64,000 nucleotides of DNA, from positions 372,001-436,000 of the forward strand of contig MU008174.1 in the NCBI GenBank assembly GCA_010909165.1, given 5' to 3'. Below the pieces are notes generated by a model that had not been told where the DNA came from, made no database searches, and saw only the letters and a program-made list of their open reading frames with translations. Positions 1 through 64,000 of the stretch are shown piece by piece. Made by a program: the position numbers and the translations under genes. This DNA is from Anthoceros angustus. Lineage: Eukaryota; Plantae; Anthocerotophyta. Every line of letters starts with the position of its first letter. Positions within the stretch are counted from its first letter, which is position 1.

Positions 1-413
1 TCCTGCGGCAGCTGAATCAGAATCCGTCTCCACCACTCAAGACCCGGAATCTTCCAGTCCTTCTGCCGCCCAAGCCCCAGACCCAGAACCTGAACCTGAA
101 CAGGCAGCCAACTCTTCCCCAGAGGCAGAGGCCACGGCACCAGAGCCAGAACCTGCACAGGCAGCTTCCACTTCCCCAGAGCTAGAGCCAGAGCCAGAGC
201 CAGAACCTGCACAGGCCGCTTACACTTCCCCAGAGCCAGAGCCAGAGCCAGAGCCAGAACCTGCACAGGCAGCTTACACTTCCCCAGAGCCAGAGCCAGA
301 ACCTGCACAGGCCGCTTACACTTCCCCAGAGCCAGAGCCAGAGCCAGAACCTGCACAGGCCGCTTACACTTCCCCAGAGCCAGAGCCAGAACCTGCACAG
401 GCCGCTTACACTT

Positions 414-469
<56 letters not shown>

Positions 470-1102
470 CAGAACCTGCACAGGCAGCTTACACTTCCCC
501 AGAGCCAGAGGCTACGGCCCCAGAGCCAGAACCTGTCTCCTCATTTTCATCAGAGCCAGCAGAAAGTCCCTCTCCAGGTTCCTCAGAGCCCGAAACTCCA
601 CCAGAACCAGCAGTCCCTGCTCTCCCTCCTATCCCCCTTCCCACTCCAGAGTCCCTCACCCAACTGGACGCAACTCTACCGTCCCTGTTGGAGGCGATCA
701 CTCCGGAAGCATCTCCAGAAGCAGTACAGGCTGTGGAGGTATGAACTGTAGCTGGTTACACTGTACAGTGCCTCCTTCCTTTCGTTCCAGGTCTCGACAT
801 TGATGTCGCTTAGCTGTGGTTTTATCATTTTGTCCAGGCAGTGGAGGGAAACGTGAATCCCTTTCTCCCTCTGTTCGGCATCGCTGGAACTGCATGGCTT
901 ACCACCATCTACGGTCTCAATGAGCTCACTGCCGGCACCAAGGTAAGATCTCCATTCCACCCTCCCGCTGTGGTTTTGCCGTAGTACATGTGACCTTACC
1001 GATGCCCATTCCCTTCAACAGTCTCTGGAAAACCCAACTACCTCCGCCGACGAGTCCCAAGATGGAGCAATCAATGGGAAGCCAACCAAATCTGATGAGT
1101 GA
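1..1102 (+). CDS. 3' part of a gene encoding a Pro/Glu/Ala-rich repeat protein with a C-terminal hydrophobic segment (exons <1-738, 838-942, 1022-1102)
   Basis: Open frame reads [18 protein letters not shown]...([14 protein letters not shown])n...EAVQAVE. GT-AG introns 739-837 and 943-1021 join in frame to [35 protein letters not shown] and [26 protein letters not shown]. One 1-nt deletion near 412 (cttcccagag versus cttccccagag) looks like a sequencing error. Confidence 0.7.
141..535 (+). repeat. Coding minisatellite: (CCAGAG)n interspersed with CCAGAACCTGCACAGGC(A/C)GCTTACACTTCC units
   Basis: Directly visible tandem units encoding PE runs and PAQAAYTS. Confidence 0.9.
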
Positions 1103-2100
1103 AGCCTTCAAGTGAAGGCGTCTAGTAGGGTGGTTTGTAGTTGTTAGCAAGTAGGTAACCCGGTGTGTTTCCTCCAGAGCTACACTTTCCTCTGGCTACA
1201 AATTCCTCTTGCCGGTGGGATGGGAATTGAGTAGGTACCCACACAGAGTTAAAATCACGTCTTTTCAATTTTAAAATATTAAAATAGCCCTGTATTTTGT
1301 GGTCATTTACGTTATGTATGCCATTGTAAACATGATATGAACGTCGATAAGTTGAACCTTGACACCCACAAAATAGAGGTGAAGTAATCCCTCTAGCGCA
1401 AACATAGTAACGCGACACACCCGCACTAGTACCTCCAAGTAGAAGAACCTCCAAGTAGAAGAAGAAGAATAATAAGAATTTTATTTAAGTAGACTGCAGT
1501 CCTTCGACCACAAACCACCACCCTGTCACACCCGCACTCGTGCCTCCTATGTAGCCTGCAGTCCTTAGACGACATACCACCACCTTGTTGGTGCTCTACT
1601 ATAGACCTCCAAGTAGCTCGGAGTCCTTATGTTGGGTTCCCATGTAACCCGAACCCAGAAAAACTTGTGTCACATCACACAAACGACAAGGCACATTTAA
1701 GGTGGTCGGCAGGGTTGATCCCCCTGGGTCGGAGAGTTTGAGTGGGTTTGTTTTTAGGTATATTGGATTTCTCTAACCCAGATCATGCATATCTTGGTAA
1801 AGTCCGTTGTAAGCAACATAAGAGTGAGATCAAAGAGTTCTAATAACATGTATACACCTAACTCCAGTACTTAGCCCTCTCAGCGTGACTTGTGTGTCAC
1901 ATCCTGAATGATCCTTATTGTCAAATTCGTGCACGTTCGCATAGTGTGAAATGTTCTTGCCTTACAAATATAGTTTTGTATCATGCATCCAACTAAATGC
2001 AAAAAAATACATGACTCCTCGTTAAGATTCTTAGGATACTTAAGAAAACAAGGAATCTCCGTCTTCTTCTAGTCCATGCCATCAATTGATAGTAGGATAT

Positions 2101-5100
2101 TGTGGCGCGACTTTCGCTGACGGCCAGCCAGGCGCGCACAATCCCGTGTCGTTGTAGTAAGGAGTTCGTTCCCGAGAGAATGATAAGCTCCGTTTGCCGC
2201 GTTTCGACCGATTCTCACCTTACTTTGCGTCCGCTCAACTTTAACACACGCAATCGTCGTTTTGCGTCTAACTACTCATAACGTTCACCGAAAGGCCCGG
2301 TGTGGCCAAACGTTTAAGGACCCGTTTGCGTCCGTATCGTTCCCGCACGTCACTCGTTCCTTTAGTCCGTTCCTCTCATCACCCTCACTACGCTCATCAA
2401 CCTTGGAAAGAGCGAGTAACTGATCCGGACCTCCTCCGTTGCTCAGCGGGCCTCTCGTCCAGACTCTGCACCCTCCGGAGTTCCTCCGGCTCACCGTTCG
2501 GTCGCTCGATCTTTGGGCGGCTCTGGGCGAACCACGGGTCCCCGGTCGCTCTCCCACACACCACCACACGTTAGGGTCCGTCACGGGACCTTGATCGATC
2601 TCTCCGGGTATCGTGCACCTTTCGATGACTCGGGACTCACGTTAGCATGAAGACACACAAGGTGCGCAAGCGGCATCAACACCAAGAAGATGATTTATTG
2701 AGGCGGCCTCGGCCCTCTTATACTCGCCCAAGTCGGCGTCTTTATTACACCCTATTACAGTGGTGGCCAATCACATGTCGACGCCTACCATCCTATTCCT
2801 CCCTCCTATCTCCTTCGGCGGTGGGCACAGGAAGGTCACAGGTTCCGTCTCGGTATTGGTGGTCAATCTCCCGTCACAGCGATTGGCGCACCCAATCGGA
2901 TGATCCGCGGTGGCCCCTTCCTCTTCCGGAATCACAGCCGGGTTGGGCTCGTGGCGGTCGGCGGCCGCCGTTACCACCGCGTCTTCCCCACAGCCCCGGT
3001 GGGTCCCCTCCCGGTAGGGACCGTGGCGCTCCCCCGTAAGTCGGAGGGACTCCTCCTTGCTTCGAGTCAGGACCTCGGGGTCGGTCTCGACTCAGTCTAA
3101 ACTTGAGTCGCCTTATTTCCAGTCGATGCAGGGTCGGTCTCATCTCGGGGTTCGGACCTCGGGGTCCGAACTTATTCGGTCCGGTCCCAAGCTCGGACCC
3201 CTTGTCTGAGACCTCTTCTTGCTAGGCCTCATCCCTACCCAGGCCCTTGTCTTGGGTGGGTTGGCTCTCCTTCGCGCCCTTTCGGGGCCGCCTCTATCCT
3301 CCGGCGGGTTGCGGTGGACTTACCACGAGGTCCGTTGTATTGGCGCGTCCTGCTCCTCCTGAGGCTCTTCTCCCCGTCGTCTCCAAGCAGGGGCCACTAG
3401 GGTCCCGTCTTGTCCCCATGCCTTCATCCCTTGAGCCTTGGGGTCCGTCCATTTGTGGCGCGAGAGGCTTCAATGCCTTAAGGAGCTCGGCGTGGTAGTA
3501 GGCAAAATCCGAGTCAATTTCTTTGGATTGCCTCTTCCACATGTGCCGGAGCACCGATACTCCTTTCGCCATTGGTGCTCAGGGGCGTCTTTGTCCTTCT
3601 TGGACCATCTCCCTGCCGAGTTTGTCGGTGGGCGGGCGAATCTCGCGAGGCCACAAGGGCGCCTCGGTCACCTCCTGCAACCTTGTTATTGCTCCTCCTC
3701 GTTTCGCTCTGCTGCGACTTACGCCATAGTAGCGGCGCTCCTTCCGCCTTCCTTGGACCGGCTTCTTTTGCGTCCGTATCGTTCCCGCGTCACTCGTTCC
3801 TTTAGTCCGTTCCTCTCATCACTCTCACTCGCTCATCAACCTTGGAAAGAGCGAGTAACTGATCCGGACCTCCTCCGTTGCTCAGCGGGCCTCTCCGTCC
3901 AAGACTCTGCACCCTCCGGAGTTCCTCCGGCTCACCGTTCGGTCGCTCGATCTTTGGGCGGCTCTGGGCCGCCTCCTCGCCTCCTGCACACACCACCACC
4001 ACGTTAGGGTCCGTCACGGGACCTTGATCGATCTCTCCGGGTATCGTGCACCTTTCGATGACTCGGGACTCACGTTAGCATGAAGACACACAAAGGTGCG
4101 CAAGCAGCGGCATCAACACCAGAGAAGATGATTTATTGAGGCGACTCGGCCCTCTTATACCGCCCAAGTCGGCGTCTTTATTACACCCTATTACAGTGGT
4201 GGCCAGATGCATGTCGGCTACCATCCTATTCCTCCCTCCTATCTCCTTCGCGGTGGGCACAGGAAGGTCACAGGTTCCGTATTGGTGGTCAATCTCCCGT
4301 CACAGCGATTGCGGCGCGCAATCGGATGATCGCGGGCGACCCTTCCTCTTCCGGAATCACGCGGGTTGGGCTCGGCGGTCGGCGGCCGCCGTTACCACAA
4401 CGTCTTCCCCCAGCTGGCGGTGGGTCCCCTCCCGTGGGGCCATGCTCCCCGGCGTAAGTCGGAGGGACTCCTCCTTGCTAGTCGGACCTCGGGGTCGGTC
4501 TCGACTCGAGTCTAAACTTGAGTCGCCTTATTCGAGTCGGTCTGTGGGTCGGTCTCTCGGGGTTCGGACCTCGGGGTCCGAACTTATTCTGTCGGTCCCA
4601 AGCTCCGGACCCCTTATCTGAGACCTCTTCTTGCTAGGCCCTCATCCCTACCCACCCTTGTCTTGGGTGGGTTGGCTCTCCTTCGCGCCCTTTCGGGGCC
4701 GCCTCTATCCTCCCGGCGGGTTGCGGTGGACTTACCACGAGGTCCGTTGTATTGGCGCGTCCTGCTCCTCCTGAGGCTCTTCTCCCCATTGCCGTCGTCT
4801 CCAAGCAGGGGCCACTAGGGTCCCGTCTTGTCCCCATGCCCTTCATCCCTTGAGCCTTGGGGTCCGTCCGTTTAGGTGAGGCTTCAATGCCTTAAGGAGC
4901 TCGGCGTGGTAGTAGGCAAAATCCAGTCAATTTCTTTGGATTGCCTCTTCCACATGTGCCGGAGCACCGATACTCCTTTAGCCATTGGTGCTCGGAGGTG
5001 GCGTCTTTGTCGACTTCTTGGACCATCTCCCTGCCGAGTTGTCGGTGGGCCGGGCGAATCTCGCGAGGCCACAGGCGCCTCGGTCACCTCCTGCAACGCG

Positions 5101-8100
5101 CTGTTGCTCACTTTGCTCCGGCTCCGTCGTTTCGCTCTGCTGACTTACGCCCAGCGGCGCTCCCTTCCGCCTTGGCGGACGGCGGCTTCTTTTGCGTCCG
5201 GTGCTCTCGCTCCCGTTCATCACGGCCTTTAGCTCGCCATCTCCCTCTCAGGGCGGTGGGCAACTCTGCCCGTGCGTGCTCGAGTCCTTCTCCATTTCGG
5301 CGTCTGCTCCTTGTTCCATCGCCTTACCTCCTCCAGGTCAATTTGGCCGCTCTATCTCGTTCGTGATCGTGATCACGCCTGCAGATACCATTCCGCCAAT
5401 GGTAACTTGGGCTGACTCGAGGTCTCTTCGGTCTTCCATCTCCCCGCCTTGCTCCACCTCGCGCAGTGGAGATCCTCCATCTCCTTGTCGCGGGCTTCCT
5501 TCTCCTCGGCATGGTGGCCCGCACCGCTCCGCCGCCTCTGCTCCGTCTTGAGTTAGCGCGGCTATCCGTCTCCCTCCACGGTTCGATCACGCCGATAGTG
5601 ATCGCGGTCGGTCTTGACTTCCGCCTCCTCGCCTCCTCCTTCCGCCCGGCTTGGTCGGTCGGTAGCCGCCTCGGCCGGTCGCGAGCCTTCTCTTCTTGCC
5701 GGGCCTCCTCTGCCTCTCTGCGCTACCCCTCTCACTGCTGAGGTCTTGACCAGCGCTTGGGCCTCCTGCACCTTGCTCACCCGGTGAAGAATTTAGTCGG
5801 TCTGTCGAATGGACGGACTTCCCTTCGGCCTCCGGCGTTTCCCTTCTTGATGCGGCCGAGGCTTGGCCTTCCTCCTCGCCTCTGGGCGCCTCCAATTGCT
5901 CTGGAGGAGCACCATGCCTCTGGTGGCTTCTACTTCACAGGTCTTCTCGGTTGTCCCCATGAGACCCCAAACTCTGATGATGGCAGGACCGTGTCTCTTC
6001 CACGGCCGCCATTGGTGAGGCCCCAAAAGTCCGTAGTGGGGCGGGCATCTCACGGTCCGCCAAGGACCTCCATCTGATCCGGTGAGTCGGGGCTGGGTTC
6101 TCGGACCTAATCGGGTCCCTTAGGTCTGATTGGGGTCAGGAGCTTCACCCTCCTTGGCCCTCTTGGCATGCCAATTCCTTATTCGCCCTCTCTTAGTCAC
6201 AGGGCTCGGAGGGTGAGGGGTTCGGCGGCCTTGCCTCTCCCGGTCGGCAGGACCGGCTCAGTGGGGTTCTTTTGCGGTGACCTCCACACTCCTTGGGCGT
6301 CCCTTTACGCTCTTCTCACGCCTCTTGACCTCTTGCCACTCCGTGGGCGGGGCAAACCTGAGCACCGTCAGGAGTCTGCGTTGGTGGTGTGCGTCTTCCG
6401 CCTCTTGATTGCGGCCGTTCGTCGGGGCTCCTCTGCTGCTACCCCTCTCCGCTGCGAGGTCTTGACCAGCGCTTGGGCCTCACATGCACCTTGTTGCTCA
6501 CCCGGTGAAGGAATTTAGTCGGTCTGTCGAATGGACGGACTTCCCTTCGGCCTCGGCGTTTCCCTTCTTGATGCGGCCGAGAGCTTCCTTCCTCCTCGCC
6601 TCTGGGCCGCCTCCAATTGCTCTGGAGGAGCACCATGCGCCTCTGGTGGCTTCTACTTCACAGGTCTTCTCGGTTGTCCCCATGAGACCCCAGCATCGTC
6701 CATGGCGGTGGCAGGACCGCCGTGTCTCTTCCACGGCCGCCAGCAGTGAGACCCCAAAAGTCCGTAGTGGGAGGCGGGCATCTCACGGTCCGCCAAGGAC
6801 CTCCATCTGATCGGAGAGTCGGGTGGGCTCCGGACCTAATCGGGTCCCTTAGGTCCCATTGGGGTCGAGCTTCACCCTCCTTGGCCCTCTTGGCATTCCT
6901 TATTCGCCCTCTTAGTCACAGGGCTCGGAGGGTGAGGGGTTCGAGGCGGCCTCTCCCGGTCGGCAGCAGGGCTCGGAGTGGGGTTGCGGTGACCTCACTC
7001 CTTGGCGGCGTCCCTTTACGCTCTTCTCACGCCTCTTGACCTCTTGCCACTCCGTGGGCGGGGCAAACCTGAGCACCGTCAGGAGTCTTTGCGTTGGCGG
7101 TGGCACCGTCTTCCGCCTCTTGATTGCCCAGTTCGTCGGGGCTCCTCTGCCGTTGTGGTGGTGTTTGGTTGTCGTGGGCCGTCTCTGCTGCCTTTGCTCC
7201 GTGAGGCACCGAGAGGAGGCGGGGATATCTTCCACACTTCCCTAGGTGGTGAGGGGTCCGTTCAGACGTATGGTCAGTATCCCTTCGATCGTCCTCCTCC
7301 GGACCCGTTTGGCCCTAGTGGGCCTCTACCTCAGGCGCCTTTGCCGCTCTTCTGGTAGGGCCGCCAGCCTTCCGGGCGCCGCTCTACCTCCCCATCCTTG
7401 AGAGGTCGTAATGTCCCCATACATGGATCGGGTATGGGGATAGTCCGCAGTGGCTTCTCGCTCCTCGGCTTGGGCCTCTGGTGAACTGGCGAAGATGATC
7501 CTTCCCCAGTCGCCCTCTTGCCCCGCTGCAAGCGCATGCAGGAACACCAACAAATTATCACCAAGGTGATCCACCTTGGTGAGCAAGTTCCAGTGGACAA
7601 TGATCCGGGCCACTGCCCTCACCCTTCTGTCCAGCAGGTCCGACATCAACCAGCCGTTGGTTGTCCGCTGCGTTCCGGGCTTCAGCATCGCCGCCCTTGC
7701 TGCCTCTATCTTTCCCCTCGCCTTGAGGGGCTCTGGGACTACGCCCCCAACCTCCTCCGTTGGGCGGTTGTAAGCCGCCCTCAGGACCTCCAAGGTCCAT
7801 CTCCTGGGATCCTCCCGGAGGTTCTTGGACCGAACCTCCTTGTTGGCCGCTGCCAACATCTTCCGGCGAACTCTGACTGGTGACATCACAAACGCCCGCA
7901 TGTACCGAACACGCCAAGTGCCACTCCTCGACCAATCCTTCCGCCTCCTCCATCCCAAAGTCCGGATAGCGCGGGTTACAATGTTGCGCTCTACCGGGTT
8001 CCATGGCTCCCATACCTCCGCAGCCTTTCTGGGTCCCATCGCCTTCTTCTCCTTTCTTCGCCAGGCCGATTGCCCGAGATCGCCGGCACGGCGCGCTCTT

Positions 8101-8704
8101 CACGCGCTCACCGCTCCAACCCCCAACGATGAGCCGCCAAGATGCCTAAGCATTCAAGAGATAGCGCGGAGGCGGGTTGCGGGCGCAAGAGACCGCGAGA
8201 ATTGTCTCGAGGTCGCATGCAGAAATGACCCTCCTCGCTGCTAGTAACTGCCATGGAGGGTGCCTCTTCCTCAGAATCGCGAGGTCCGCATGGCTTACTC
8301 GACCTTACGCCGACGCCTGCCGCTGCCGCACCCGCTGGGCGTGAATACTATAATACACCCGCCTCGGCCTGCCCCGCTCCGCAGATTTCCACTCGGGGCC
8401 GTCCACGTGGTGCCGCTCAGTCTATCTTCACGACTCAACTTCTAAATTACTTTCCCTGGCGTACTTATCCTGTTTTGACCCGGAGTAGGGTCCGGACTTA
8501 TCCGATACTCCCGCAGCACCGTAGCTCGCCGTAGTGGTACCGGGGTCCGTTACCCACTCCGGAGTCCGGAGTATACTCCGGAGCACAGTCCGGAGCACCG
8601 TCCGCGCTTATTCCTCCTTTTCCGCCTTATTTTATTCTTCGGACCTACGAAAAAAACAAAACCCCACTTATTTCCTAACCCCCAAGGGAAGTCCGTAGCC
8701 CACA
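2101..8704 (-). mobile_element. Giant solo-LTR-like element (copy 1) with internal ORF; TGTGG...CCACA termini, 5-bp TSD GATAT
   Basis: TGTGG at 2101 and CCACA ending at 8704. GATAT at 2096-2100 and 8705-8709. Excision restores the host reading frame. There is no internal pair of terminal direct repeats. On the minus strand, TATAAG is at 2717-2722 and AATAAA at 2694-2699. Length is about 4.4 kb once internal duplications are removed. Confidence 0.85.
3294..8039 (-). pseudogene. Frameshifted long ORF of element copy 1: N-terminal conserved domain (DPRRWTLEVLRAAY, RTTNGW, DWGRII), low-complexity linker, Glu/Arg-rich coiled coil, C-terminal IDSDFAYYHAELLK
   Basis: ORF 7326-8039 plus fragments down to 3294. 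Homologous to 51818-54326 (same N- and C-terminal motifs) and more distantly to 11088-14007. Confidence 0.7.
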
Positions 8705-9949
8705 GATATACTTGTGCAATTCAATATAACTCCTACCCCGGTATTTCAACATCTTCACTCGCTTCTCGATCGTGAAGCCGCATACGATGGGCGCCCAAAA
8801 ACGTTCCTTGGACGCCCATCGTGTGCGGCCTTTGGACCTACGAAAACAAAACCCACTTATTTCCTAACCCCCAAGGGAAGTCCGTAGCCCACAGATATAC
8901 TTGTGCAATTCAATATAACTCCTACCCCGGTATTTCAACATCTTCACTCGCTTCTCGATCGTGAAGCCGCATACGATGGGCGCCCAAAAGCGTTCCTTGG
9001 GCGCCGTGTCGGCCTTTCTGGACCTATGTCAAAACACGGTATAGGCGCGGCTGCCCCATTATTCACTACAATGGGATGGGCCGTGGCGGTGCCGTCCTCT
9101 AGGCCCGACAATTGAGGGGCACACCGGTGCCTTCCATCGAGCTGAACCCCTATGGTGACATCTAACAAGGTACTCCTTTCACCATATATTAGGTGATCAT
9201 GCAGGTGAATAGAACCTTTACCCCTGACGGGGATCAACAAGCACAGAAATAAAGATGTCATACTCACTTGACGGTTGTACACTCCGCATATACCAAGGGT
9301 CATGCTTCGCGAGGCATGATCCAAGGCCAAAACAACAAATAGCTGGACAAAAAAAAAAAGAAGAAAAAAAGACATGATCACGTGGTGGGCACTGGCTTGC
9401 TGGCGCCCTCAAGGAAAGAGACTGTGCAGATAAATATGATGGGCAAGCAGCCATCGGAACGTCTTCAGCCATGGCACATCTACGCAGTCTACCTTGATCA
9501 ACTTTCGCTTAGTATTTCTAATGTGCTCTTTAGTCTTACACAGAGCGTACATGCTGAAAACATATTTCACTTTGGAATCTTCACATTGTTGAAGTTTTTT
9601 AGCGTTTAATTCATATGTTTTAAAAGAGCTGTACAAACAAGGGTTTATTTAAGCCTTCAAGGAAAGAAAAGGCTATTCAAAACGACTTTTAAGGGTCCTA
9701 CCTGAGCGCAACTAGAACACCTCTTGGGTGCTTGTGGAACGCAAAAGTTTGGGCCACTAGTTCAAGTTAGTTTGTTTTGGAACAGGTCCAAATTCTTTTG
9801 GTTAGAAATAGTTTGGTGGAAACATGCTGGAACTTTCTTGTTCCTTTTGAAGCCGGAACTATAGGATATTGTCGAGAAGGCAGAGAAGATATGCAATGAA
9901 AAAGAAACGGGTCAAAACGACCTTCTAGTGAGGAGAGAAGGGAACCTAC

Positions 9950-10220
9950 ATGAGCGGTAGGAGATGTGCTACCGTGGTAGGTGGTATCCTACCACCGCAT
10001 GAGAAACTCCTACCACGGTAGGCGCGGGTAGGAGTATAGCCTACCATCATAGGAGAGCGGTCCAGCTAGCATTTTGATCACCTACCGACATAGGAGTAGG
10101 TCCTACCATGGTAAGAGAGGGGTAGAGGGAGCCTACCACTGTAGGACTAACTCCTACCATGGTTGGAGAGGAGGAAAAACTCCTACCGTGGTAGGAGAGT
10201 GTCCTACCACCGTAGGAAAC
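9950..10220. repeat. Array of palindromic CCTACCNNGGTAGG motifs
   Basis: Repeated cctaccacggtagg / cctaccatggtaag / cctaccgtggtagg. The motif recurs at 11016, 12116-12298 and about 13660. Confidence 0.85.
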
Positions 10221-11087
10221 AAGTTACTAAGGAAGGAAGTCTATGTTCTAGGAAGGATAAGCTTGCTATATATGGGGTCTTTTAGTGGCCTAGATAAATA
10301 GACCAAAATAGGAAATTAGGAAAGTAGAGGCTAATTTTCAGCAAATAGAAACAAGGAAAATAGGGGAAATGGTATTTTAGCATAAGGGGACCTAGGAAAC
10401 TAACATCAACGGTGGGAAGGGTGCCACGTGGCACACATCCAAGGGTGCAGGAAAATGGGAGTTACCCTTCTTAACCCCAAGTGTCATACATGATCCGTTG
10501 CATGTGTGTGGAGGAAGCCAATTTTGAAAGTGGAAGACGCCCTCACTACAAGAAGGCGCCGCCACATCGCGAGCTCAAAGAGGCCCCCACACACCATCGC
10601 GCCGTACCCACGCCCGTGCCGAGCTGAAGAAGGAGGGCGCAAGTTGGGCAACGGAGGAGAAAAGTCATCAGGACACCAAGAGGAGGTGCAGGAAGAAAAA
10701 TAGAAAGAAGGAAGGGAAACGAGGTGCAAGAAGCAAACCACACCTCCCTAACTTTGCAAGAGCGATAGAAAGGGTGGGGCGTGGCAGGATTGCAAGGAGA
10801 TTATGAAGGAAGAGCTTCCAAATTGTTGTGGCAAGTGTAAGAGTCCGTGAGGTACTTTGGAGGAGGATTCCGTTTCAAGTCACAACAGGAGGAGTTGGGG
10901 TTTGGAAGAGCCAAGGTGTAAGGGCCAAGTGATTGAGAGCAAGAGCAAGGCCCAAGGCATGGTGAACAGGTGCAAAATGCCAAGAAGAAAGAACGCCTAC
11001 CGTGGTAGGAAGCTAGCAAGTGGTGTAAGAGTTACAAGAGAAGCACTCATTTTCCTCAATTTTGTGCAGGAACTCAACAAGGAAGCC

Positions 11088-14007
11088 ATGACTAAGCCTA
11101 CCACGGCGAAGGGCAAGGACGTGGTTGCCAAGGTTGGGACGCCCACCAAGGGAGGTAGCGAAGGAAAGGACAAAAAGTCTAAGGCAGGAGATGCAGGCTC
11201 CAGGGGATGGAAGTTGGATATGCCGTAATTTACATGCTTTGCAGGACAAGTATCTTCAAGGGGCCTTGCAGATTTCAGGTCGTGGGCGGCCGACGAAAAC
11301 ATCTAGTTGCAATGGGCCTATGGAAGACACTGGTCTTACACCAACTTGGAATTGTTTGAAGAATGTTTTGTTAACTTACACCAAATGGAGGAAGAACTCG
11401 CTGCCTTGGCAGGCAAGAACACAAGGACGGACCCACGGTGTTGGACGATGAGAAGTATAAGGCAAGTATATGGTAGGCCGGATAGTGAAGATAGTGGGAT
11501 CACCCTTATCAAAGGGACGAGTGGAGGAAAGTGTGCAACTACGCAGATCTACCTAAGGGGGCCTTCACACTCATGCAGGGGGGCATAAAAGCCAAGACCA
11601 AGAATGGATGGCGGGCTGACCAGGTACTGGAACCTAAATGGAGGTTGTTCACAAAAATTGTCTTAGGCTTGGTGAGCAACCAACGCGTGTCATATTTTAG
11701 CACTACCTTCCTGCATTTCTTCTGGAAAGTGACTCAAGGAGCAAAACCAGATTGGGGGCTGATCATGTATGAGGCCTACACTTACCACCGGGAGAAATTG
11801 TCGAAGCCTAACGCATTGGATGAAGGAAGTCCGTGGCCATGCTACCTCAGCACGTACTTGGTACATCTATGGGAGGTAGAGGGGTTGCTAATAAGCAAGG
11901 AGTTAAATGATTCTAAGCACCCCTTCAACATTGTGTACTTAAGGCCGGAAGCGGACCATAGTTTGCTTAGTGCCTTACAGGTGAAGGAGGCACGAGCAGC
12001 ACTACCTGGAACGCTACTGCTGGAAGGAATCCCTCCGAAGGATTTGCAAGAGGAGGTTGCAGGAAGACCCGAGATTTGGGTCGTGGAGAGTGAAGATATG
12101 GAAGGAGGGATGGACCCTACCATGGTAGGAGCAACTCCTACCACGCTAGGAAGCACACCTACGCGGGTAGGAGGTGTGCCCACAGTGGTGTGGGATCCAT
12201 AACACTCCCTCATAAGAGAACCTACGGTGGTAGGAGCTAGTCCTACCACGGTAGGAGACAGGCCTACGATGGTAGGAATGACTCTTACCACGGTAGGAGA
12301 AAAGAGAGGTCATGGGTTGAAAGCTCCTAGGCAGGAGGAGGTAAGAAGGTGACCGGCCTCGAGAGGTGGGCGAGCGGATGGAACCATGGTGGGAGAAGTT
12401 GCTCCATCAAGTGATGAGCGGGGAGCTCGTCATAGGGAGGTGAGGGATGTAAGATCCCATGAGAAAGGCAAAGGCCTTGAGTCTCCCTGGAGCAAGGGAG
12501 GAGACTTGGGTGTTTTGGAGCAGATGCTGCGCATAGGGAAAATGTTCAGCAAGATCGATATGGAAGCGGCCAAAAGGAGGGTCGACCTCTTGAAGACGGA
12601 GGCGCAAAAGACAAAGGCATACCAAGCACGGGAAATTGCGGGTAGGTAAGCGGAAACACAGCTGCAGGAGGATACTATGAGGATGGAGGCTCAGGTGGAG
12701 CACTTGGAGAAGAGTCTTGAAGCAAGCAACAAGTTGCTTCACCTTTTCATCGCGTGCTGCCAGCTGCTTGGTAAGAGACTTGTTCTCTCTTACATAATCA
12801 TCTACCTCTTGTCCACATGAGGAACACATGAGAGAAGAGGGTAGGAGACAATCCTGCACTGCTGGTGGAGGAAAGGAAGAAGCAAGACAGGTCCCAGCAG
12901 CAAATGAGGGCAGCACAAGGGTGAGTGGAGAAGGTCATGGCCACTCAAGCTCTAAAAATCCGTGACTTGGAGAAGGAGTTGAGAGAAACCCGCCGGAGTT
13001 TGGAAATAAAGAAGGTAGAGCTGGAAGAACAGACACATTTGATCCGTGGATTGGAGACGGAGCAAGAAGCCCAGCAGCAGGAGAATGAACGACTCCCTAT
13101 GAGGATAGCGGAGTTGGAGAAAGAGAGAGTAGAGGAGGAAAACCGTCATGAGACGGTTGTGCATCGTATGTTGGTGGTGAGGGAACAGAGATTTCGAGCT
13201 GATTATGCCTTACAGGGGAAGTTGATCCACCAACTACAGACCGAGAGAGTGGAGAACACAGCTCTTCATGTGTGGGTTGGAGAGCTAACCTTGGAGGGGG
13301 ATGCTTACAAGAGTAAGTGTGAGCATAGAGTGTGGCTTGAAGATGATGAGGAATTGGAGATGGCACTACAATGATTAGCAGCCCATCTTCACAATAAGGT
13401 ACTCAAGGCAACTAACGAATTGTTGCGACTTGCTGAGAGAAGGATGTTGGGACCCCATGATGATGACAGGGAGGCCCTTATGCAAGTCCAACCAAGACCC
13501 TTAGACTTGGAGAACGCCACAAGCGACATGGATCCTGAAGATGTGAAGGGTGAAGGGGCTCCACGACAAGAAGGAGCGAGTGGAGCTGGAGGGGCATCAC
13601 CGAAGGAAGGAGCCACCTCAAGGAGGGGTGGGGAAGAAGAAATGGCCCCGGTAGGAACTTCTACCGTGGTAGGAGAGACACCTACCAGCGTAGATCATCA
13701 GGAGGAAGGAGCAAGTGAAAGGGCTGCTGGGGGGAGTGCAATGGCAGGGGAGACAAGTACCTTAGCCCCTGCAGGAGGTGACAAGGAGGGGGCTGTCCCG
13801 CTAGAAGGGAGTGGAAAATCGCAAGGGGACACCCAACCTTCTAACATGGGTGTGGGAGCAAGAAGCTCACTTGCTCCACAAGTGAGAGGAAGGGAAGCAG
13901 TAAGCCAATGGCTAAGAGAGCCCGGGCTATTTTATTGGAGGAGGAAGCTCCAAGTAGGTAGCAAGATACGAAGGGGGATTCATGAAGGGTCCCTAGATTT
14001 AGCTTGA
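11088..14007 (+). pseudogene. Disrupted long ORF of element copy 2: DPRCWTMRSIRQVY / KTKNGW / DWGLIM domain, PTxVG repeats, long coiled coil
   Basis: Consecutive plus-strand ORF fragments 11307-11588, 11531-12202, 12386-12649, 12925-13374 and 13420-14007. Motifs are colinear with ORF 7326-8039. Confidence 0.7.
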
Positions 14008-15480
14008 AGACATGGGGCAAGATGCCACTTGGAGGAGACTTCCCTTGGAGGGAAACAAGCATAAATGCTTGTCAATCAAGTAGTGGTGTGTAGACTAGCT
14101 AGATAGGAACTTTGGCAGGAGCCATTAAGGCTGATGTAGGTGAAGACTACTAGAATAGAATTTTACCAGAGATGCTTCAATGTCAGAACTTAAAGTCTGA
14201 TAGTAGGATATATTAAAATAGGGTGTAAAGCGGCGTAAGGAAGGCGCGCCAGGGGGAGGTCATATGTGAGGTCCTCCCTATAAAAGGAGGAAGCTTTGTG
14301 AAGAAAAGTATCGTGTCTTGCGCTCCCATCCTCCTGAGTCCTTCACTTTGTGTGCAGGAATTTCGTGCCGGCTACACAACGCAATGTCTGGTAGAGAGGG
14401 AGTACGCGACGATCGGAGTGTTGGGCAAAGGGCTTGCTCTCTACAAGCGCCCGTACCAGCTGCTCCCCTTGTGAATGATTGCTGTGTGAATTGCTTTGCT
14501 TTGAGTATGTGGCAATGCTCAAGGAACTCTCGGCTTGAGGGTAAACTGCATGGAAAGACTCCCTGGAGGTCCTCGCAGTTTGGTGCAAACCACATAGCAA
14601 CCGGCCCTAGGAAGAACTCATTGATCTCCGGACGGACTCTAGGCAGTTGTGCCGTAAGGGCGAGTTGGAATTAATGAGCCAGCAAGAGGTGTTAGAGTAG
14701 GAGTTTGTGGAAGGAGAAGGATTAGATGAGTGGAAAGCAAGAGAGCGTTGTTGGTTGAGGAGGTTGAGAAGAGGATTAGAGTGTAGGAAAAGTGGAAGGC
14801 CCAAGGCAGAGCCTACGAGACGAATCCCAAATCTGCGGCAAGAGGGCGCTCCCAGTGTCGGGAGAGCTGGTCTTAGGAGTAGGGATAAAATCACGGTGTG
14901 GGTCAGGGTTCCTGGGCGCTCGTGGCGGTCTCCTTGCTGCTAAGACATGACCTGCAATTGTGTTGTTTTGTTGTAGGTCGAGGATTGATGAATTTTCGGA
15001 GCAGTGCAGGTGGTGCAGCTGCTATAAGGGGGGAAATTAGTAGGCGCCTTGCTTGTTGAGGTTAAGGGAGTGAGTAGATGATTGATCTCCTAAGATTCGA
15101 CCGTTCACACAAGTCTCATGGGACGAAACCCAACGTACTGAGCGACAGTGGGATAAGTGTGGCCACTAGAGGGTGAATCTCGGAAGCCCCAGGGTTTTCC
15201 TCCCATAGTGCTCCACAAGCTACCTTCCTGTCAAGTAAGCCTATGGATGCTCGGTGGGCATAGGGTCGTCTTCAAGAGGAAGGTGTTCTCTCCAACGCAT
15301 TTAGTTGAGGGAATCCCTCTAATGTCCTGCAAAGGACTGGAACGCCTTTTCAATCAGGGTGTGGTTGATCCAGTCTGCTGTGGAGGACCATTGAGAGTCC
15401 GGTAGCAAATGTGTGAGCTGTACAAGAAGCATATATCCGCCTTCTCCATGCACCATCACCATCAGTTTAAATTTAAGCAA

Positions 15481-15813
15481 CGATGTAGGCTACACCTCTA
15501 TGTCGAGCACACTACAATTGAGGATAGTGTACAAAGTCTGAAGGTCCTCGAAAGAAAAGGGCCAAAGCATATTCAAAAAAGTGTGTAAATGAGCAACACA
15601 CGATAAGAAAACCCAACAAACCTCAGAACAGAGTGGTAGCCCATGTACGATGTAGGCTACACCTCTATGTCGAGCACACTACAACTGAGGATAGTGTACA
15701 AAGTCTGAAGGTCCTCGAAAGAAAAGGGCCAAAGCATATTCAAAAAAGTGTGTAAATGAGCAACACACGATAAGAAAACCCAACAAACCTCAGAACAGAG
15801 TGGTAGCCCATGT
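15481..15813. repeat. 167-bp tandem duplication
   Basis: cgatgtaggctacacctc... starts at both 15481 and 15648 and the two copies are nearly identical. Confidence 0.9.
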
Positions 15814-17989
15814 CAAAAGCTCGAAGAGGTATAGTCGCCTCTTCCTCCACCAAGTTGCGAAGTTGTTTGTGAAGGCCCCTCTCAAGTTAAAGACGACTAA
15901 GCAGGATAGGTCGACTGACGCATGCGAAACAACTGCTTGGTGGTGAAGAGTCTTATAAAAGTTCCTGCAATCCTTATGAAGGAAGTGGTCCCTATAGAAA
16001 AATTTGAGGAGCACTTCTTGCTTGCAAATGACATATAAATAGAACTCCTCCCCAAGCAACTAGAACTAAGAAAGCACGCCATGCACTCCGACGACCAGGT
16101 TTGGGGCTCACATCCTCCATATCATCTTTTTTCTCAAACCGAGGCCGTACGTCTCTTTCGGATGGTGGGCAGAGATTTTCCACACGCTGTAGTCATAGTC
16201 TTTGCTAAAGTTGTTTTTCCAACGCTTCCAGAACCAAGCAGATATCACGAAACAAAGACCAGGTCCCTCACAACGACACTTGTATTGTGTCCATATTTCC
16301 AACTTTGTGCACATATCTGGGAGATTGAACTCATTTGGATTCACATTCTGCAACCCTTGTGCAGTAAACAAGAATGAGCTATCTCTTGAAGCAAGGGATC
16401 CATGAAGCATCAAGCAGACATCTCACGAGGAAAGTAGTTTAATTTAAATGGGTTGAAGCACATGTCTACTATGGCTTTACAGTGCAGAAAATGCAAGTAC
16501 TTGCCACAAATACTAGAGGAATGCATAGTATGTCCTTCATATTCTTTGCATGATTTACACCCTAACTATACCATATGTAGCCCGGTTTTTTGGCAAACGT
16601 GGGCTTGTGGGACATACGCATCATCTTCCTCACCATGGCATATTAGATATGTCATCTTGGATATATTTCTAATTAGCAAAAATTTCCCCAGGTACATGAG
16701 GAATGTAGAAGTGGCCTTAAATTTAGCACCCTCGGGCTAAAGGCCTGGATGAGTCACAGATAAGTCCTCATGAGGGACCCTTTTAGGTGTACCCATTTGC
16801 ATGTTTCCGTTGTGCGATTCAAGATTTCCTTCCTTCTATAAGGACGCCGACATGCCGGCATCTACATATAGTTCGATTTTGTGACTTTGGATTATGGACC
16901 TTGTTTTGATTTACGTAGAGGCTTAAATTATTGTCTTCTTATTGGATCCTATATTGGGCGTCAGCCAAGCCATTTATTTCTTGAAAACACAATCATTTGT
17001 GATATGTGGACTTGATAACAACGGTGATGTCAATTTGAAAACATGGCTACATAGTTGTTTCGATTACTATGTCAATTTCGGGAAGGGGGTCCAAAAGTTT
17101 TGGAATAAGGTTTGTATGTACACCCCTTCAAAATTTATTGTGCCTAGCCATTAGGGCACTAGTCTCTTGGTGTTAACCAAGATTGTAATAGGTACTTAGA
17201 AGACGGTTACACACATATATCGTTTCATATGATGCTTCACTCACACATAATGTCTAGCCTACGAGAGTCAGGAGGTGGTAAGAGTTCTCGACTACATCCA
17301 ACCACTTGCTCGCAAACGACTACTTGTTTTCCTACAAGGTGAAAACTCCTCTTACTTTGCAGGGATCCCTTATTATTTCATGCCATTCATCACCATCACA
17401 TTCATGATAAGCTATGCAACAATTCCTTGGAGGTGGTTGTTGCATAGCATATCACAACCACCTCCAAGGAGTTTCTCCTTGAAAATAAGAGCACCTCCAA
17501 CAGGTTCCGTGCACCGAGAAAATGATACTCCATTCTATCAACTCATTGAAGGAGTCATCTACGCAACACCAATAACTTTCGAAGAGACTAAGACATCAAC
17601 GTGATATCGAAGCACAATGAAAGATGTCTACAATTGGAGCAATTATTGCAGAACGAACATATTATTGCACATTGAACATATTAGCAGAATCGGAGCAAAG
17701 TATTATTGGAGAACGAAAATATCAGTAAAAGGGCCATAAGTATACATAAAGAAAGCTACTGCAGGTGCCTAGGCAGGCCACGCCCAGTCCCGAGCGGCTA
17801 CCGCCTGCCTCCCTCCGACGGTACCCTCGAAATTATTCTGAAACCATCCGTCATCCGTCATAGATGCTAACAGGTTGAGATCGGACAGTATTTTCAAGGA
17901 GTTGTTGAATCTCAAATGATTCAAGCCGGCAGAGTTTCCTTCTCCAAGCTCTTGTTTGGTCCAAAATTACGAAATGCGTAACGAGGCGT

Positions 17990-18081
17990 GCCACGTGGGC
18001 TCAACATGACAGGCTTATCCGAGTTGGTGAGCAACCGAATTAGCGCTCCCCAGCGTACCCGGTATATCGAGTGTAGGGTTT
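17990..18081 (+). promoter_or_regulatory. Proximal promoter of PSRP4: G-box, site II-like TGGGCT and telo-box
   Basis: CCACGTGG at 17991-17998 overlapping TGGGCT, and TAGGGTTT at 18074-18081, 85-175 bp upstream of the ATG. This combination is typical of plant ribosomal-protein promoters. Confidence 0.5.
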
Positions 18082-18164
18082 GAGCGTTCTAGACCGGGCG
18101 CCTTGGCAATCCAAAGTAAAGGGCTGGGACACCGGAGGAGTTTTTCCACACTGAAATTTTGGCG

Positions 18165-18699
18165 ATGGCGGCGCTGCAGATGGCATCCTGCTGCTCCTCC
18201 TTCGTGGCGGGTTCGTTGTCGCCGCTGGCTCTGGATGCTGCGGGAGCTGGAGCTCCGAGGGCAGCTTCCTTGGGAGTGTCGCAGCCCGGGAGCTACCCGT
18301 CAGGTGAGGATTGAGATGGAGGTCTGGGAAGCGCGGGATGCTGAATGCTGCCACCTCGGGTTTGACGTTGTGTTTTGTGCCATGCAGTTTTTTGTGGACG
18401 GGGGGATAAGCGGACAGCCAAGGGCAAGCGATTCAGGGGCTCGTTCGGAAATGTAAGCTTGTGTTTGTGTGGTGCGGCTGGCTGGGAAGTGTGAAGGGGA
18501 TTGATTGAATGGCATTTTGCGGGTTGTGATGCGTGTGCAGTCCAGACCCAAGGATAAGAGTAAAGGTAGAGGCCTGCCTCCTACTCCGTTGCCGGCCAGG
18601 AGGACGCCCAGGAAGGAGGATTTTCCTGAGGGAGAGTACATCCATGTAGACATTGATGAAAGCCTGTACTCAGCGCCACCCTTCACTGTTAAGGAGTAG
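18165..18699 (+). CDS. PSRP4: Plastid 30S ribosomal protein S31 / PSRP4 (bTHXc); exons 18165-18303, 18388-18452, 18541-18699
   Basis: The spliced product is a transit peptide followed by [33 protein letters not shown]...IHVDIDESLYS, which carries the Thx/PSRP4 signature. GT-AG introns are in phase. Confidence 0.92.
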
Positions 18700-19040
18700 C
18701 CAGGAGGATTTGTACCTGGGTTGTGATGTTTCTTTTCATCCAAATGTGATAGGGAAGCTCAATTCATTCATTTGTTTTATGGGCCGAAGGATGTTCCCAT
18801 ACAGGATGTTTGGGTCAGAAGAAACGAGGAGAGACCGGCTTGCTCATTTCTTCGGTGAGAGACTTGCTTTTAACAAAATTAGCAGAGACGGTGCGGGCAG
18901 GGCCGCTTAGATGTCACTGCTTTGCCTCGGTGTTAGCTACCAAAACTGGATCGAGGTGCTGGAACTGTTCGACTCTCTATCTGCCTTGAGGCCTACAGTA
19001 GGGAGTGGACAGCCTCGACTTCGGGGTTCTCGGATGCAAT

Positions 19041-21177
19041 TCATACACCTAGCTTGTCCCGCCAGAACTTCAGCTGCTCTGCCACCGCGTCCCGTCCAGT
19101 TGAGCCGTAAGATCGGAAGTTGCCAATGGCGTTCTCGACTCCCAGAAAGTTGTACACATCACCATCGATGCTTGGGTTGATGGCCTTGAACTCATCCAGG
19201 GACAGCTCAGAGAGCGTGACTTGCTTGGCCACGGCCTTCGCCACTGCTTTCCCGACGATGTCATGGGAGGTGCGGAAGGGGATGCCCTGCAGATGGAGAG
19301 GGTTAAGGGTTTAGGTCTGAGGTTCAGAACAAACCAGAAGCAAAGACAGTTTGGAAAAGGGGCGGATGCCTTGTCTGACCTTGAAGACGAGATAATCAGC
19401 CATGGTTGTTGCATCAAGGTGGCCAGCAGGCAAGGATTTCAAAATCCGGCTCTTGTTGAAGGAGATGTTCTGTGCAAACTCAGTTGTCACCTCCAGAACG
19501 CCTGTGATGGTCTCAACGCTGTCGAACAAAGGCTCCTTGTCCTCCTGCAAGCTTCAAGGGTTAGCTTCATTTTTCATTGCTCGCTTTGGAGGTTGTGTGG
19601 GAGTGCAAACAGGTACCTGAAGATCACGGTTGTAAGCCTGAGGCAGGCCCTTGCACAGGACCATCAACGTTGTCAAGTCCCCGATCACACGGGCAGATTT
19701 TCCTCGAACCAGCTCCATGGGGTCCGGGTTCTTCTTCTGCGGCATGATGCTACTTCCTGTGGACACAGCATCGCTGGGTGTGATGAAGCCGAACTCCTCA
19801 GTTGCCCACAGCACCCACTCTTCTGCTAGCCGGGACAGGTGAATGCCGATGATGGCGTTTGAAGCGAGCAGCTCTATGAGGAAATCCCGGTCTGAAACTG
19901 CGTCAACACTGCAGCCCGGGGTCAGGATGATATCATACATGCAGACTCTATGATAGATAGCGAAGGGGAAGGCAAAGGGGAGGGCTTTCCTGACGCACCT
20001 GTTTCGAAGAGGAGCAGTGAAGCCCAGATTGGTTGCAGTGTGATATCGGTCAATGGGAAGCCCAGTTCCAGCAAGCGCGCATGCCCCAAGAGGTGAGAAG
20101 TTCAGACGAGCTCTGCAGTCGGTCAGCCGTCCTGCATCACGCTCCAGCTGGGGAAGGACGACGAATCAGGCAGGAACTCATGGACCCACTTCCCAGAACC
20201 ATCAGACCAGACACAAAGACATCCGCTTCCAAAAAGGAGAAGTGCAGCCACCAACCTGCTCCACATATGCAAGCAAGTGATGCTGGAGAAGAATTGGCTG
20301 TGCCCTCTGCAAATGTGTGTAGCCAGGGACCACCAGGTCCTGGTTTGCAACAGCCAGCGACACCAACGATTTCTGCAACAAAGAGAAGAGAATCATTGGT
20401 GAGCAACGAGAACATCATCAACCAGCAGCCCGTCATCAAAGCATTGAGAAAGAAGAATTCAAACCTGAAGCTTGAGCACCCGCTCCACAATCTCATCAAT
20501 GGCATCCCGACACCACAGCCTCACATCAGTCACCACCTGGTCATTCCGGCTCCTGGCAGTGTGCAGCTTCTTCGCAGGCTCCCCAACCAAGTCGATAAGA
20601 GCAGCCTCCACATTCATGTGAACATCCTCCCTGTCCGCCCTCCACACAAATTCCCCCGCCTCTATCCTCCTCTCGATCTCCTCCAGCCCCCGGTATATGG
20701 AGTCACAATCCTCCTTCGTCATGAGCCCCTGCACAAACCCACCTCCCACATTGCAGCCACAGTCCCCAATTCCACCACCCACCAACAAAAACCTCCAATT
20801 CCCGTCTTCCAGAAATTCTATCTCCACAAGCCCTTCAATTCCTTCACCTGCTTGGTGAGCATGGCGGCGTGTGCCCGGCTCCCTGCGAGGTCATGCTTGT
20901 AGAGCTTCCGGTCATAAGATACGGACTGGCTGAACTTCTCCACGGCCGGGGTGACGCTGTCCTCGAACCGCCCGCCCCAGAGCTTCACCTCCTTCTCCTC
21001 CCGCGACTCGGCGGCCATTGCGGCGGAAACGCGAAGCCCAGGCCTCCTCCTCCTGGCAGCGAGCAGCCCAAAATCCCACCCAGTCCCGCAACTTCGGAGG
21101 GCTTCGGGCATGCCCGTCGCATGTCGCAGCATTCCATTCCCGCCAGCGACCGGAACCAGGCCATACAGCCCGCCCAT
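19041..21177 (-). CDS. argH: Argininosuccinate lyase, plastid-targeted; exons 21177-20848, 20728-20465, 20372-20256, 20147-19999, 19908-19617, 19544-19380, 19286-19041
   Basis: Motifs [40 protein letters not shown] (fumarase/ASL signature) and YNRDLQEDKE. All introns are GT-AG and in phase. The start could alternatively be ATG 21132. Confidence 0.96.
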
Positions 21178-21378
21178 CACTCCCAGTCCAGGCCGTGACG
21201 TCCGATTCGCACTCGCCTGGAGCTCGCCACCGGAGCGCGAAATCTGGCGCTCTCTTAGAGTAGGCCGACACTTGGAGGCTTTATAGCCGGTGGGACGGGG
21301 AGCTTGAGACGCGAGGCTTGGCCCCCGCATCTCGCAGATTCGGGAGAGCAGCACCCTTGACAGGGCAAGGCGGGATTC

Positions 21379-22914
21379 ATGGCCGCCTCGCTTGCGTCCT
21401 GTTCCGCCCGGCTGTCGGCAGGGGCCTTCACCTGGTCCCCTTGCCGGGCTGACGCCGCGCCTGCCGGGGAGCGCTTCTCCGAGGTCGTGCGGTGGGGATA
21501 TGGTGGCCGCCGCCGCCAGGGTGAGCGAGGGAGCTTGCAAGTGGCCGGCATTGGATGGGTCGGTTTCTCTGTCGGGTCATGCAGGATTTTTGTGGGTTCT
21601 GGATTTTGATTTGTGGGTCCTGGGACTTGGATGGTGGGTGGCTCAGAATGTGGGTTTTGGGTGGTGCAGGATCCGGAAGGGATACTGGGTGCCCCTCAGC
21701 CCGGGCACATTGCGAGGCGGAAGTTTCAGAAGAGCCTGGAGCAGGACCAGGCTGCCAAGGAGGAGTTTGAGAGGGAAAAGCAGAAGGAGCGGGAGAGGAT
21801 AAGAGCTGCTCGAGAGGTGACCCCATCTTGTGTGGAACTCTAACTGGTGATTCCAGCTTCTTTTTTCCCTTTCTGCGTGCTGTTGTTTATCCGTATGAAG
21901 GAGAAGGATTCTGTTCTGCAGCACTTGCAGTACGGGGAAGGGGTTTTGGGTCTGGATGGTGATGGGGGTTGTCGGATTGGCAGGCCAGAGTGGTTCCTGC
22001 AACGACAGCGGAGTTGGTGGATTATCTTCTGGACACTGAGGCTCGGGAGCTGGAGTTCGAGATTGCCCGGTGCAGGCCAAGGTGGGAGCAAGGGATTGTT
22101 CCCTGTTATGTGATGGAGCTGCTTTTATTGATGAAGTGGTAGATGGGGAAGGCCATTTGCTGAATGCAGTTGGTTGCAGGCTGGATGGTGAGTTCTTCAA
22201 GTACCTGAAGAATGAGATTGGCAGCTTGCGATTTGCAGTGAACCCCTCTCAAGTAAGCTGGCAGCATCCGATCCTCTCAGCGTGAGATTTGCTTGCATTT
22301 GCCGTGTTGTGTCGGTTCCTTCATACAGCATTATGGTATGCAGCAAACAGATGATAGGCTAGTGGAGCTGGAAGCATTGGAGAAGGTTCTTCAGGAAGGC
22401 ATTGGTGCGTGTGCAGACACAGCTATTTGCACGCTGTAGAAGTGAAAGTCATGGGAATGAAACTCATCTGTTTGTATTCATGTTCTGCAGAGGCGTATGA
22501 CAAGCTGTCCTCCAACCTTTTGAATGCCAAAGACCGCCTTGCTAAGATACTCGTTTCCCAAGACAAGCGGGCCACTGTGAGCACAACGCTTCCCTTGCCA
22601 GCCAACCTCATGCGTGCCTGTCGCAGACTGTGGCTAACATATGCATTCCTGCATCCATCTTCTGCAGTTGCTGGAGATGGCTGGTGAGAATCAGCTGGAC
22701 AGGCCGCTGTTAGCACTGTTGGATCAAAACATTGCTGCTGCCAGATCTGCTGGCCAGGTACGGAGCAGGCCATGGGCACCATCACTCTTGTATTGTGCCG
22801 AACTCAGTAAGAAAACCTGCTTACTGGATGCACTCTTGTGGCATGAGACAGGAACAAGCGGTCGGCTTCATGGAAAAAATCCGTGGTGCTGTCCTCAAGT
22901 ACATGACTGTGTGA
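21379..22914 (+). CDS. Conserved plant plastid-targeted protein of unknown function; exons 21379-21558, 21670-21816, 21984-22081, 22180-22252, 22344-22404, 22491-22576, 22668-22757, 22852-22914
   Basis: Eight exons with canonical splice sites splice in frame to a transit peptide followed by GWDPEGILGAPQPGHIARRKF...LVDYLLDTEARELEFEIARCRPRL...LLDQNIAAA...FMEKIRGAVLKYMTV, a family I recognise from land plants. Confidence 0.88.
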
Positions 22915-23805
22915 GCTACTGTTGCAAGAATGGTCACCAGAGCTGCCAACCATGTCATGGAAGCAGACACAAAGTAGGGCATCAGTGTCAACAATTCATT
23001 CCTTATGAACCATCCTTCGGTCTCGAGCAGGAATCTGCAGCCGCCCCTCCCATCATGCAATTGTTTTTCCTATTCAACGCAAGAGACCGATGGATTTTGG
23101 CAGGACGCCCGTGCCTGGTAGCTGAGCTCAGCTGAAAGCCGCTCTCGAACCTCTTCTCCTCCTACTACCGACAGTGATTTGTGAGCATGATCTACATGAT
23201 CGAAAGGAGCTCTGGAGGTCCCCAAAGCTGCTTCTGCCAAACTTCACACAACAGACACAAACACCAGCCCACAAACCAAGGCTTGTGTCAGGAATGATCC
23301 ACGGAGAAAGAAAATCTTCTCCTAAATCGTCACGCCTGCCGCCCACTAACTCATGACTCTCGCACCTGCTGGGAGGCGATGAGGTGAGTTATAGCCCGGT
23401 GACCGAGCTGCTGCACACATACAGGCAACATGTTGGTCCACGTTGTCGAAGCTGCCGCAACTTTCCAACTTCCTTCCCTCTGTCCTGGTATGGCCATGGC
23501 CTAAAGAGCGGGCGTGGACAGGGAACGAGCAACTGATTGAAGCAAAAATCCGTAAAGAAATGGACGCCATGTACATCAACAGCCAACCATCCCCGCGTAC
23601 AGAATCTGGGCCTGGCCGAGCCCTCTGGGTCAAGCCCAGTACATCGTGTGAGTGAGGCGGTGCATCCATCCCACACACTCAATGCTCCCGTAGCTTTTGC
23701 ATTTATTCCATGCCACGCCCAGATCCTGTTGAATGCATCCCTCCCAGGTCGTTCAAACGTCGTGAACAGCAACAGTTATTACCTCTCAACCTCCTCACCA
23801 CAGTC

Positions 23806-24035
23806 TGTGGGTTGTGGTTTGTTTGTGGCTTGTGGGCTGATGTGGCTTGACATTGCAGCATGTTTCTGGACTAACCCCATCAAAGCTACAAACAACACAC
23901 ATCGATTCAGACCTCTGAACTAGGTGAATCATGAATTCAACCCACTGTGGGCTGATGTGGGTTGTGGGCCGATGTGGGTTGTGGGCTGTGGGCTGATGTG
24001 GGTTGTTGGCTGTGGGCTGATGTGGGGTGTGGGAT
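23806..24035. repeat. G/T-rich minisatellite (TGTGGGCTGA / TGTGGGTTG units)
   Basis: Directly visible repeats at 23806-23846 and 23946-24035. Confidence 0.75.
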
Positions 24036-26906
24036 GAGGGTTCATGTTGGTTGTAACTCGTGGGTTGTCGGTCGTGAACATGGAGAATCGTGGTAACAGT
24101 GCTTCACCGAGCTTCATGAGCCTCATTGAAACAGGCGCTGAGACAGCGGCAAACCTGGGAGGTTTCTGCATCGGCCCACGTTTTTTGGTAGGATATGTTG
24201 ATCGTCACCAAAGCCTTGCGTTAGGGTGGTGAAATCGCAATGCCGTGCCATCAAATGCCTGGTGGAGACGTCGCATTGGCCGCTCGATATGCGTTCCCCA
24301 CCACCACGCCATGATCCTCTTACGTGCCCCTCTCACTCCAAGGAGGGATAGACACCGCACCACGCCAGGTAAAACGATCAACCCCACAAGGACATCTCCC
24401 ATCACCATAAACTAGTTTTGCTGTGGCTCCACCTTTTCCTATGCGTCACTCGTCAGTTCGGATCGCTCTGGTATGCGTTCAGATTTGAGATTTTCTTTTA
24501 TTTTGATCCACCCAGCACAAGGAAATCTCTTGCCTCTTAGTGCATTGTATTGGAGGTCAATGAAGTTCTTCCAAAGTCATCCATGATACCTTCTCACATT
24601 CTGTAGATGACTCTCCTCAAAAGGCTGTGATAATGTGATTTGATGGAATTGTATCTCTTGTAGATATCGATCACTATAAGTTTTTTATAAGCGTGAAGAC
24701 TTCCTTGAGGATGGAGGGTACATTTCATCTCTTGTAGATATCGATCACTATAAGTTTTTTATAAGCATAAGACTTCCTTGAGGATGGAGGGCACATTTCT
24801 CACTGAGCTCTCGATGAAGTTTCACGGAAAGTTTCATAAGGACGGAAAAAACCATCAAGATAGAATTTTTTTCCGTCTTGTACTCTTAAATGGACTAACC
24901 CCATCACAGAATACAAGAGGGAAAAAATCACAAAGGAGCCAAGAGAAATGTGTCCCTTCCCGTTACTACATTTCTGTGAGCATTGAGGTGCATTCTACAA
25001 CCTACGAAAGAGAAAAAAAGAAGCACGACCTACCGAAATAATGAATTGCAATATCTTTTGATGCACCATAATAGATAGCAATGCTACAACCATTGTGGTG
25101 CATTTTACAACCTACCTAAGAAAAAGTAAAAGAAGAACGACCTACCGAAATAATGGTCGCAATATCACACCTGTAATAGCTTGCTCAAGAACAATGAATC
25201 CGCGTTGTCATAAGAATGAAATAAAACAAAAAAACAACAGCCGGACCCCTTCACATCTTTTGTAATAAGCTATCGCACCCTTCCTGATAAGGACGTCAGA
25301 GATAATCATGGTGTCACCAAGCCTCAAGAGTGAGGGCACAAATATTGCCATTCCCATAGATGCATTTTAGAATTTATGTATATGAGATTATTATCATTTA
25401 TATTAAAATATGATTTAATAAAAATATTTTCAATATTTTATTAAAATAATTTAATCATCACCAGATGATTTTTGTTGCTTATTGTGTTTTTGATTACAGC
25501 TTTAGGTGGGATCATCTTATATCTCTGATCCTCTGATTCTGTGTTCCAATGGGGCTTTGTATTGAACTTCGAAGGTGTTGTGTCAAATTTTCTAAGGTTT
25601 CCATTACAAATTTTGTTGTAATAGACTCTGCTTGTGAGTTGGTCAAGAGCATCCCTATATTATGAGAATATATTACGATGATATTATTATAATTAACTAT
25701 CATGCAGGAGGCCAAAGTACTCATAGAATGGGACTAAATTACAGCAACATAAGTATCATAATTGTCCGAACAATTATTCAAACATATATAGGTATCGCAA
25801 TTGTGCTTTAATAAAGAAGCAAAGCTTACTTTCGCAAAAAGAAAACACTTGTCCGAACCACCCTAGGCCCTTGGAACGGTAATCTTCGTAGGTATCGCGC
25901 CGGTGTCCGTCAACGGTCGCTCAAATACATACGCGTAAGGCGTAAGGTAAGTCTGTCTCCATACACCTCCAGGTGGTAGATATTAGGTAGGCACTAACTA
26001 GTCGCAAACGTCCTGTTAGTGCGGACTTAAAATTCTTTTCCACGCTGAGCCAGCTCATCTGGGCCTTGAGTCCTTGAGTTTGCAGTCCCTAATGTTTCGC
26101 AGCGGCCGGCGAAACTGGAACTGTGCCAGACACTTCACTCTGACTCGAGGCTTTTGCCTTTCTTGGCCCCGCCTGGGACAAAACAAGAGGCACCCGCATT
26201 CTCCCGCCACCACCTACTCACATTCGTTGCGCTTTCTCGCGCTCCGATCCGGCTCCTCTCCGCGGCGCCGTAGCCGCAGATCGGGGCTCTAAGCCTCTCC
26301 AGGGCTGCTGCCTGCGTTTTCTCCCTTCGTTGCGACCGACACTCTGCGGTGCTCGGTGTGCGGATTTTGACGGTGCTGCTGCCGGAAAGGCCGTGTTTTG
26401 GCCTGAATTTTGAACCGGTTGCGTCTGGTTCAGGTCCGTCTGACTGCTAGCTGTAAGGTGGAATTTGGCCATTTTCGGTGTAAGCTCTGAGCGCTTGGCA
26501 GGAAGGTTCTGTCTGCGAGGCGTGAGGTGGAGCCTGGGAGGCTTGGCTTTTGGATCTGAAGTTTGGCCGCGTTTGCTTGTGCTGAAACCTGTGCCGCTGA
26601 GCTTGTTTTTATGAGAAATGCGAGGGATCTGTTGCTTTAGGTGACACAATTTGGTGTCTCTGTCTGGCGGTGTTGGTAGCCGGTGACCTGATTCAGTGGA
26701 GGAGATGTTTGGAATCCGAAATTGTTGCGTAAATTGCTTGTGTTGAATTTGTTTGCTCTTTGGTGTTCAGGCCCCTTGCCAGCGGACGGCAGCACGTTCC
26801 AGTGTATGTTTGGAGATTTGTGGATCTCCCTGCTGTCAGACTATTGGATCTATCAGTTTGATGCCAGTCTGAGGAAGTATTGACTGCGTACGCACGAGAA
26901 GAGGAA

Positions 26907-29112
26907 ATGAATTCGACGAGTTTGAACCATCGGCGTCATGACAACCAACCGCCTGTGGAGGCGTACTCGCCTAAGCCAAGCAAGCGCGTATGGTCCCGTT
27001 CGGTGGAGTACTTGTTCAGGGAACAACGGTTTCTGTGCATCCTTGTCGGGGTTGCTATTGCCTCGGGTTTCTTTCTCTTCCAGCCGGCATTGTTTTCCAC
27101 CGTGAGTACTGTCACTCATCAACCAGTTGATTCTGCGGCGGTCACTGGCCTGGCCCGGCGGACTGCCGAGAGAGGAGCATATGTCAATGGCCACCTGAGC
27201 GCCGGAGGTAAAATTCCTCTTGGCATGAAGAGGACAGCTTTACGCATTGTGGTCACCGGCGGGGCCGGATTTGTTGGCAGCCATTTGGTGGACAGGTTGA
27301 TGGAAAGAGGTGACAATGTTATTGTTGTCGATAATTTTTTCACCGGGAGGAAGGAGAATGTGAAGCATCACTTCGGCAATCCCCGATTTGAGCTTATCAG
27401 ACATGATGTTGTGGAACCTCTGCTGTTGGAGGTTGATCAGATTTATCATCTTGCTTGTCCTGCCTCACCTGTTCACTACAAGTTTAATCCTGTCAAGACA
27501 ATTATATCCTTTGGAGTGTCCATGGAAGTCTTTCTGCTTTTGTAGTATTTTCGCGTTGATGTCTTTCAGTGTGCTCTGTGTTTAAAGCATTTTGATGCGC
27601 ATTATTGAGTTCAGTAGCAAGCAGCTTGGAGTTATGGTCTTAACGTTATGGCTGAGTGTCATAGGTCCGTAAAGCCTGAAATGCTGGCACTGCTTTGTAT
27701 TGACAAGTTCGGGCTGTCATAAAGCAGTGCGTGAAGGTCTGGCATCTATTCCCTGAGCTCTGATAATGGTGTAGTCTTTGTCAGATGGATTGGCTTTCTA
27801 GACCCTGTTCTTTCCTTAAGTACAACCACAAGACAAATGTCGTTGGCACTCTGAACATGCTAGGATTAGCAAAGCGTGTTGGCGCACGGTTTCTGCTTAC
27901 CAGCACAAGTGAAGTGTATGGAGATCCTTTGCAGCACCCCCAGAAGGAAGAATACTGGGGCAATGTCAATCCCATCGGTCGGTACCTGATTTTCTGTTTA
28001 GGGATACGTTCCAGGCATTTGTGAATCGACAGTTGCTCAAGTCTCATGTGTCACTCAGGTGTTCGGAGCTGTTACGATGAGGGTAAGCGCACTGCAGAGA
28101 CTTTGACAATGGATTACCACAGAGGTGCGGACGTGCAGGTGAGCACCTGGTGTTCCTTTGCAGGCAGATGATGTTTGCAGGAGGAAAACCGTTTGGAACT
28201 TCTGCTTGAATGCTTACTTTTCTGTTGCTCTTTTTTTTCTCCACAGGTTCGCATTGCTCGCATTTTCAACACGTATGGCCCTAGGATGTGCATTGATGAT
28301 GGTCGTGTTGTCAGCAACTTCGTGGCACAGGTAAAAGTTGTGCAACAATGTACCAACGAGATGATCACAAACTGGCAATCAAGAGATTCTATGGGATGTG
28401 CATCACCTAGCTTCCTGTTCTGACCTGTTTGTGCCTTGGTAGGCCCTGCGGAAGGAACCAATGACTGTATATGGTGATGGCAAACAGACAAGGAGTTTTC
28501 AGTATGTGTCCGACCTGGTAAGTGTGTTTTGTCATTTCTCGACATAGTGTGCTTAACAGAAGTCAAGTCAAGTTGACTCCGTGATAACCAATCTGTCCTG
28601 TAATGCATAGGTTGAAGGCCTGATGCGGCTTATGGAGGGTGAATATGTTGGTCCGTTCAACCTTGGAAATCCCGGGGAGTTTACAATGCTGGAGCTCGCT
28701 CAAGTAAGTTGTCTTGTCGTTGCTAACTCACCGAATGAGGCTTCAGTGTGCCGTTGTGTACAAGTCTGGTTTTTGCCTTCGTTATTCGGCCCTCCCTGGG
28801 AGCCAAAGCACTCTCGGGGAAGAGCTGATGGGCCCTTACCATGGTAAATTGTGTGCTATACAGGTTGTGAGGGATACAATTGATCCCGAAGCCAAGATTG
28901 AGTTCAGGAAGAACACAGAGGATGATCCCCACATGCGGAAGCCAGACATCTCAAAGGCCAAGGAATTCCTAGGCTGGGAACCCCGTGTTGAATTAAGGAA
29001 GGGTTTACCACTTATGGTTGATGATTTCCGGCAGCGCATCTTTGGTGACCAGAAAGATGGGGCTGAATTGGCTATTGATGTTTCGAGGAAGGAAACTGAA
29101 GGAGATGATTAG
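26907..29112 (+). CDS. UXS: UDP-glucuronic acid decarboxylase (UDP-xylose synthase), membrane-anchored UXS2/4-like; exons 26907-27503, 27830-27977, 28059-28138, 28247-28330, 28443-28517, 28611-28703, 28864-29112
   Basis: N-terminal [14 protein letters not shown] signal anchor, [13 protein letters not shown] Rossmann motif, [22 protein letters not shown] and [10 protein letters not shown]. Intron 1 is AT-AC. Confidence 0.96.
27504..27829 (+). other. U12-type (minor spliceosome) AT-AC intron
   Basis: 5' end ATATCCTTT, branch site TTCCTTAAG at 27812-27820, 3' end ...CCAC. Splicing restores the conserved NPVKTI|KTNVVGT. Confidence 0.93.
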
Positions 29113-30319
29113 GAGGTATGAGAAGCTAGCTCATCATGGGTAACGTAGGTGAAGCATGTAAATAACTGCTGAGGCAAGCTATGCGTGGAGTGGTCCCGAA
29201 GGCCAGACCCGTAAGCTTGCAGTAAGCAGTAGGGGAAGTGTCTAGGTCCATTCTTACCGTCACAAGCGCCACCATTGGCTTCACATCTTTGTGACTACTG
29301 AAGACAACCAATGTCCAGCGAGCTTAGTTTTAGATCCACGTCAGTGTGTGGAGGTGTAGTTTACCCTTCTCTGGTCAGAACTCTTCGGCTTCAAGCATGA
29401 AATTTTCGCCGGATGGTAGGAGGCCAACTAAACGGCATGGTTCCTTTTTCATCCCGTTGTGATACCTTCCTCTATTGCACTGCTGGAGTTTATCCTTACT
29501 ATCCTCTAGGGGCCACTTTCCATGGTATAGTATGTCCCATTGAACATGAGATGTTGTCCGGACTTTGCTTCGAGTATGGCAATGGCCGAGGCTTCTGGAC
29601 AAAGAACTGGAGTAGCCCTGACGGCCATAGTTGCTGCACGACAGGTATACCATGGTAATGTTGTTGCGGAACTAGACATAACTGGACGTTGACCTCCAAT
29701 TTTTGAACTTCCGCTGAAGACAACAAACTACCAGATGCTTTGTATCGAGTCAAATGTAAATTTTGGCATCAATTTTGATGCATAGATCAGAAAATGACTT
29801 TTCCGTAGGATAGGATGCTCTTTGGCCACCTGGCCACGCGGCTTGCGTAGCCTCTGACGTCAGCTTGCTTATCACAAAGCGTAATCGAAATCGTATTACA
29901 ACGAAGAATCTGGAGTGAACGCATTCCAATCTTTCCTTGTCGATCTGAAAAAACGACGGCGTTTCAGTGGGCTCCAACTGGCTATGAGAATCACTATTTG
30001 CTGCTGAGCAAGAGCTTGGAAATCGTACACATAATTTGGTAAGTGATCTTGCTTTTATCTCTGCTGTGGCGGTTTCTCTTCTCGTTCTTTGGCTTTGAGG
30101 TTAAGCAGGTATTAGTAGTTAATCGTCCTCTAAACCACGTTTTGCTAACCCCGATGAACAACTAGTGCCTGACAACGGGTCGGCCTGAAACGACCTGATT
30201 CGTTTCAGCATCTTAAGAACTTTCCCTCAGAAAACCAGTCGAGTGCGATTTTCTCCAACAGGAGGACGGTTGATCATTCAGGCCCCTTGACGGCGGACGG
30301 GTGACAGACACGAGCGGGC

Positions 30320-31201
30320 ATGGCATCCGAAGTGAACAAAGAGGTGCGTTCGTTCGGATGCTGGGATTTTGATTGTAACAGCCTGGAAATTGAGCAGACG
30401 TGTGCTTCAGGCGTTTGTGGAGCTGCAGGCTCAACTGGTGGACACTGCATCCAAGCTGAAGCAGGTTAGCTCCCGCTCCCACTCTCTGTTTCCTTCTCGC
30501 TCCTCGATTTGTTTCTCGGACTCTAGGTCTAGGGTTCTCAGCGCTCTCTTGTGCAGGTCCAGATGCAAATGAGAATCAGGGAATCAGAAAAAAAACGGGC
30601 ATTTCTGACTTTTGACGAATTACAGCGCCTGCCTGAGGATACCAGGACTTACCGATCAATTGGTAATTCTCCAGTCCCGCGGCAGGTCGTTGCTTTCGCT
30701 CCTGCTTCCCGGTTACGTTTTGCAGGGTCCATCCGCTAATCAAGTCTGGGTGCACTTGGCAGGCAAAGCGTGAGTGCGCATGCCTCCAAAACCTTTCTTA
30801 TTTGCTTTTTTGGCATTTTTGGCCGACGGCATAAGGTTTGAGAGTCAGGTACTGCTTTTGCCGTGATCACGGCTTTTGTGAAGTTCCTGCCCTTGCACAT
30901 GACATCCTGTTTGCCTTGACATCCAGATTTGTTCTTGACTCCATCTCGGAGCTCATGAAACAGCAGGAAGAGAAGTGCCAAGAATGTGACTCCAGCTTAG
31001 CCTCTTTACAGGTCAGTTGACGGTTGAGATTTCACTTTCATCGACAGTCTCTGAGCGCGCTTTTCTGAGTCAGTTCTCCTGCTGCAGACGTCCAAGGAGT
31101 ATCTCGACAGAGAGATGAAGGAAGTTGAGAGCAACTTCAAGGAGTTGATGCAGCAAACTCCTGCTCTTGCCCGTCAAGTGATGGCCATTTCAATGAATTG
31201 A
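30320..31201 (+). CDS. PFD1: Prefoldin subunit 1; exons 30320-30343, 30411-30464, 30557-30662, 30763-30769, 30927-31011, 31088-31201
   Basis: Spliced product MASEVNKEAFVELQAQLVDT...EKKRAFLTFDELQRLPEDTRTYRSIGKAFVL...LQTSKEYLDREMKEVESNFKELMQ. The frame requires the 7-nt microexon. Confidence 0.92.
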
Positions 31202-31869
31202 CGCACAACATGTGCATATCTGGCCTGGCCTCCTACTGGCTGGATACCCCAGCTCACCTTGTAGTCAGCAGATGAAGGCTGTGTGATGATGTTGCACGAC
31301 GCTCAAGCCTTCGTGGACAGACTCGTATGCTGCAGCCTGACTAAAGGACGTGACGTACGGTAGGCTAACCGTCTGCAGGCACATGCATACAGGTTAGTCT
31401 GAGCTGTGCAGGCGTCACTTTCGGCTCCGCGGTTATCTTGCTGGGATCTCTGTGTGGTATGTGACATGCCCCCAGTGCCAAGCAGTACAACTCTTGCATT
31501 TCTGCTGAAACAGATATACCTATTTGTGAATGATGTATCATGCCTGCCACCTGTGTCCCAAGACTAGACTGTGGTCCGACTGCTATGTTTCTGTAATCCG
31601 CTTAACAAAGATACCACTGAGATCGCGTTCCGAAATCGAAAACCTTCAACATTTGCGGCTGCTCGCCAGTAACGAGCAGTGCTGCTGTGTCCGATGGTGT
31701 TTTCCACCGCCTTTTTTGTTCATTCCTTGAGAGGTACCTTTCCCGATAGCAGGCATTAATGGGCACAAGTATCTATGTGCAAGCCCATCCGATAGTCTAT
31801 AGGTGGGATCATTGGGATGGACTGCGGTTACCTCCACAATAGACGGCATGGAGTCACGGCGGCCTATAC

Positions 31870-32128
31870 CGGAAGGGAAAGCAGGAAAACGGTGTCGGGA
31901 AAGGGAAACAGGGGAAAGGATTTAGGGAAAGGGAAACCAGTGAAAGGATGTAGGGAAAGGGAAACTAGGAAAAGGATGTAGGGAAAGGGAAACCAGGGAA
32001 AGGATGCAGCGAAAGGGAAACCAGGAAAAGGGTGTAGGGAAAGGGAAACGAAAGGAAACCAGGAAAAGGGTGTAAGGAAAGGGGAACCGGGCGAACGATG
32101 TAGGGAAAGGGAAACGAAAGGGAAACCA
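31870..32128. repeat. Purine-rich (GGAAA/GGGAAA) minisatellite, repeated at 33700-33948
   Basis: Directly visible. Confidence 0.85.
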
Positions 32129-32667
32129 AACCCGTCATTTTGTAGTAAAACTTTACTTCATAAGAAGAGCGAGAAAATGTTTGCAACAATCTCAATTGAA
32201 TTTCACACACACACTACAGGAAGGGCTTGGACCTCCAACCTTGTGTATAATGGCCACACCCTCTAGCCTTTCACTTTTATTTTGTAGTAAAACTTTACTT
32301 CATAAGAAAAGCCAAAAAATGTTTGCATCAATCTCAATTGAATTTCGGGCCACACACTACAGAAAGGGTTTGGACCTCCAACCTTGTGTATAATGGCCAC
32401 ATCCTCTAGCCAATTCAACTACTCTAGCTTTTGTTTCCACCATTTGGTTATACATATGTTGCCGTATTGTATGCACCATGAGTTCTCTGAAAGTTTCTAC
32501 AAAAGCTTGATTTTATTTTGGATCTAGCTCCATAAAAGCCATGTTCACAATGCATATATTGGTTCACGTGTTCACATGGGAGCCATGTCATGAATTGGGA
32601 GCAACGCCCGTGTTCACATGGGAGCCATGTCATAGTTGGGAGCAAACGCCCTTGCCTTTGCTTCATT

Positions 32668-32855
32668 AAGTTTGCACCTCCTACCCTTATCTTCGTTGCA
32701 TAAGTTTGCACCTCCTACCCTTGCCTTCGTTGCATAAATTTGCACCTCCTACCCTTGCCTTCGTTGCATAAGTTTGCACCTCCTACCCTTGGCTTCGGTA
32801 CATAAGTTTGCACCTCCTACCCTTGCCTTCATTGCATAAGTCCGCACCTCCTACG
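32668..32855. repeat. About 34-bp tandem repeat AAGTTTGCACCTCCTACCCTTGCCTTCGTTGCAT (about 6 copies; duplicated at 34494-34680)
   Basis: Directly visible tandem units with no unique spacers. Confidence 0.9.
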
Positions 32856-35800
32856 GCAAAGGCTTTTGCAACTTCTGGGCCGTTTGGAGCTTGTCATGCA
32901 ATGTACTTAGGAAAACAGACAACCTGACTGGACACATAAGTAAAGTGAAAAGAGTGCAAGAGAGATAACGCCGGTGTATGGCAATGATTATGCTCTTATG
33001 CAGCATGTGGATGCATGTATGTATGAGCATGTATGGATCTATGTGGATGGTATGGTTGATCTGTGGATGATATGTGCCATGTATGATCCACGTGTATGTC
33101 ATGGTATATGTGAGAATAACTAGCATATATAGGTGGAATAGGATATTTATTTCAAAAACCCTAAAAATCATAAAAGATAAAGCTTGAAAGTCCTTTGCTA
33201 TTGGAAACAAGAATTATTTCCTTGGCCTAAATTTAACCCTAGCCGCTCCCCAATCGCATGCGGATCTAGTTATTGAGAGCAAGGCGTGTGCTCTAGCAGA
33301 AAATGGCAAAGCTCAGGGCTAAATATGTAGAGCATCAGCTCAAGATAAGTTGGATTGTTGATGTTTGTATAGTAAAGAGATAGCCATCCTTCGCCCTATA
33401 CCATCTAGAACCGATGGTAGTCTAGGAAAGATTGTGGATAGAAGTCGAGACCCATTGACTTGGTTACCTTATTGGGCGAGATAGGAGAGTTGTTGATAAC
33501 ATTGTGGTTATAAGGCAAACAAGAAGGGCTGATTGAGGAATAGTCTTTTGAGGTCCGGGCCGAATGAGACTCTTGTGCGAGCATCTTGAGGAGGAGAACA
33601 GTTGGCCTTACAGCCAAAAAGTGGTGAGTTCACAAGTTCCAGTCCATCGGGACTGCGGTTACCTCCACAATAGACGGCATGGAGTCACGGCGGCCTATAC
33701 CGGAAGGGAAAGCAGGAAAACGGTGTCAGGAAAGGAAACCAGGGAAAGGATTTAGGAAAGGGAAACCAGTGAAAGGATGTAGGAAAGGGAAACTAGGAAA
33801 GGATGTAGGAAAGGGAAACCAGGAAAGGATGCAGCGAAAGGGAAACCAGGAAAGGGTGTAGGAAAGGGAAACGAAAGGAAACCAGGAAAAGGGTGTAAGG
33901 AAAGGGAACCAGAACGATGTAGGGAAAGGGAAACGAAAGGGAAACCAAACCCGTCATTTTGTAGTAAAACTTTACTTCATAAGAAGAGCGAGAAAATGTT
34001 TGCAACAATCTCAATTGAATTTCGGGCCACACACTACAGGAAGGGCTTGGACCTCCAACCTTGTGTATAATGGCCACACCCTCTAGCCTTTCACTTTTAT
34101 TTTGTAGTAAAACTTTACTTCATAAGAAAAGCCAAAAAATGTTTGCATCAATCTCAATTGAATTTCGGGCCACACACTACGAGAAGGGTTTGGACCTCCA
34201 ACCTTGTGTATAATGGCCACATCCTCTAGCCAATTCAACTACTCTAGCTTTTGTTTCCACCATTTGGTTATACATATGTTGCCGTATTGTATGCACCAGC
34301 AGGTTCTACAGAAAGTTTCTACAAAAGCTTCAGGATTTTATTTTTGGATCTAGCTCCATAAAAGCCATGTTCACAATGCATATATTGGTTCACGTGTTCA
34401 CATGGGAGCCATGTCATAGTTGGGAGCAAACGCCCGTGTTCACATGGGAGCCATGTCATAGTTGGGAGCAAACGCCCTTGCCTTTGCTTCATTAAGTTTG
34501 CACCTCCTACCCTTATCTTCGTTGCATAAGTTTGCACCTCCTACCCTTGCCTTCGTTGCATAAATTTGCACCTCCTACCCTTGCCTTCGTTGCATAAGTT
34601 TGCACCTCCTACCCTTGGCTTCGGTACATAAGTTTGCACCTCCTACCCTTGCCTTCATTGCATAAGTCCGCACCTCCTACGGCAAAGGCTTTTGCAACTT
34701 CTGGGCCGTTTGGAGCTTGTCATGCAATGTACTTAGGAAAACAGACAACTGGACACATAAGTAAAGTGAAAAGAGTGCAGAGAGATAACGCGGTGTATGG
34801 CAATGATTATGCTCTTATGCAGCATGTGGATGCATGTATGTATGAGCATGTATGGATCTATGTGGATGGTATGGTTGATCATGGATGATATGTGCCATGT
34901 ATGATCCACGTGTATGTCATGGTATATGTGAGAATAACTAGCATATATAGGTGGAATAGGATATTTATTTCAAAAACCCTAAAAATCATAAAAGATAAAG
35001 CTTGAAAGTCCTTTGCTATTGGAAACAAGAATTATTTCCTTGGCCTAAATTTAACCCTAGCCGCTCCCCAATCGCATGCGGATCTAGTTATTGAGAGCAA
35101 GGCGTGTGCTCTAGCAGAAAATGGCAAAGCTCAGGGCTAAATATGTAGAGCATCAGCTCAAGATAAGTTGGATTGTTGATGTTTGTATAGTAAAGAGATA
35201 GCCATCCTTCGCCCTATACCATCTAGAACCGATGGTAGTCTAGGAAAGATTGTGGATAGAAGTCGTAGACCCATTGACTTGGTTACCTTATTGGGCAGAG
35301 ATAGGAGAGTTGTTGATAACATTGTGGTTATAAGGCAAACAAGAAGGGCTGATTGAGGAATAGTCTTTTTGAGGTCTGGCTGGACGAATGAGCAGACTCT
35401 TGTGCAGGCATCTTGAGGAGGAGAACAGCGTTGGCCTTCTGTCAGAAAAAGTGGTGAGTTCACCTGAAGTTCCAGTCCCATCAGGACTCTGCGGTTGGAG
35501 GAGAGTAGTGACACAGACAGAATGGAGCAAGAGACTGTGTCGAGCAAGAACGATGTGCTCACTGGGAGACATGGAACCATGTCCCTAGCAGACTTTGAAG
35601 AGAAGTTTCGATGGAACATCGCTGAAATGAAGTTGACGAACAAGGATGAGTTTACTGCAGAGACGGCTGAAGATGGCGTTGTACCTAACGGTCGGAGAAG
35701 CACTCATGTACTACAGAGAGATCAAGAACAAAGTGTTGACTCTGGGTAGAGAGTGTTAGAAGGAAAAAAAAGAGACTATTGAGAAGGGGGAAACTGTCCA

Positions 35801-36299
35801 GTTGTCGAGGGCAAACGCAGTGGACTACATGGTGAACATCATGTTCAGCAAGTTCAATGACATGTTTCCTTTCTCATCTTTGGAGAATATCCAAGAGCTG
35901 TCCAAATTTGTGATCAGGCCGAATGAGCCTTTGGGATCAGCATATCTAAGGTTGAGGCAGTTGATCGAGGACATGGGTATTAAGACTCTCAGGGAGACAA
36001 CTGAAATTTTCTTGACAGCATTGCCCTCAGGCAATTAAGGAAGGTCGCCAATTCCGTTCACTCGGTGTATGGTGAGGTATATCAGTTGGTTAATATATAC
36101 TAGGTAGCCGAGAAGGTGTTGAAGGGTGATGCAGTTGCTAATGCTTATTGGGAAGAGCATAAGCTAATAAGGAGCAACAGTGCTAGGCATTAAGGAGGAC
36201 CCCAACATCAGCAGAGGACAGATTACAAGGATAATCATTATCCTTGTAATCTATCTGCATCTCAAAAATGGGAGGAAGGAGTTTCCATATGGTTGCTAA

Positions 36300-39200
36300 A
36301 TGGAATCCGTTTCACCATGTTTGTTTTCCAATTCGGATTTATAATTGTGTGACAATGATTTACCTCCTTATTCATGCTTGCATGTGACTGCATCTTTGAC
36401 ACCAACAGGTGTTCATTTCTCTGCAGTTACTGTATTGTTCCACTTGATGCCTTACATTCTATGCATCTAATACATCCATATAGGACGGAAGCTGGAATGA
36501 GAAGTATATATGATCAGCTAGTGAATCTCATAAATAGTGAAAATGTGGCATCTGCTAGAGACTTATCTAGAGAAAAATCTATCCATTCTGTTGAGGTAAA
36601 TTAGTTTGCTCATTCTTGAGAGGCCATCCAGCAAATCGAGGAGTATGCCTCAGGCTAAGTTAATGCCTGAAGATACATGGATATGATGTGGCAGTGTGCC
36701 CTCATGGGGTTTAACAGTGGTGGCACAGAATTGGGGAGTGCTTTTCGAGCACTCCATGCAGAGATGCTGCATGAGGCGAATCTCGGGTTATCAAAGATGT
36801 TGATAGGGATTTTGTGTGAATCAGCAGACCAAGTTTGTCTCATAGCAAGACCGTTGCTGGAGATGGATCAACGATTGAGGTATCTCCAAGTAACTCACAG
36901 ATATCTTGAGTTGCGTCTTTTGGGCAATGATCAACATGGGTATTTTACCTCCAATTAGAACTTCGCAGCATATGAGCATCGATGCAAGTTTTTGTCCCCT
37001 GTATACTTGTGGAGTGTGAATTTGTGTCTAGGGACACCGTGAGGTCCACATTCACCCTCAATGTCGTTGTAGGCCTAGGATTCGCTCCCAAGGGAATGGT
37101 TTGTGCCAAGAGACGCTAACTTCTATCACTACTGACCTTTGCCTAAGTCGGGACTTTTATCACTCCTCTTACCTATCTACTCAACTACTACTACCTCCCG
37201 ACTTGTCCCTCATCATTCCACGACAAATCTCATTCCACGACAAATCTTATTCCACGACAAATCTCATTCCACGACCGCAAATCTCATTCCACTACCGGGT
37301 AGTTGCTACGACTACCGAGGTGGGTCCCACACCAAACCCTAGCAACTCATCTCCGGCGATGGCGATCCACGCAGGCTACGTGCTCACGGTCGAGACTTTA
37401 TTTGGCACTCCACACTTCATGCACACACCAATTCCTAGAGACCAAAGTTCCACAAATCCTCTCTCACCTTCACACACACAAAGGCGCCACCCACACAATT
37501 CCACAAGGAATCTGTTTCCTCTTGTGCACACTTCCACCATGACACGGTTTGGATTCTTTTGGATCCACACAAATCTCCACCGTTAGTCTCTCAATTAGTT
37601 CCCTTCTCAACTCCTCTTACACCTCGCAGCGTCATGTTCAATCACTCCTTCACCCAATCTTCTCTCTCTCTCTCTCCCTCAATTCGCCCTGACTTCCAAC
37701 CATCCACTCAACACTTCTCTCTCAATTTGAACACAACTAAGAACAAGGGTGAAGGAAAGAAGAACCCCGGGCGTCCACAGGCGTTACGAGCAAGCTCCGG
37801 ACCGCCCGCGCCAATCCCTTGGTTTCCTCCTCCTTTGTCGCAAGATTGCTCTATCACCCCTCCTCCCCGGTTGCGGAGCAAGCTCTCGACCACCCCTAGG
37901 GCGTCTCGCGCACACCACCTCTGTCAATCGGACGTCTCCAACCAGCCACAGCGTGGGGATCTCAACCAGAGTTATCGATGTGAGGGGCACAACCAAGCCC
38001 CTTTATACAATTCTTTGGGCGTCATAGCCACCGGACTTTCAGTCCTAAAAGCGGTGAGCGAGGCCCCTACAATTTCGGACGGCCTTAGGTCCAGGATGGC
38101 ATCCTATCCAAAGTTCTATTCCTAGGATGCCACTACTCCCTGCCCATGTTATCTTCGCACTCCCCCTCCGATTTGGTCGCTGGCCCTTCGTCCTTTCTTT
38201 GCTGAATTTATGGGTCCTCCTTCCTCGTTCTTGATGGAAAATCCTCCCATAAACTCTCCTTTGTTTTCCATGATCCCAAGTCCCAGCTCCCTCACCAATC
38301 CTCCACCTCGGACCCTCAATGGTCCATATTTGGCCATTAGGCGTCAAAATTCTGCTGCAACCTTGGGCGCCATGCTCTGCAAAACCCTCACGCCCACGCC
38401 TCAAATTGCTGATAACTCGCCTCGGAATCTCCAACTTGGTCCCCAGGTTTCTTCCTTCCAGAATCGCGAGCTCCCGCCGCCACGGGCTGCCCTTCTGACC
38501 TCGTGCGAGCTCGTGCCACTGTCGAGATCGTCTGAGCTACCGCCCGCGCCTCGTGCCTTCCGAGTTCCCTTAGGGTTATATTTCCCGGAAACTCTCGATG
38601 CCAACCGCGCTACCACTTCTTCTTCCGACCGCTCCTTCCTTCCACGACCGCCCGTCAGTTCGCCAACCGTCTTGAAACATAGTCCCCGATCGTGACCACA
38701 CACAGTTCAACTACCGCCCGGTTGGTTCGACCTCTAGCCTACGGACCTCTGCCAAATATGGGGACCCCCCTCCCACATATATAGACTTTCTATTAGATAT
38801 TCCGAGACCAAAGGCCAAGGAGTATCGAGTTCATAGTCTAAGGACCGATTATTATTCAACCCAGGAAACAACCCAAAAACTCATAGGTCAAGGACACTTT
38901 CTAGTATAAATATCCCTTCCTACTAACAACCTAGCTCGTTTTGACACCAAACTTAGCAGAAAAAAACAAAAAATCACTCAAAGACACAATCCAACAGGGA
39001 GTTTCGAAATCCATATCGTTTACAATACTTGCAGTATTTCCTAACAACTTCATCAAGACTTTTGTTAAGTTCTTGGTTCGGTGCAAGATGGCTTGTTGTA
39101 GCTTTGGCCACACTGAACATACATTGCAAGAGTTAGATCATGCGACGATAAGGTATCATGTTTATTTTCTCCACTGCTTTTCCATGATCCCAAGTCCCAG

Positions 39201-41330
39201 CTCCCTCACCAATCCTCCACCTCGGACCCTCCAATGGTCCATATTTGGCCATTGGGCCAAATTTCAGCAACCTTGGGCCATGCTCTGCAAAACCCTCCTA
39301 CCAAATTGCTGATAACTCGCCTCGGAATCTCCAACTTGGTCCCCCTGTGGTTTCTTCCTTCCAGAATCGCGAGCTCCCGCCGCCACTGTGGCCTCGCCTT
39401 TACACCTCGTGCAGCTCGTGCCACTGTCGAGATCGTCTGAGCTACCTCCGCTACTGTGGCCTTCCGAGTTCCCTTAGGGTTATATTTCCCCGGAAACTCT
39501 ACGACCGCCAACCGGCTTCCGCTACCACTTCTTCTTCCGCGACCGCTCCTTCCTTCCACGACCGCCCGTCAGTTCGCCAACCGTCTTCGAAACATAGTCC
39601 CCGCACACCCCAGTCAGCGACCACACACCAGTTCAACTACCGCCCGGTTGGTTCGACCTCTAGCCTACGGACCTCTGCCAAATATGGGGACCCCCCTCCC
39701 ACATATATAGACTTTCTATTAGATATTCCGAGACCAAAGGCCAAGGAGTATCGAGTTCATAGTCTAAGGACCGATTATTATTCAACCCAGGAAACAACCC
39801 AAAAACTCATAGGTCAAGGACACTTTCTAGTATAAATATCCCTTCCTACTAACAACCTAGCTCGTTTTGACACCAAACTTAGCAGAAAAAAACAAAAAAT
39901 CACTCAAAGACACAATCCAACAGGGAGTTTCGAAATCCATATCGTTTACAATACTTGCAGTATTTCCTAACAACTTCATCAAGACTTTTGTTAAGTTCTT
40001 GGTTCGGTGCAAGATGGCTTGTTGTAGCTTTGGCCACACTGAACATACATTGCAAGAGTTAGATCATGCGACGATAAGGTATCATGTTTATTTTCTCCTG
40101 CTTTCAAGAGTTCAAACCTGAATTGAAACTTCTTGAATACTCTAATATGCTTGTATGTTGGGCTTGTAGTGCTGTTGAATCGATGAGAGGCAGTCTCAGT
40201 AAGTAGTAGATATCGGGGTTTGATACTATCAAGGTGCATGCTACGACTCACATATCAGACTGCATTCGAAGGTGTGGTCTTCCCTGGGAGTATGGCGCAG
40301 AAATGTTTGAGCAAATGCCTATACAATGGATGAAAGTGCCCTATCGAGCAAGCAACAAGCGCAACTTCACTTATCAAATTGTGAAGTATATCGTCGCCTG
40401 GCCGCATTGAGGAGTGAAATGGCAAATGCTAAAGGGCTAACACCACCAAAAGAGAGAGAGATTGCTCTTGATCGTATAACATCATATTGTCACTACCTTT
40501 CTTGGAATGATTGCTTTTTGTATTTTGAAACTAATCTAACTAGATAGTGGTTAATGTGCAGGCTGTTAACACTAGTATCTTCCAGCTATCTAGTGGCACA
40601 TTCCATGTAAGATGGCAAAGGCTTGTGGAGGGTGAAGAACTGACTCATGGAGATTCCACCAAACTGTTTGAAGCACAGCCTGAGCTGCAGTGTCATTTAC
40701 GGCAAGAGTTGGACACGTACTTGAGCAAAAATGGCCTATGATTGGCTTATGGACAGGTCACATTTCTACTCATTATCTTCTTTGCTGGAAATGTGTAGAA
40801 CACTATGTACGATGTTGAGAAAAATATTCTGCATAGCTTAAATGATGCTTTTGGTATTGTACATGCACAGGCCATGGTATTGAAGATAAGAACGAGTCTG
40901 GCCATAGTAGCAAGTGTTGGGAGACTGGCCAATGTACCTTAGAGCCAGCAATATTTTCCATGGAAGGCCATTTTTCTCATACATTAGCATTCAGATGGAA
41001 TATGAATGTGAGGAAGAACGAACCTCATATACGCAGGTCTGCTTATTTTTTATAGTGAAGACTCTAGATGCATGTGGGTTGAAGGGCATTAAGGAATTAG
41101 CTTTCATTCGACAGTATATCAAGTTGCAACGAACTGCATCTAGTGATTTGATTCAGTTTCAAGAGCTCAAGTGGGCTGATGGTCCTGCTCGACCCTTTGA
41201 ACATCGAAGCTTCAGTACCGATAGGTTCATGGTGGTTGAGATTAATAGAATCTTGAGAGCTCAATACTTGGTACTAAATTGGAACTCAGATTTCAAAACA
41301 AAGTTTTTTGTAAACAAGTACAAGCGTTAA
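36300..41330 (+). pseudogene. Decayed Plavaka/EnSpm-like transposase, interrupted by a solo LTR
   Basis: Fragments ALHAEMLHEANLGL, FDTIKVHATTHISDCIRRCGLPGSYGAEMFE (about 40220-40310) and LRASNIFHGRPFFSYISI...YTQVCLFF are in the order expected for Plavaka-type transposases. The region has many stops. Confidence 0.6.
37008..38777 (-). mobile_element. 1.8-kb solo LTR related to the TGTGG...CCACA family but lacking the ORF (end duplicated to 39703)
   Basis: Termini TGTGGAG / CTCCCACA. Flanks TATACT and TATATA form an imperfect TSD. TATAAA on the minus strand at 38002-38007. GAGGGTGAAT lies 42 bp from the end, as in copy 2. Internal 17-bp tandem aaatctcattccacgac at 37215-37290. Confidence 0.65.
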
Positions 41331-41882
41331 GCTTGAGGATTGAAAGGAAAGGAAACCTTTCCTTTCAGAGTCACTGGAAAGGTTTTGAAGCAACTACGGT
41401 CTCTACAGCACTGGACACTAGCCAACAATTCGCTCCCACAACTGGGAGATAGCTACTTATTAGAGTTCTGTGCACTTTTTCCTTCTACAGGCCCATGTAT
41501 TCAGTCGAAGCTCAAAGAGAACTTTGAGATGTGTTTGACAGAGAATTCTAAGAGAACTCGTTTGCTCAAAGAGAACTCGTTCGTTGATGATAGCAACCTG
41601 ACGGCAATTTTTATATATGTAGGTTGATGTTAGACACCATCTGTGACAAAAAAACAACAAGAGCCTATCAAAAGCTGATTTGATGTACCACTCTCGTTTG
41701 GACAAGTGGCTGCAAAAAATATGTTGCTTTTACTACTTTGACCTGGGTCAGGAGGCAATTTCCACCATTCTTGTTGCTCATACATAACGACTTGGCTTTG
41801 AATCATCTCTCTTTGAACACTTTCACTGTGCGCATGTGCTTAGAGTAAAAACTGATCACATACACACGGTAGGCTATCAATA

Positions 41883-42027
41883 TGTTAAAGGTTATCCTAA
41901 CACAGATTAACATATGATTACCTAATGCTAGTTAGGTAAATTGAACAGTCACTTGTGCAAGTATTTTAACACACACAATTTTGTATTTTATTCATTCTGT
42001 TTACAACAAGCTTCCGCTTTTATATCA
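41883..42027 (+). repeat. Copia 5' LTR
   Basis: Direct repeat of 50754-50898, followed by a tRNA-iMet PBS. Confidence 0.95.
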
Positions 42028-42545
42028 TGGTATCAGAGCTCCAGGCTCTTTGATCCATGCTGCTCGTCTTTACATAGATGTAGGCTTCTCTATCTACGAG
42101 AACAGATGCTGCACTCCAGATGAGATAAGGTTTTCAACGTAATTTAGTGTGCATTCACACATACACGCTAAGCTATGTTGAAACTCCTATCTCACCCCCT
42201 GCACATCACTGTTAGCCTAGCCATGGTGGGATTGCATTAAGAAACAATCTATGTCGGTCTCACTTGAGCAGCAGGGATGACGCGTGGGTCTAGAAATAGG
42301 TATCATGTTCTGTTTGTAGGGGAATCAGAACTAGAACTGCCCTCTACTACAAACAGATGCCTTGAGGATCCTCCTAGGAGAATCTCTAAACGAAATCCTC
42401 ACACGGCTCCCTTCTCCATTGCATCTCGAGCATTAGAGACATCCCGTGGTAAACAACAGGATCCGCGTCTCTGCACCTATCACATAAATCAACGTGCAAA
42501 CTCAAGACGAGGGTTAGAGAGACGACCACCAAGAGTTTACCCATC

Positions 42546-43136
42546 CACTACAAGAATCGCAGATGTTTTACAATGCATTTTACAACGTAATTTACAACCT
42601 CACGTTGTAAAAACGGGCATTTACGTTTGTGGTACAACTAGGTTGTCAAAATCTTGACGTGGCGCAAGATTGCTACGTCATCAAGTTCTTGACGTGGCAT
42701 ACATCACCTAACCGGACGGGTAAGGTGTCCGGGTAGCCGTTTTACAACGTCATTTACAACGTTCGGCTCGTTTACAACCTAAATGACAAGGCCATTTACG
42801 TTGTAAATGGCCTCCAACATTGTAAATGGCCTCCAGTCATATTTTTGTGATTAATAATAATAACAAAGAGTTTTGAAGAAATAAAGAACAAATTTTGAGA
42901 AAAAGGCTTTTACAACGTAATCTGCAACGTGGGAGCCACGTCATCAATCCGTTGTTGTAAATGAGCACCCAAAAGAGTGCCACATCATCCAACTAGAAAC
43001 CCCCGTAGTAAACCGAGTCTTAAAACTTGCCACATCAGCGAAACTTAAACCAATTTACAACGGAGGTGTTTAGACGTTGTAAAGATTGGGGGATTTGCAA
43101 AAGGGGTTTTGTAAAACACCCCTCTCCCTAGTAGTG
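42546..43136. mobile_element. Non-autonomous CACTA (En/Spm) element nested in the Copia
   Basis: CACTACAAGAA...CCCTAGTAGTG termini, 3-bp TSD ATC (42543-42545 and 43137-43139), and many subterminal TTTACAAC/GTTGTAAA repeats in both orientations. Confidence 0.93.
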
Positions 43137-43436
43137 ATCCGTTGCAGACGAGGATCTGATCTTGGACGATTCCTATTCAGCACTTGAAGATCGCCTTCGC
43201 GACACATAAGTGCTGCTGTTCAGAACAAGATCAGACCTCACTCTTCAGATCGACTCAGCAATTCGCATGATTGCTGCTCTCACGGAGAACCTGTGGCTGC
43301 ACTCTGAGGCGACCAGAGTGCAAACTGAGACTATTCAGAGAATTGCGCATTTCCTCAGAGTTCCAGAACAAGGACACTCGGCGGTGGATCCACATGTTGC
43401 CCTCTACTTACCAACTCTGACGCCTCCAACTCGTGA

Positions 43437-46400
43437 GTGCAACGCCGAGGCGGCTTTGATCGGATGGTGTATGGCGTCTGCGGTAGGAGGTGGATGAGCT
43501 CGCCACTCCATCGTTGTTCGACTGACCCATCAGCCAGCACACACGACAGTTGGTGGTCATGGACACGTAGACACATTGCCTTTTTTGACAGTTTGGGAGC
43601 ACACATAACAAAGTTCAGGTACCTGCGGGCTCAGCTATCTACACTCGGCAGCACAATGTCTGAGGTGGAAGCTGTTGCTCAGTTACTTGGCAGTTTGCCT
43701 CCCACCTACCAAACCTTCATTTCTGGACAGAATGCTGCTCTCCAGTCTTCGTACATTGCTGTTGCTGCTGGTCAACCAGCGACTATCAACCTCAACAACG
43801 TGATTGGTGCACTCCTGCAAGAGGAGCAAAGCCATCACAGGTCTGGACCCGGCTCCAAAAATCGAGGTGAAAAAGTGCTGTTTGCAGCCAAGGGCAAAGC
43901 GTTTGGGAGGGGAACAGACAAAGGAGGAAAGAAACCAACCTCCATTTCGCCCTCGACTACCAAACGAACATGCACGTGCAACTGGTGTGGTATTCCTGGT
44001 CATTGGGAGCGGGACTGTCGCAACAAGCAAGCTGGTGATCCGAAGAAGGACGTGAAATCATCTCAAGCTCATGTTGCTGTGAAGGACTCCAAGCAACCTT
44101 CACACCGAAGTGCTGCAACAGCTTTGACTGTGTGCTTCACTGCTACACGTGAGCTTTCATCTCTGTGGTTTATTGACTCAGGTGCCACCGCACATGTTTG
44201 CAATAACCAGCAGCTGTTCATGATGTCGTGATCACGACATTCTGGAACACAACCACACCACAGTCAGTGTATGTGGGAGATGCTCGAGGAGTTGCAGTTA
44301 AAGGTACTGGACGTGTTGTCATACCTCTAATGAATGGAGAGTCACTCCAGCTGGAAGATGTCCTCTATGTGCCCTCCATGTTAAAGAACCTGATTTCCAT
44401 TCGAGCAATTACAAGTAGTCAGTTGTATGGTTTCCGTTTTGAAGCTAACCACTGTTACATTTACAGCTTAAGTGATTCTGACCATTATTTAGCAAAAGCT
44501 GTAGTTGTGGGTGACCTGTATCAACTGATCACTACATCCAAGAGGTTAGAACGAGCATATATAGTCTCTTCTTTGAATCAGGCCAGCTAGACTAGGGCAT
44601 GTAAATAAAAGCTAACTTGACCTTATGTCAGCGTCTGATTGTTACAGGGAGAAGTTGCCCTCATGTTTTAAGTCTCTTCCGTTTGCGCTCATGTGTCTTG
44701 TCAAGCAGCGCCTTTCAAAATAAGAGTGCCACAAGGGCAACGTCTTTGCTAGAGTTAGTACATGCTGACATAGCTGGAAAATTGCAGATTAAGTCTTTAG
44801 GAGGTGCTAAGTACTATCTAACATTCACTGATGATTATTCACGATATACTTGGACTTACCCTTCAAGGCACAAAAGTGATGCCTTTGATCGATTGCATCT
44901 TGATTGTCATGGTTCAACGCCAAACCGGGTCGATAAAAAATGTCTAAGGACGATTATGGAGGCGAGTTCGTTGGCTACAAATATGATGAACTCTTCAACA
45001 AGTGTGGCATCATTCACCAACCGCTCTTCTCTACACACACAAAGAAACGGTGTTGCTGAGTGTAAGAACCAGACACTTATGGGCATGACACGAAGTATGC
45101 TTTCTTATCGGTGTTACCTAAAAAGTAATGGGCAGAAGCCATTACTACTGCAACATATATTATGAATAGACTTCTTACATCCGTCGAAAGCAGACTCCAT
45201 ATGAATTGTTTTGGGGACGTAAGCCCAGTATAAATCACTTAAGGGTGTTTGGATCACCTGCCTTTGTGTATGTTCTTGCGAGAAAAGGAAAAGTTAGATG
45301 ACGCCTTACCCTTGCTTCTAGGCTATTCGAGGAAAAGTAAGGCATACAAGTTGATTGATCCCCAAACCCACAAGGTGGTACTAGCAAGAAGTGTCACGTT
45401 TGATGAGCTTACCTCTCCTAGATCGTAACCATCACATGAACTACTTGAGGGAGGTTCTACCTCCGGTGAGCAAGATGATTCGAGATAGTGAGGTAATGCT
45501 CGATGATTCTCGATGCCCCAAAGACTGCTTCACGGCCCGCCGCCTTGCGTATATTCAACCACCTCCACCCGGATGTGTATCCCGACTCGGATGGTGAGGC
45601 GGCGACGTCTTTGGACAATGGAGATGCCGATTGCGATCTGCAATCTGTCGACCATCATGTTGAATCAGACCCAGACCCCATGGTTGATGATGACTCACAG
45701 TCTGACAGGTCTGATGGTGGTTCTCATTATTCCGAAGATGACAGAACCGATCCAGCAGATCCAGTGGGAGCATAAATTCATGCTGATCTTCCCTCTCCAC
45801 GCTATCTTGTTAGAGAACGGAGGCCAAGGTCAGAATGGACAGAAGTACCATACGAGTCTATTGATTTTCGTAAATCAAAGATAACTTGACCTTATGTCGC
45901 TGGTTACAGGAGAAGTTGCCCTCATGTTTTAAGTCTCTTCCCGTTTGCAGTTCATGTGTACTGTCCAAACAGAAAGAACTGCCTTTCAAAAATAAGAGTG
46001 CCACAAGGGCAACGTCTTTGCTAGAGTTAGTACATGCTGACATAGCTGGAAAATTGCAGATTAAGTCTTTAGGAGGTGCTAAGTACTATCTAACATTCAC
46101 TGATGATTATTCACGATATACTTGGACTTACCCTTCAAGGCACAAAAGTGATGCCTTTGATCAGATTGCATCTTGGATTGTCATGGTTCAACGCCAAACT
46201 GGCTGTCTGATAAAATGTCTAAGGACAGATTATGGAGGCGAGTTCGTTGGCCACAAATATGATGAACTCTTCAACAAGTGTGGCATCATTCACCAACTGT
46301 CTGTGCCCTACACACACATGACAAAGCGGTGTTGAGTGTAAGAACCGAACACTTATGGGCATGACACGTATGCTTTCTTATCGGTGTTACCTAAAAGTAA

Positions 46401-49400
46401 TGGGCGAAGCCATTACTACGCAACATATATTATGAATAGACTTCTTACATCTAACGTTAGAGGACTCCATATGAATTGTTTTGGGGACGTAAGCCCGATA
46501 TAAATCACTTAAGGGTGTTTGGATCACTGCCTTTGTGTATGTTCTGCAGAGAAAAGGAAAAGTTAGATGACGCCTTACCCTTGCTTCTAGGCTATTCGAG
46601 GAAAGTAAGGCATACAAGTTGATTGATCCCCAAACCCACAAGGTGGTACTAGCAAGAAGTGTCACGTTTGATGAGCTTACCTCTCCTAGATCGTAACCAT
46701 CACATGAACTACTTGAGGGAGGTTCTACCTCCGTGAGCAAGATGATTCGAGATAGTGAGGTAATGCTCGATGATTCCGTGATGCCCAAAGACTGTTTCAC
46801 TTGGCCCTGCCTTGCGTGCTATTCAACCACCTCCACCCGGATGTGTATCCCGACTGGATGGTGAGCGCACCTACGCACGTTTGGACAATGGAGATGCGAT
46901 CCGCAACTGCCGACCATCATGTTGAATCGGGCCAGCTAGACTAGGGCATGTAAATAAAAGCTAACTTGACCTTATGTCGTGGATTATTCAGGAGAAGTTG
47001 CCCTCATGTTTTAAGTCTCTTCCGTTTGCGCTCATGTGTCTTGTCAAGCAGCGCCTTTCAAAATAAGAGTGCCACAAGGGCAAGCGTCTTTGCTAGAGTT
47101 AGTACATGCCGACATAGCGGAAAATTGCGATTAAGTCTTTAGGAGGTGCTAAGTACTATCTAACATTCAGCGATGATTATTCACGATATACTTGGACTTA
47201 CCCTTCAAGGCACAAAAGTGATGCCTTTGATCGATTGCATCTTGGATTGTCATGGTTCAACGCCAAACCGGGTCGATAAAATGTCTAAGGACAGATTATG
47301 GAGGCGAGTTCGTTGGCCACAAATATGATGAACTCTTCAACAAGTGTGGCATCATTCACCAACTGTCTGTGCCCTACACACAACAGCAAAACGGTGTTGC
47401 TGAGTGTAAGAACCAGACACTTATGGGCATGACACGAAGTATGCTTTCTTATGCGGTGTTACCTAAAAAGTAATGGGCAGAAGCCATTACTACTGCAACA
47501 TATATTATGAATAGACTTCTTACATCTGCTGTTCGAGGGCAGACTCCATATGAATTGTTTTGGGGACGTAAGCCCAGTATAAATCACTTAAGGGTGTTTG
47601 GATCACCTGCCTTTGTGTATGTTCTTGCAGAGAAAAGGAAAAAGTTAGATGACAGGGCAGTTCCTTACCTGTTTCTAGGCTATTCTGAGGAAAGTAAGGC
47701 ATACAAGTTGATTGATCCCCAAACCCACAAGGTGGTACTAGCAAGAAGTGTCACGTTTGATGAGCTTACCTCTCCTAGATCAGAACCATCACATGAACTA
47801 CTTGAGGGAGGTTCTACCTCCGGTGAGCAAGATGATTCAGATAGTGAGGTAATGCTCGATGATTCTGGTGATGCCCCAGCACCTGTTTCACTTGGCCCTG
47901 CCTTGCGTGCTATTCAACCACCTCCACCAGATGTGTATCCCGACTCGGATGGTGAGGCAGCAGCCACAGACGTTTTGGACAATGGAGATGCCGATTGCGA
48001 TCTGCAATCTGTCGACCATCATGTTGAATCAGACCCAGACCCCATGGTTGATGATGACTCACGATGTGCTCGATGGTGGTTCTCATTATTCAAGATGATG
48101 AACCGATCCGGCAGATCCGTGGGAGCATAAATTCATGCTGATCTTCCCTCTCCACGCTATCTTGTTAGAGAACGGAGGCCAAGGTCAGAATGGACAGAAG
48201 TACCATACGAGTCTATTGATTTTCGTAAATCAGCATATGTGGCAGACTTATTTGTTCCAGATGTTAGGCATGACCCTCAGTCGTATGATCAAGCTCTTAA
48301 TGGCCATGATGGTGCACATTGGCGGGTTAGCATCGACGATGAGTACAACAGTTTAATTAAGCACAACACGTGGGAGTTGGTGGACCTACCTCCAGGTCGT
48401 AAGCCCATCACCTGCAAGTGGGTATTTAAAACTAAATTAAAGTCTGATGGCACTATTGCTCGCTATAAATCTCGACTGGTTGCAAGAGGTTTTAGCCAAA
48501 TCCCAGGTGTGGATTATGGGGAGACTTTCTCTCCTGTTGTAAAGCCACCATCTATTCGGATTCTGCTTGCAATGGCTGCGGAGTATGATCTCGAGGTTCA
48601 CCAGATGGATGTTTGTACAACATTCCTCCATGGTGAGCTAGAGGAGGTTCTGTACATGGAGCAGCTAGAGGGTTTGGTTAGCTCTAAGTGGCCTCAGCGC
48701 GTATGTAAGCTCCTGAAAACCTTGTATGGCTTAAAGCAGAGCCCGAGGGCTTGGTATAAGCGCATCATGAAGTACCTCAAGAAAATGGGCTTTGTGCAGT
48801 GTGGAGCAGACTCCAATGTGTTCTATTTCGCAGAAGGGGACTTCTTCGTGATCCTTGCCCTCTATGTCGATGATGCCATACTGTTGAGTAACAGCACTGT
48901 TATGTTAAACAAATCCAAGGACTTGCTTCGAGCAGAATTTGAAATGACAGACCAAGGAGAATTACAGTTTTGCCTTGGAATTCAAATTCTTCGAGACAGA
49001 CCTGCTGGCACGATTATACTACATCAAACCAAGTATCTTAAGGAGATTCTGAAGCGTTTCGGTCTTGATGCTGCTTGTCCTGTCTCCACTCCCTCAGCAG
49101 TGGGAGAAAAGTTGACAGTAGACATGTCTCCTACAGCTGTTACGGATATTACCAACATGCAAGCTGTACCTTATGCTGAGGCTGTGGGTTGCCTTATCTT
49201 TATTGCCAATTGGGCTCGCCCCGATATCTCCTATGCAGTTAGCATCGTTAGTCAATTCCTCAAAAGCCCAGGCCGAGCTCATTGGGCTGCTATCAAGAGG
49301 ATTTATCGATATCTCAAGGGCACAGTTCACCTTGGCTTGCACTACACAGCTAGCGGACATAAGCAGATGGTGCTCACCTCATAGGCTGATGCCGACTGGG

Positions 49401-49975
49401 CGTCCGATGCAGATACCAGACGAAGTCTATCAGCCTATGTGTTTCAGCTAGCATCAGGATCCGTCAACTGGTCCTGCAAAAAGCAAGCATCATTAGCGCT
49501 TTCAAGTACTGAAGCCGAGTATAAAGCTTTAACAGATGCTTGTAAGGAAGCAGAGTGGGAAAGGCAATTCCTGAATGGTATTCACTTATCTCAGACAGAT
49601 CCAACCCAGCTTTTCTGTGACAATATGGGTGCCATTGCCCTGGTCTCGAATCCGAGATTCCATGCACGCACGAAACATATAGAACTGTATCATCATTTTA
49701 TACGTGATGCAGCAGAAAGAGGGGTTGTGAAGGTTGAGTATATACACACAGATAGCAACACTGCCGATATTTTGACTAAGGGGCTTGTCAAGGCGAAGCA
49801 CTACAGACATGTGGCAGCTCTTGGACTGAAGGAGTTTGCTATGCCTACTCCTCCTCTACAACATGAGGCCGTCTCTTGCCCTACAGGAAGGATGAAGGAC
49901 ACTTTTTCTAAAAGGGCTCGACAGGTCTGTTGTCGATTGGTTAAGAAGGTCCAGACGTCCAGCCTGATCTTCTAA
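43437..49975 (+). pseudogene. Copia gag-pol polyprotein (disrupted; integrase region triplicated)
   Basis: CNWCGIPGHWERDC zinc knuckle, WFIDSGAT protease, LELVHADI / TDYGGEF / QQNGVAE integrase, CKWVFKTK / ARGFSQIPGVDYGETFSPV / LYVDD reverse transcriptase, and ADADWA / SSTEAEY / ADILTK RNase H. Confidence 0.95.
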
Positions 49976-50495
49976 ACACCTTCCCGTTGTTGTCCTTCCT
50001 GATACAAGCAAGTTGTGGTAGCAACAGTTTAGTGGATGAAGCATACAAGCTAAGGCACAAAACGTAAACTGTTTGCGGCACATATTTGTCGATCCTTAAT
50101 ACACGGTGTCGTGGCGGAATGAGTTTACCACCGTCAACCTCTTCGACATAACCCATCAGGATTAGCTCCTTCACCATGTGTTGACACTCTACCTCTGTCA
50201 AAGGATGGTCAGGGTCCTTAGGATTAGGTCTGTGAGACAGAAAATCCTGTAATTCATACAGTCTGCAGCTTGATTCCTTTAGGGCCTCAGCCAGTTCGTC
50301 GCACTTCTTCAGAACAACATCTAAGTGGCAGAACATGTTCTTGTTAGCCTGAGTTGGTCGTCATTGTGTCTCTGGGAGCGAGGGTTCTTCAGTGTTTTCA
50401 GGCTCCACCGGGCCTGAGCTTGGATGACCTGCTCCAGGGTGATGCACAGGAGGATGCTCATGGCTGGACAAGACGCGATTTCTGGTCCGCACCAT
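49941..50495 (-). pseudogene. Antisense accessory ORF (about 184 aa, one internal TGA) between RNase H and the PPT of the Copia
   Basis: ORF-track entries 50361-50576 and 49941-50336 are in the same frame, separated by a single TGA. ATG at 50495 (MVRTRNR...). Confidence 0.5.
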
Positions 50496-50753
50496 CTTGC
50501 TGATCAGCGCTGCTTCAATTCTGCATGTTAGAAGTGTGGTAAGCAGGCATATAAGGACGATCAAGAACGGCTCCATCGCTCACAGCCCTGAGCTCGCACG
50601 AGCTTGGAATAGCAATCAGCAGAGTGCGTGCAACTCGTGAACAGTGGGAGTAATCGCTAGCTGATCCGTTCAGTCGTGGAGTAACCCGTGTAGCCTAGAC
50701 ATGATGAGTTTTAGGGTTTGCCAATTTAATCTGCGTCTACGGCTAAGTGGGAG

Positions 50754-50898
50754 TGTTAAGGGTTATCCTAACACAGATTAACATATGATTACCTAATGCT
50801 AGTTAGGTTAAGTGAACAGTCACTTGTGCAAGTATTTAAACACACACAATTTTGTATTTTATTCATTCTGTTTACAACAAGCTTCCGCTTTTATATCA
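50754..50898 (+). repeat. Copia 3' LTR
   Basis: Direct repeat of 41883-42027, followed by the CAATA TSD. Confidence 0.95.
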
Positions 50899-51123
50899 CA
50901 ATACACGATAGACACATAGCTAGTTGCTGGCATGCTAGTGATGTCTTCAGGGATGAGCGTGACCCAGCATACCCACTTCACGCTCAACCAGAATGTGGGG
51001 ATGAAGGTGAGGTCCATCGTGGCCTTGGCAGTGTTGAACAAGGTGTTGGAGATGAATTCTATGGCTTGGTGGAGAGCAGTAGCGGGCAGATGCTAAACCT
51101 TGTGACGAATGCATATGACACGC

Positions 51124-54100
51124 TGTGGACCACGGACTCTCCCCGGGGGTTGGGAATGAGTTAGGTTTTGTTTTTTTCGTAGGTACGGAGTACAAAATAA
51201 GGCGGAAAGGAAGAAATCAGCCCGGAGTACTCCAGATCGGCCTGACCGCACTCGAGTAGGTGAAGGACTCGGAGTAAAGGACTCGAGCACACTGGAGGAG
51301 CTCCGGACCACGCCGAGTATCGGGATAAGTCCCACCACACTCAGGCGGGGCAGGATAGATAAGTACGCCAAGTAAAGTAACTTAGAAGTTGGAGCGTGAT
51401 TTATGTGGCCGAAGCCACGTGGGCGGTCTTGAGTGGTAGACGGCATGCACAGACTGCACAGGGTGCCAGCCGCCGTTATGGCGGTATTCACGCTCGAGGC
51501 GCCTCCGGCGTAAGGTTAGAGTTTGCGAAGGCCGCAGGTAAGCGAAGCGTAAGCGGGAGTAGGCCATGCACCTGAGCAGCGAAGGGACACCCTCCCGCTC
51601 CACGACTACTCCCGACGTCGCGACCTGGAGGGTAGACCATTTCTCTTTGTGACCTCGCGATGATTTTCGTAGTCTCGCGCGCTCCGCCACCCCGCTCTTT
51701 GGCGCTATCTCTTCGAGCGCTTATACCTGTGGCAGCTCACCTTCGTGGTTGGCGGCCAAGCGGGCGAGGGAGCAACAGCCAATGCCGCCAGGGCCAACTG
51801 TGAGGAAAGACGCAGCGATGGGACCCAAGAAGGCCGTGGAGGTATGGGAGCCTGCGCTGGTGGAGCGCAACATTGTCACCAAGAGATACCCGACGGACCC
51901 CGGCCGGAGGAGGCGAGGACTGGAGAAATGGCACCTGGACATCTTCAGCATGTTTGACGCCGGCTGGCCACACTTGTCGAGAATCGCCAGAAGATGCCGG
52001 GCCGCCAACAAGGAGGTCCGCCTCCGTGTGGAGGAGGACCTAGGAGGTGGACCGTGGAGGTCTGAGGCGGTTTACAATCACTCGGTGGAAGAAATTGGGG
52101 TGTAGTCCGGGCCTCAAGGTGAGGGAAGGTTGAAGCGGCGGCGTCTTTGGACCGGGACGAACGGCCGGTCAAGGGCGATGTCGGACCGATATCTTTGGTG
52201 TTCTGCCGCCCTCGGCAAGCGGGCCGGCGGGGCATATTATCCTCGCCGGATCGCCGTAGCCGAAGCTACGGTTCGAGAAGCCGCCTCCGTCAGCACTGTC
52301 TCCTTTCCTCATCCATGTATGGGAACACCTCAACCTCCTGAAGGAGGGAGAGGAGGAGCGGCCCTGGGTTACTGCCCGCCCGGTTGGCGAGCAAGGCGCC
52401 AGAGGCAGAGGCCCGGCCTCCTAAGGCCAAACGGGCCAGGGAGGAGGATGATTGGGAGGGGATTCCGAATTCCATCCGACTGGAACGGACCCCCTCGCCG
52501 CCCCGAGAGGTATGGGAGGATATCCCTGCTTCCTTCCTTCTGGTTCCAGAGGCGGAGGTGCCCGCGCCGGATGGAGCACCTACGGGAAGGAGCTGCCGGC
52601 AACACCTACCCGGCCAAACCGCCCACTGGCAGAGCCACGCGGACAGCGAGTCAGTCAAGAGGCGGAAGGTGGCTCCACCAAACGGCGCTAAGGAGCGCAC
52701 CAAGATTTTGCCCCTACCCACGAGTGCGGGAGGCTGAGGAGGCGAGGAGGAGAGGAGAGCGGAGGGCCGCTCAAGGGGTAGGGGGACACTGGCAGCAGCC
52801 ATATCCGGAACCCATCCTGTCTCCTACAAGGAAAGGGAAACGCGCCAGCTCCCGGACCCCCTCGCCGCCACCAAGCCCGAAACGAAGGCGGGCGGAGAAG
52901 GAGTTGGCGGCCAAGCGGGCCAAGGAGGTGGAAGGGCCGGACCTGGGCACTCAGGACCTGAGGGTCCTGATCAGGTCCGGAGAACCAAGTCCGGACTCAC
53001 TCGGACGTGCGGTCCTTAACGACCGGAAATGCCCGGCCCCTACGATTCTTGGTGTGCCACTTTAGCCGTGGAAGAGACACGGCGGGTCCTGGCAACCGTC
53101 ATGGACGGGATGCTCTGGGGTCTCTGCGGGACGGCAGAGAAGACCCAGGAGGTGGAGGCAACCAGGAGGCGCATGGTGCTCCTCCAGGAGCAGGTGGAGG
53201 CGGCCCAAGAGGCCAGGAAGAAGGCGGAATCCCTCGCTCGGATCGAGGAGGGAAAGCAGCGGGAAGCAGAGCGGGAGGTCCGGTCTATTCAGCAAGACCG
53301 GACCAAAATCCTTCAGCTGAGCGAACAGCTGAAGCAGGCATAGGAGGCCCAAGCCCGAGCGGAGGACCTCTGCAGACGACGGGAAGCGGCACAGAGGGAG
53401 TTGGAGGAAGCCCGGGGACAGGCGGAGCGGGCTCGAGACTCGGCCGAGGCGGCTGCAACAGCCGCGGTAGCTGGTGAAGGCGCGAGGCGAGGCCGCGCTA
53501 AAACCGTGATCATTACCGGCGCAGATCGGAACTGAGGAGGCGGCAGAACAACACCAAGCCGCGGTAGCTCAGGTGAAGGCGGGCGGAGAAGGATAGGAGC
53601 GAGCACAGGCCAGCCGTGAAGAGAAGGAGGCCAGCAACAAGGAGATAGGGATCTCCGGGCTCAGTTGCGTGGAGCGGAGGAACGGCGGCAGGAGATGGAA
53701 GACCGCAAGGAGACCCTGGAGCTACAGCTCCAAGATACAATTGAGCGGAACGGAGCTCTTCGGGGTGTGATCGCGGATCACGAGCGGGAGGTAGAGCGAC
53801 TCCAGCTCTGTTGGAGGGTAGAAGAAGTAAGGCGATGGAACAAGGAGGCGGTGGCGTCATGGAGAAGGACGGGCGAAGCACGAAACGGCAGAGTTGCGGA
53901 CCGCCTGGAAGGAGATGGCGAGCTTCGTGCCGGATGAGCGGAGGAGCAAGGGCCTTGGACGCAGAAAAGAAGCTTCTGGTCCAGTTGAGGAAGGCGGAGG
54001 GGGAGCGCTGCGCCATGGCAGGAAGGTTGGCAGCAGAGAGGAAACGACGGAAGCTGGAGCAGGTGGAGCAGCAACGGTTGCTGCAGGAAATAACGGAGGC

Positions 54101-54603
54101 CTCCCTCGTGGCCTCGCGAGATCCTGCCCATCTCCAGCTGACAAATCTGGCAGCAGAGACGGGCCAGCAGGCCGGACAGCACGCTCAGCTACCGGAGCAC
54201 CTATGGCGAAGGGAGTATCGAGTGCTCCGGGCGCATGTGGAAGAGGCAATCCAGCAAATCGACTCGGATTTTGCCTACTACCACGCTAAGCTCCTCAAGG
54301 AGTTGGAAGCTTCTCGACCGCCATAATCGGACCTGGGACCTCAAGGGTCAAGGAGTGGAAGGAGAAGAAGGGCACGGACAAAGACTGGGCCTTGGTGGCC
54401 TTGTTCGGTACGATGAGGAGAGGAGCCCCAGGAGGAGCAAGATGCGGCCAACATAACTGACCTTAAGGTAAGCCAGCCGCAACCCGCCAGGAAGGATAGG
54501 AGCGAGGACCCCGAATGGGGTGGGGAAGGAGGGAACCAACCGGACCCAAGCCAGGAAGGAGGGTCGGTGAGTGAGGATGGGCCCCCAACAGTCGAGGGTC
54601 CGG
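51124..54603 (+). mobile_element. Giant solo-LTR-like element (copy 3, same subfamily as copy 1), 3'-truncated; disrupted ORF 51818-54326
   Basis: Begins TGTGGACCACGGACT, homologous to the reverse complement of the 8704 end. ORF runs MGPKKAVEVWEP...VERNIV to IDSDFAYYHAKLLK. Homology stops near 54600. Confidence 0.8.
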
Positions 54604-56480
54604 TGTAACTACCGCCAGTCTCTAATTGAAATATCGTGATTTTCTCCTAACACTTGTGCTCGGCGTTGTGTCATAACTCTTTGTTGGCTCTTGTGTTCGA
54701 TTCAAACGTTATTTTTTGAAGATGGACGAAGTCCCCTTCCCTACTCCTCCACCCCCAAACCCACCTGCAAATCGGGTTTTCAATATCCTTAATGTCAATC
54801 TTGATTTCAAGGAAAAGCAATGGAATCAAGTTCGAGGTGTGGTCAAAGCGCATGAAGACTGCGCTGAATACGCAAGATTTACTCCCGATCGTGGAAGGTA
54901 CCGTCACTAAGCTTACAGCCTCTCAATCTGGCATTGGCGCTTGGGTTTGACAATACTGACAGGCTATGTAGATGCTAGTCTCTAGTCTTGACGAGGTGAC
55001 CCTCCACTACATGGATGGTGCGACCACAACCGCTGACGCTTGGAGGCAAATTACCGACATCTATCAATCAACTAACGTCATGACGCAGGTAACGGTAAGC
55101 TTGGAATTTTATTCTTTGCGTATGCAACAATGATAGTGTTGCCCAACACGTTAGCTTGTGACTCTTGGCACCACCATCTTGGAATTCGAAGCTGTTGTTC
55201 AGTTGTGAGCTAGCCTTCCGGCGAGCTATCACAACTTTGTCTCCTCCCAAAACCAGGCGGTGAGGAATGCTCACCAAGCTGTCAAGTTGGGCCAGGTGCC
55301 CAACATCACCGTTTCGGAGATTGCTAAAGCCCTATTGCAAGAGGAGGCTGCTAGGTTCAACATTGATACGTCCAAGCATGGGGGAGAGCTGGTCATGTTT
55401 ATATCTAAAGAACGATCTAATTTCCTGTGCAAGAATTCCAATAATACTCGTAAGAGCATCTTCGAAGATAACTCTAAGCCTACTTCTTCAGCCTCTTTAT
55501 CGGCAAAGACTCATCTAATTGTTGCTAGAGGTCGTCCGCGTCACAATTTGTATGTACTTTTAGGCATGCCTGTCTTGTCGGCTGTTGCTTCGTTGGTGGT
55601 CTTGTCCACGCTTGACTCATCCAGTAGGAGATTGCACGCGGACAATTGATGCTCTCTTGTGGCATTGTTGGCTTGGGCATCTTAATCAAGCTTTTCTCGG
55701 AGTTGAGAAGAAACGAGAGCATAAGCAGGGCAACCAAAAACACGAAGATGTGAGATTAGTGGCTTGCTCCCATGCCAACAGTCATATGGACTATGACTCA
55801 CCAACGGACTTGGAAAAGACGTACTCTGTTCTTAATGTACGCAGCTGTGGACATGGCCTCTGCCCAAAAAGACTTGAAGAGATGGGACTGAGCCAACATG
55901 GCATGGGCCATAGACATGAGGTCGTCATTGGCCTTCTCAACCACATCATTCTGCTCGAACGTGTAAGGCACCGTGAATTGTTGCAAGACCCCTCATTGCT
56001 CACCGAAGTCCCGAACCTGTCGATGATTAAGTTCCCCCGCATTGTCTGAGCGGATACAACGAAGTTGACGGCCAATTTGTAACTCGACCATAGCGACAAA
56101 GGGTAAGAACACATTGAACGAGTTACTCTTAAGATGGATAGGAAATGCAAAGGCATATTGACTGAAATCATTGGCAATAGTCAGAAAATAGTTAGCTCCA
56201 CTTAAAGACGTGACTGGAAGATCACCACATAAATCCACATAGATCAGATCCAAGGGATTAGTAGCCCTATTAGTAGGAAGAGACGAGTAAGGAGAACTTC
56301 TCTGTTTCGCAAGCACATAGGCTTTGCAGAGAGGTTGAGTCTTGGAAAACTGAGGAAGAGTGCCTCGATACAGATCCTGCTGAGGAGTGGCCAGGGTGAC
56401 GGATCACTAACCACTTCATTGGCTCATGACCAATATGAAGCTTAGTAATAAGCTGCCAAGGTGGGCACTTTTGCTTTCTG
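54604..56480. mobile_element. Rearranged Copia remnants: gag/GAG-pre-integrase fragments on + (54716-55690) and integrase on - (55790-56480)
   Basis: Plus strand: ALLQEEAAR and LWHCWLGHLN. Minus strand: PLDLIYVDLCG, LRCIRSDNAGE, FTVPYTFEQNDVVE and FWAEAMSTAAYIKNR. Confidence 0.8.
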
Positions 56481-56807
56481 AATACGACATGGACATTGTC
56501 CATAGAGCAGGGAAAGTGCACCATTGGGGGGCTGTTCGCGGGCCTTAGGCTCCTGCTTTGTTGCGTGCCCTTGACCAGTCCTGTAGGATTAGTGGCCTAG
56601 TCACTTTTTGCCTTCTAGGTAGAGCATGTGTGGCTACTTGGCATGGTCAGCTATGTTGCTTGGCAATGTGGCAAGCTCCTACTTCGAAGGGTTGAGTTCT
56701 TAAGCCTAGTTTGGAGGTTTGGAGGGTCGAGAATTCGTATCCTTCTCAAAAACCCCTAGAGCTAATTAGAAACCTAAACCAGCGGCGTAGTCGGGGATGA
56801 TGAATGA

Positions 56808-58447
56808 TCACCATTTGCCATCTATTGAATGTGGATGAGAGTCATTATCATCAGGGCTCCTCCCATATCTTGCAGATCCAGCTTCTCGTCCCACCAGAAA
56901 ACTTTCACCAGGTTGATGCGCTGGAGATCAAGCTTTGAAGAAGGCTGCTATGTGATGCATAACCTCCTGAAAAGTGTTTAAGTCAATAAGTTGAAACCCC
57001 AAGGTTTGGGTTTGTCTTAGAAGACCTCTGGCTTTTAGCAAGAACAAGGACAGACCCCAACAAGGATTGCTACCCAGTCCCAGACAGCCAGATTGGTGAT
57101 CTTTTTATATGTTGTGCTGTGCCATGGAAGCAAAAATCCAATAACTAATTGCTGTGGGCATCTCACAAACTCCCATGTTTGTGAAGCAGATACTTCCAGC
57201 TTTGCCATGTAATACGGAGCTTACTTTTGAGAAACTGGTGGACTTCTGGCCTCAAAGAACTCGTGGCTTGTCCTGCCTATGCTTGAGAACGATGGTCACA
57301 CTACTGTTTAAACTCTTGCTTGCACTCTTAGCATGAAACCTGTCATTTAAGAATTTTATTATTTCCTTTCATGTTATCGTAAGCTCAGCTTGTGCAAGTG
57401 ACTATTCCATAGGTGTGTTGTCCACACACAAGAGCATTTTGTAAATACCTTTTTCCCAAATACCAACTTGGTAGTTGTGTTAAGTCCGGAGCTTGTAGTG
57501 AGACTATTTTTCTTTGCTCGTCACCATATGCACTTAGGTCTCATAATATTCTATGGAGATGGAGAGTAAGTATTGATTACGAGAAAAAATGATAGGTATG
57601 TCGTTGAACATAACATGGCAAGTTATGTTTAACTCTGTTCATGATCTTTCAATAAACCAGCTGCAAAATATTTTCCTCATCAAACAATTGAATCCAACTC
57701 TCTCTGATCGAAGCGAAGACCATTAGTTAATTTTGCATGGCCCGATGTCCCAACTCGGAAGATATACTACAAGATACTTAAACATGACTAGAGGTTTTTA
57801 AATATATCAGGTGCTATGATTGATCGAGGAAGTGAATCAAATGATTGAATTTGAGCGTGGACACGAATTTTGGGAGTTGGGGAAACTCAAAAACCAAAAT
57901 GGACTTCCCCGCCTGATTCACGAGCCCATTTCATCAATCTGGGTATGCGGAACGTCCTTGAAAAAACATGAAGGGACGAGGCCAGGCCGTTCAGCGCGTA
58001 AAGAAACGGGTGGGAGCCTTTCCGGAGTGTAGTCAACGACCGTTTCTGGAAAGTTATTGGGCGATTCTTACAGCTGTGCGCTCGAGGGGCCCTGGGCTGT
58101 CTCTCACCTTTCCCTTCCCTGGCCGGGGGGTGATGAGGTTCAGGTCCAGGTCCAGGCTCTGCCTTTGCTCCTGCGCCTGCTCCGGCGAGGAAGACAGTAC
58201 TTGGCAGCAGAAGGCACAGCAGCAGCAAAAGGCACGGGAGCAGCAGCAGCAACAGAACGTCCGGCCTTGCAGGCACTGTGCCACTGCAGAGAGAGAGCAG
58301 GTCACGCGGCGACATGGCCCACTGCTGCGCGTGCTCCCCCAGCTGCAGCTGCCGGTAGCCTGGATGGAGCCGCGCTCTCCGCTGCCGCACCGTCGCCATC
58401 AGCCCTGCCTCCCTGCTGCAGCTGCTGCACGCCCCGCCGTGGAGCAT
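56808..58447 (-). CDS. Candidate small secreted or signal-anchored protein (exon 1 ending 58108; possible exon 2 56920-56808)
   Basis: GC-rich ORF containing VLLLLLLPCLLLLLCLLLPSTVFLAGAGA, then a G|GTGAG donor. A downstream ctccag acceptor gives in-frame AHQPGESFLVGREAGSARYGRSPDDNDSHPHSIDGKW*. Confidence 0.3.
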
Positions 58448-59094
58448 TCTTCCTGTCAGGGACCATTTGCACCGGTATCGGCATCGTGAAGCCTGTGAGC
58501 TGCTCCGCCTCCGATCTCAGCTTGCCTGCCTGCAGGTTAGTTCGGGGATCCGCCCTCCTGCCATGTCCTATTCTGCGCTGTCGTCCGCCTGGCTGCGCTG
58601 CCGATGGCGCCCAATGGCGGCATCCGCAATTCCGGTTCCCTTGCGAATGCCGTGCGATCTGCTTCCCGATCCCGGCCTCTCGTTGGCGGCAGCGCCTGCT
58701 AGTTAGACTTAGGTCTGCTAAGGCCAAGGTCCCGCTGTTTTTGTTTTCGCGGCCGCTATGAGGTTTAAACTCCGCCTCCTGCTGGCCATCCCTATCGAGG
58801 CCGACTGCGTATTTGGCTTCCCTGCTGAAGGCGACGGTATGTGTGGGAGCAGGTGCTGGATCTAGGTCCGGGAGTGGGATTCCGCTGGCTTGGCTGGCCA
58901 CTTAAATGTGCATTTGGTGGGTTTGCGGATGAGCGCGCGGTAGGGTTAGCTAAGCTTGGGGATTGGAGGGATGGAGGAAATGCAGCCAGTGTGGATTGGT
59001 TTGAAGGGAATGCGGTTCTGGCGGGGAAGGGAAAGAACGAAGCATTATTGAATGCGATGCTTGTTGTGGTTTTGGTTTAGGTGAGACAGGGACC

Positions 59095-62000
59095 ATGGGC
59101 AGCAGACTTAAAGAAGAGGAGAGGAATGAAAGGACAATTAGAGGTCTACTCAAGCTTACTGAAAATCGGAGATGTATCAATTGCGGCAGCATGGTTTGTC
59201 ACTTGTCCCCTTCCGAGGAGTGTAGTGTCAAATTTCCTGTTTGGTGAACGTTGTGTCGGCGAGGCCTTCTTTGATATGCTTCCTGTTGATTCTGCAGGGC
59301 CCTCAATACGTTTGCACCAATTTCTCTACTTTCGTGTGCACGAATTGCAGTGGAGTCCAGTAAGTATCTTTTCCTAGGGTAGAATGGTGGTGCGCTGCAG
59401 GATGTGTTTGAATCGGTTTTCTGCTGGAAGTGATATTTTGAATGATGCGTTTCTCTGTCTTGAGTGCAGCCGAGAGTTTACCCACAGAATAAAGTCTATT
59501 TCAATGGCAAAATTTACAGCAGCAGAGGTGGACGCACTCAAGAATGGAGGGAATGAGGTATGCAGGTGTAGGTCTGAAATGTCAGCGAGCTGAAAGAGTG
59601 TGCCCATTTGGGCTACTTTAGACATTAACTGGATTGTTATGCGCTATGCCTTGAGTGTGACAGCGTGCTCGGCAACAGTTCTTGAAGGAGTGGGATGCAC
59701 AGAGGAACTCCTTGCCAGACAGTAGGTAGGAATACAGCTGTGGACTGAGAAAGCTATTATCGACCTTGACGAAGTTGGGTCTGACGCTTGCTCTGGGTAT
59801 GTGTATATGATGCAGCAATACAGAGAAGCTGCGGGATTTCATCAAGACAGTGTATGTGGACAGACGTTTCACAGGGGACAGATTACCTCCTAAAGGTCGA
59901 CCGGTGAGTATGCATGTTTCTTCTGGTGATAGTATGCAGTGTCCCAGCCCTGGAAAGCCACATGTTCATTTCTTCTTTGATTGCAGAGTGACAGAGATGA
60001 AAAGTATGACTCTCGACGTCCCGATTACAGAGGCTCCAAAAGCCCACCATTTGATGATCAGTATGATGATCGACGTCCAAATGATCGGCGCAGGTCAGAT
60101 GTAGATCGAGGTCGGCCACCATTTGAAGATCGCAGATATGAGGACAGGAATGATGATAGAAGAGCTGTAAGGTTTGATGAGAAGAGGAGTCCTGGTCGAT
60201 TTGAGACAGAGAGAGGTAGGTATGAGGAACGACGGTACGAGGAAAGGTCTCGGTTTGACGATAGGGATCGCCAGTTGGAGGACCGGTCTGCAAATGAGGT
60301 GCGGGACAGGCGAAGATATGATGATCGAACTCCTAGTACCTACAGAGATTATGATGGAGGCTCTTCTCCCCAAGTTCGCCCTGTGAGGGACATTCTGGGT
60401 GATAATGTTCCACCTCTCCGGGTTGATGACTTGAGCCAGACCAATGGCCGAGTTGAAGAGGAGCCTCGCTCATTAACATCGCCGGTATGGGGTAGTTGTG
60501 TTTGTACAAGAATGTGGTTTTGGCTGTGCCTGAAACGGGCCTAATACTAGACGTTTTCTGCTTATTCATGTTGCCTAATTATTCAGTTGGTGTCTGGTGG
60601 CAGGCTGAGCAACGAAAAGATCTAAGAATCCCCAAGCTTACCCCGACTGGTTCGTTTGGGAATGGGTCTTCTCACTCCAGTACTGCCTCCCTCCAGCGAG
60701 CAGCCTCTGACAGCCTGATAGACTTCAGCGCTGAAACTCCAACGGCTGCTGCAGCCCCTGCACCTGCTGCATCAGCAGAATTGTTTGGAGTGGGTTCCAC
60801 TACCCCAGTTCCTCAGGCTGTCTCAAATGATACTGGTTGGGCCACATTCGATGTTGCATTTGCTGCACTTGCGCCAGCTCCAGCTGCCACTGGTGTCGCC
60901 CCTGGTCTTGCTGGCTTGTTTCCTGGAGGAGACGGCGGTGGTCAATGGAATGGTGGCTGGCCCCCTCAGCCAATACCTGAGCTCGCACCCGGAACTGAGA
61001 CATGGTCTGCATTTCCTGCTCCGCACCCTCCTTCAGCAACAGCTTCCCAGGTTGGCTATAAGCAAAGACTGTTGGGCTTGTGCCTTTCGGGTTTGTTCAT
61101 CAAAAGGTACTTGATAGTGAGGTCTCATTGAAGCCTTACGTGTATGCTTTGGAACTGGTCTACTGTGTTTTCAGTCTTGGAACTCGTACTCAGCTCCTAA
61201 AGTTCAATCTCCCCAAGCAGCCCCAGACCAGGCAACCAGCAATCTTTCTCAGCAAACATCTGCTCAGGAGAGGCCAAGACGAGAATTGCCACAGGTTTAC
61301 CATGATCTCAGGGCAGGCGGTCTGGTCATTGCTGGTTTTGTGTCAGATTCGTCTCATGGGTGGGTCTGCTTTGATTTCCAGGATATCTTCTCGTCTCCAT
61401 TTCAGCCTACAGTTGCGCCAAATGTAGGCATGCCAATGCAGAATGCAGCTTTCTTAACTGGAGGTGCCCAGTTTCAGCCAATCGGACCTGCTATGCCGGT
61501 ATGCCAGCCCTGTCATTTTTTCTTTCTTTTTAGTGTTAATCTGTCCTGTTGTCTGAAATGGATGGCATTTCTCTGGCTCTTGACCTAAAGTCTGTTGGTT
61601 GTCTCTTGTGCATTCAGCCTATGGGGCCTATGCCTGCATATGCTCAGCCTCCAAGGTCTAGGAATCCATTTGACCTGCCTGGGGATCCTCCTCCTCCAAG
61701 TGCTGTAAGTGTCGCCCACAAAGTCAGGCTTTCGTGGTTAATTGTGAAGTTGCTTCGTGGATAGCCATTTTGCTCGTGTTCCTAGACTTGGGAGATCTGT
61801 AGCTTTTGTGTCCGCACTAGTGTGTAGGCCTCACTGGTTCTGCATGCGGACATTAGTTAGCATTGACATGCTGCATGAATGTATATGATGCTTGCGATAC
61901 CAGTGTTAAAGCGATGCTCGCATTTGCTTGTTTAGTGAGACCCTTTTTGTGTTGTACTGGTTACAGTTTCCTAGCATGGGTCCCCTCCAAGCTGCCCTGC

Positions 62001-62631
62001 CGAACTATGCCACAGGCCCTCAGTCATTGCCGGGGGCTGGGCCTGGAAGTGTGACTGGACCTGGGAATTTCCCATCACCGTGGGCCCAACCAAATAATTT
62101 CCAGCCGCAGCATGCATCTTATCCACCTGGAGGATCTCTTGGTATTATTTGCTGGTCACTTGATCTTCTCATTTGTTTTGAGACTGGTTCTGTTATGTAT
62201 GAACTCGGGGATGCAAGCCTTGATCCGGCATCTTTTTGGTGATGCATTGAGGCCAATCTGTGTAAATTTCCTTCTACTCATTGTAACGTCATGTCCACAT
62301 GCAGGGATCAACTTGCAGGCCCCAACGATCCCAACGTATGTTTGTGGTTTTGATGCTCTCCTGTTTGTCATGTCAATTCCTTTAAGTAACATCCGTTGGG
62401 CTATTGGAACTGTGCAGTGATCGCATCGGTAATCCAGGATCTTTCCCACTGGGATCATTTGGCCAAGAAAATGCTTTTTTCAGTCATCGGCCCTCATTAT
62501 TGACCACGCAGCATTCCTTGCCTCCCCTCGGTGGTCAAAGTCCCTTCCCCACTCTCACTTCACAGAACTCCCTTCCTTCTCTTTCCCCGCAAGGTTCGGT
62601 TTCCTCGTTTGGCAGTAATCCATTTGGCTGA
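59095..62631 (+). CDS. AGD14: ArfGAP-domain protein, AGD14/NIG (AGFG/HRB-like), about 13 exons
   Basis: ERNERTIRGLLKLTENRRCINCGSM-GPQYVCTNFSTFVCTNCSGVH-REFTHRIKSISMAKFT (C4 ArfGAP zinc finger with catalytic Arg), an R/D-rich region, SLIDF, GWATFD, ELP-DIF, and NPF motifs including C-terminal GSNPFG. Confidence 0.93.
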
Positions 62632-62724
62632 GAGATTTCCAATTGGACTACTGGCACAGCCAGTGGAGGATACAGGTGTGGTGGATGAGTGCCGCTCTAC
62701 TTTCGAGACACCTGCTCAGGCAGA

Positions 62725-63828
62725 TCAGCTTGAAGCAGTCATCTGGATGAAGGCCAAGTTTGCTAGTATCCTATAGCCAGTGTTAGCTCTATTGTCCGGG
62801 AGCGCGTATGATTGACGTGCTGTCAATGAGGAATCTGGTTGTGGTGTGAAGCCCAAGAGAGTGTAAGCCTCCAGGATGAGTGAGTAGCCTTCGCTCGTCT
62901 TTCTTCCTAGCTCTCTCAAGATGCTATCCTTCCTTTCAAGTAAGTTGTCATTCTGTTGCATTTGATCGAATGACATCCATGAGTGAGCTGATCTGATTTG
63001 TAATGTTTATAGGCCCGGAGTTGGCCTTATCACTGTGGCCAGTGTGTACTGTAGGTGCTGTTTGTTATGATTATTACCGGACCCCGACCTCTCATTTTTT
63101 GTGCTCCGGACTCCTTCCGTCTGCTGTGTCTAATTCCCTATAGTGTCGTCTCTGGTTTATATTCCAAGGAAACTCAACAAATCCAGAACGGGCAAAAGAG
63201 GGTGGCCATGGAGCTGAGCATGCGCTCCTCCTTTCCAAAGTTTGGAAGAGAGCTACATATTTTTTAAACGAAATAAAACGGTCGCGAGTTATACACATGC
63301 CTGTTTGGTCCACTTTGTATGTATTCTGCTTCACGGAAGACGCAAAACTTCCCGTCTTCCCGGCCCAGCCTTGCGATTACTCTCCGAAGACGAAATCTGG
63401 TGCATAGTGCTGATGATGGACGAGATGGTTGCATCCAGAGAAGGCTTGCTGCTGCCTCCTCTGCTGCTCGCCATGTGGACCCGTTGCTTTTGGCCTCGCC
63501 GCTCCTTCCCCTTGGCCCTGGAGGTGTCGGATGGGCTCCCTCCATCCCCCGAGCTCTCACTGCTGGCACTGAACACGAAGCCTGAAAAGGGCTCGGCGCC
63601 ATGTCCAACATCGCCGTGTAGTTCTCCGGCTGAGCTGCTGCTGATTGCAGCTGCATCGGGCTCAAGTTGCTCTGAAATCGTCACAGTATCCAGCTCACCA
63701 GTGAGACTTTCGGACACGGGCTCTAGCTCCTTCGCATCATCGTGGTTGCTTTCAGTAGATTGGGCTGCCGCAGTTGCGCACTGCCTGGATTTGGCTTTTG
63801 CTTTGCTCTTGTGCTTCTTGGTTGCCAT
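62725..63828 (-). CDS. Probable gene of unknown function, convergent with the ArfGAP (exon structure uncertain)
   Basis: 165-aa Ser/Lys-rich ORF 63331-63828 preceded by an intron-like GTAAG...CCAG (about 63926-63847). Further minus-strand ORFs at 63092-63334 and 62725-62976. Confidence 0.4.
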
Positions 63829-64000
63829 AAGGCCTCAAGATCCTGCTGGAAATACCGAGTAGTCTCCAACTTGTGTCACAAATTCTCTTCAAAACACGCT
63901 TCAGAGCATTCAAGACGTGTCTTACCTAGAATCAAGGAAATCCGGATTGCCGAGGACCGGCCCCCACATCTTCAGATCCGGCACAGATTAGATGCAGAAA

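Follow-up and report, generated by a model that had tools for sequence, protein, structure and literature searches.

In the 64-kb window that we analysed (64,000 nucleotides of contig MU008174.1 of Anthoceros angustus), the unit at positions 2101–8704 is probably, as its termini and internal layout suggest, a giant solo LTR derived from a Ty3/gypsy family, with a protein gene in its U3. According to this explanation, an LTR of about 4.45 kb would have come from a giant-LTR retrotransposon, probably a Ty3/gypsy element of the Athila/Tat type, and recombination between the two LTRs would have removed the interior and left the solo LTR behind. Read on the minus strand, the U3 would extend from the TGTGG end over a conserved terminal block, the palindromes and a G-box, and would also hold the gene, which encodes an N-terminal conserved domain, a coiled coil and a conserved C-terminal motif. 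R would be very short, marked by a TATAAG box and, 18 bp after it, AATAAA, and would be followed by a U5 of about 570 bp that ends in CCACA. In the full element, the genomic RNA would contain the gene within its 3′ U3, and reverse transcription would place it in both LTRs. Its own transcription could start from signals located towards the 5′ end of U3 and use the poly(A) signal of the LTR. Everything testable in the window agrees with a solo LTR. The sequence shows the boundaries, the TSD, the lack of gag/pol, the conserved domain and the arrangement of the signals, while the LTR identity of the unit, the use of its promoter signals and the role of its protein are inferred.

Boundaries and Layout of the Unit

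The insertion at 2101–8704 is real. Its ends, TGTGG at 2101–2105 (plus strand) and CCACA at 8700–8704, and the perfect 5-bp duplication GATAT that flanks it on both sides were found just as an earlier sequence-only reading had described them, and G+C content is about 0.60–0.63 within the unit vs. 0.40–0.52 in the flanks (Table 1). Since the 64-kb window should by chance alone contain one perfect TGTGG/CCACA/TSD pair, the boundaries rest on the TSD and on family comparison together, and the 5′ boundary is independently confirmed by a diverged second copy in the window (copy 2), which shares the same TGTGG start within different flanks. The same reading had called the boundaries exact, partly because removal of the unit seemed to restore a host reading frame. 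That frame spans no more than 50 codons from stop to stop, another one stays open over 47 codons, and the argument proves nothing; what stands behind the boundaries is the TSD and the TGTGG shared with copy 2.

The 5′ part of the unit is rich in palindromes, as had been claimed, and holds G-box-like and TATA-like sequences upstream of the ORF. At the other end, the TATA box, the AATAAA and the R/U5-like stretch of about 600 bp were all located in the order that the sequence-only reading had given. The putative TATAAG and AATAAA module is found, in one orientation, some 600 bp before the unit reaches its 3′ end; a similar TATAAGG occurs in a more distant relative in the window (subfamily 2) at 15023–15029, about 190 bp from its end. 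The placement of this module after the ORF fits a putative U3/R/U5 layout.

Table 1. Features of the unit, listed from its 5′ to its 3′ end on the minus strand, and its relatives in the window.
Feature	Position	Strand	Remarks
Whole unit as assembled	2101..8704	-	6604 bp; 5′ end at 8704 (TGTGG), 3′ end at 2101 (CCACA)
Target-site duplication, right copy GATAT	8705..8709	.	
Third tandem duplication, exact, 2 x ~200 bp	8637..9026	.	Crosses element/flank border
Conserved 5′ terminal block	8600..8704	-	82% identical to copy 2, from common TGTGG
CCGGAGT/ACTCCGG palindrome cluster	8565..8604	.	5′ part of unit
G-box-like CCACGTGG	8403..8410	.	Kept in both unit and copy 2
TATA-like TATTATAGTATT	8344..8355	-	~300 bp upstream of ORF ATG
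ORF, 237 codons	7326..8039	-	Conserved core residues 76–183 (window 7491–7814) match P0001 and subfamily 2
Conserved domain continued in another frame	7387..7554	-	HCGLSPYPIHVW-like motif, matched in P0001 and subfamily 2
Tandem duplication, exact, 2 x ~718 bp	5716..7150	.	89% identical, differences mostly indels; covers start of coiled-coil-like region
Tandem duplication, exact, 2 x ~1440 bp	2325..5200	.	90% identical; 18 substitutions vs. 71 indel events
C-terminal conserved coding piece, IDSDFAYYHAELLKAL-type motif	3297..3578	-	Common to copy 2; duplicate at 4887–5144
Second AATAAA	2741..2746	-	
TATAAG box	2717..2722	-	Downstream of ORF; proposed LTR promoter at end of U3
AATAAA	2694..2699	-	18 bp downstream of TATAAG; proposed U3/R boundary, short R
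R/U5-like non-coding tail	2101..2690	-	Ends CCACA
Target-site duplication, left copy GATAT	2096..2100	.	
Subfamily 2, diverged	9733..15217	+	Same layout; 1 kb from unit
Copy 2, diverged, same family	51124..54603	+	70–82% identical, same TGTGG start

Tandem Duplications and the Assembly

Six exact tandem duplications, with differences that are mostly indels, were found in the 64-kb window, two of them inside the unit and one across its border. The one across the border contains a further copy of the final 68 bp of the unit and of the TSD, at 8830–8898, and that at 2325–5200 doubles the 3′ part of the ORF together with the TATA/AATAAA module. Exact duplications make up 2.16 kb of the assembled 6.6 kb. 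The two internal ones, at 5716–7150 and 2325–5200, are probable assembly artefacts, so that the true unit would measure about 4.45 kb rather than 6.6 kb. The size of about 4.4 kb given by the sequence-only reading is matched once the duplications are discounted, while the unit as assembled spans the full length given in Table 1. A split-direct-repeat layout (A-coding-B-A-B) was also considered for the unit and rejected, as the repeats adjoin each other precisely and have no counterpart at the 5′ end.

The Gene and Its Conserved Domain

The N-terminal domain of the ORF is a real conserved protein domain, with matches to P0001, a protein from another organism, and to subfamily 2. The reappearance of the HCGLSPYPIHVW-like motif in a different frame at 7387–7554 indicates a frame break near 7500, and the last ~50 of the 237 codons probably lie out of the ancestral frame. 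Beyond these open codons the gene, as assembled, is interrupted by frame changes. Hence the long ORF with a conserved domain and a coiled coil that had been announced survives in its domain but not in its length, being open for 237 codons and broken thereafter. Comparison of the unit with copy 2 gave dN/dS of 0.21–0.36 in the main coding pieces; control pieces lie at 0.4–0.8, which makes the selection signal modest.

The 237-codon ORF was found in no RNA run. Matched against the unit, two public runs yielded 80-bp unitigs only and confirmed a high copy number; an independent run from this organism likewise shows the family to be highly repeated, with a unitig depth of up to about 3000. That each solo LTR leaves a self-contained gene in the genome is unproven, given that the putative TATA-like box upstream of the ORF is not conserved in copy 2 and that the gene is broken as assembled.

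Among 1.84 billion proteins, P0001 is the single relative of the N-terminal domain, and on its contig, L001, a coiled-coil ORF also comes after the domain. Neither the 237-aa ORF nor P0001 nor a six-row profile retrieved anything besides P0001 in protein searches, an exact look-up of the ORF product found no other contig, and the coiled-coil ORF of L001 was found on that contig only. No relatives were detected when metagenome, viral and prokaryote contigs were scanned with protein patterns, nor when metagenomes were scanned with a conserved terminal DNA pattern. Pfam at E up to 10 remained blank for the ORFs of the window and for P0001, and no profile HMM match at the same threshold was obtained to Transposase_32 (PF20167), ATHILA ORF1 (PF03078) or PMD (PF10536); weak leads towards them come from language-model look-alikes, with scores of 0.85–0.89, and from fold comparison. 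On the structural side, a PDB profile search gave a chance-level match only, a model of low confidence had a single weak match (TM 0.35/0.42) in the atlas, which is a lead only, and AlphaFold2 modelling of P0001 from a shallow alignment reached a mean pLDDT of 49 with some confidence at residues 130–200 only. Our guess is that the protein may be an oligomerising accessory factor related to the Transposase_32/ATHILA-ORF1/PMD-type domains of plant transposons.

Other Copies in the Window

The first 100 nt of copy 2, from the TGTGG at 51124, are 82% identical to the unit. This copy is interrupted at about 54604 by copia-like sequence; its 3′ part is absent, and the remainder does not lie in the window. 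In subfamily 2, TGTGG is followed by an array of palindromes and a TATA box; then come a broken ORF, about 3 kb long, a second TATA box and CCACA. Its ORF combines an N-terminal domain as in the unit with a coiled coil. Its similarity to the unit is detectable at the protein level only, and no clear TSD was found around 9733–15217. No gypsy interior is present in the 64-kb window and none of the three units adjoins one; likewise, no paired copy, PBS or PPT was seen within the window.

Alternative Explanations

Several familiar categories can be set aside from the contents of the unit. It is not an autonomous LTR retrotransposon, having neither gag (CCHC) nor pol (protease, RT, RNase H, integrase) domains: Pfam found no family in 15 translated pieces of the unit, including gag, pol, DDE or other transposase in any frame, and no CCHC (zinc knuckle) or YxDD motif occurs in it, in line with what had been reported from the letters alone. 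Nor is it a non-autonomous LTR element of the TRIM/LARD type, as it has only internal tandem duplications and no terminal direct repeats; a comparison of its first 700 bp with its last 700 bp gave no higher score than shuffled sequence, which bears out the earlier statement that a terminal pair is absent. Retrozyme or RNA-gene cargo was ruled out by Rfam and tRNA scans of the unit, both of which were blank. A further alternative is a DNA transposon, cut-and-paste but non-autonomous, from Ginger or some other integrase-like DDE family whose ends read TGTNR. It would suit the TGTGG ends, Ginger elements starting with TGTNR, and a TSD length of 4–5 bp would be compatible. However, the inverted termini of the unit extend over 5–6 bp only, of which 5 bp are perfect, the best local match between its two ends is no better than shuffles, and the Pfam result extends to DDE and other transposase domains. 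The sequence-only reading had named long terminal inverted repeats or a DDE domain as signs of such a transposon; both were looked for in the unit and neither was found, and this explanation is largely refuted and highly improbable.

That the unit is instead a complete single-gene mobile element of a new class, with TG..CA ends and its own gene, and mobilised by a retrotransposon-type integrase in trans without an LTR pair, gag or pol, appears unlikely to us. In its favour, all three units in the window stand alone, and the protein family is almost absent from databases; however, an excess of solo copies is to be expected of long LTRs, which recombine easily. Moreover, no replication route is known by which an RNA copy that lacks terminal repeats could regain its ends, and a TATA box and AATAAA downstream of the ORF would have no role in such an element, whereas they are a hallmark of the U3/R border. 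A different doubt concerns the word solo rather than the word LTR. The assembly is unreliable in the region of the unit, and the solo state could itself be the product of an assembler that collapsed a full-length element with two near-identical 4.4-kb LTRs. The duplications inside the unit and over its border, among the six of the window, indicate that the assembler struggled here, but the errors observed are duplications and not deletions, and both flank junctions are present along with the TSD, which makes a collapse quite unlikely.

Comparison with Known Elements

LTRs are usually regarded as non-coding control regions, the textbook exception being a retroviral gene such as MMTV sag, and an LTR with its own protein gene is unusual for plants. 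If the solo-LTR reading is true, a plant retrotransposon lineage holds a large conserved gene in its LTR, and does so across several diverged families as well as in at least one other organism. Two gene copies would be delivered with each insertion, each solo LTR would retain one of them with its own termination signal, and an accessory function could outlast its element. Such a gene would matter for the ways in which elements counter or exploit host silencing, for gene annotation in repeat-rich plant genomes and for the cause of LTR length.

One close likeness is to MMTV sag, which encodes a superantigen. As proposed for the gene of the unit, it lies on the sense strand within U3, reaches both LTRs through reverse transcription and stops before the TATA/poly(A) module; nef of lentiviruses and bet of foamy viruses overlap U3 as well. 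These three belong to retroviruses of animals, whose LTRs measure about 1.3 kb and whose ORFs have about 320 codons, whereas the unit comes from a plant, with a putative LTR of about 4.4 kb and an ORF of probably 800–1000 codons. They have no sequence relation to the putative gene of the unit.

As a putative accessory gene of a plant LTR retrotransposon, the gene also resembles ORF1 of Ogre and the env-like and antisense ORFs of Athila/Tat. The additional ORFs of plant Ty3/gypsy elements that have been reviewed (PMC7264820) sit between the LTRs, and a term search of this review found no mention of an additional ORF inside an LTR. The gene of the unit would differ from those of Ogre, Athila and Tat in lying inside the LTR.

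Giant LTRs as such are familiar from LARD/Sukkula of barley, with about 4.5 kb, and from Ogre, with up to about 5 kb. Like the putative LTR of the unit they measure 4–5 kb and have many solo copies, but they are non-coding LTRs, not reported to encode a protein. Sireviruses, by contrast, are Ty1/copia elements with much shorter LTRs and no gene in them; their palindromic motif arrays upstream of the TATA box recall the clusters of short palindromes in the putative U3 of the unit.

Boundaries of the Insertion

The insertion studied here (the unit) is read on the minus strand, with its 5′ end at 8704 and its 3′ end at 2101 in element orientation. The TGTGG...CCACA ends and the perfect GATAT target site duplication (TSD) described in the sequence-only reading are both present, and G+C content is 0.60-0.63 within the unit versus 0.40-0.52 in the flanks. 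The 5′ end is fixed independently of the TSD because a diverged second copy of the family (copy 2) begins with an identical TGTGG in different surrounding DNA, with 82% identity to the unit in the first 100 nt and 70-72% overall. For the 3′ end as predicted, the evidence is the TSD plus the CCACA terminus of a diverged relative with a like layout (subfamily 2). When every TGTGG/CCACA pair 2.5-9 kb apart in the whole window was scanned, GATAT was the only perfect TSD, about one being expected by chance; the TSD therefore counts only when joined to the family comparison. The termini form a perfect inverted repeat of 5 bp, and in comparisons of the two ends, inverted and direct, the best local match was no better than shuffled controls, in line with the earlier statement that terminal direct repeats are lacking. 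The claim that removal of the unit restores a host reading frame was given no weight, as the piece concerned spans 50 codons from stop to stop and another frame stays open for 47. The insertion is real, as are both its termini and the conserved domain of its protein.

Features of the unit and its surroundings (positions in the window)
Feature	Position	Strand	Description
Unit	2101-8704	-	plus strand: TGTGG start, CCACA end; GATAT immediately outside both termini
ORF	ATG at 8039	-	237 codons
TATAAG	2717-2722	-	downstream of coding region
AATAAA	2694-2699	-	18 bp after TATAAG
Tandem duplication, exact	2325-3776 = 3767-5200		90% identity; largest of three touching the unit
Tandem duplication, exact	5716-6436 = 6431-7150		89% identity; in the unit
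Tandem duplication, exact	8637-8840 = 8830-9026		93% identity; spans element/flank border
Further tandem duplications, exact	15480-15813, 31819-35496, 38255-40104, 44573-48232		unrelated sequence; 0.17-1.8 kb
Subfamily 2	9733-15217	+	TGTGG, CCTACC-N4-GGTAGG palindrome array, TATA box, broken ~3-kb ORF, second TATA box, CCACA
Copy 2	51124-54603	+	
Ty1/copia element	41883-50898	+	145-bp LTRs, 97% identity, no gaps; gag and RVT_2 domains
Copia-like fragments	54604-56316		gag-like ORF (+), integrase-like ORF (-), judged by eye
Host exon	20818-21540	-	resembles argininosuccinate lyase N-terminus, by eye; no Pfam hit
Host exon	26880-27545	+	NAD-dependent epimerase/dehydratase, Pfam E = 1e-11
Minisatellite	77-535		GC-rich; CCAGAGCCAGAA-type units, spacings 12-125 bp; one frame would encode Pro-Glu repeats

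Tandem Duplications and Probable True Length

The copies of the largest duplication in the unit differ by 18 substitutions and 71 indel events. Among the further duplications, the copies of the three largest (the last three listed) differ mainly by 1-3 bp indels, and one substitution is the sole difference within the remaining, 167-bp pair. Gap openings outnumber mismatches in three duplications outside the unit, one of which covers the coding region of the Ty1/copia element; in contrast, the two LTRs of this element differ by four substitutions and no gaps. We read the duplications as probable assembly artefacts, for example gaps filled from uncorrected long reads, so that the real unit would measure about 4.45 kb, close to the 4.4 kb proposed earlier for the de-duplicated unit. 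It also follows that frame breaks within duplicated stretches are possibly errors and that assembly of this region was difficult; both the unit's assembled length and some of its "long ORF" are distorted in this way. The indel-rich duplications appear to be artefacts of a systematic kind, and broken ORFs or element lengths in windows of the Anthoceros angustus genome should therefore be taken with caution.

A Conserved Domain in a Broken Gene

The long ORF reported earlier holds in part: it carries a conserved domain and is followed by coding-like pieces in shifting frames down to ~3297, one of them with a conserved C-terminal motif common to the unit and copy 2, but it stays open for 237 codons only and the gene is broken as assembled. 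One break, near 7500, lies outside the duplications, and judged against relatives the domain resumes there in another frame.

On sequence comparison the N-terminal domain is a true protein domain, because it is kept in distant relatives, is accompanied in one of them by a coiled-coil ORF, and belongs to a gene whose main coding pieces show a modest reduction in dN/dS. It recurs, detectably at the protein level only, in the subfamily 2 ORF, which also has a clear coiled coil. Exactly one relative (P0001) was found among 1.84 billion representative proteins, with 34% identity over 108 residues (E = 1.2e-4); it is encoded on L001, a 4.9-kb contig in a sequencing run of another organism, where a 324-codon coiled-coil ORF comes after it in the two-part layout of the unit. 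Metagenome, viral and prokaryote collections yielded no relatives. In comparison with copy 2, the main coding pieces, three in number, have dN/dS values of 0.21-0.36, and controls (other frames, non-coding terminus) run through the same biased procedure give 0.4-0.8, so the selection signal is modest. All comparisons were made with natural copies. L001 also bears an old tandem duplication (2938-3813 / 3946-4832; 75% identity, with substitutions and indels) that takes in the 3′ portion of the coiled-coil ORF and the adjoining downstream sequence; its position echoes the 1.44-kb duplication of the unit, which may be coincidence.

Pfam was blank for the protein up to E = 10. Among the language-model look-alikes of P0001 are PMD and DUF1985 clusters (0.87), and among those of the subfamily 2 ORF are Transposase_32 (0.89, 0.87) and ATHILA ORF1 (0.85). 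In the ESM Atlas the closest predicted fold, matched with a low-confidence model at only TM 0.35/0.42, is a plant cluster with an ATHILA domain in 17% of members. These are three weak, partly independent leads in agreement, not family membership; as a tentative working guess, the protein may be an oligomerising (coiled-coil) accessory factor like those of Athila/Tat-type gypsy elements.

Signal Layout and the LTR Reading

The 5′ part of the unit holds a conserved terminal block, the palindrome cluster expected from the sequence-only reading and a conserved G-box-like CCACGTGG; it also has a TATA-like box, for which copy 2 shows no conservation. The 3′ order of TATA box, AATAAA, long tail and CA is likewise borne out, with ~590 bp of non-coding sequence from AATAAA to the terminal CCACA. 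A TATA box whose poly(A) signal falls at the expected start site or shortly before it is known from LTRs with very short R, RSV and MMTV being retroviral examples; an ordinary gene would have no obvious use for such a module at its 3′ end. A 553-nt contig of a related family member, from run X2, which we guess is RNA although it may be DNA, is equivalent to ~2702-3230 and shares the conserved GTGTAATAAAGACGCCGAC block and TATA-box region; it ends near the AATAAA, too weakly for a poly(A)-site call. Public RNA runs yielded no sequence of the unit itself.

The unit is probably a solo giant LTR with a gene lodged in its U3, the simplest reading because TG..CA ends and a 5-bp TSD occur together with no coding capacity for transposition. 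As noted before, gag and pol are missing: none of 15 translated pieces from both strands matched a Pfam family, no frame contains a CCHC knuckle or YxDD motif, and scans found no Rfam families or tRNAs. This rules out an autonomous retrotransposon, and the absence of any direct match between the ends above shuffles rules out a short-LTR element of the TRIM/LARD type. A long-TIR DDE transposon is ruled out by the 5-bp inverted terminus and the lack of Pfam families, and a DDE transposon in general appears highly improbable. A new kind of single-gene unit, in which the TATAAG/AATAAA module would have no role, is unlikely. The same LTR collapsed by the assembler is quite unlikely. Within the window no gypsy interior adjoins any of the three units. 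The family is highly repeated, with word depth up to ~3000 in one public DNA run, whose 80-bp unitigs are silent on structure. Alternatively, transcription may start at the upstream TATA-like box, placing the gene in a very long R.

For the solo LTR with a U3-borne gene, the closest functional analogue is sag of MMTV, a gene lying in U3 in sense orientation; nef and bet overlap U3 and are also analogues in position, but all three belong to animal retroviruses, whose LTRs are much smaller. Elements with giant LTRs are already known, namely LARD/Sukkula and Ogre. A full-text literature search returned no plant case of an ORF inside an LTR. Known additional ORFs of plant elements sit between the LTRs, and a 2020 review of them, examined by term search, has no mention of one inside an LTR (PMC7264820). 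Novelty is conditional on confirmed LTR pairing: transposon specialists would find a gene-in-LTR architecture notable, but the single copy here cannot prove it.

Neighbouring Sequence

Subfamily 2 lies head to head with the unit, 1 kb apart, with TATAAGG ~190 bp from its CCACA end and the other TATA box after the palindrome array near its 5′ end; no clear TSD was seen, the flanks reading GTGCT and AGCTA. Copy 2 is cut off at ~54604 by copia-like sequence, and its remainder is absent from the window. It begins 225 bp past the 3′ LTR of the Ty1/copia element and is independent of that element, whose interior shows a threefold assembly stutter. The host genes sit between transposons.
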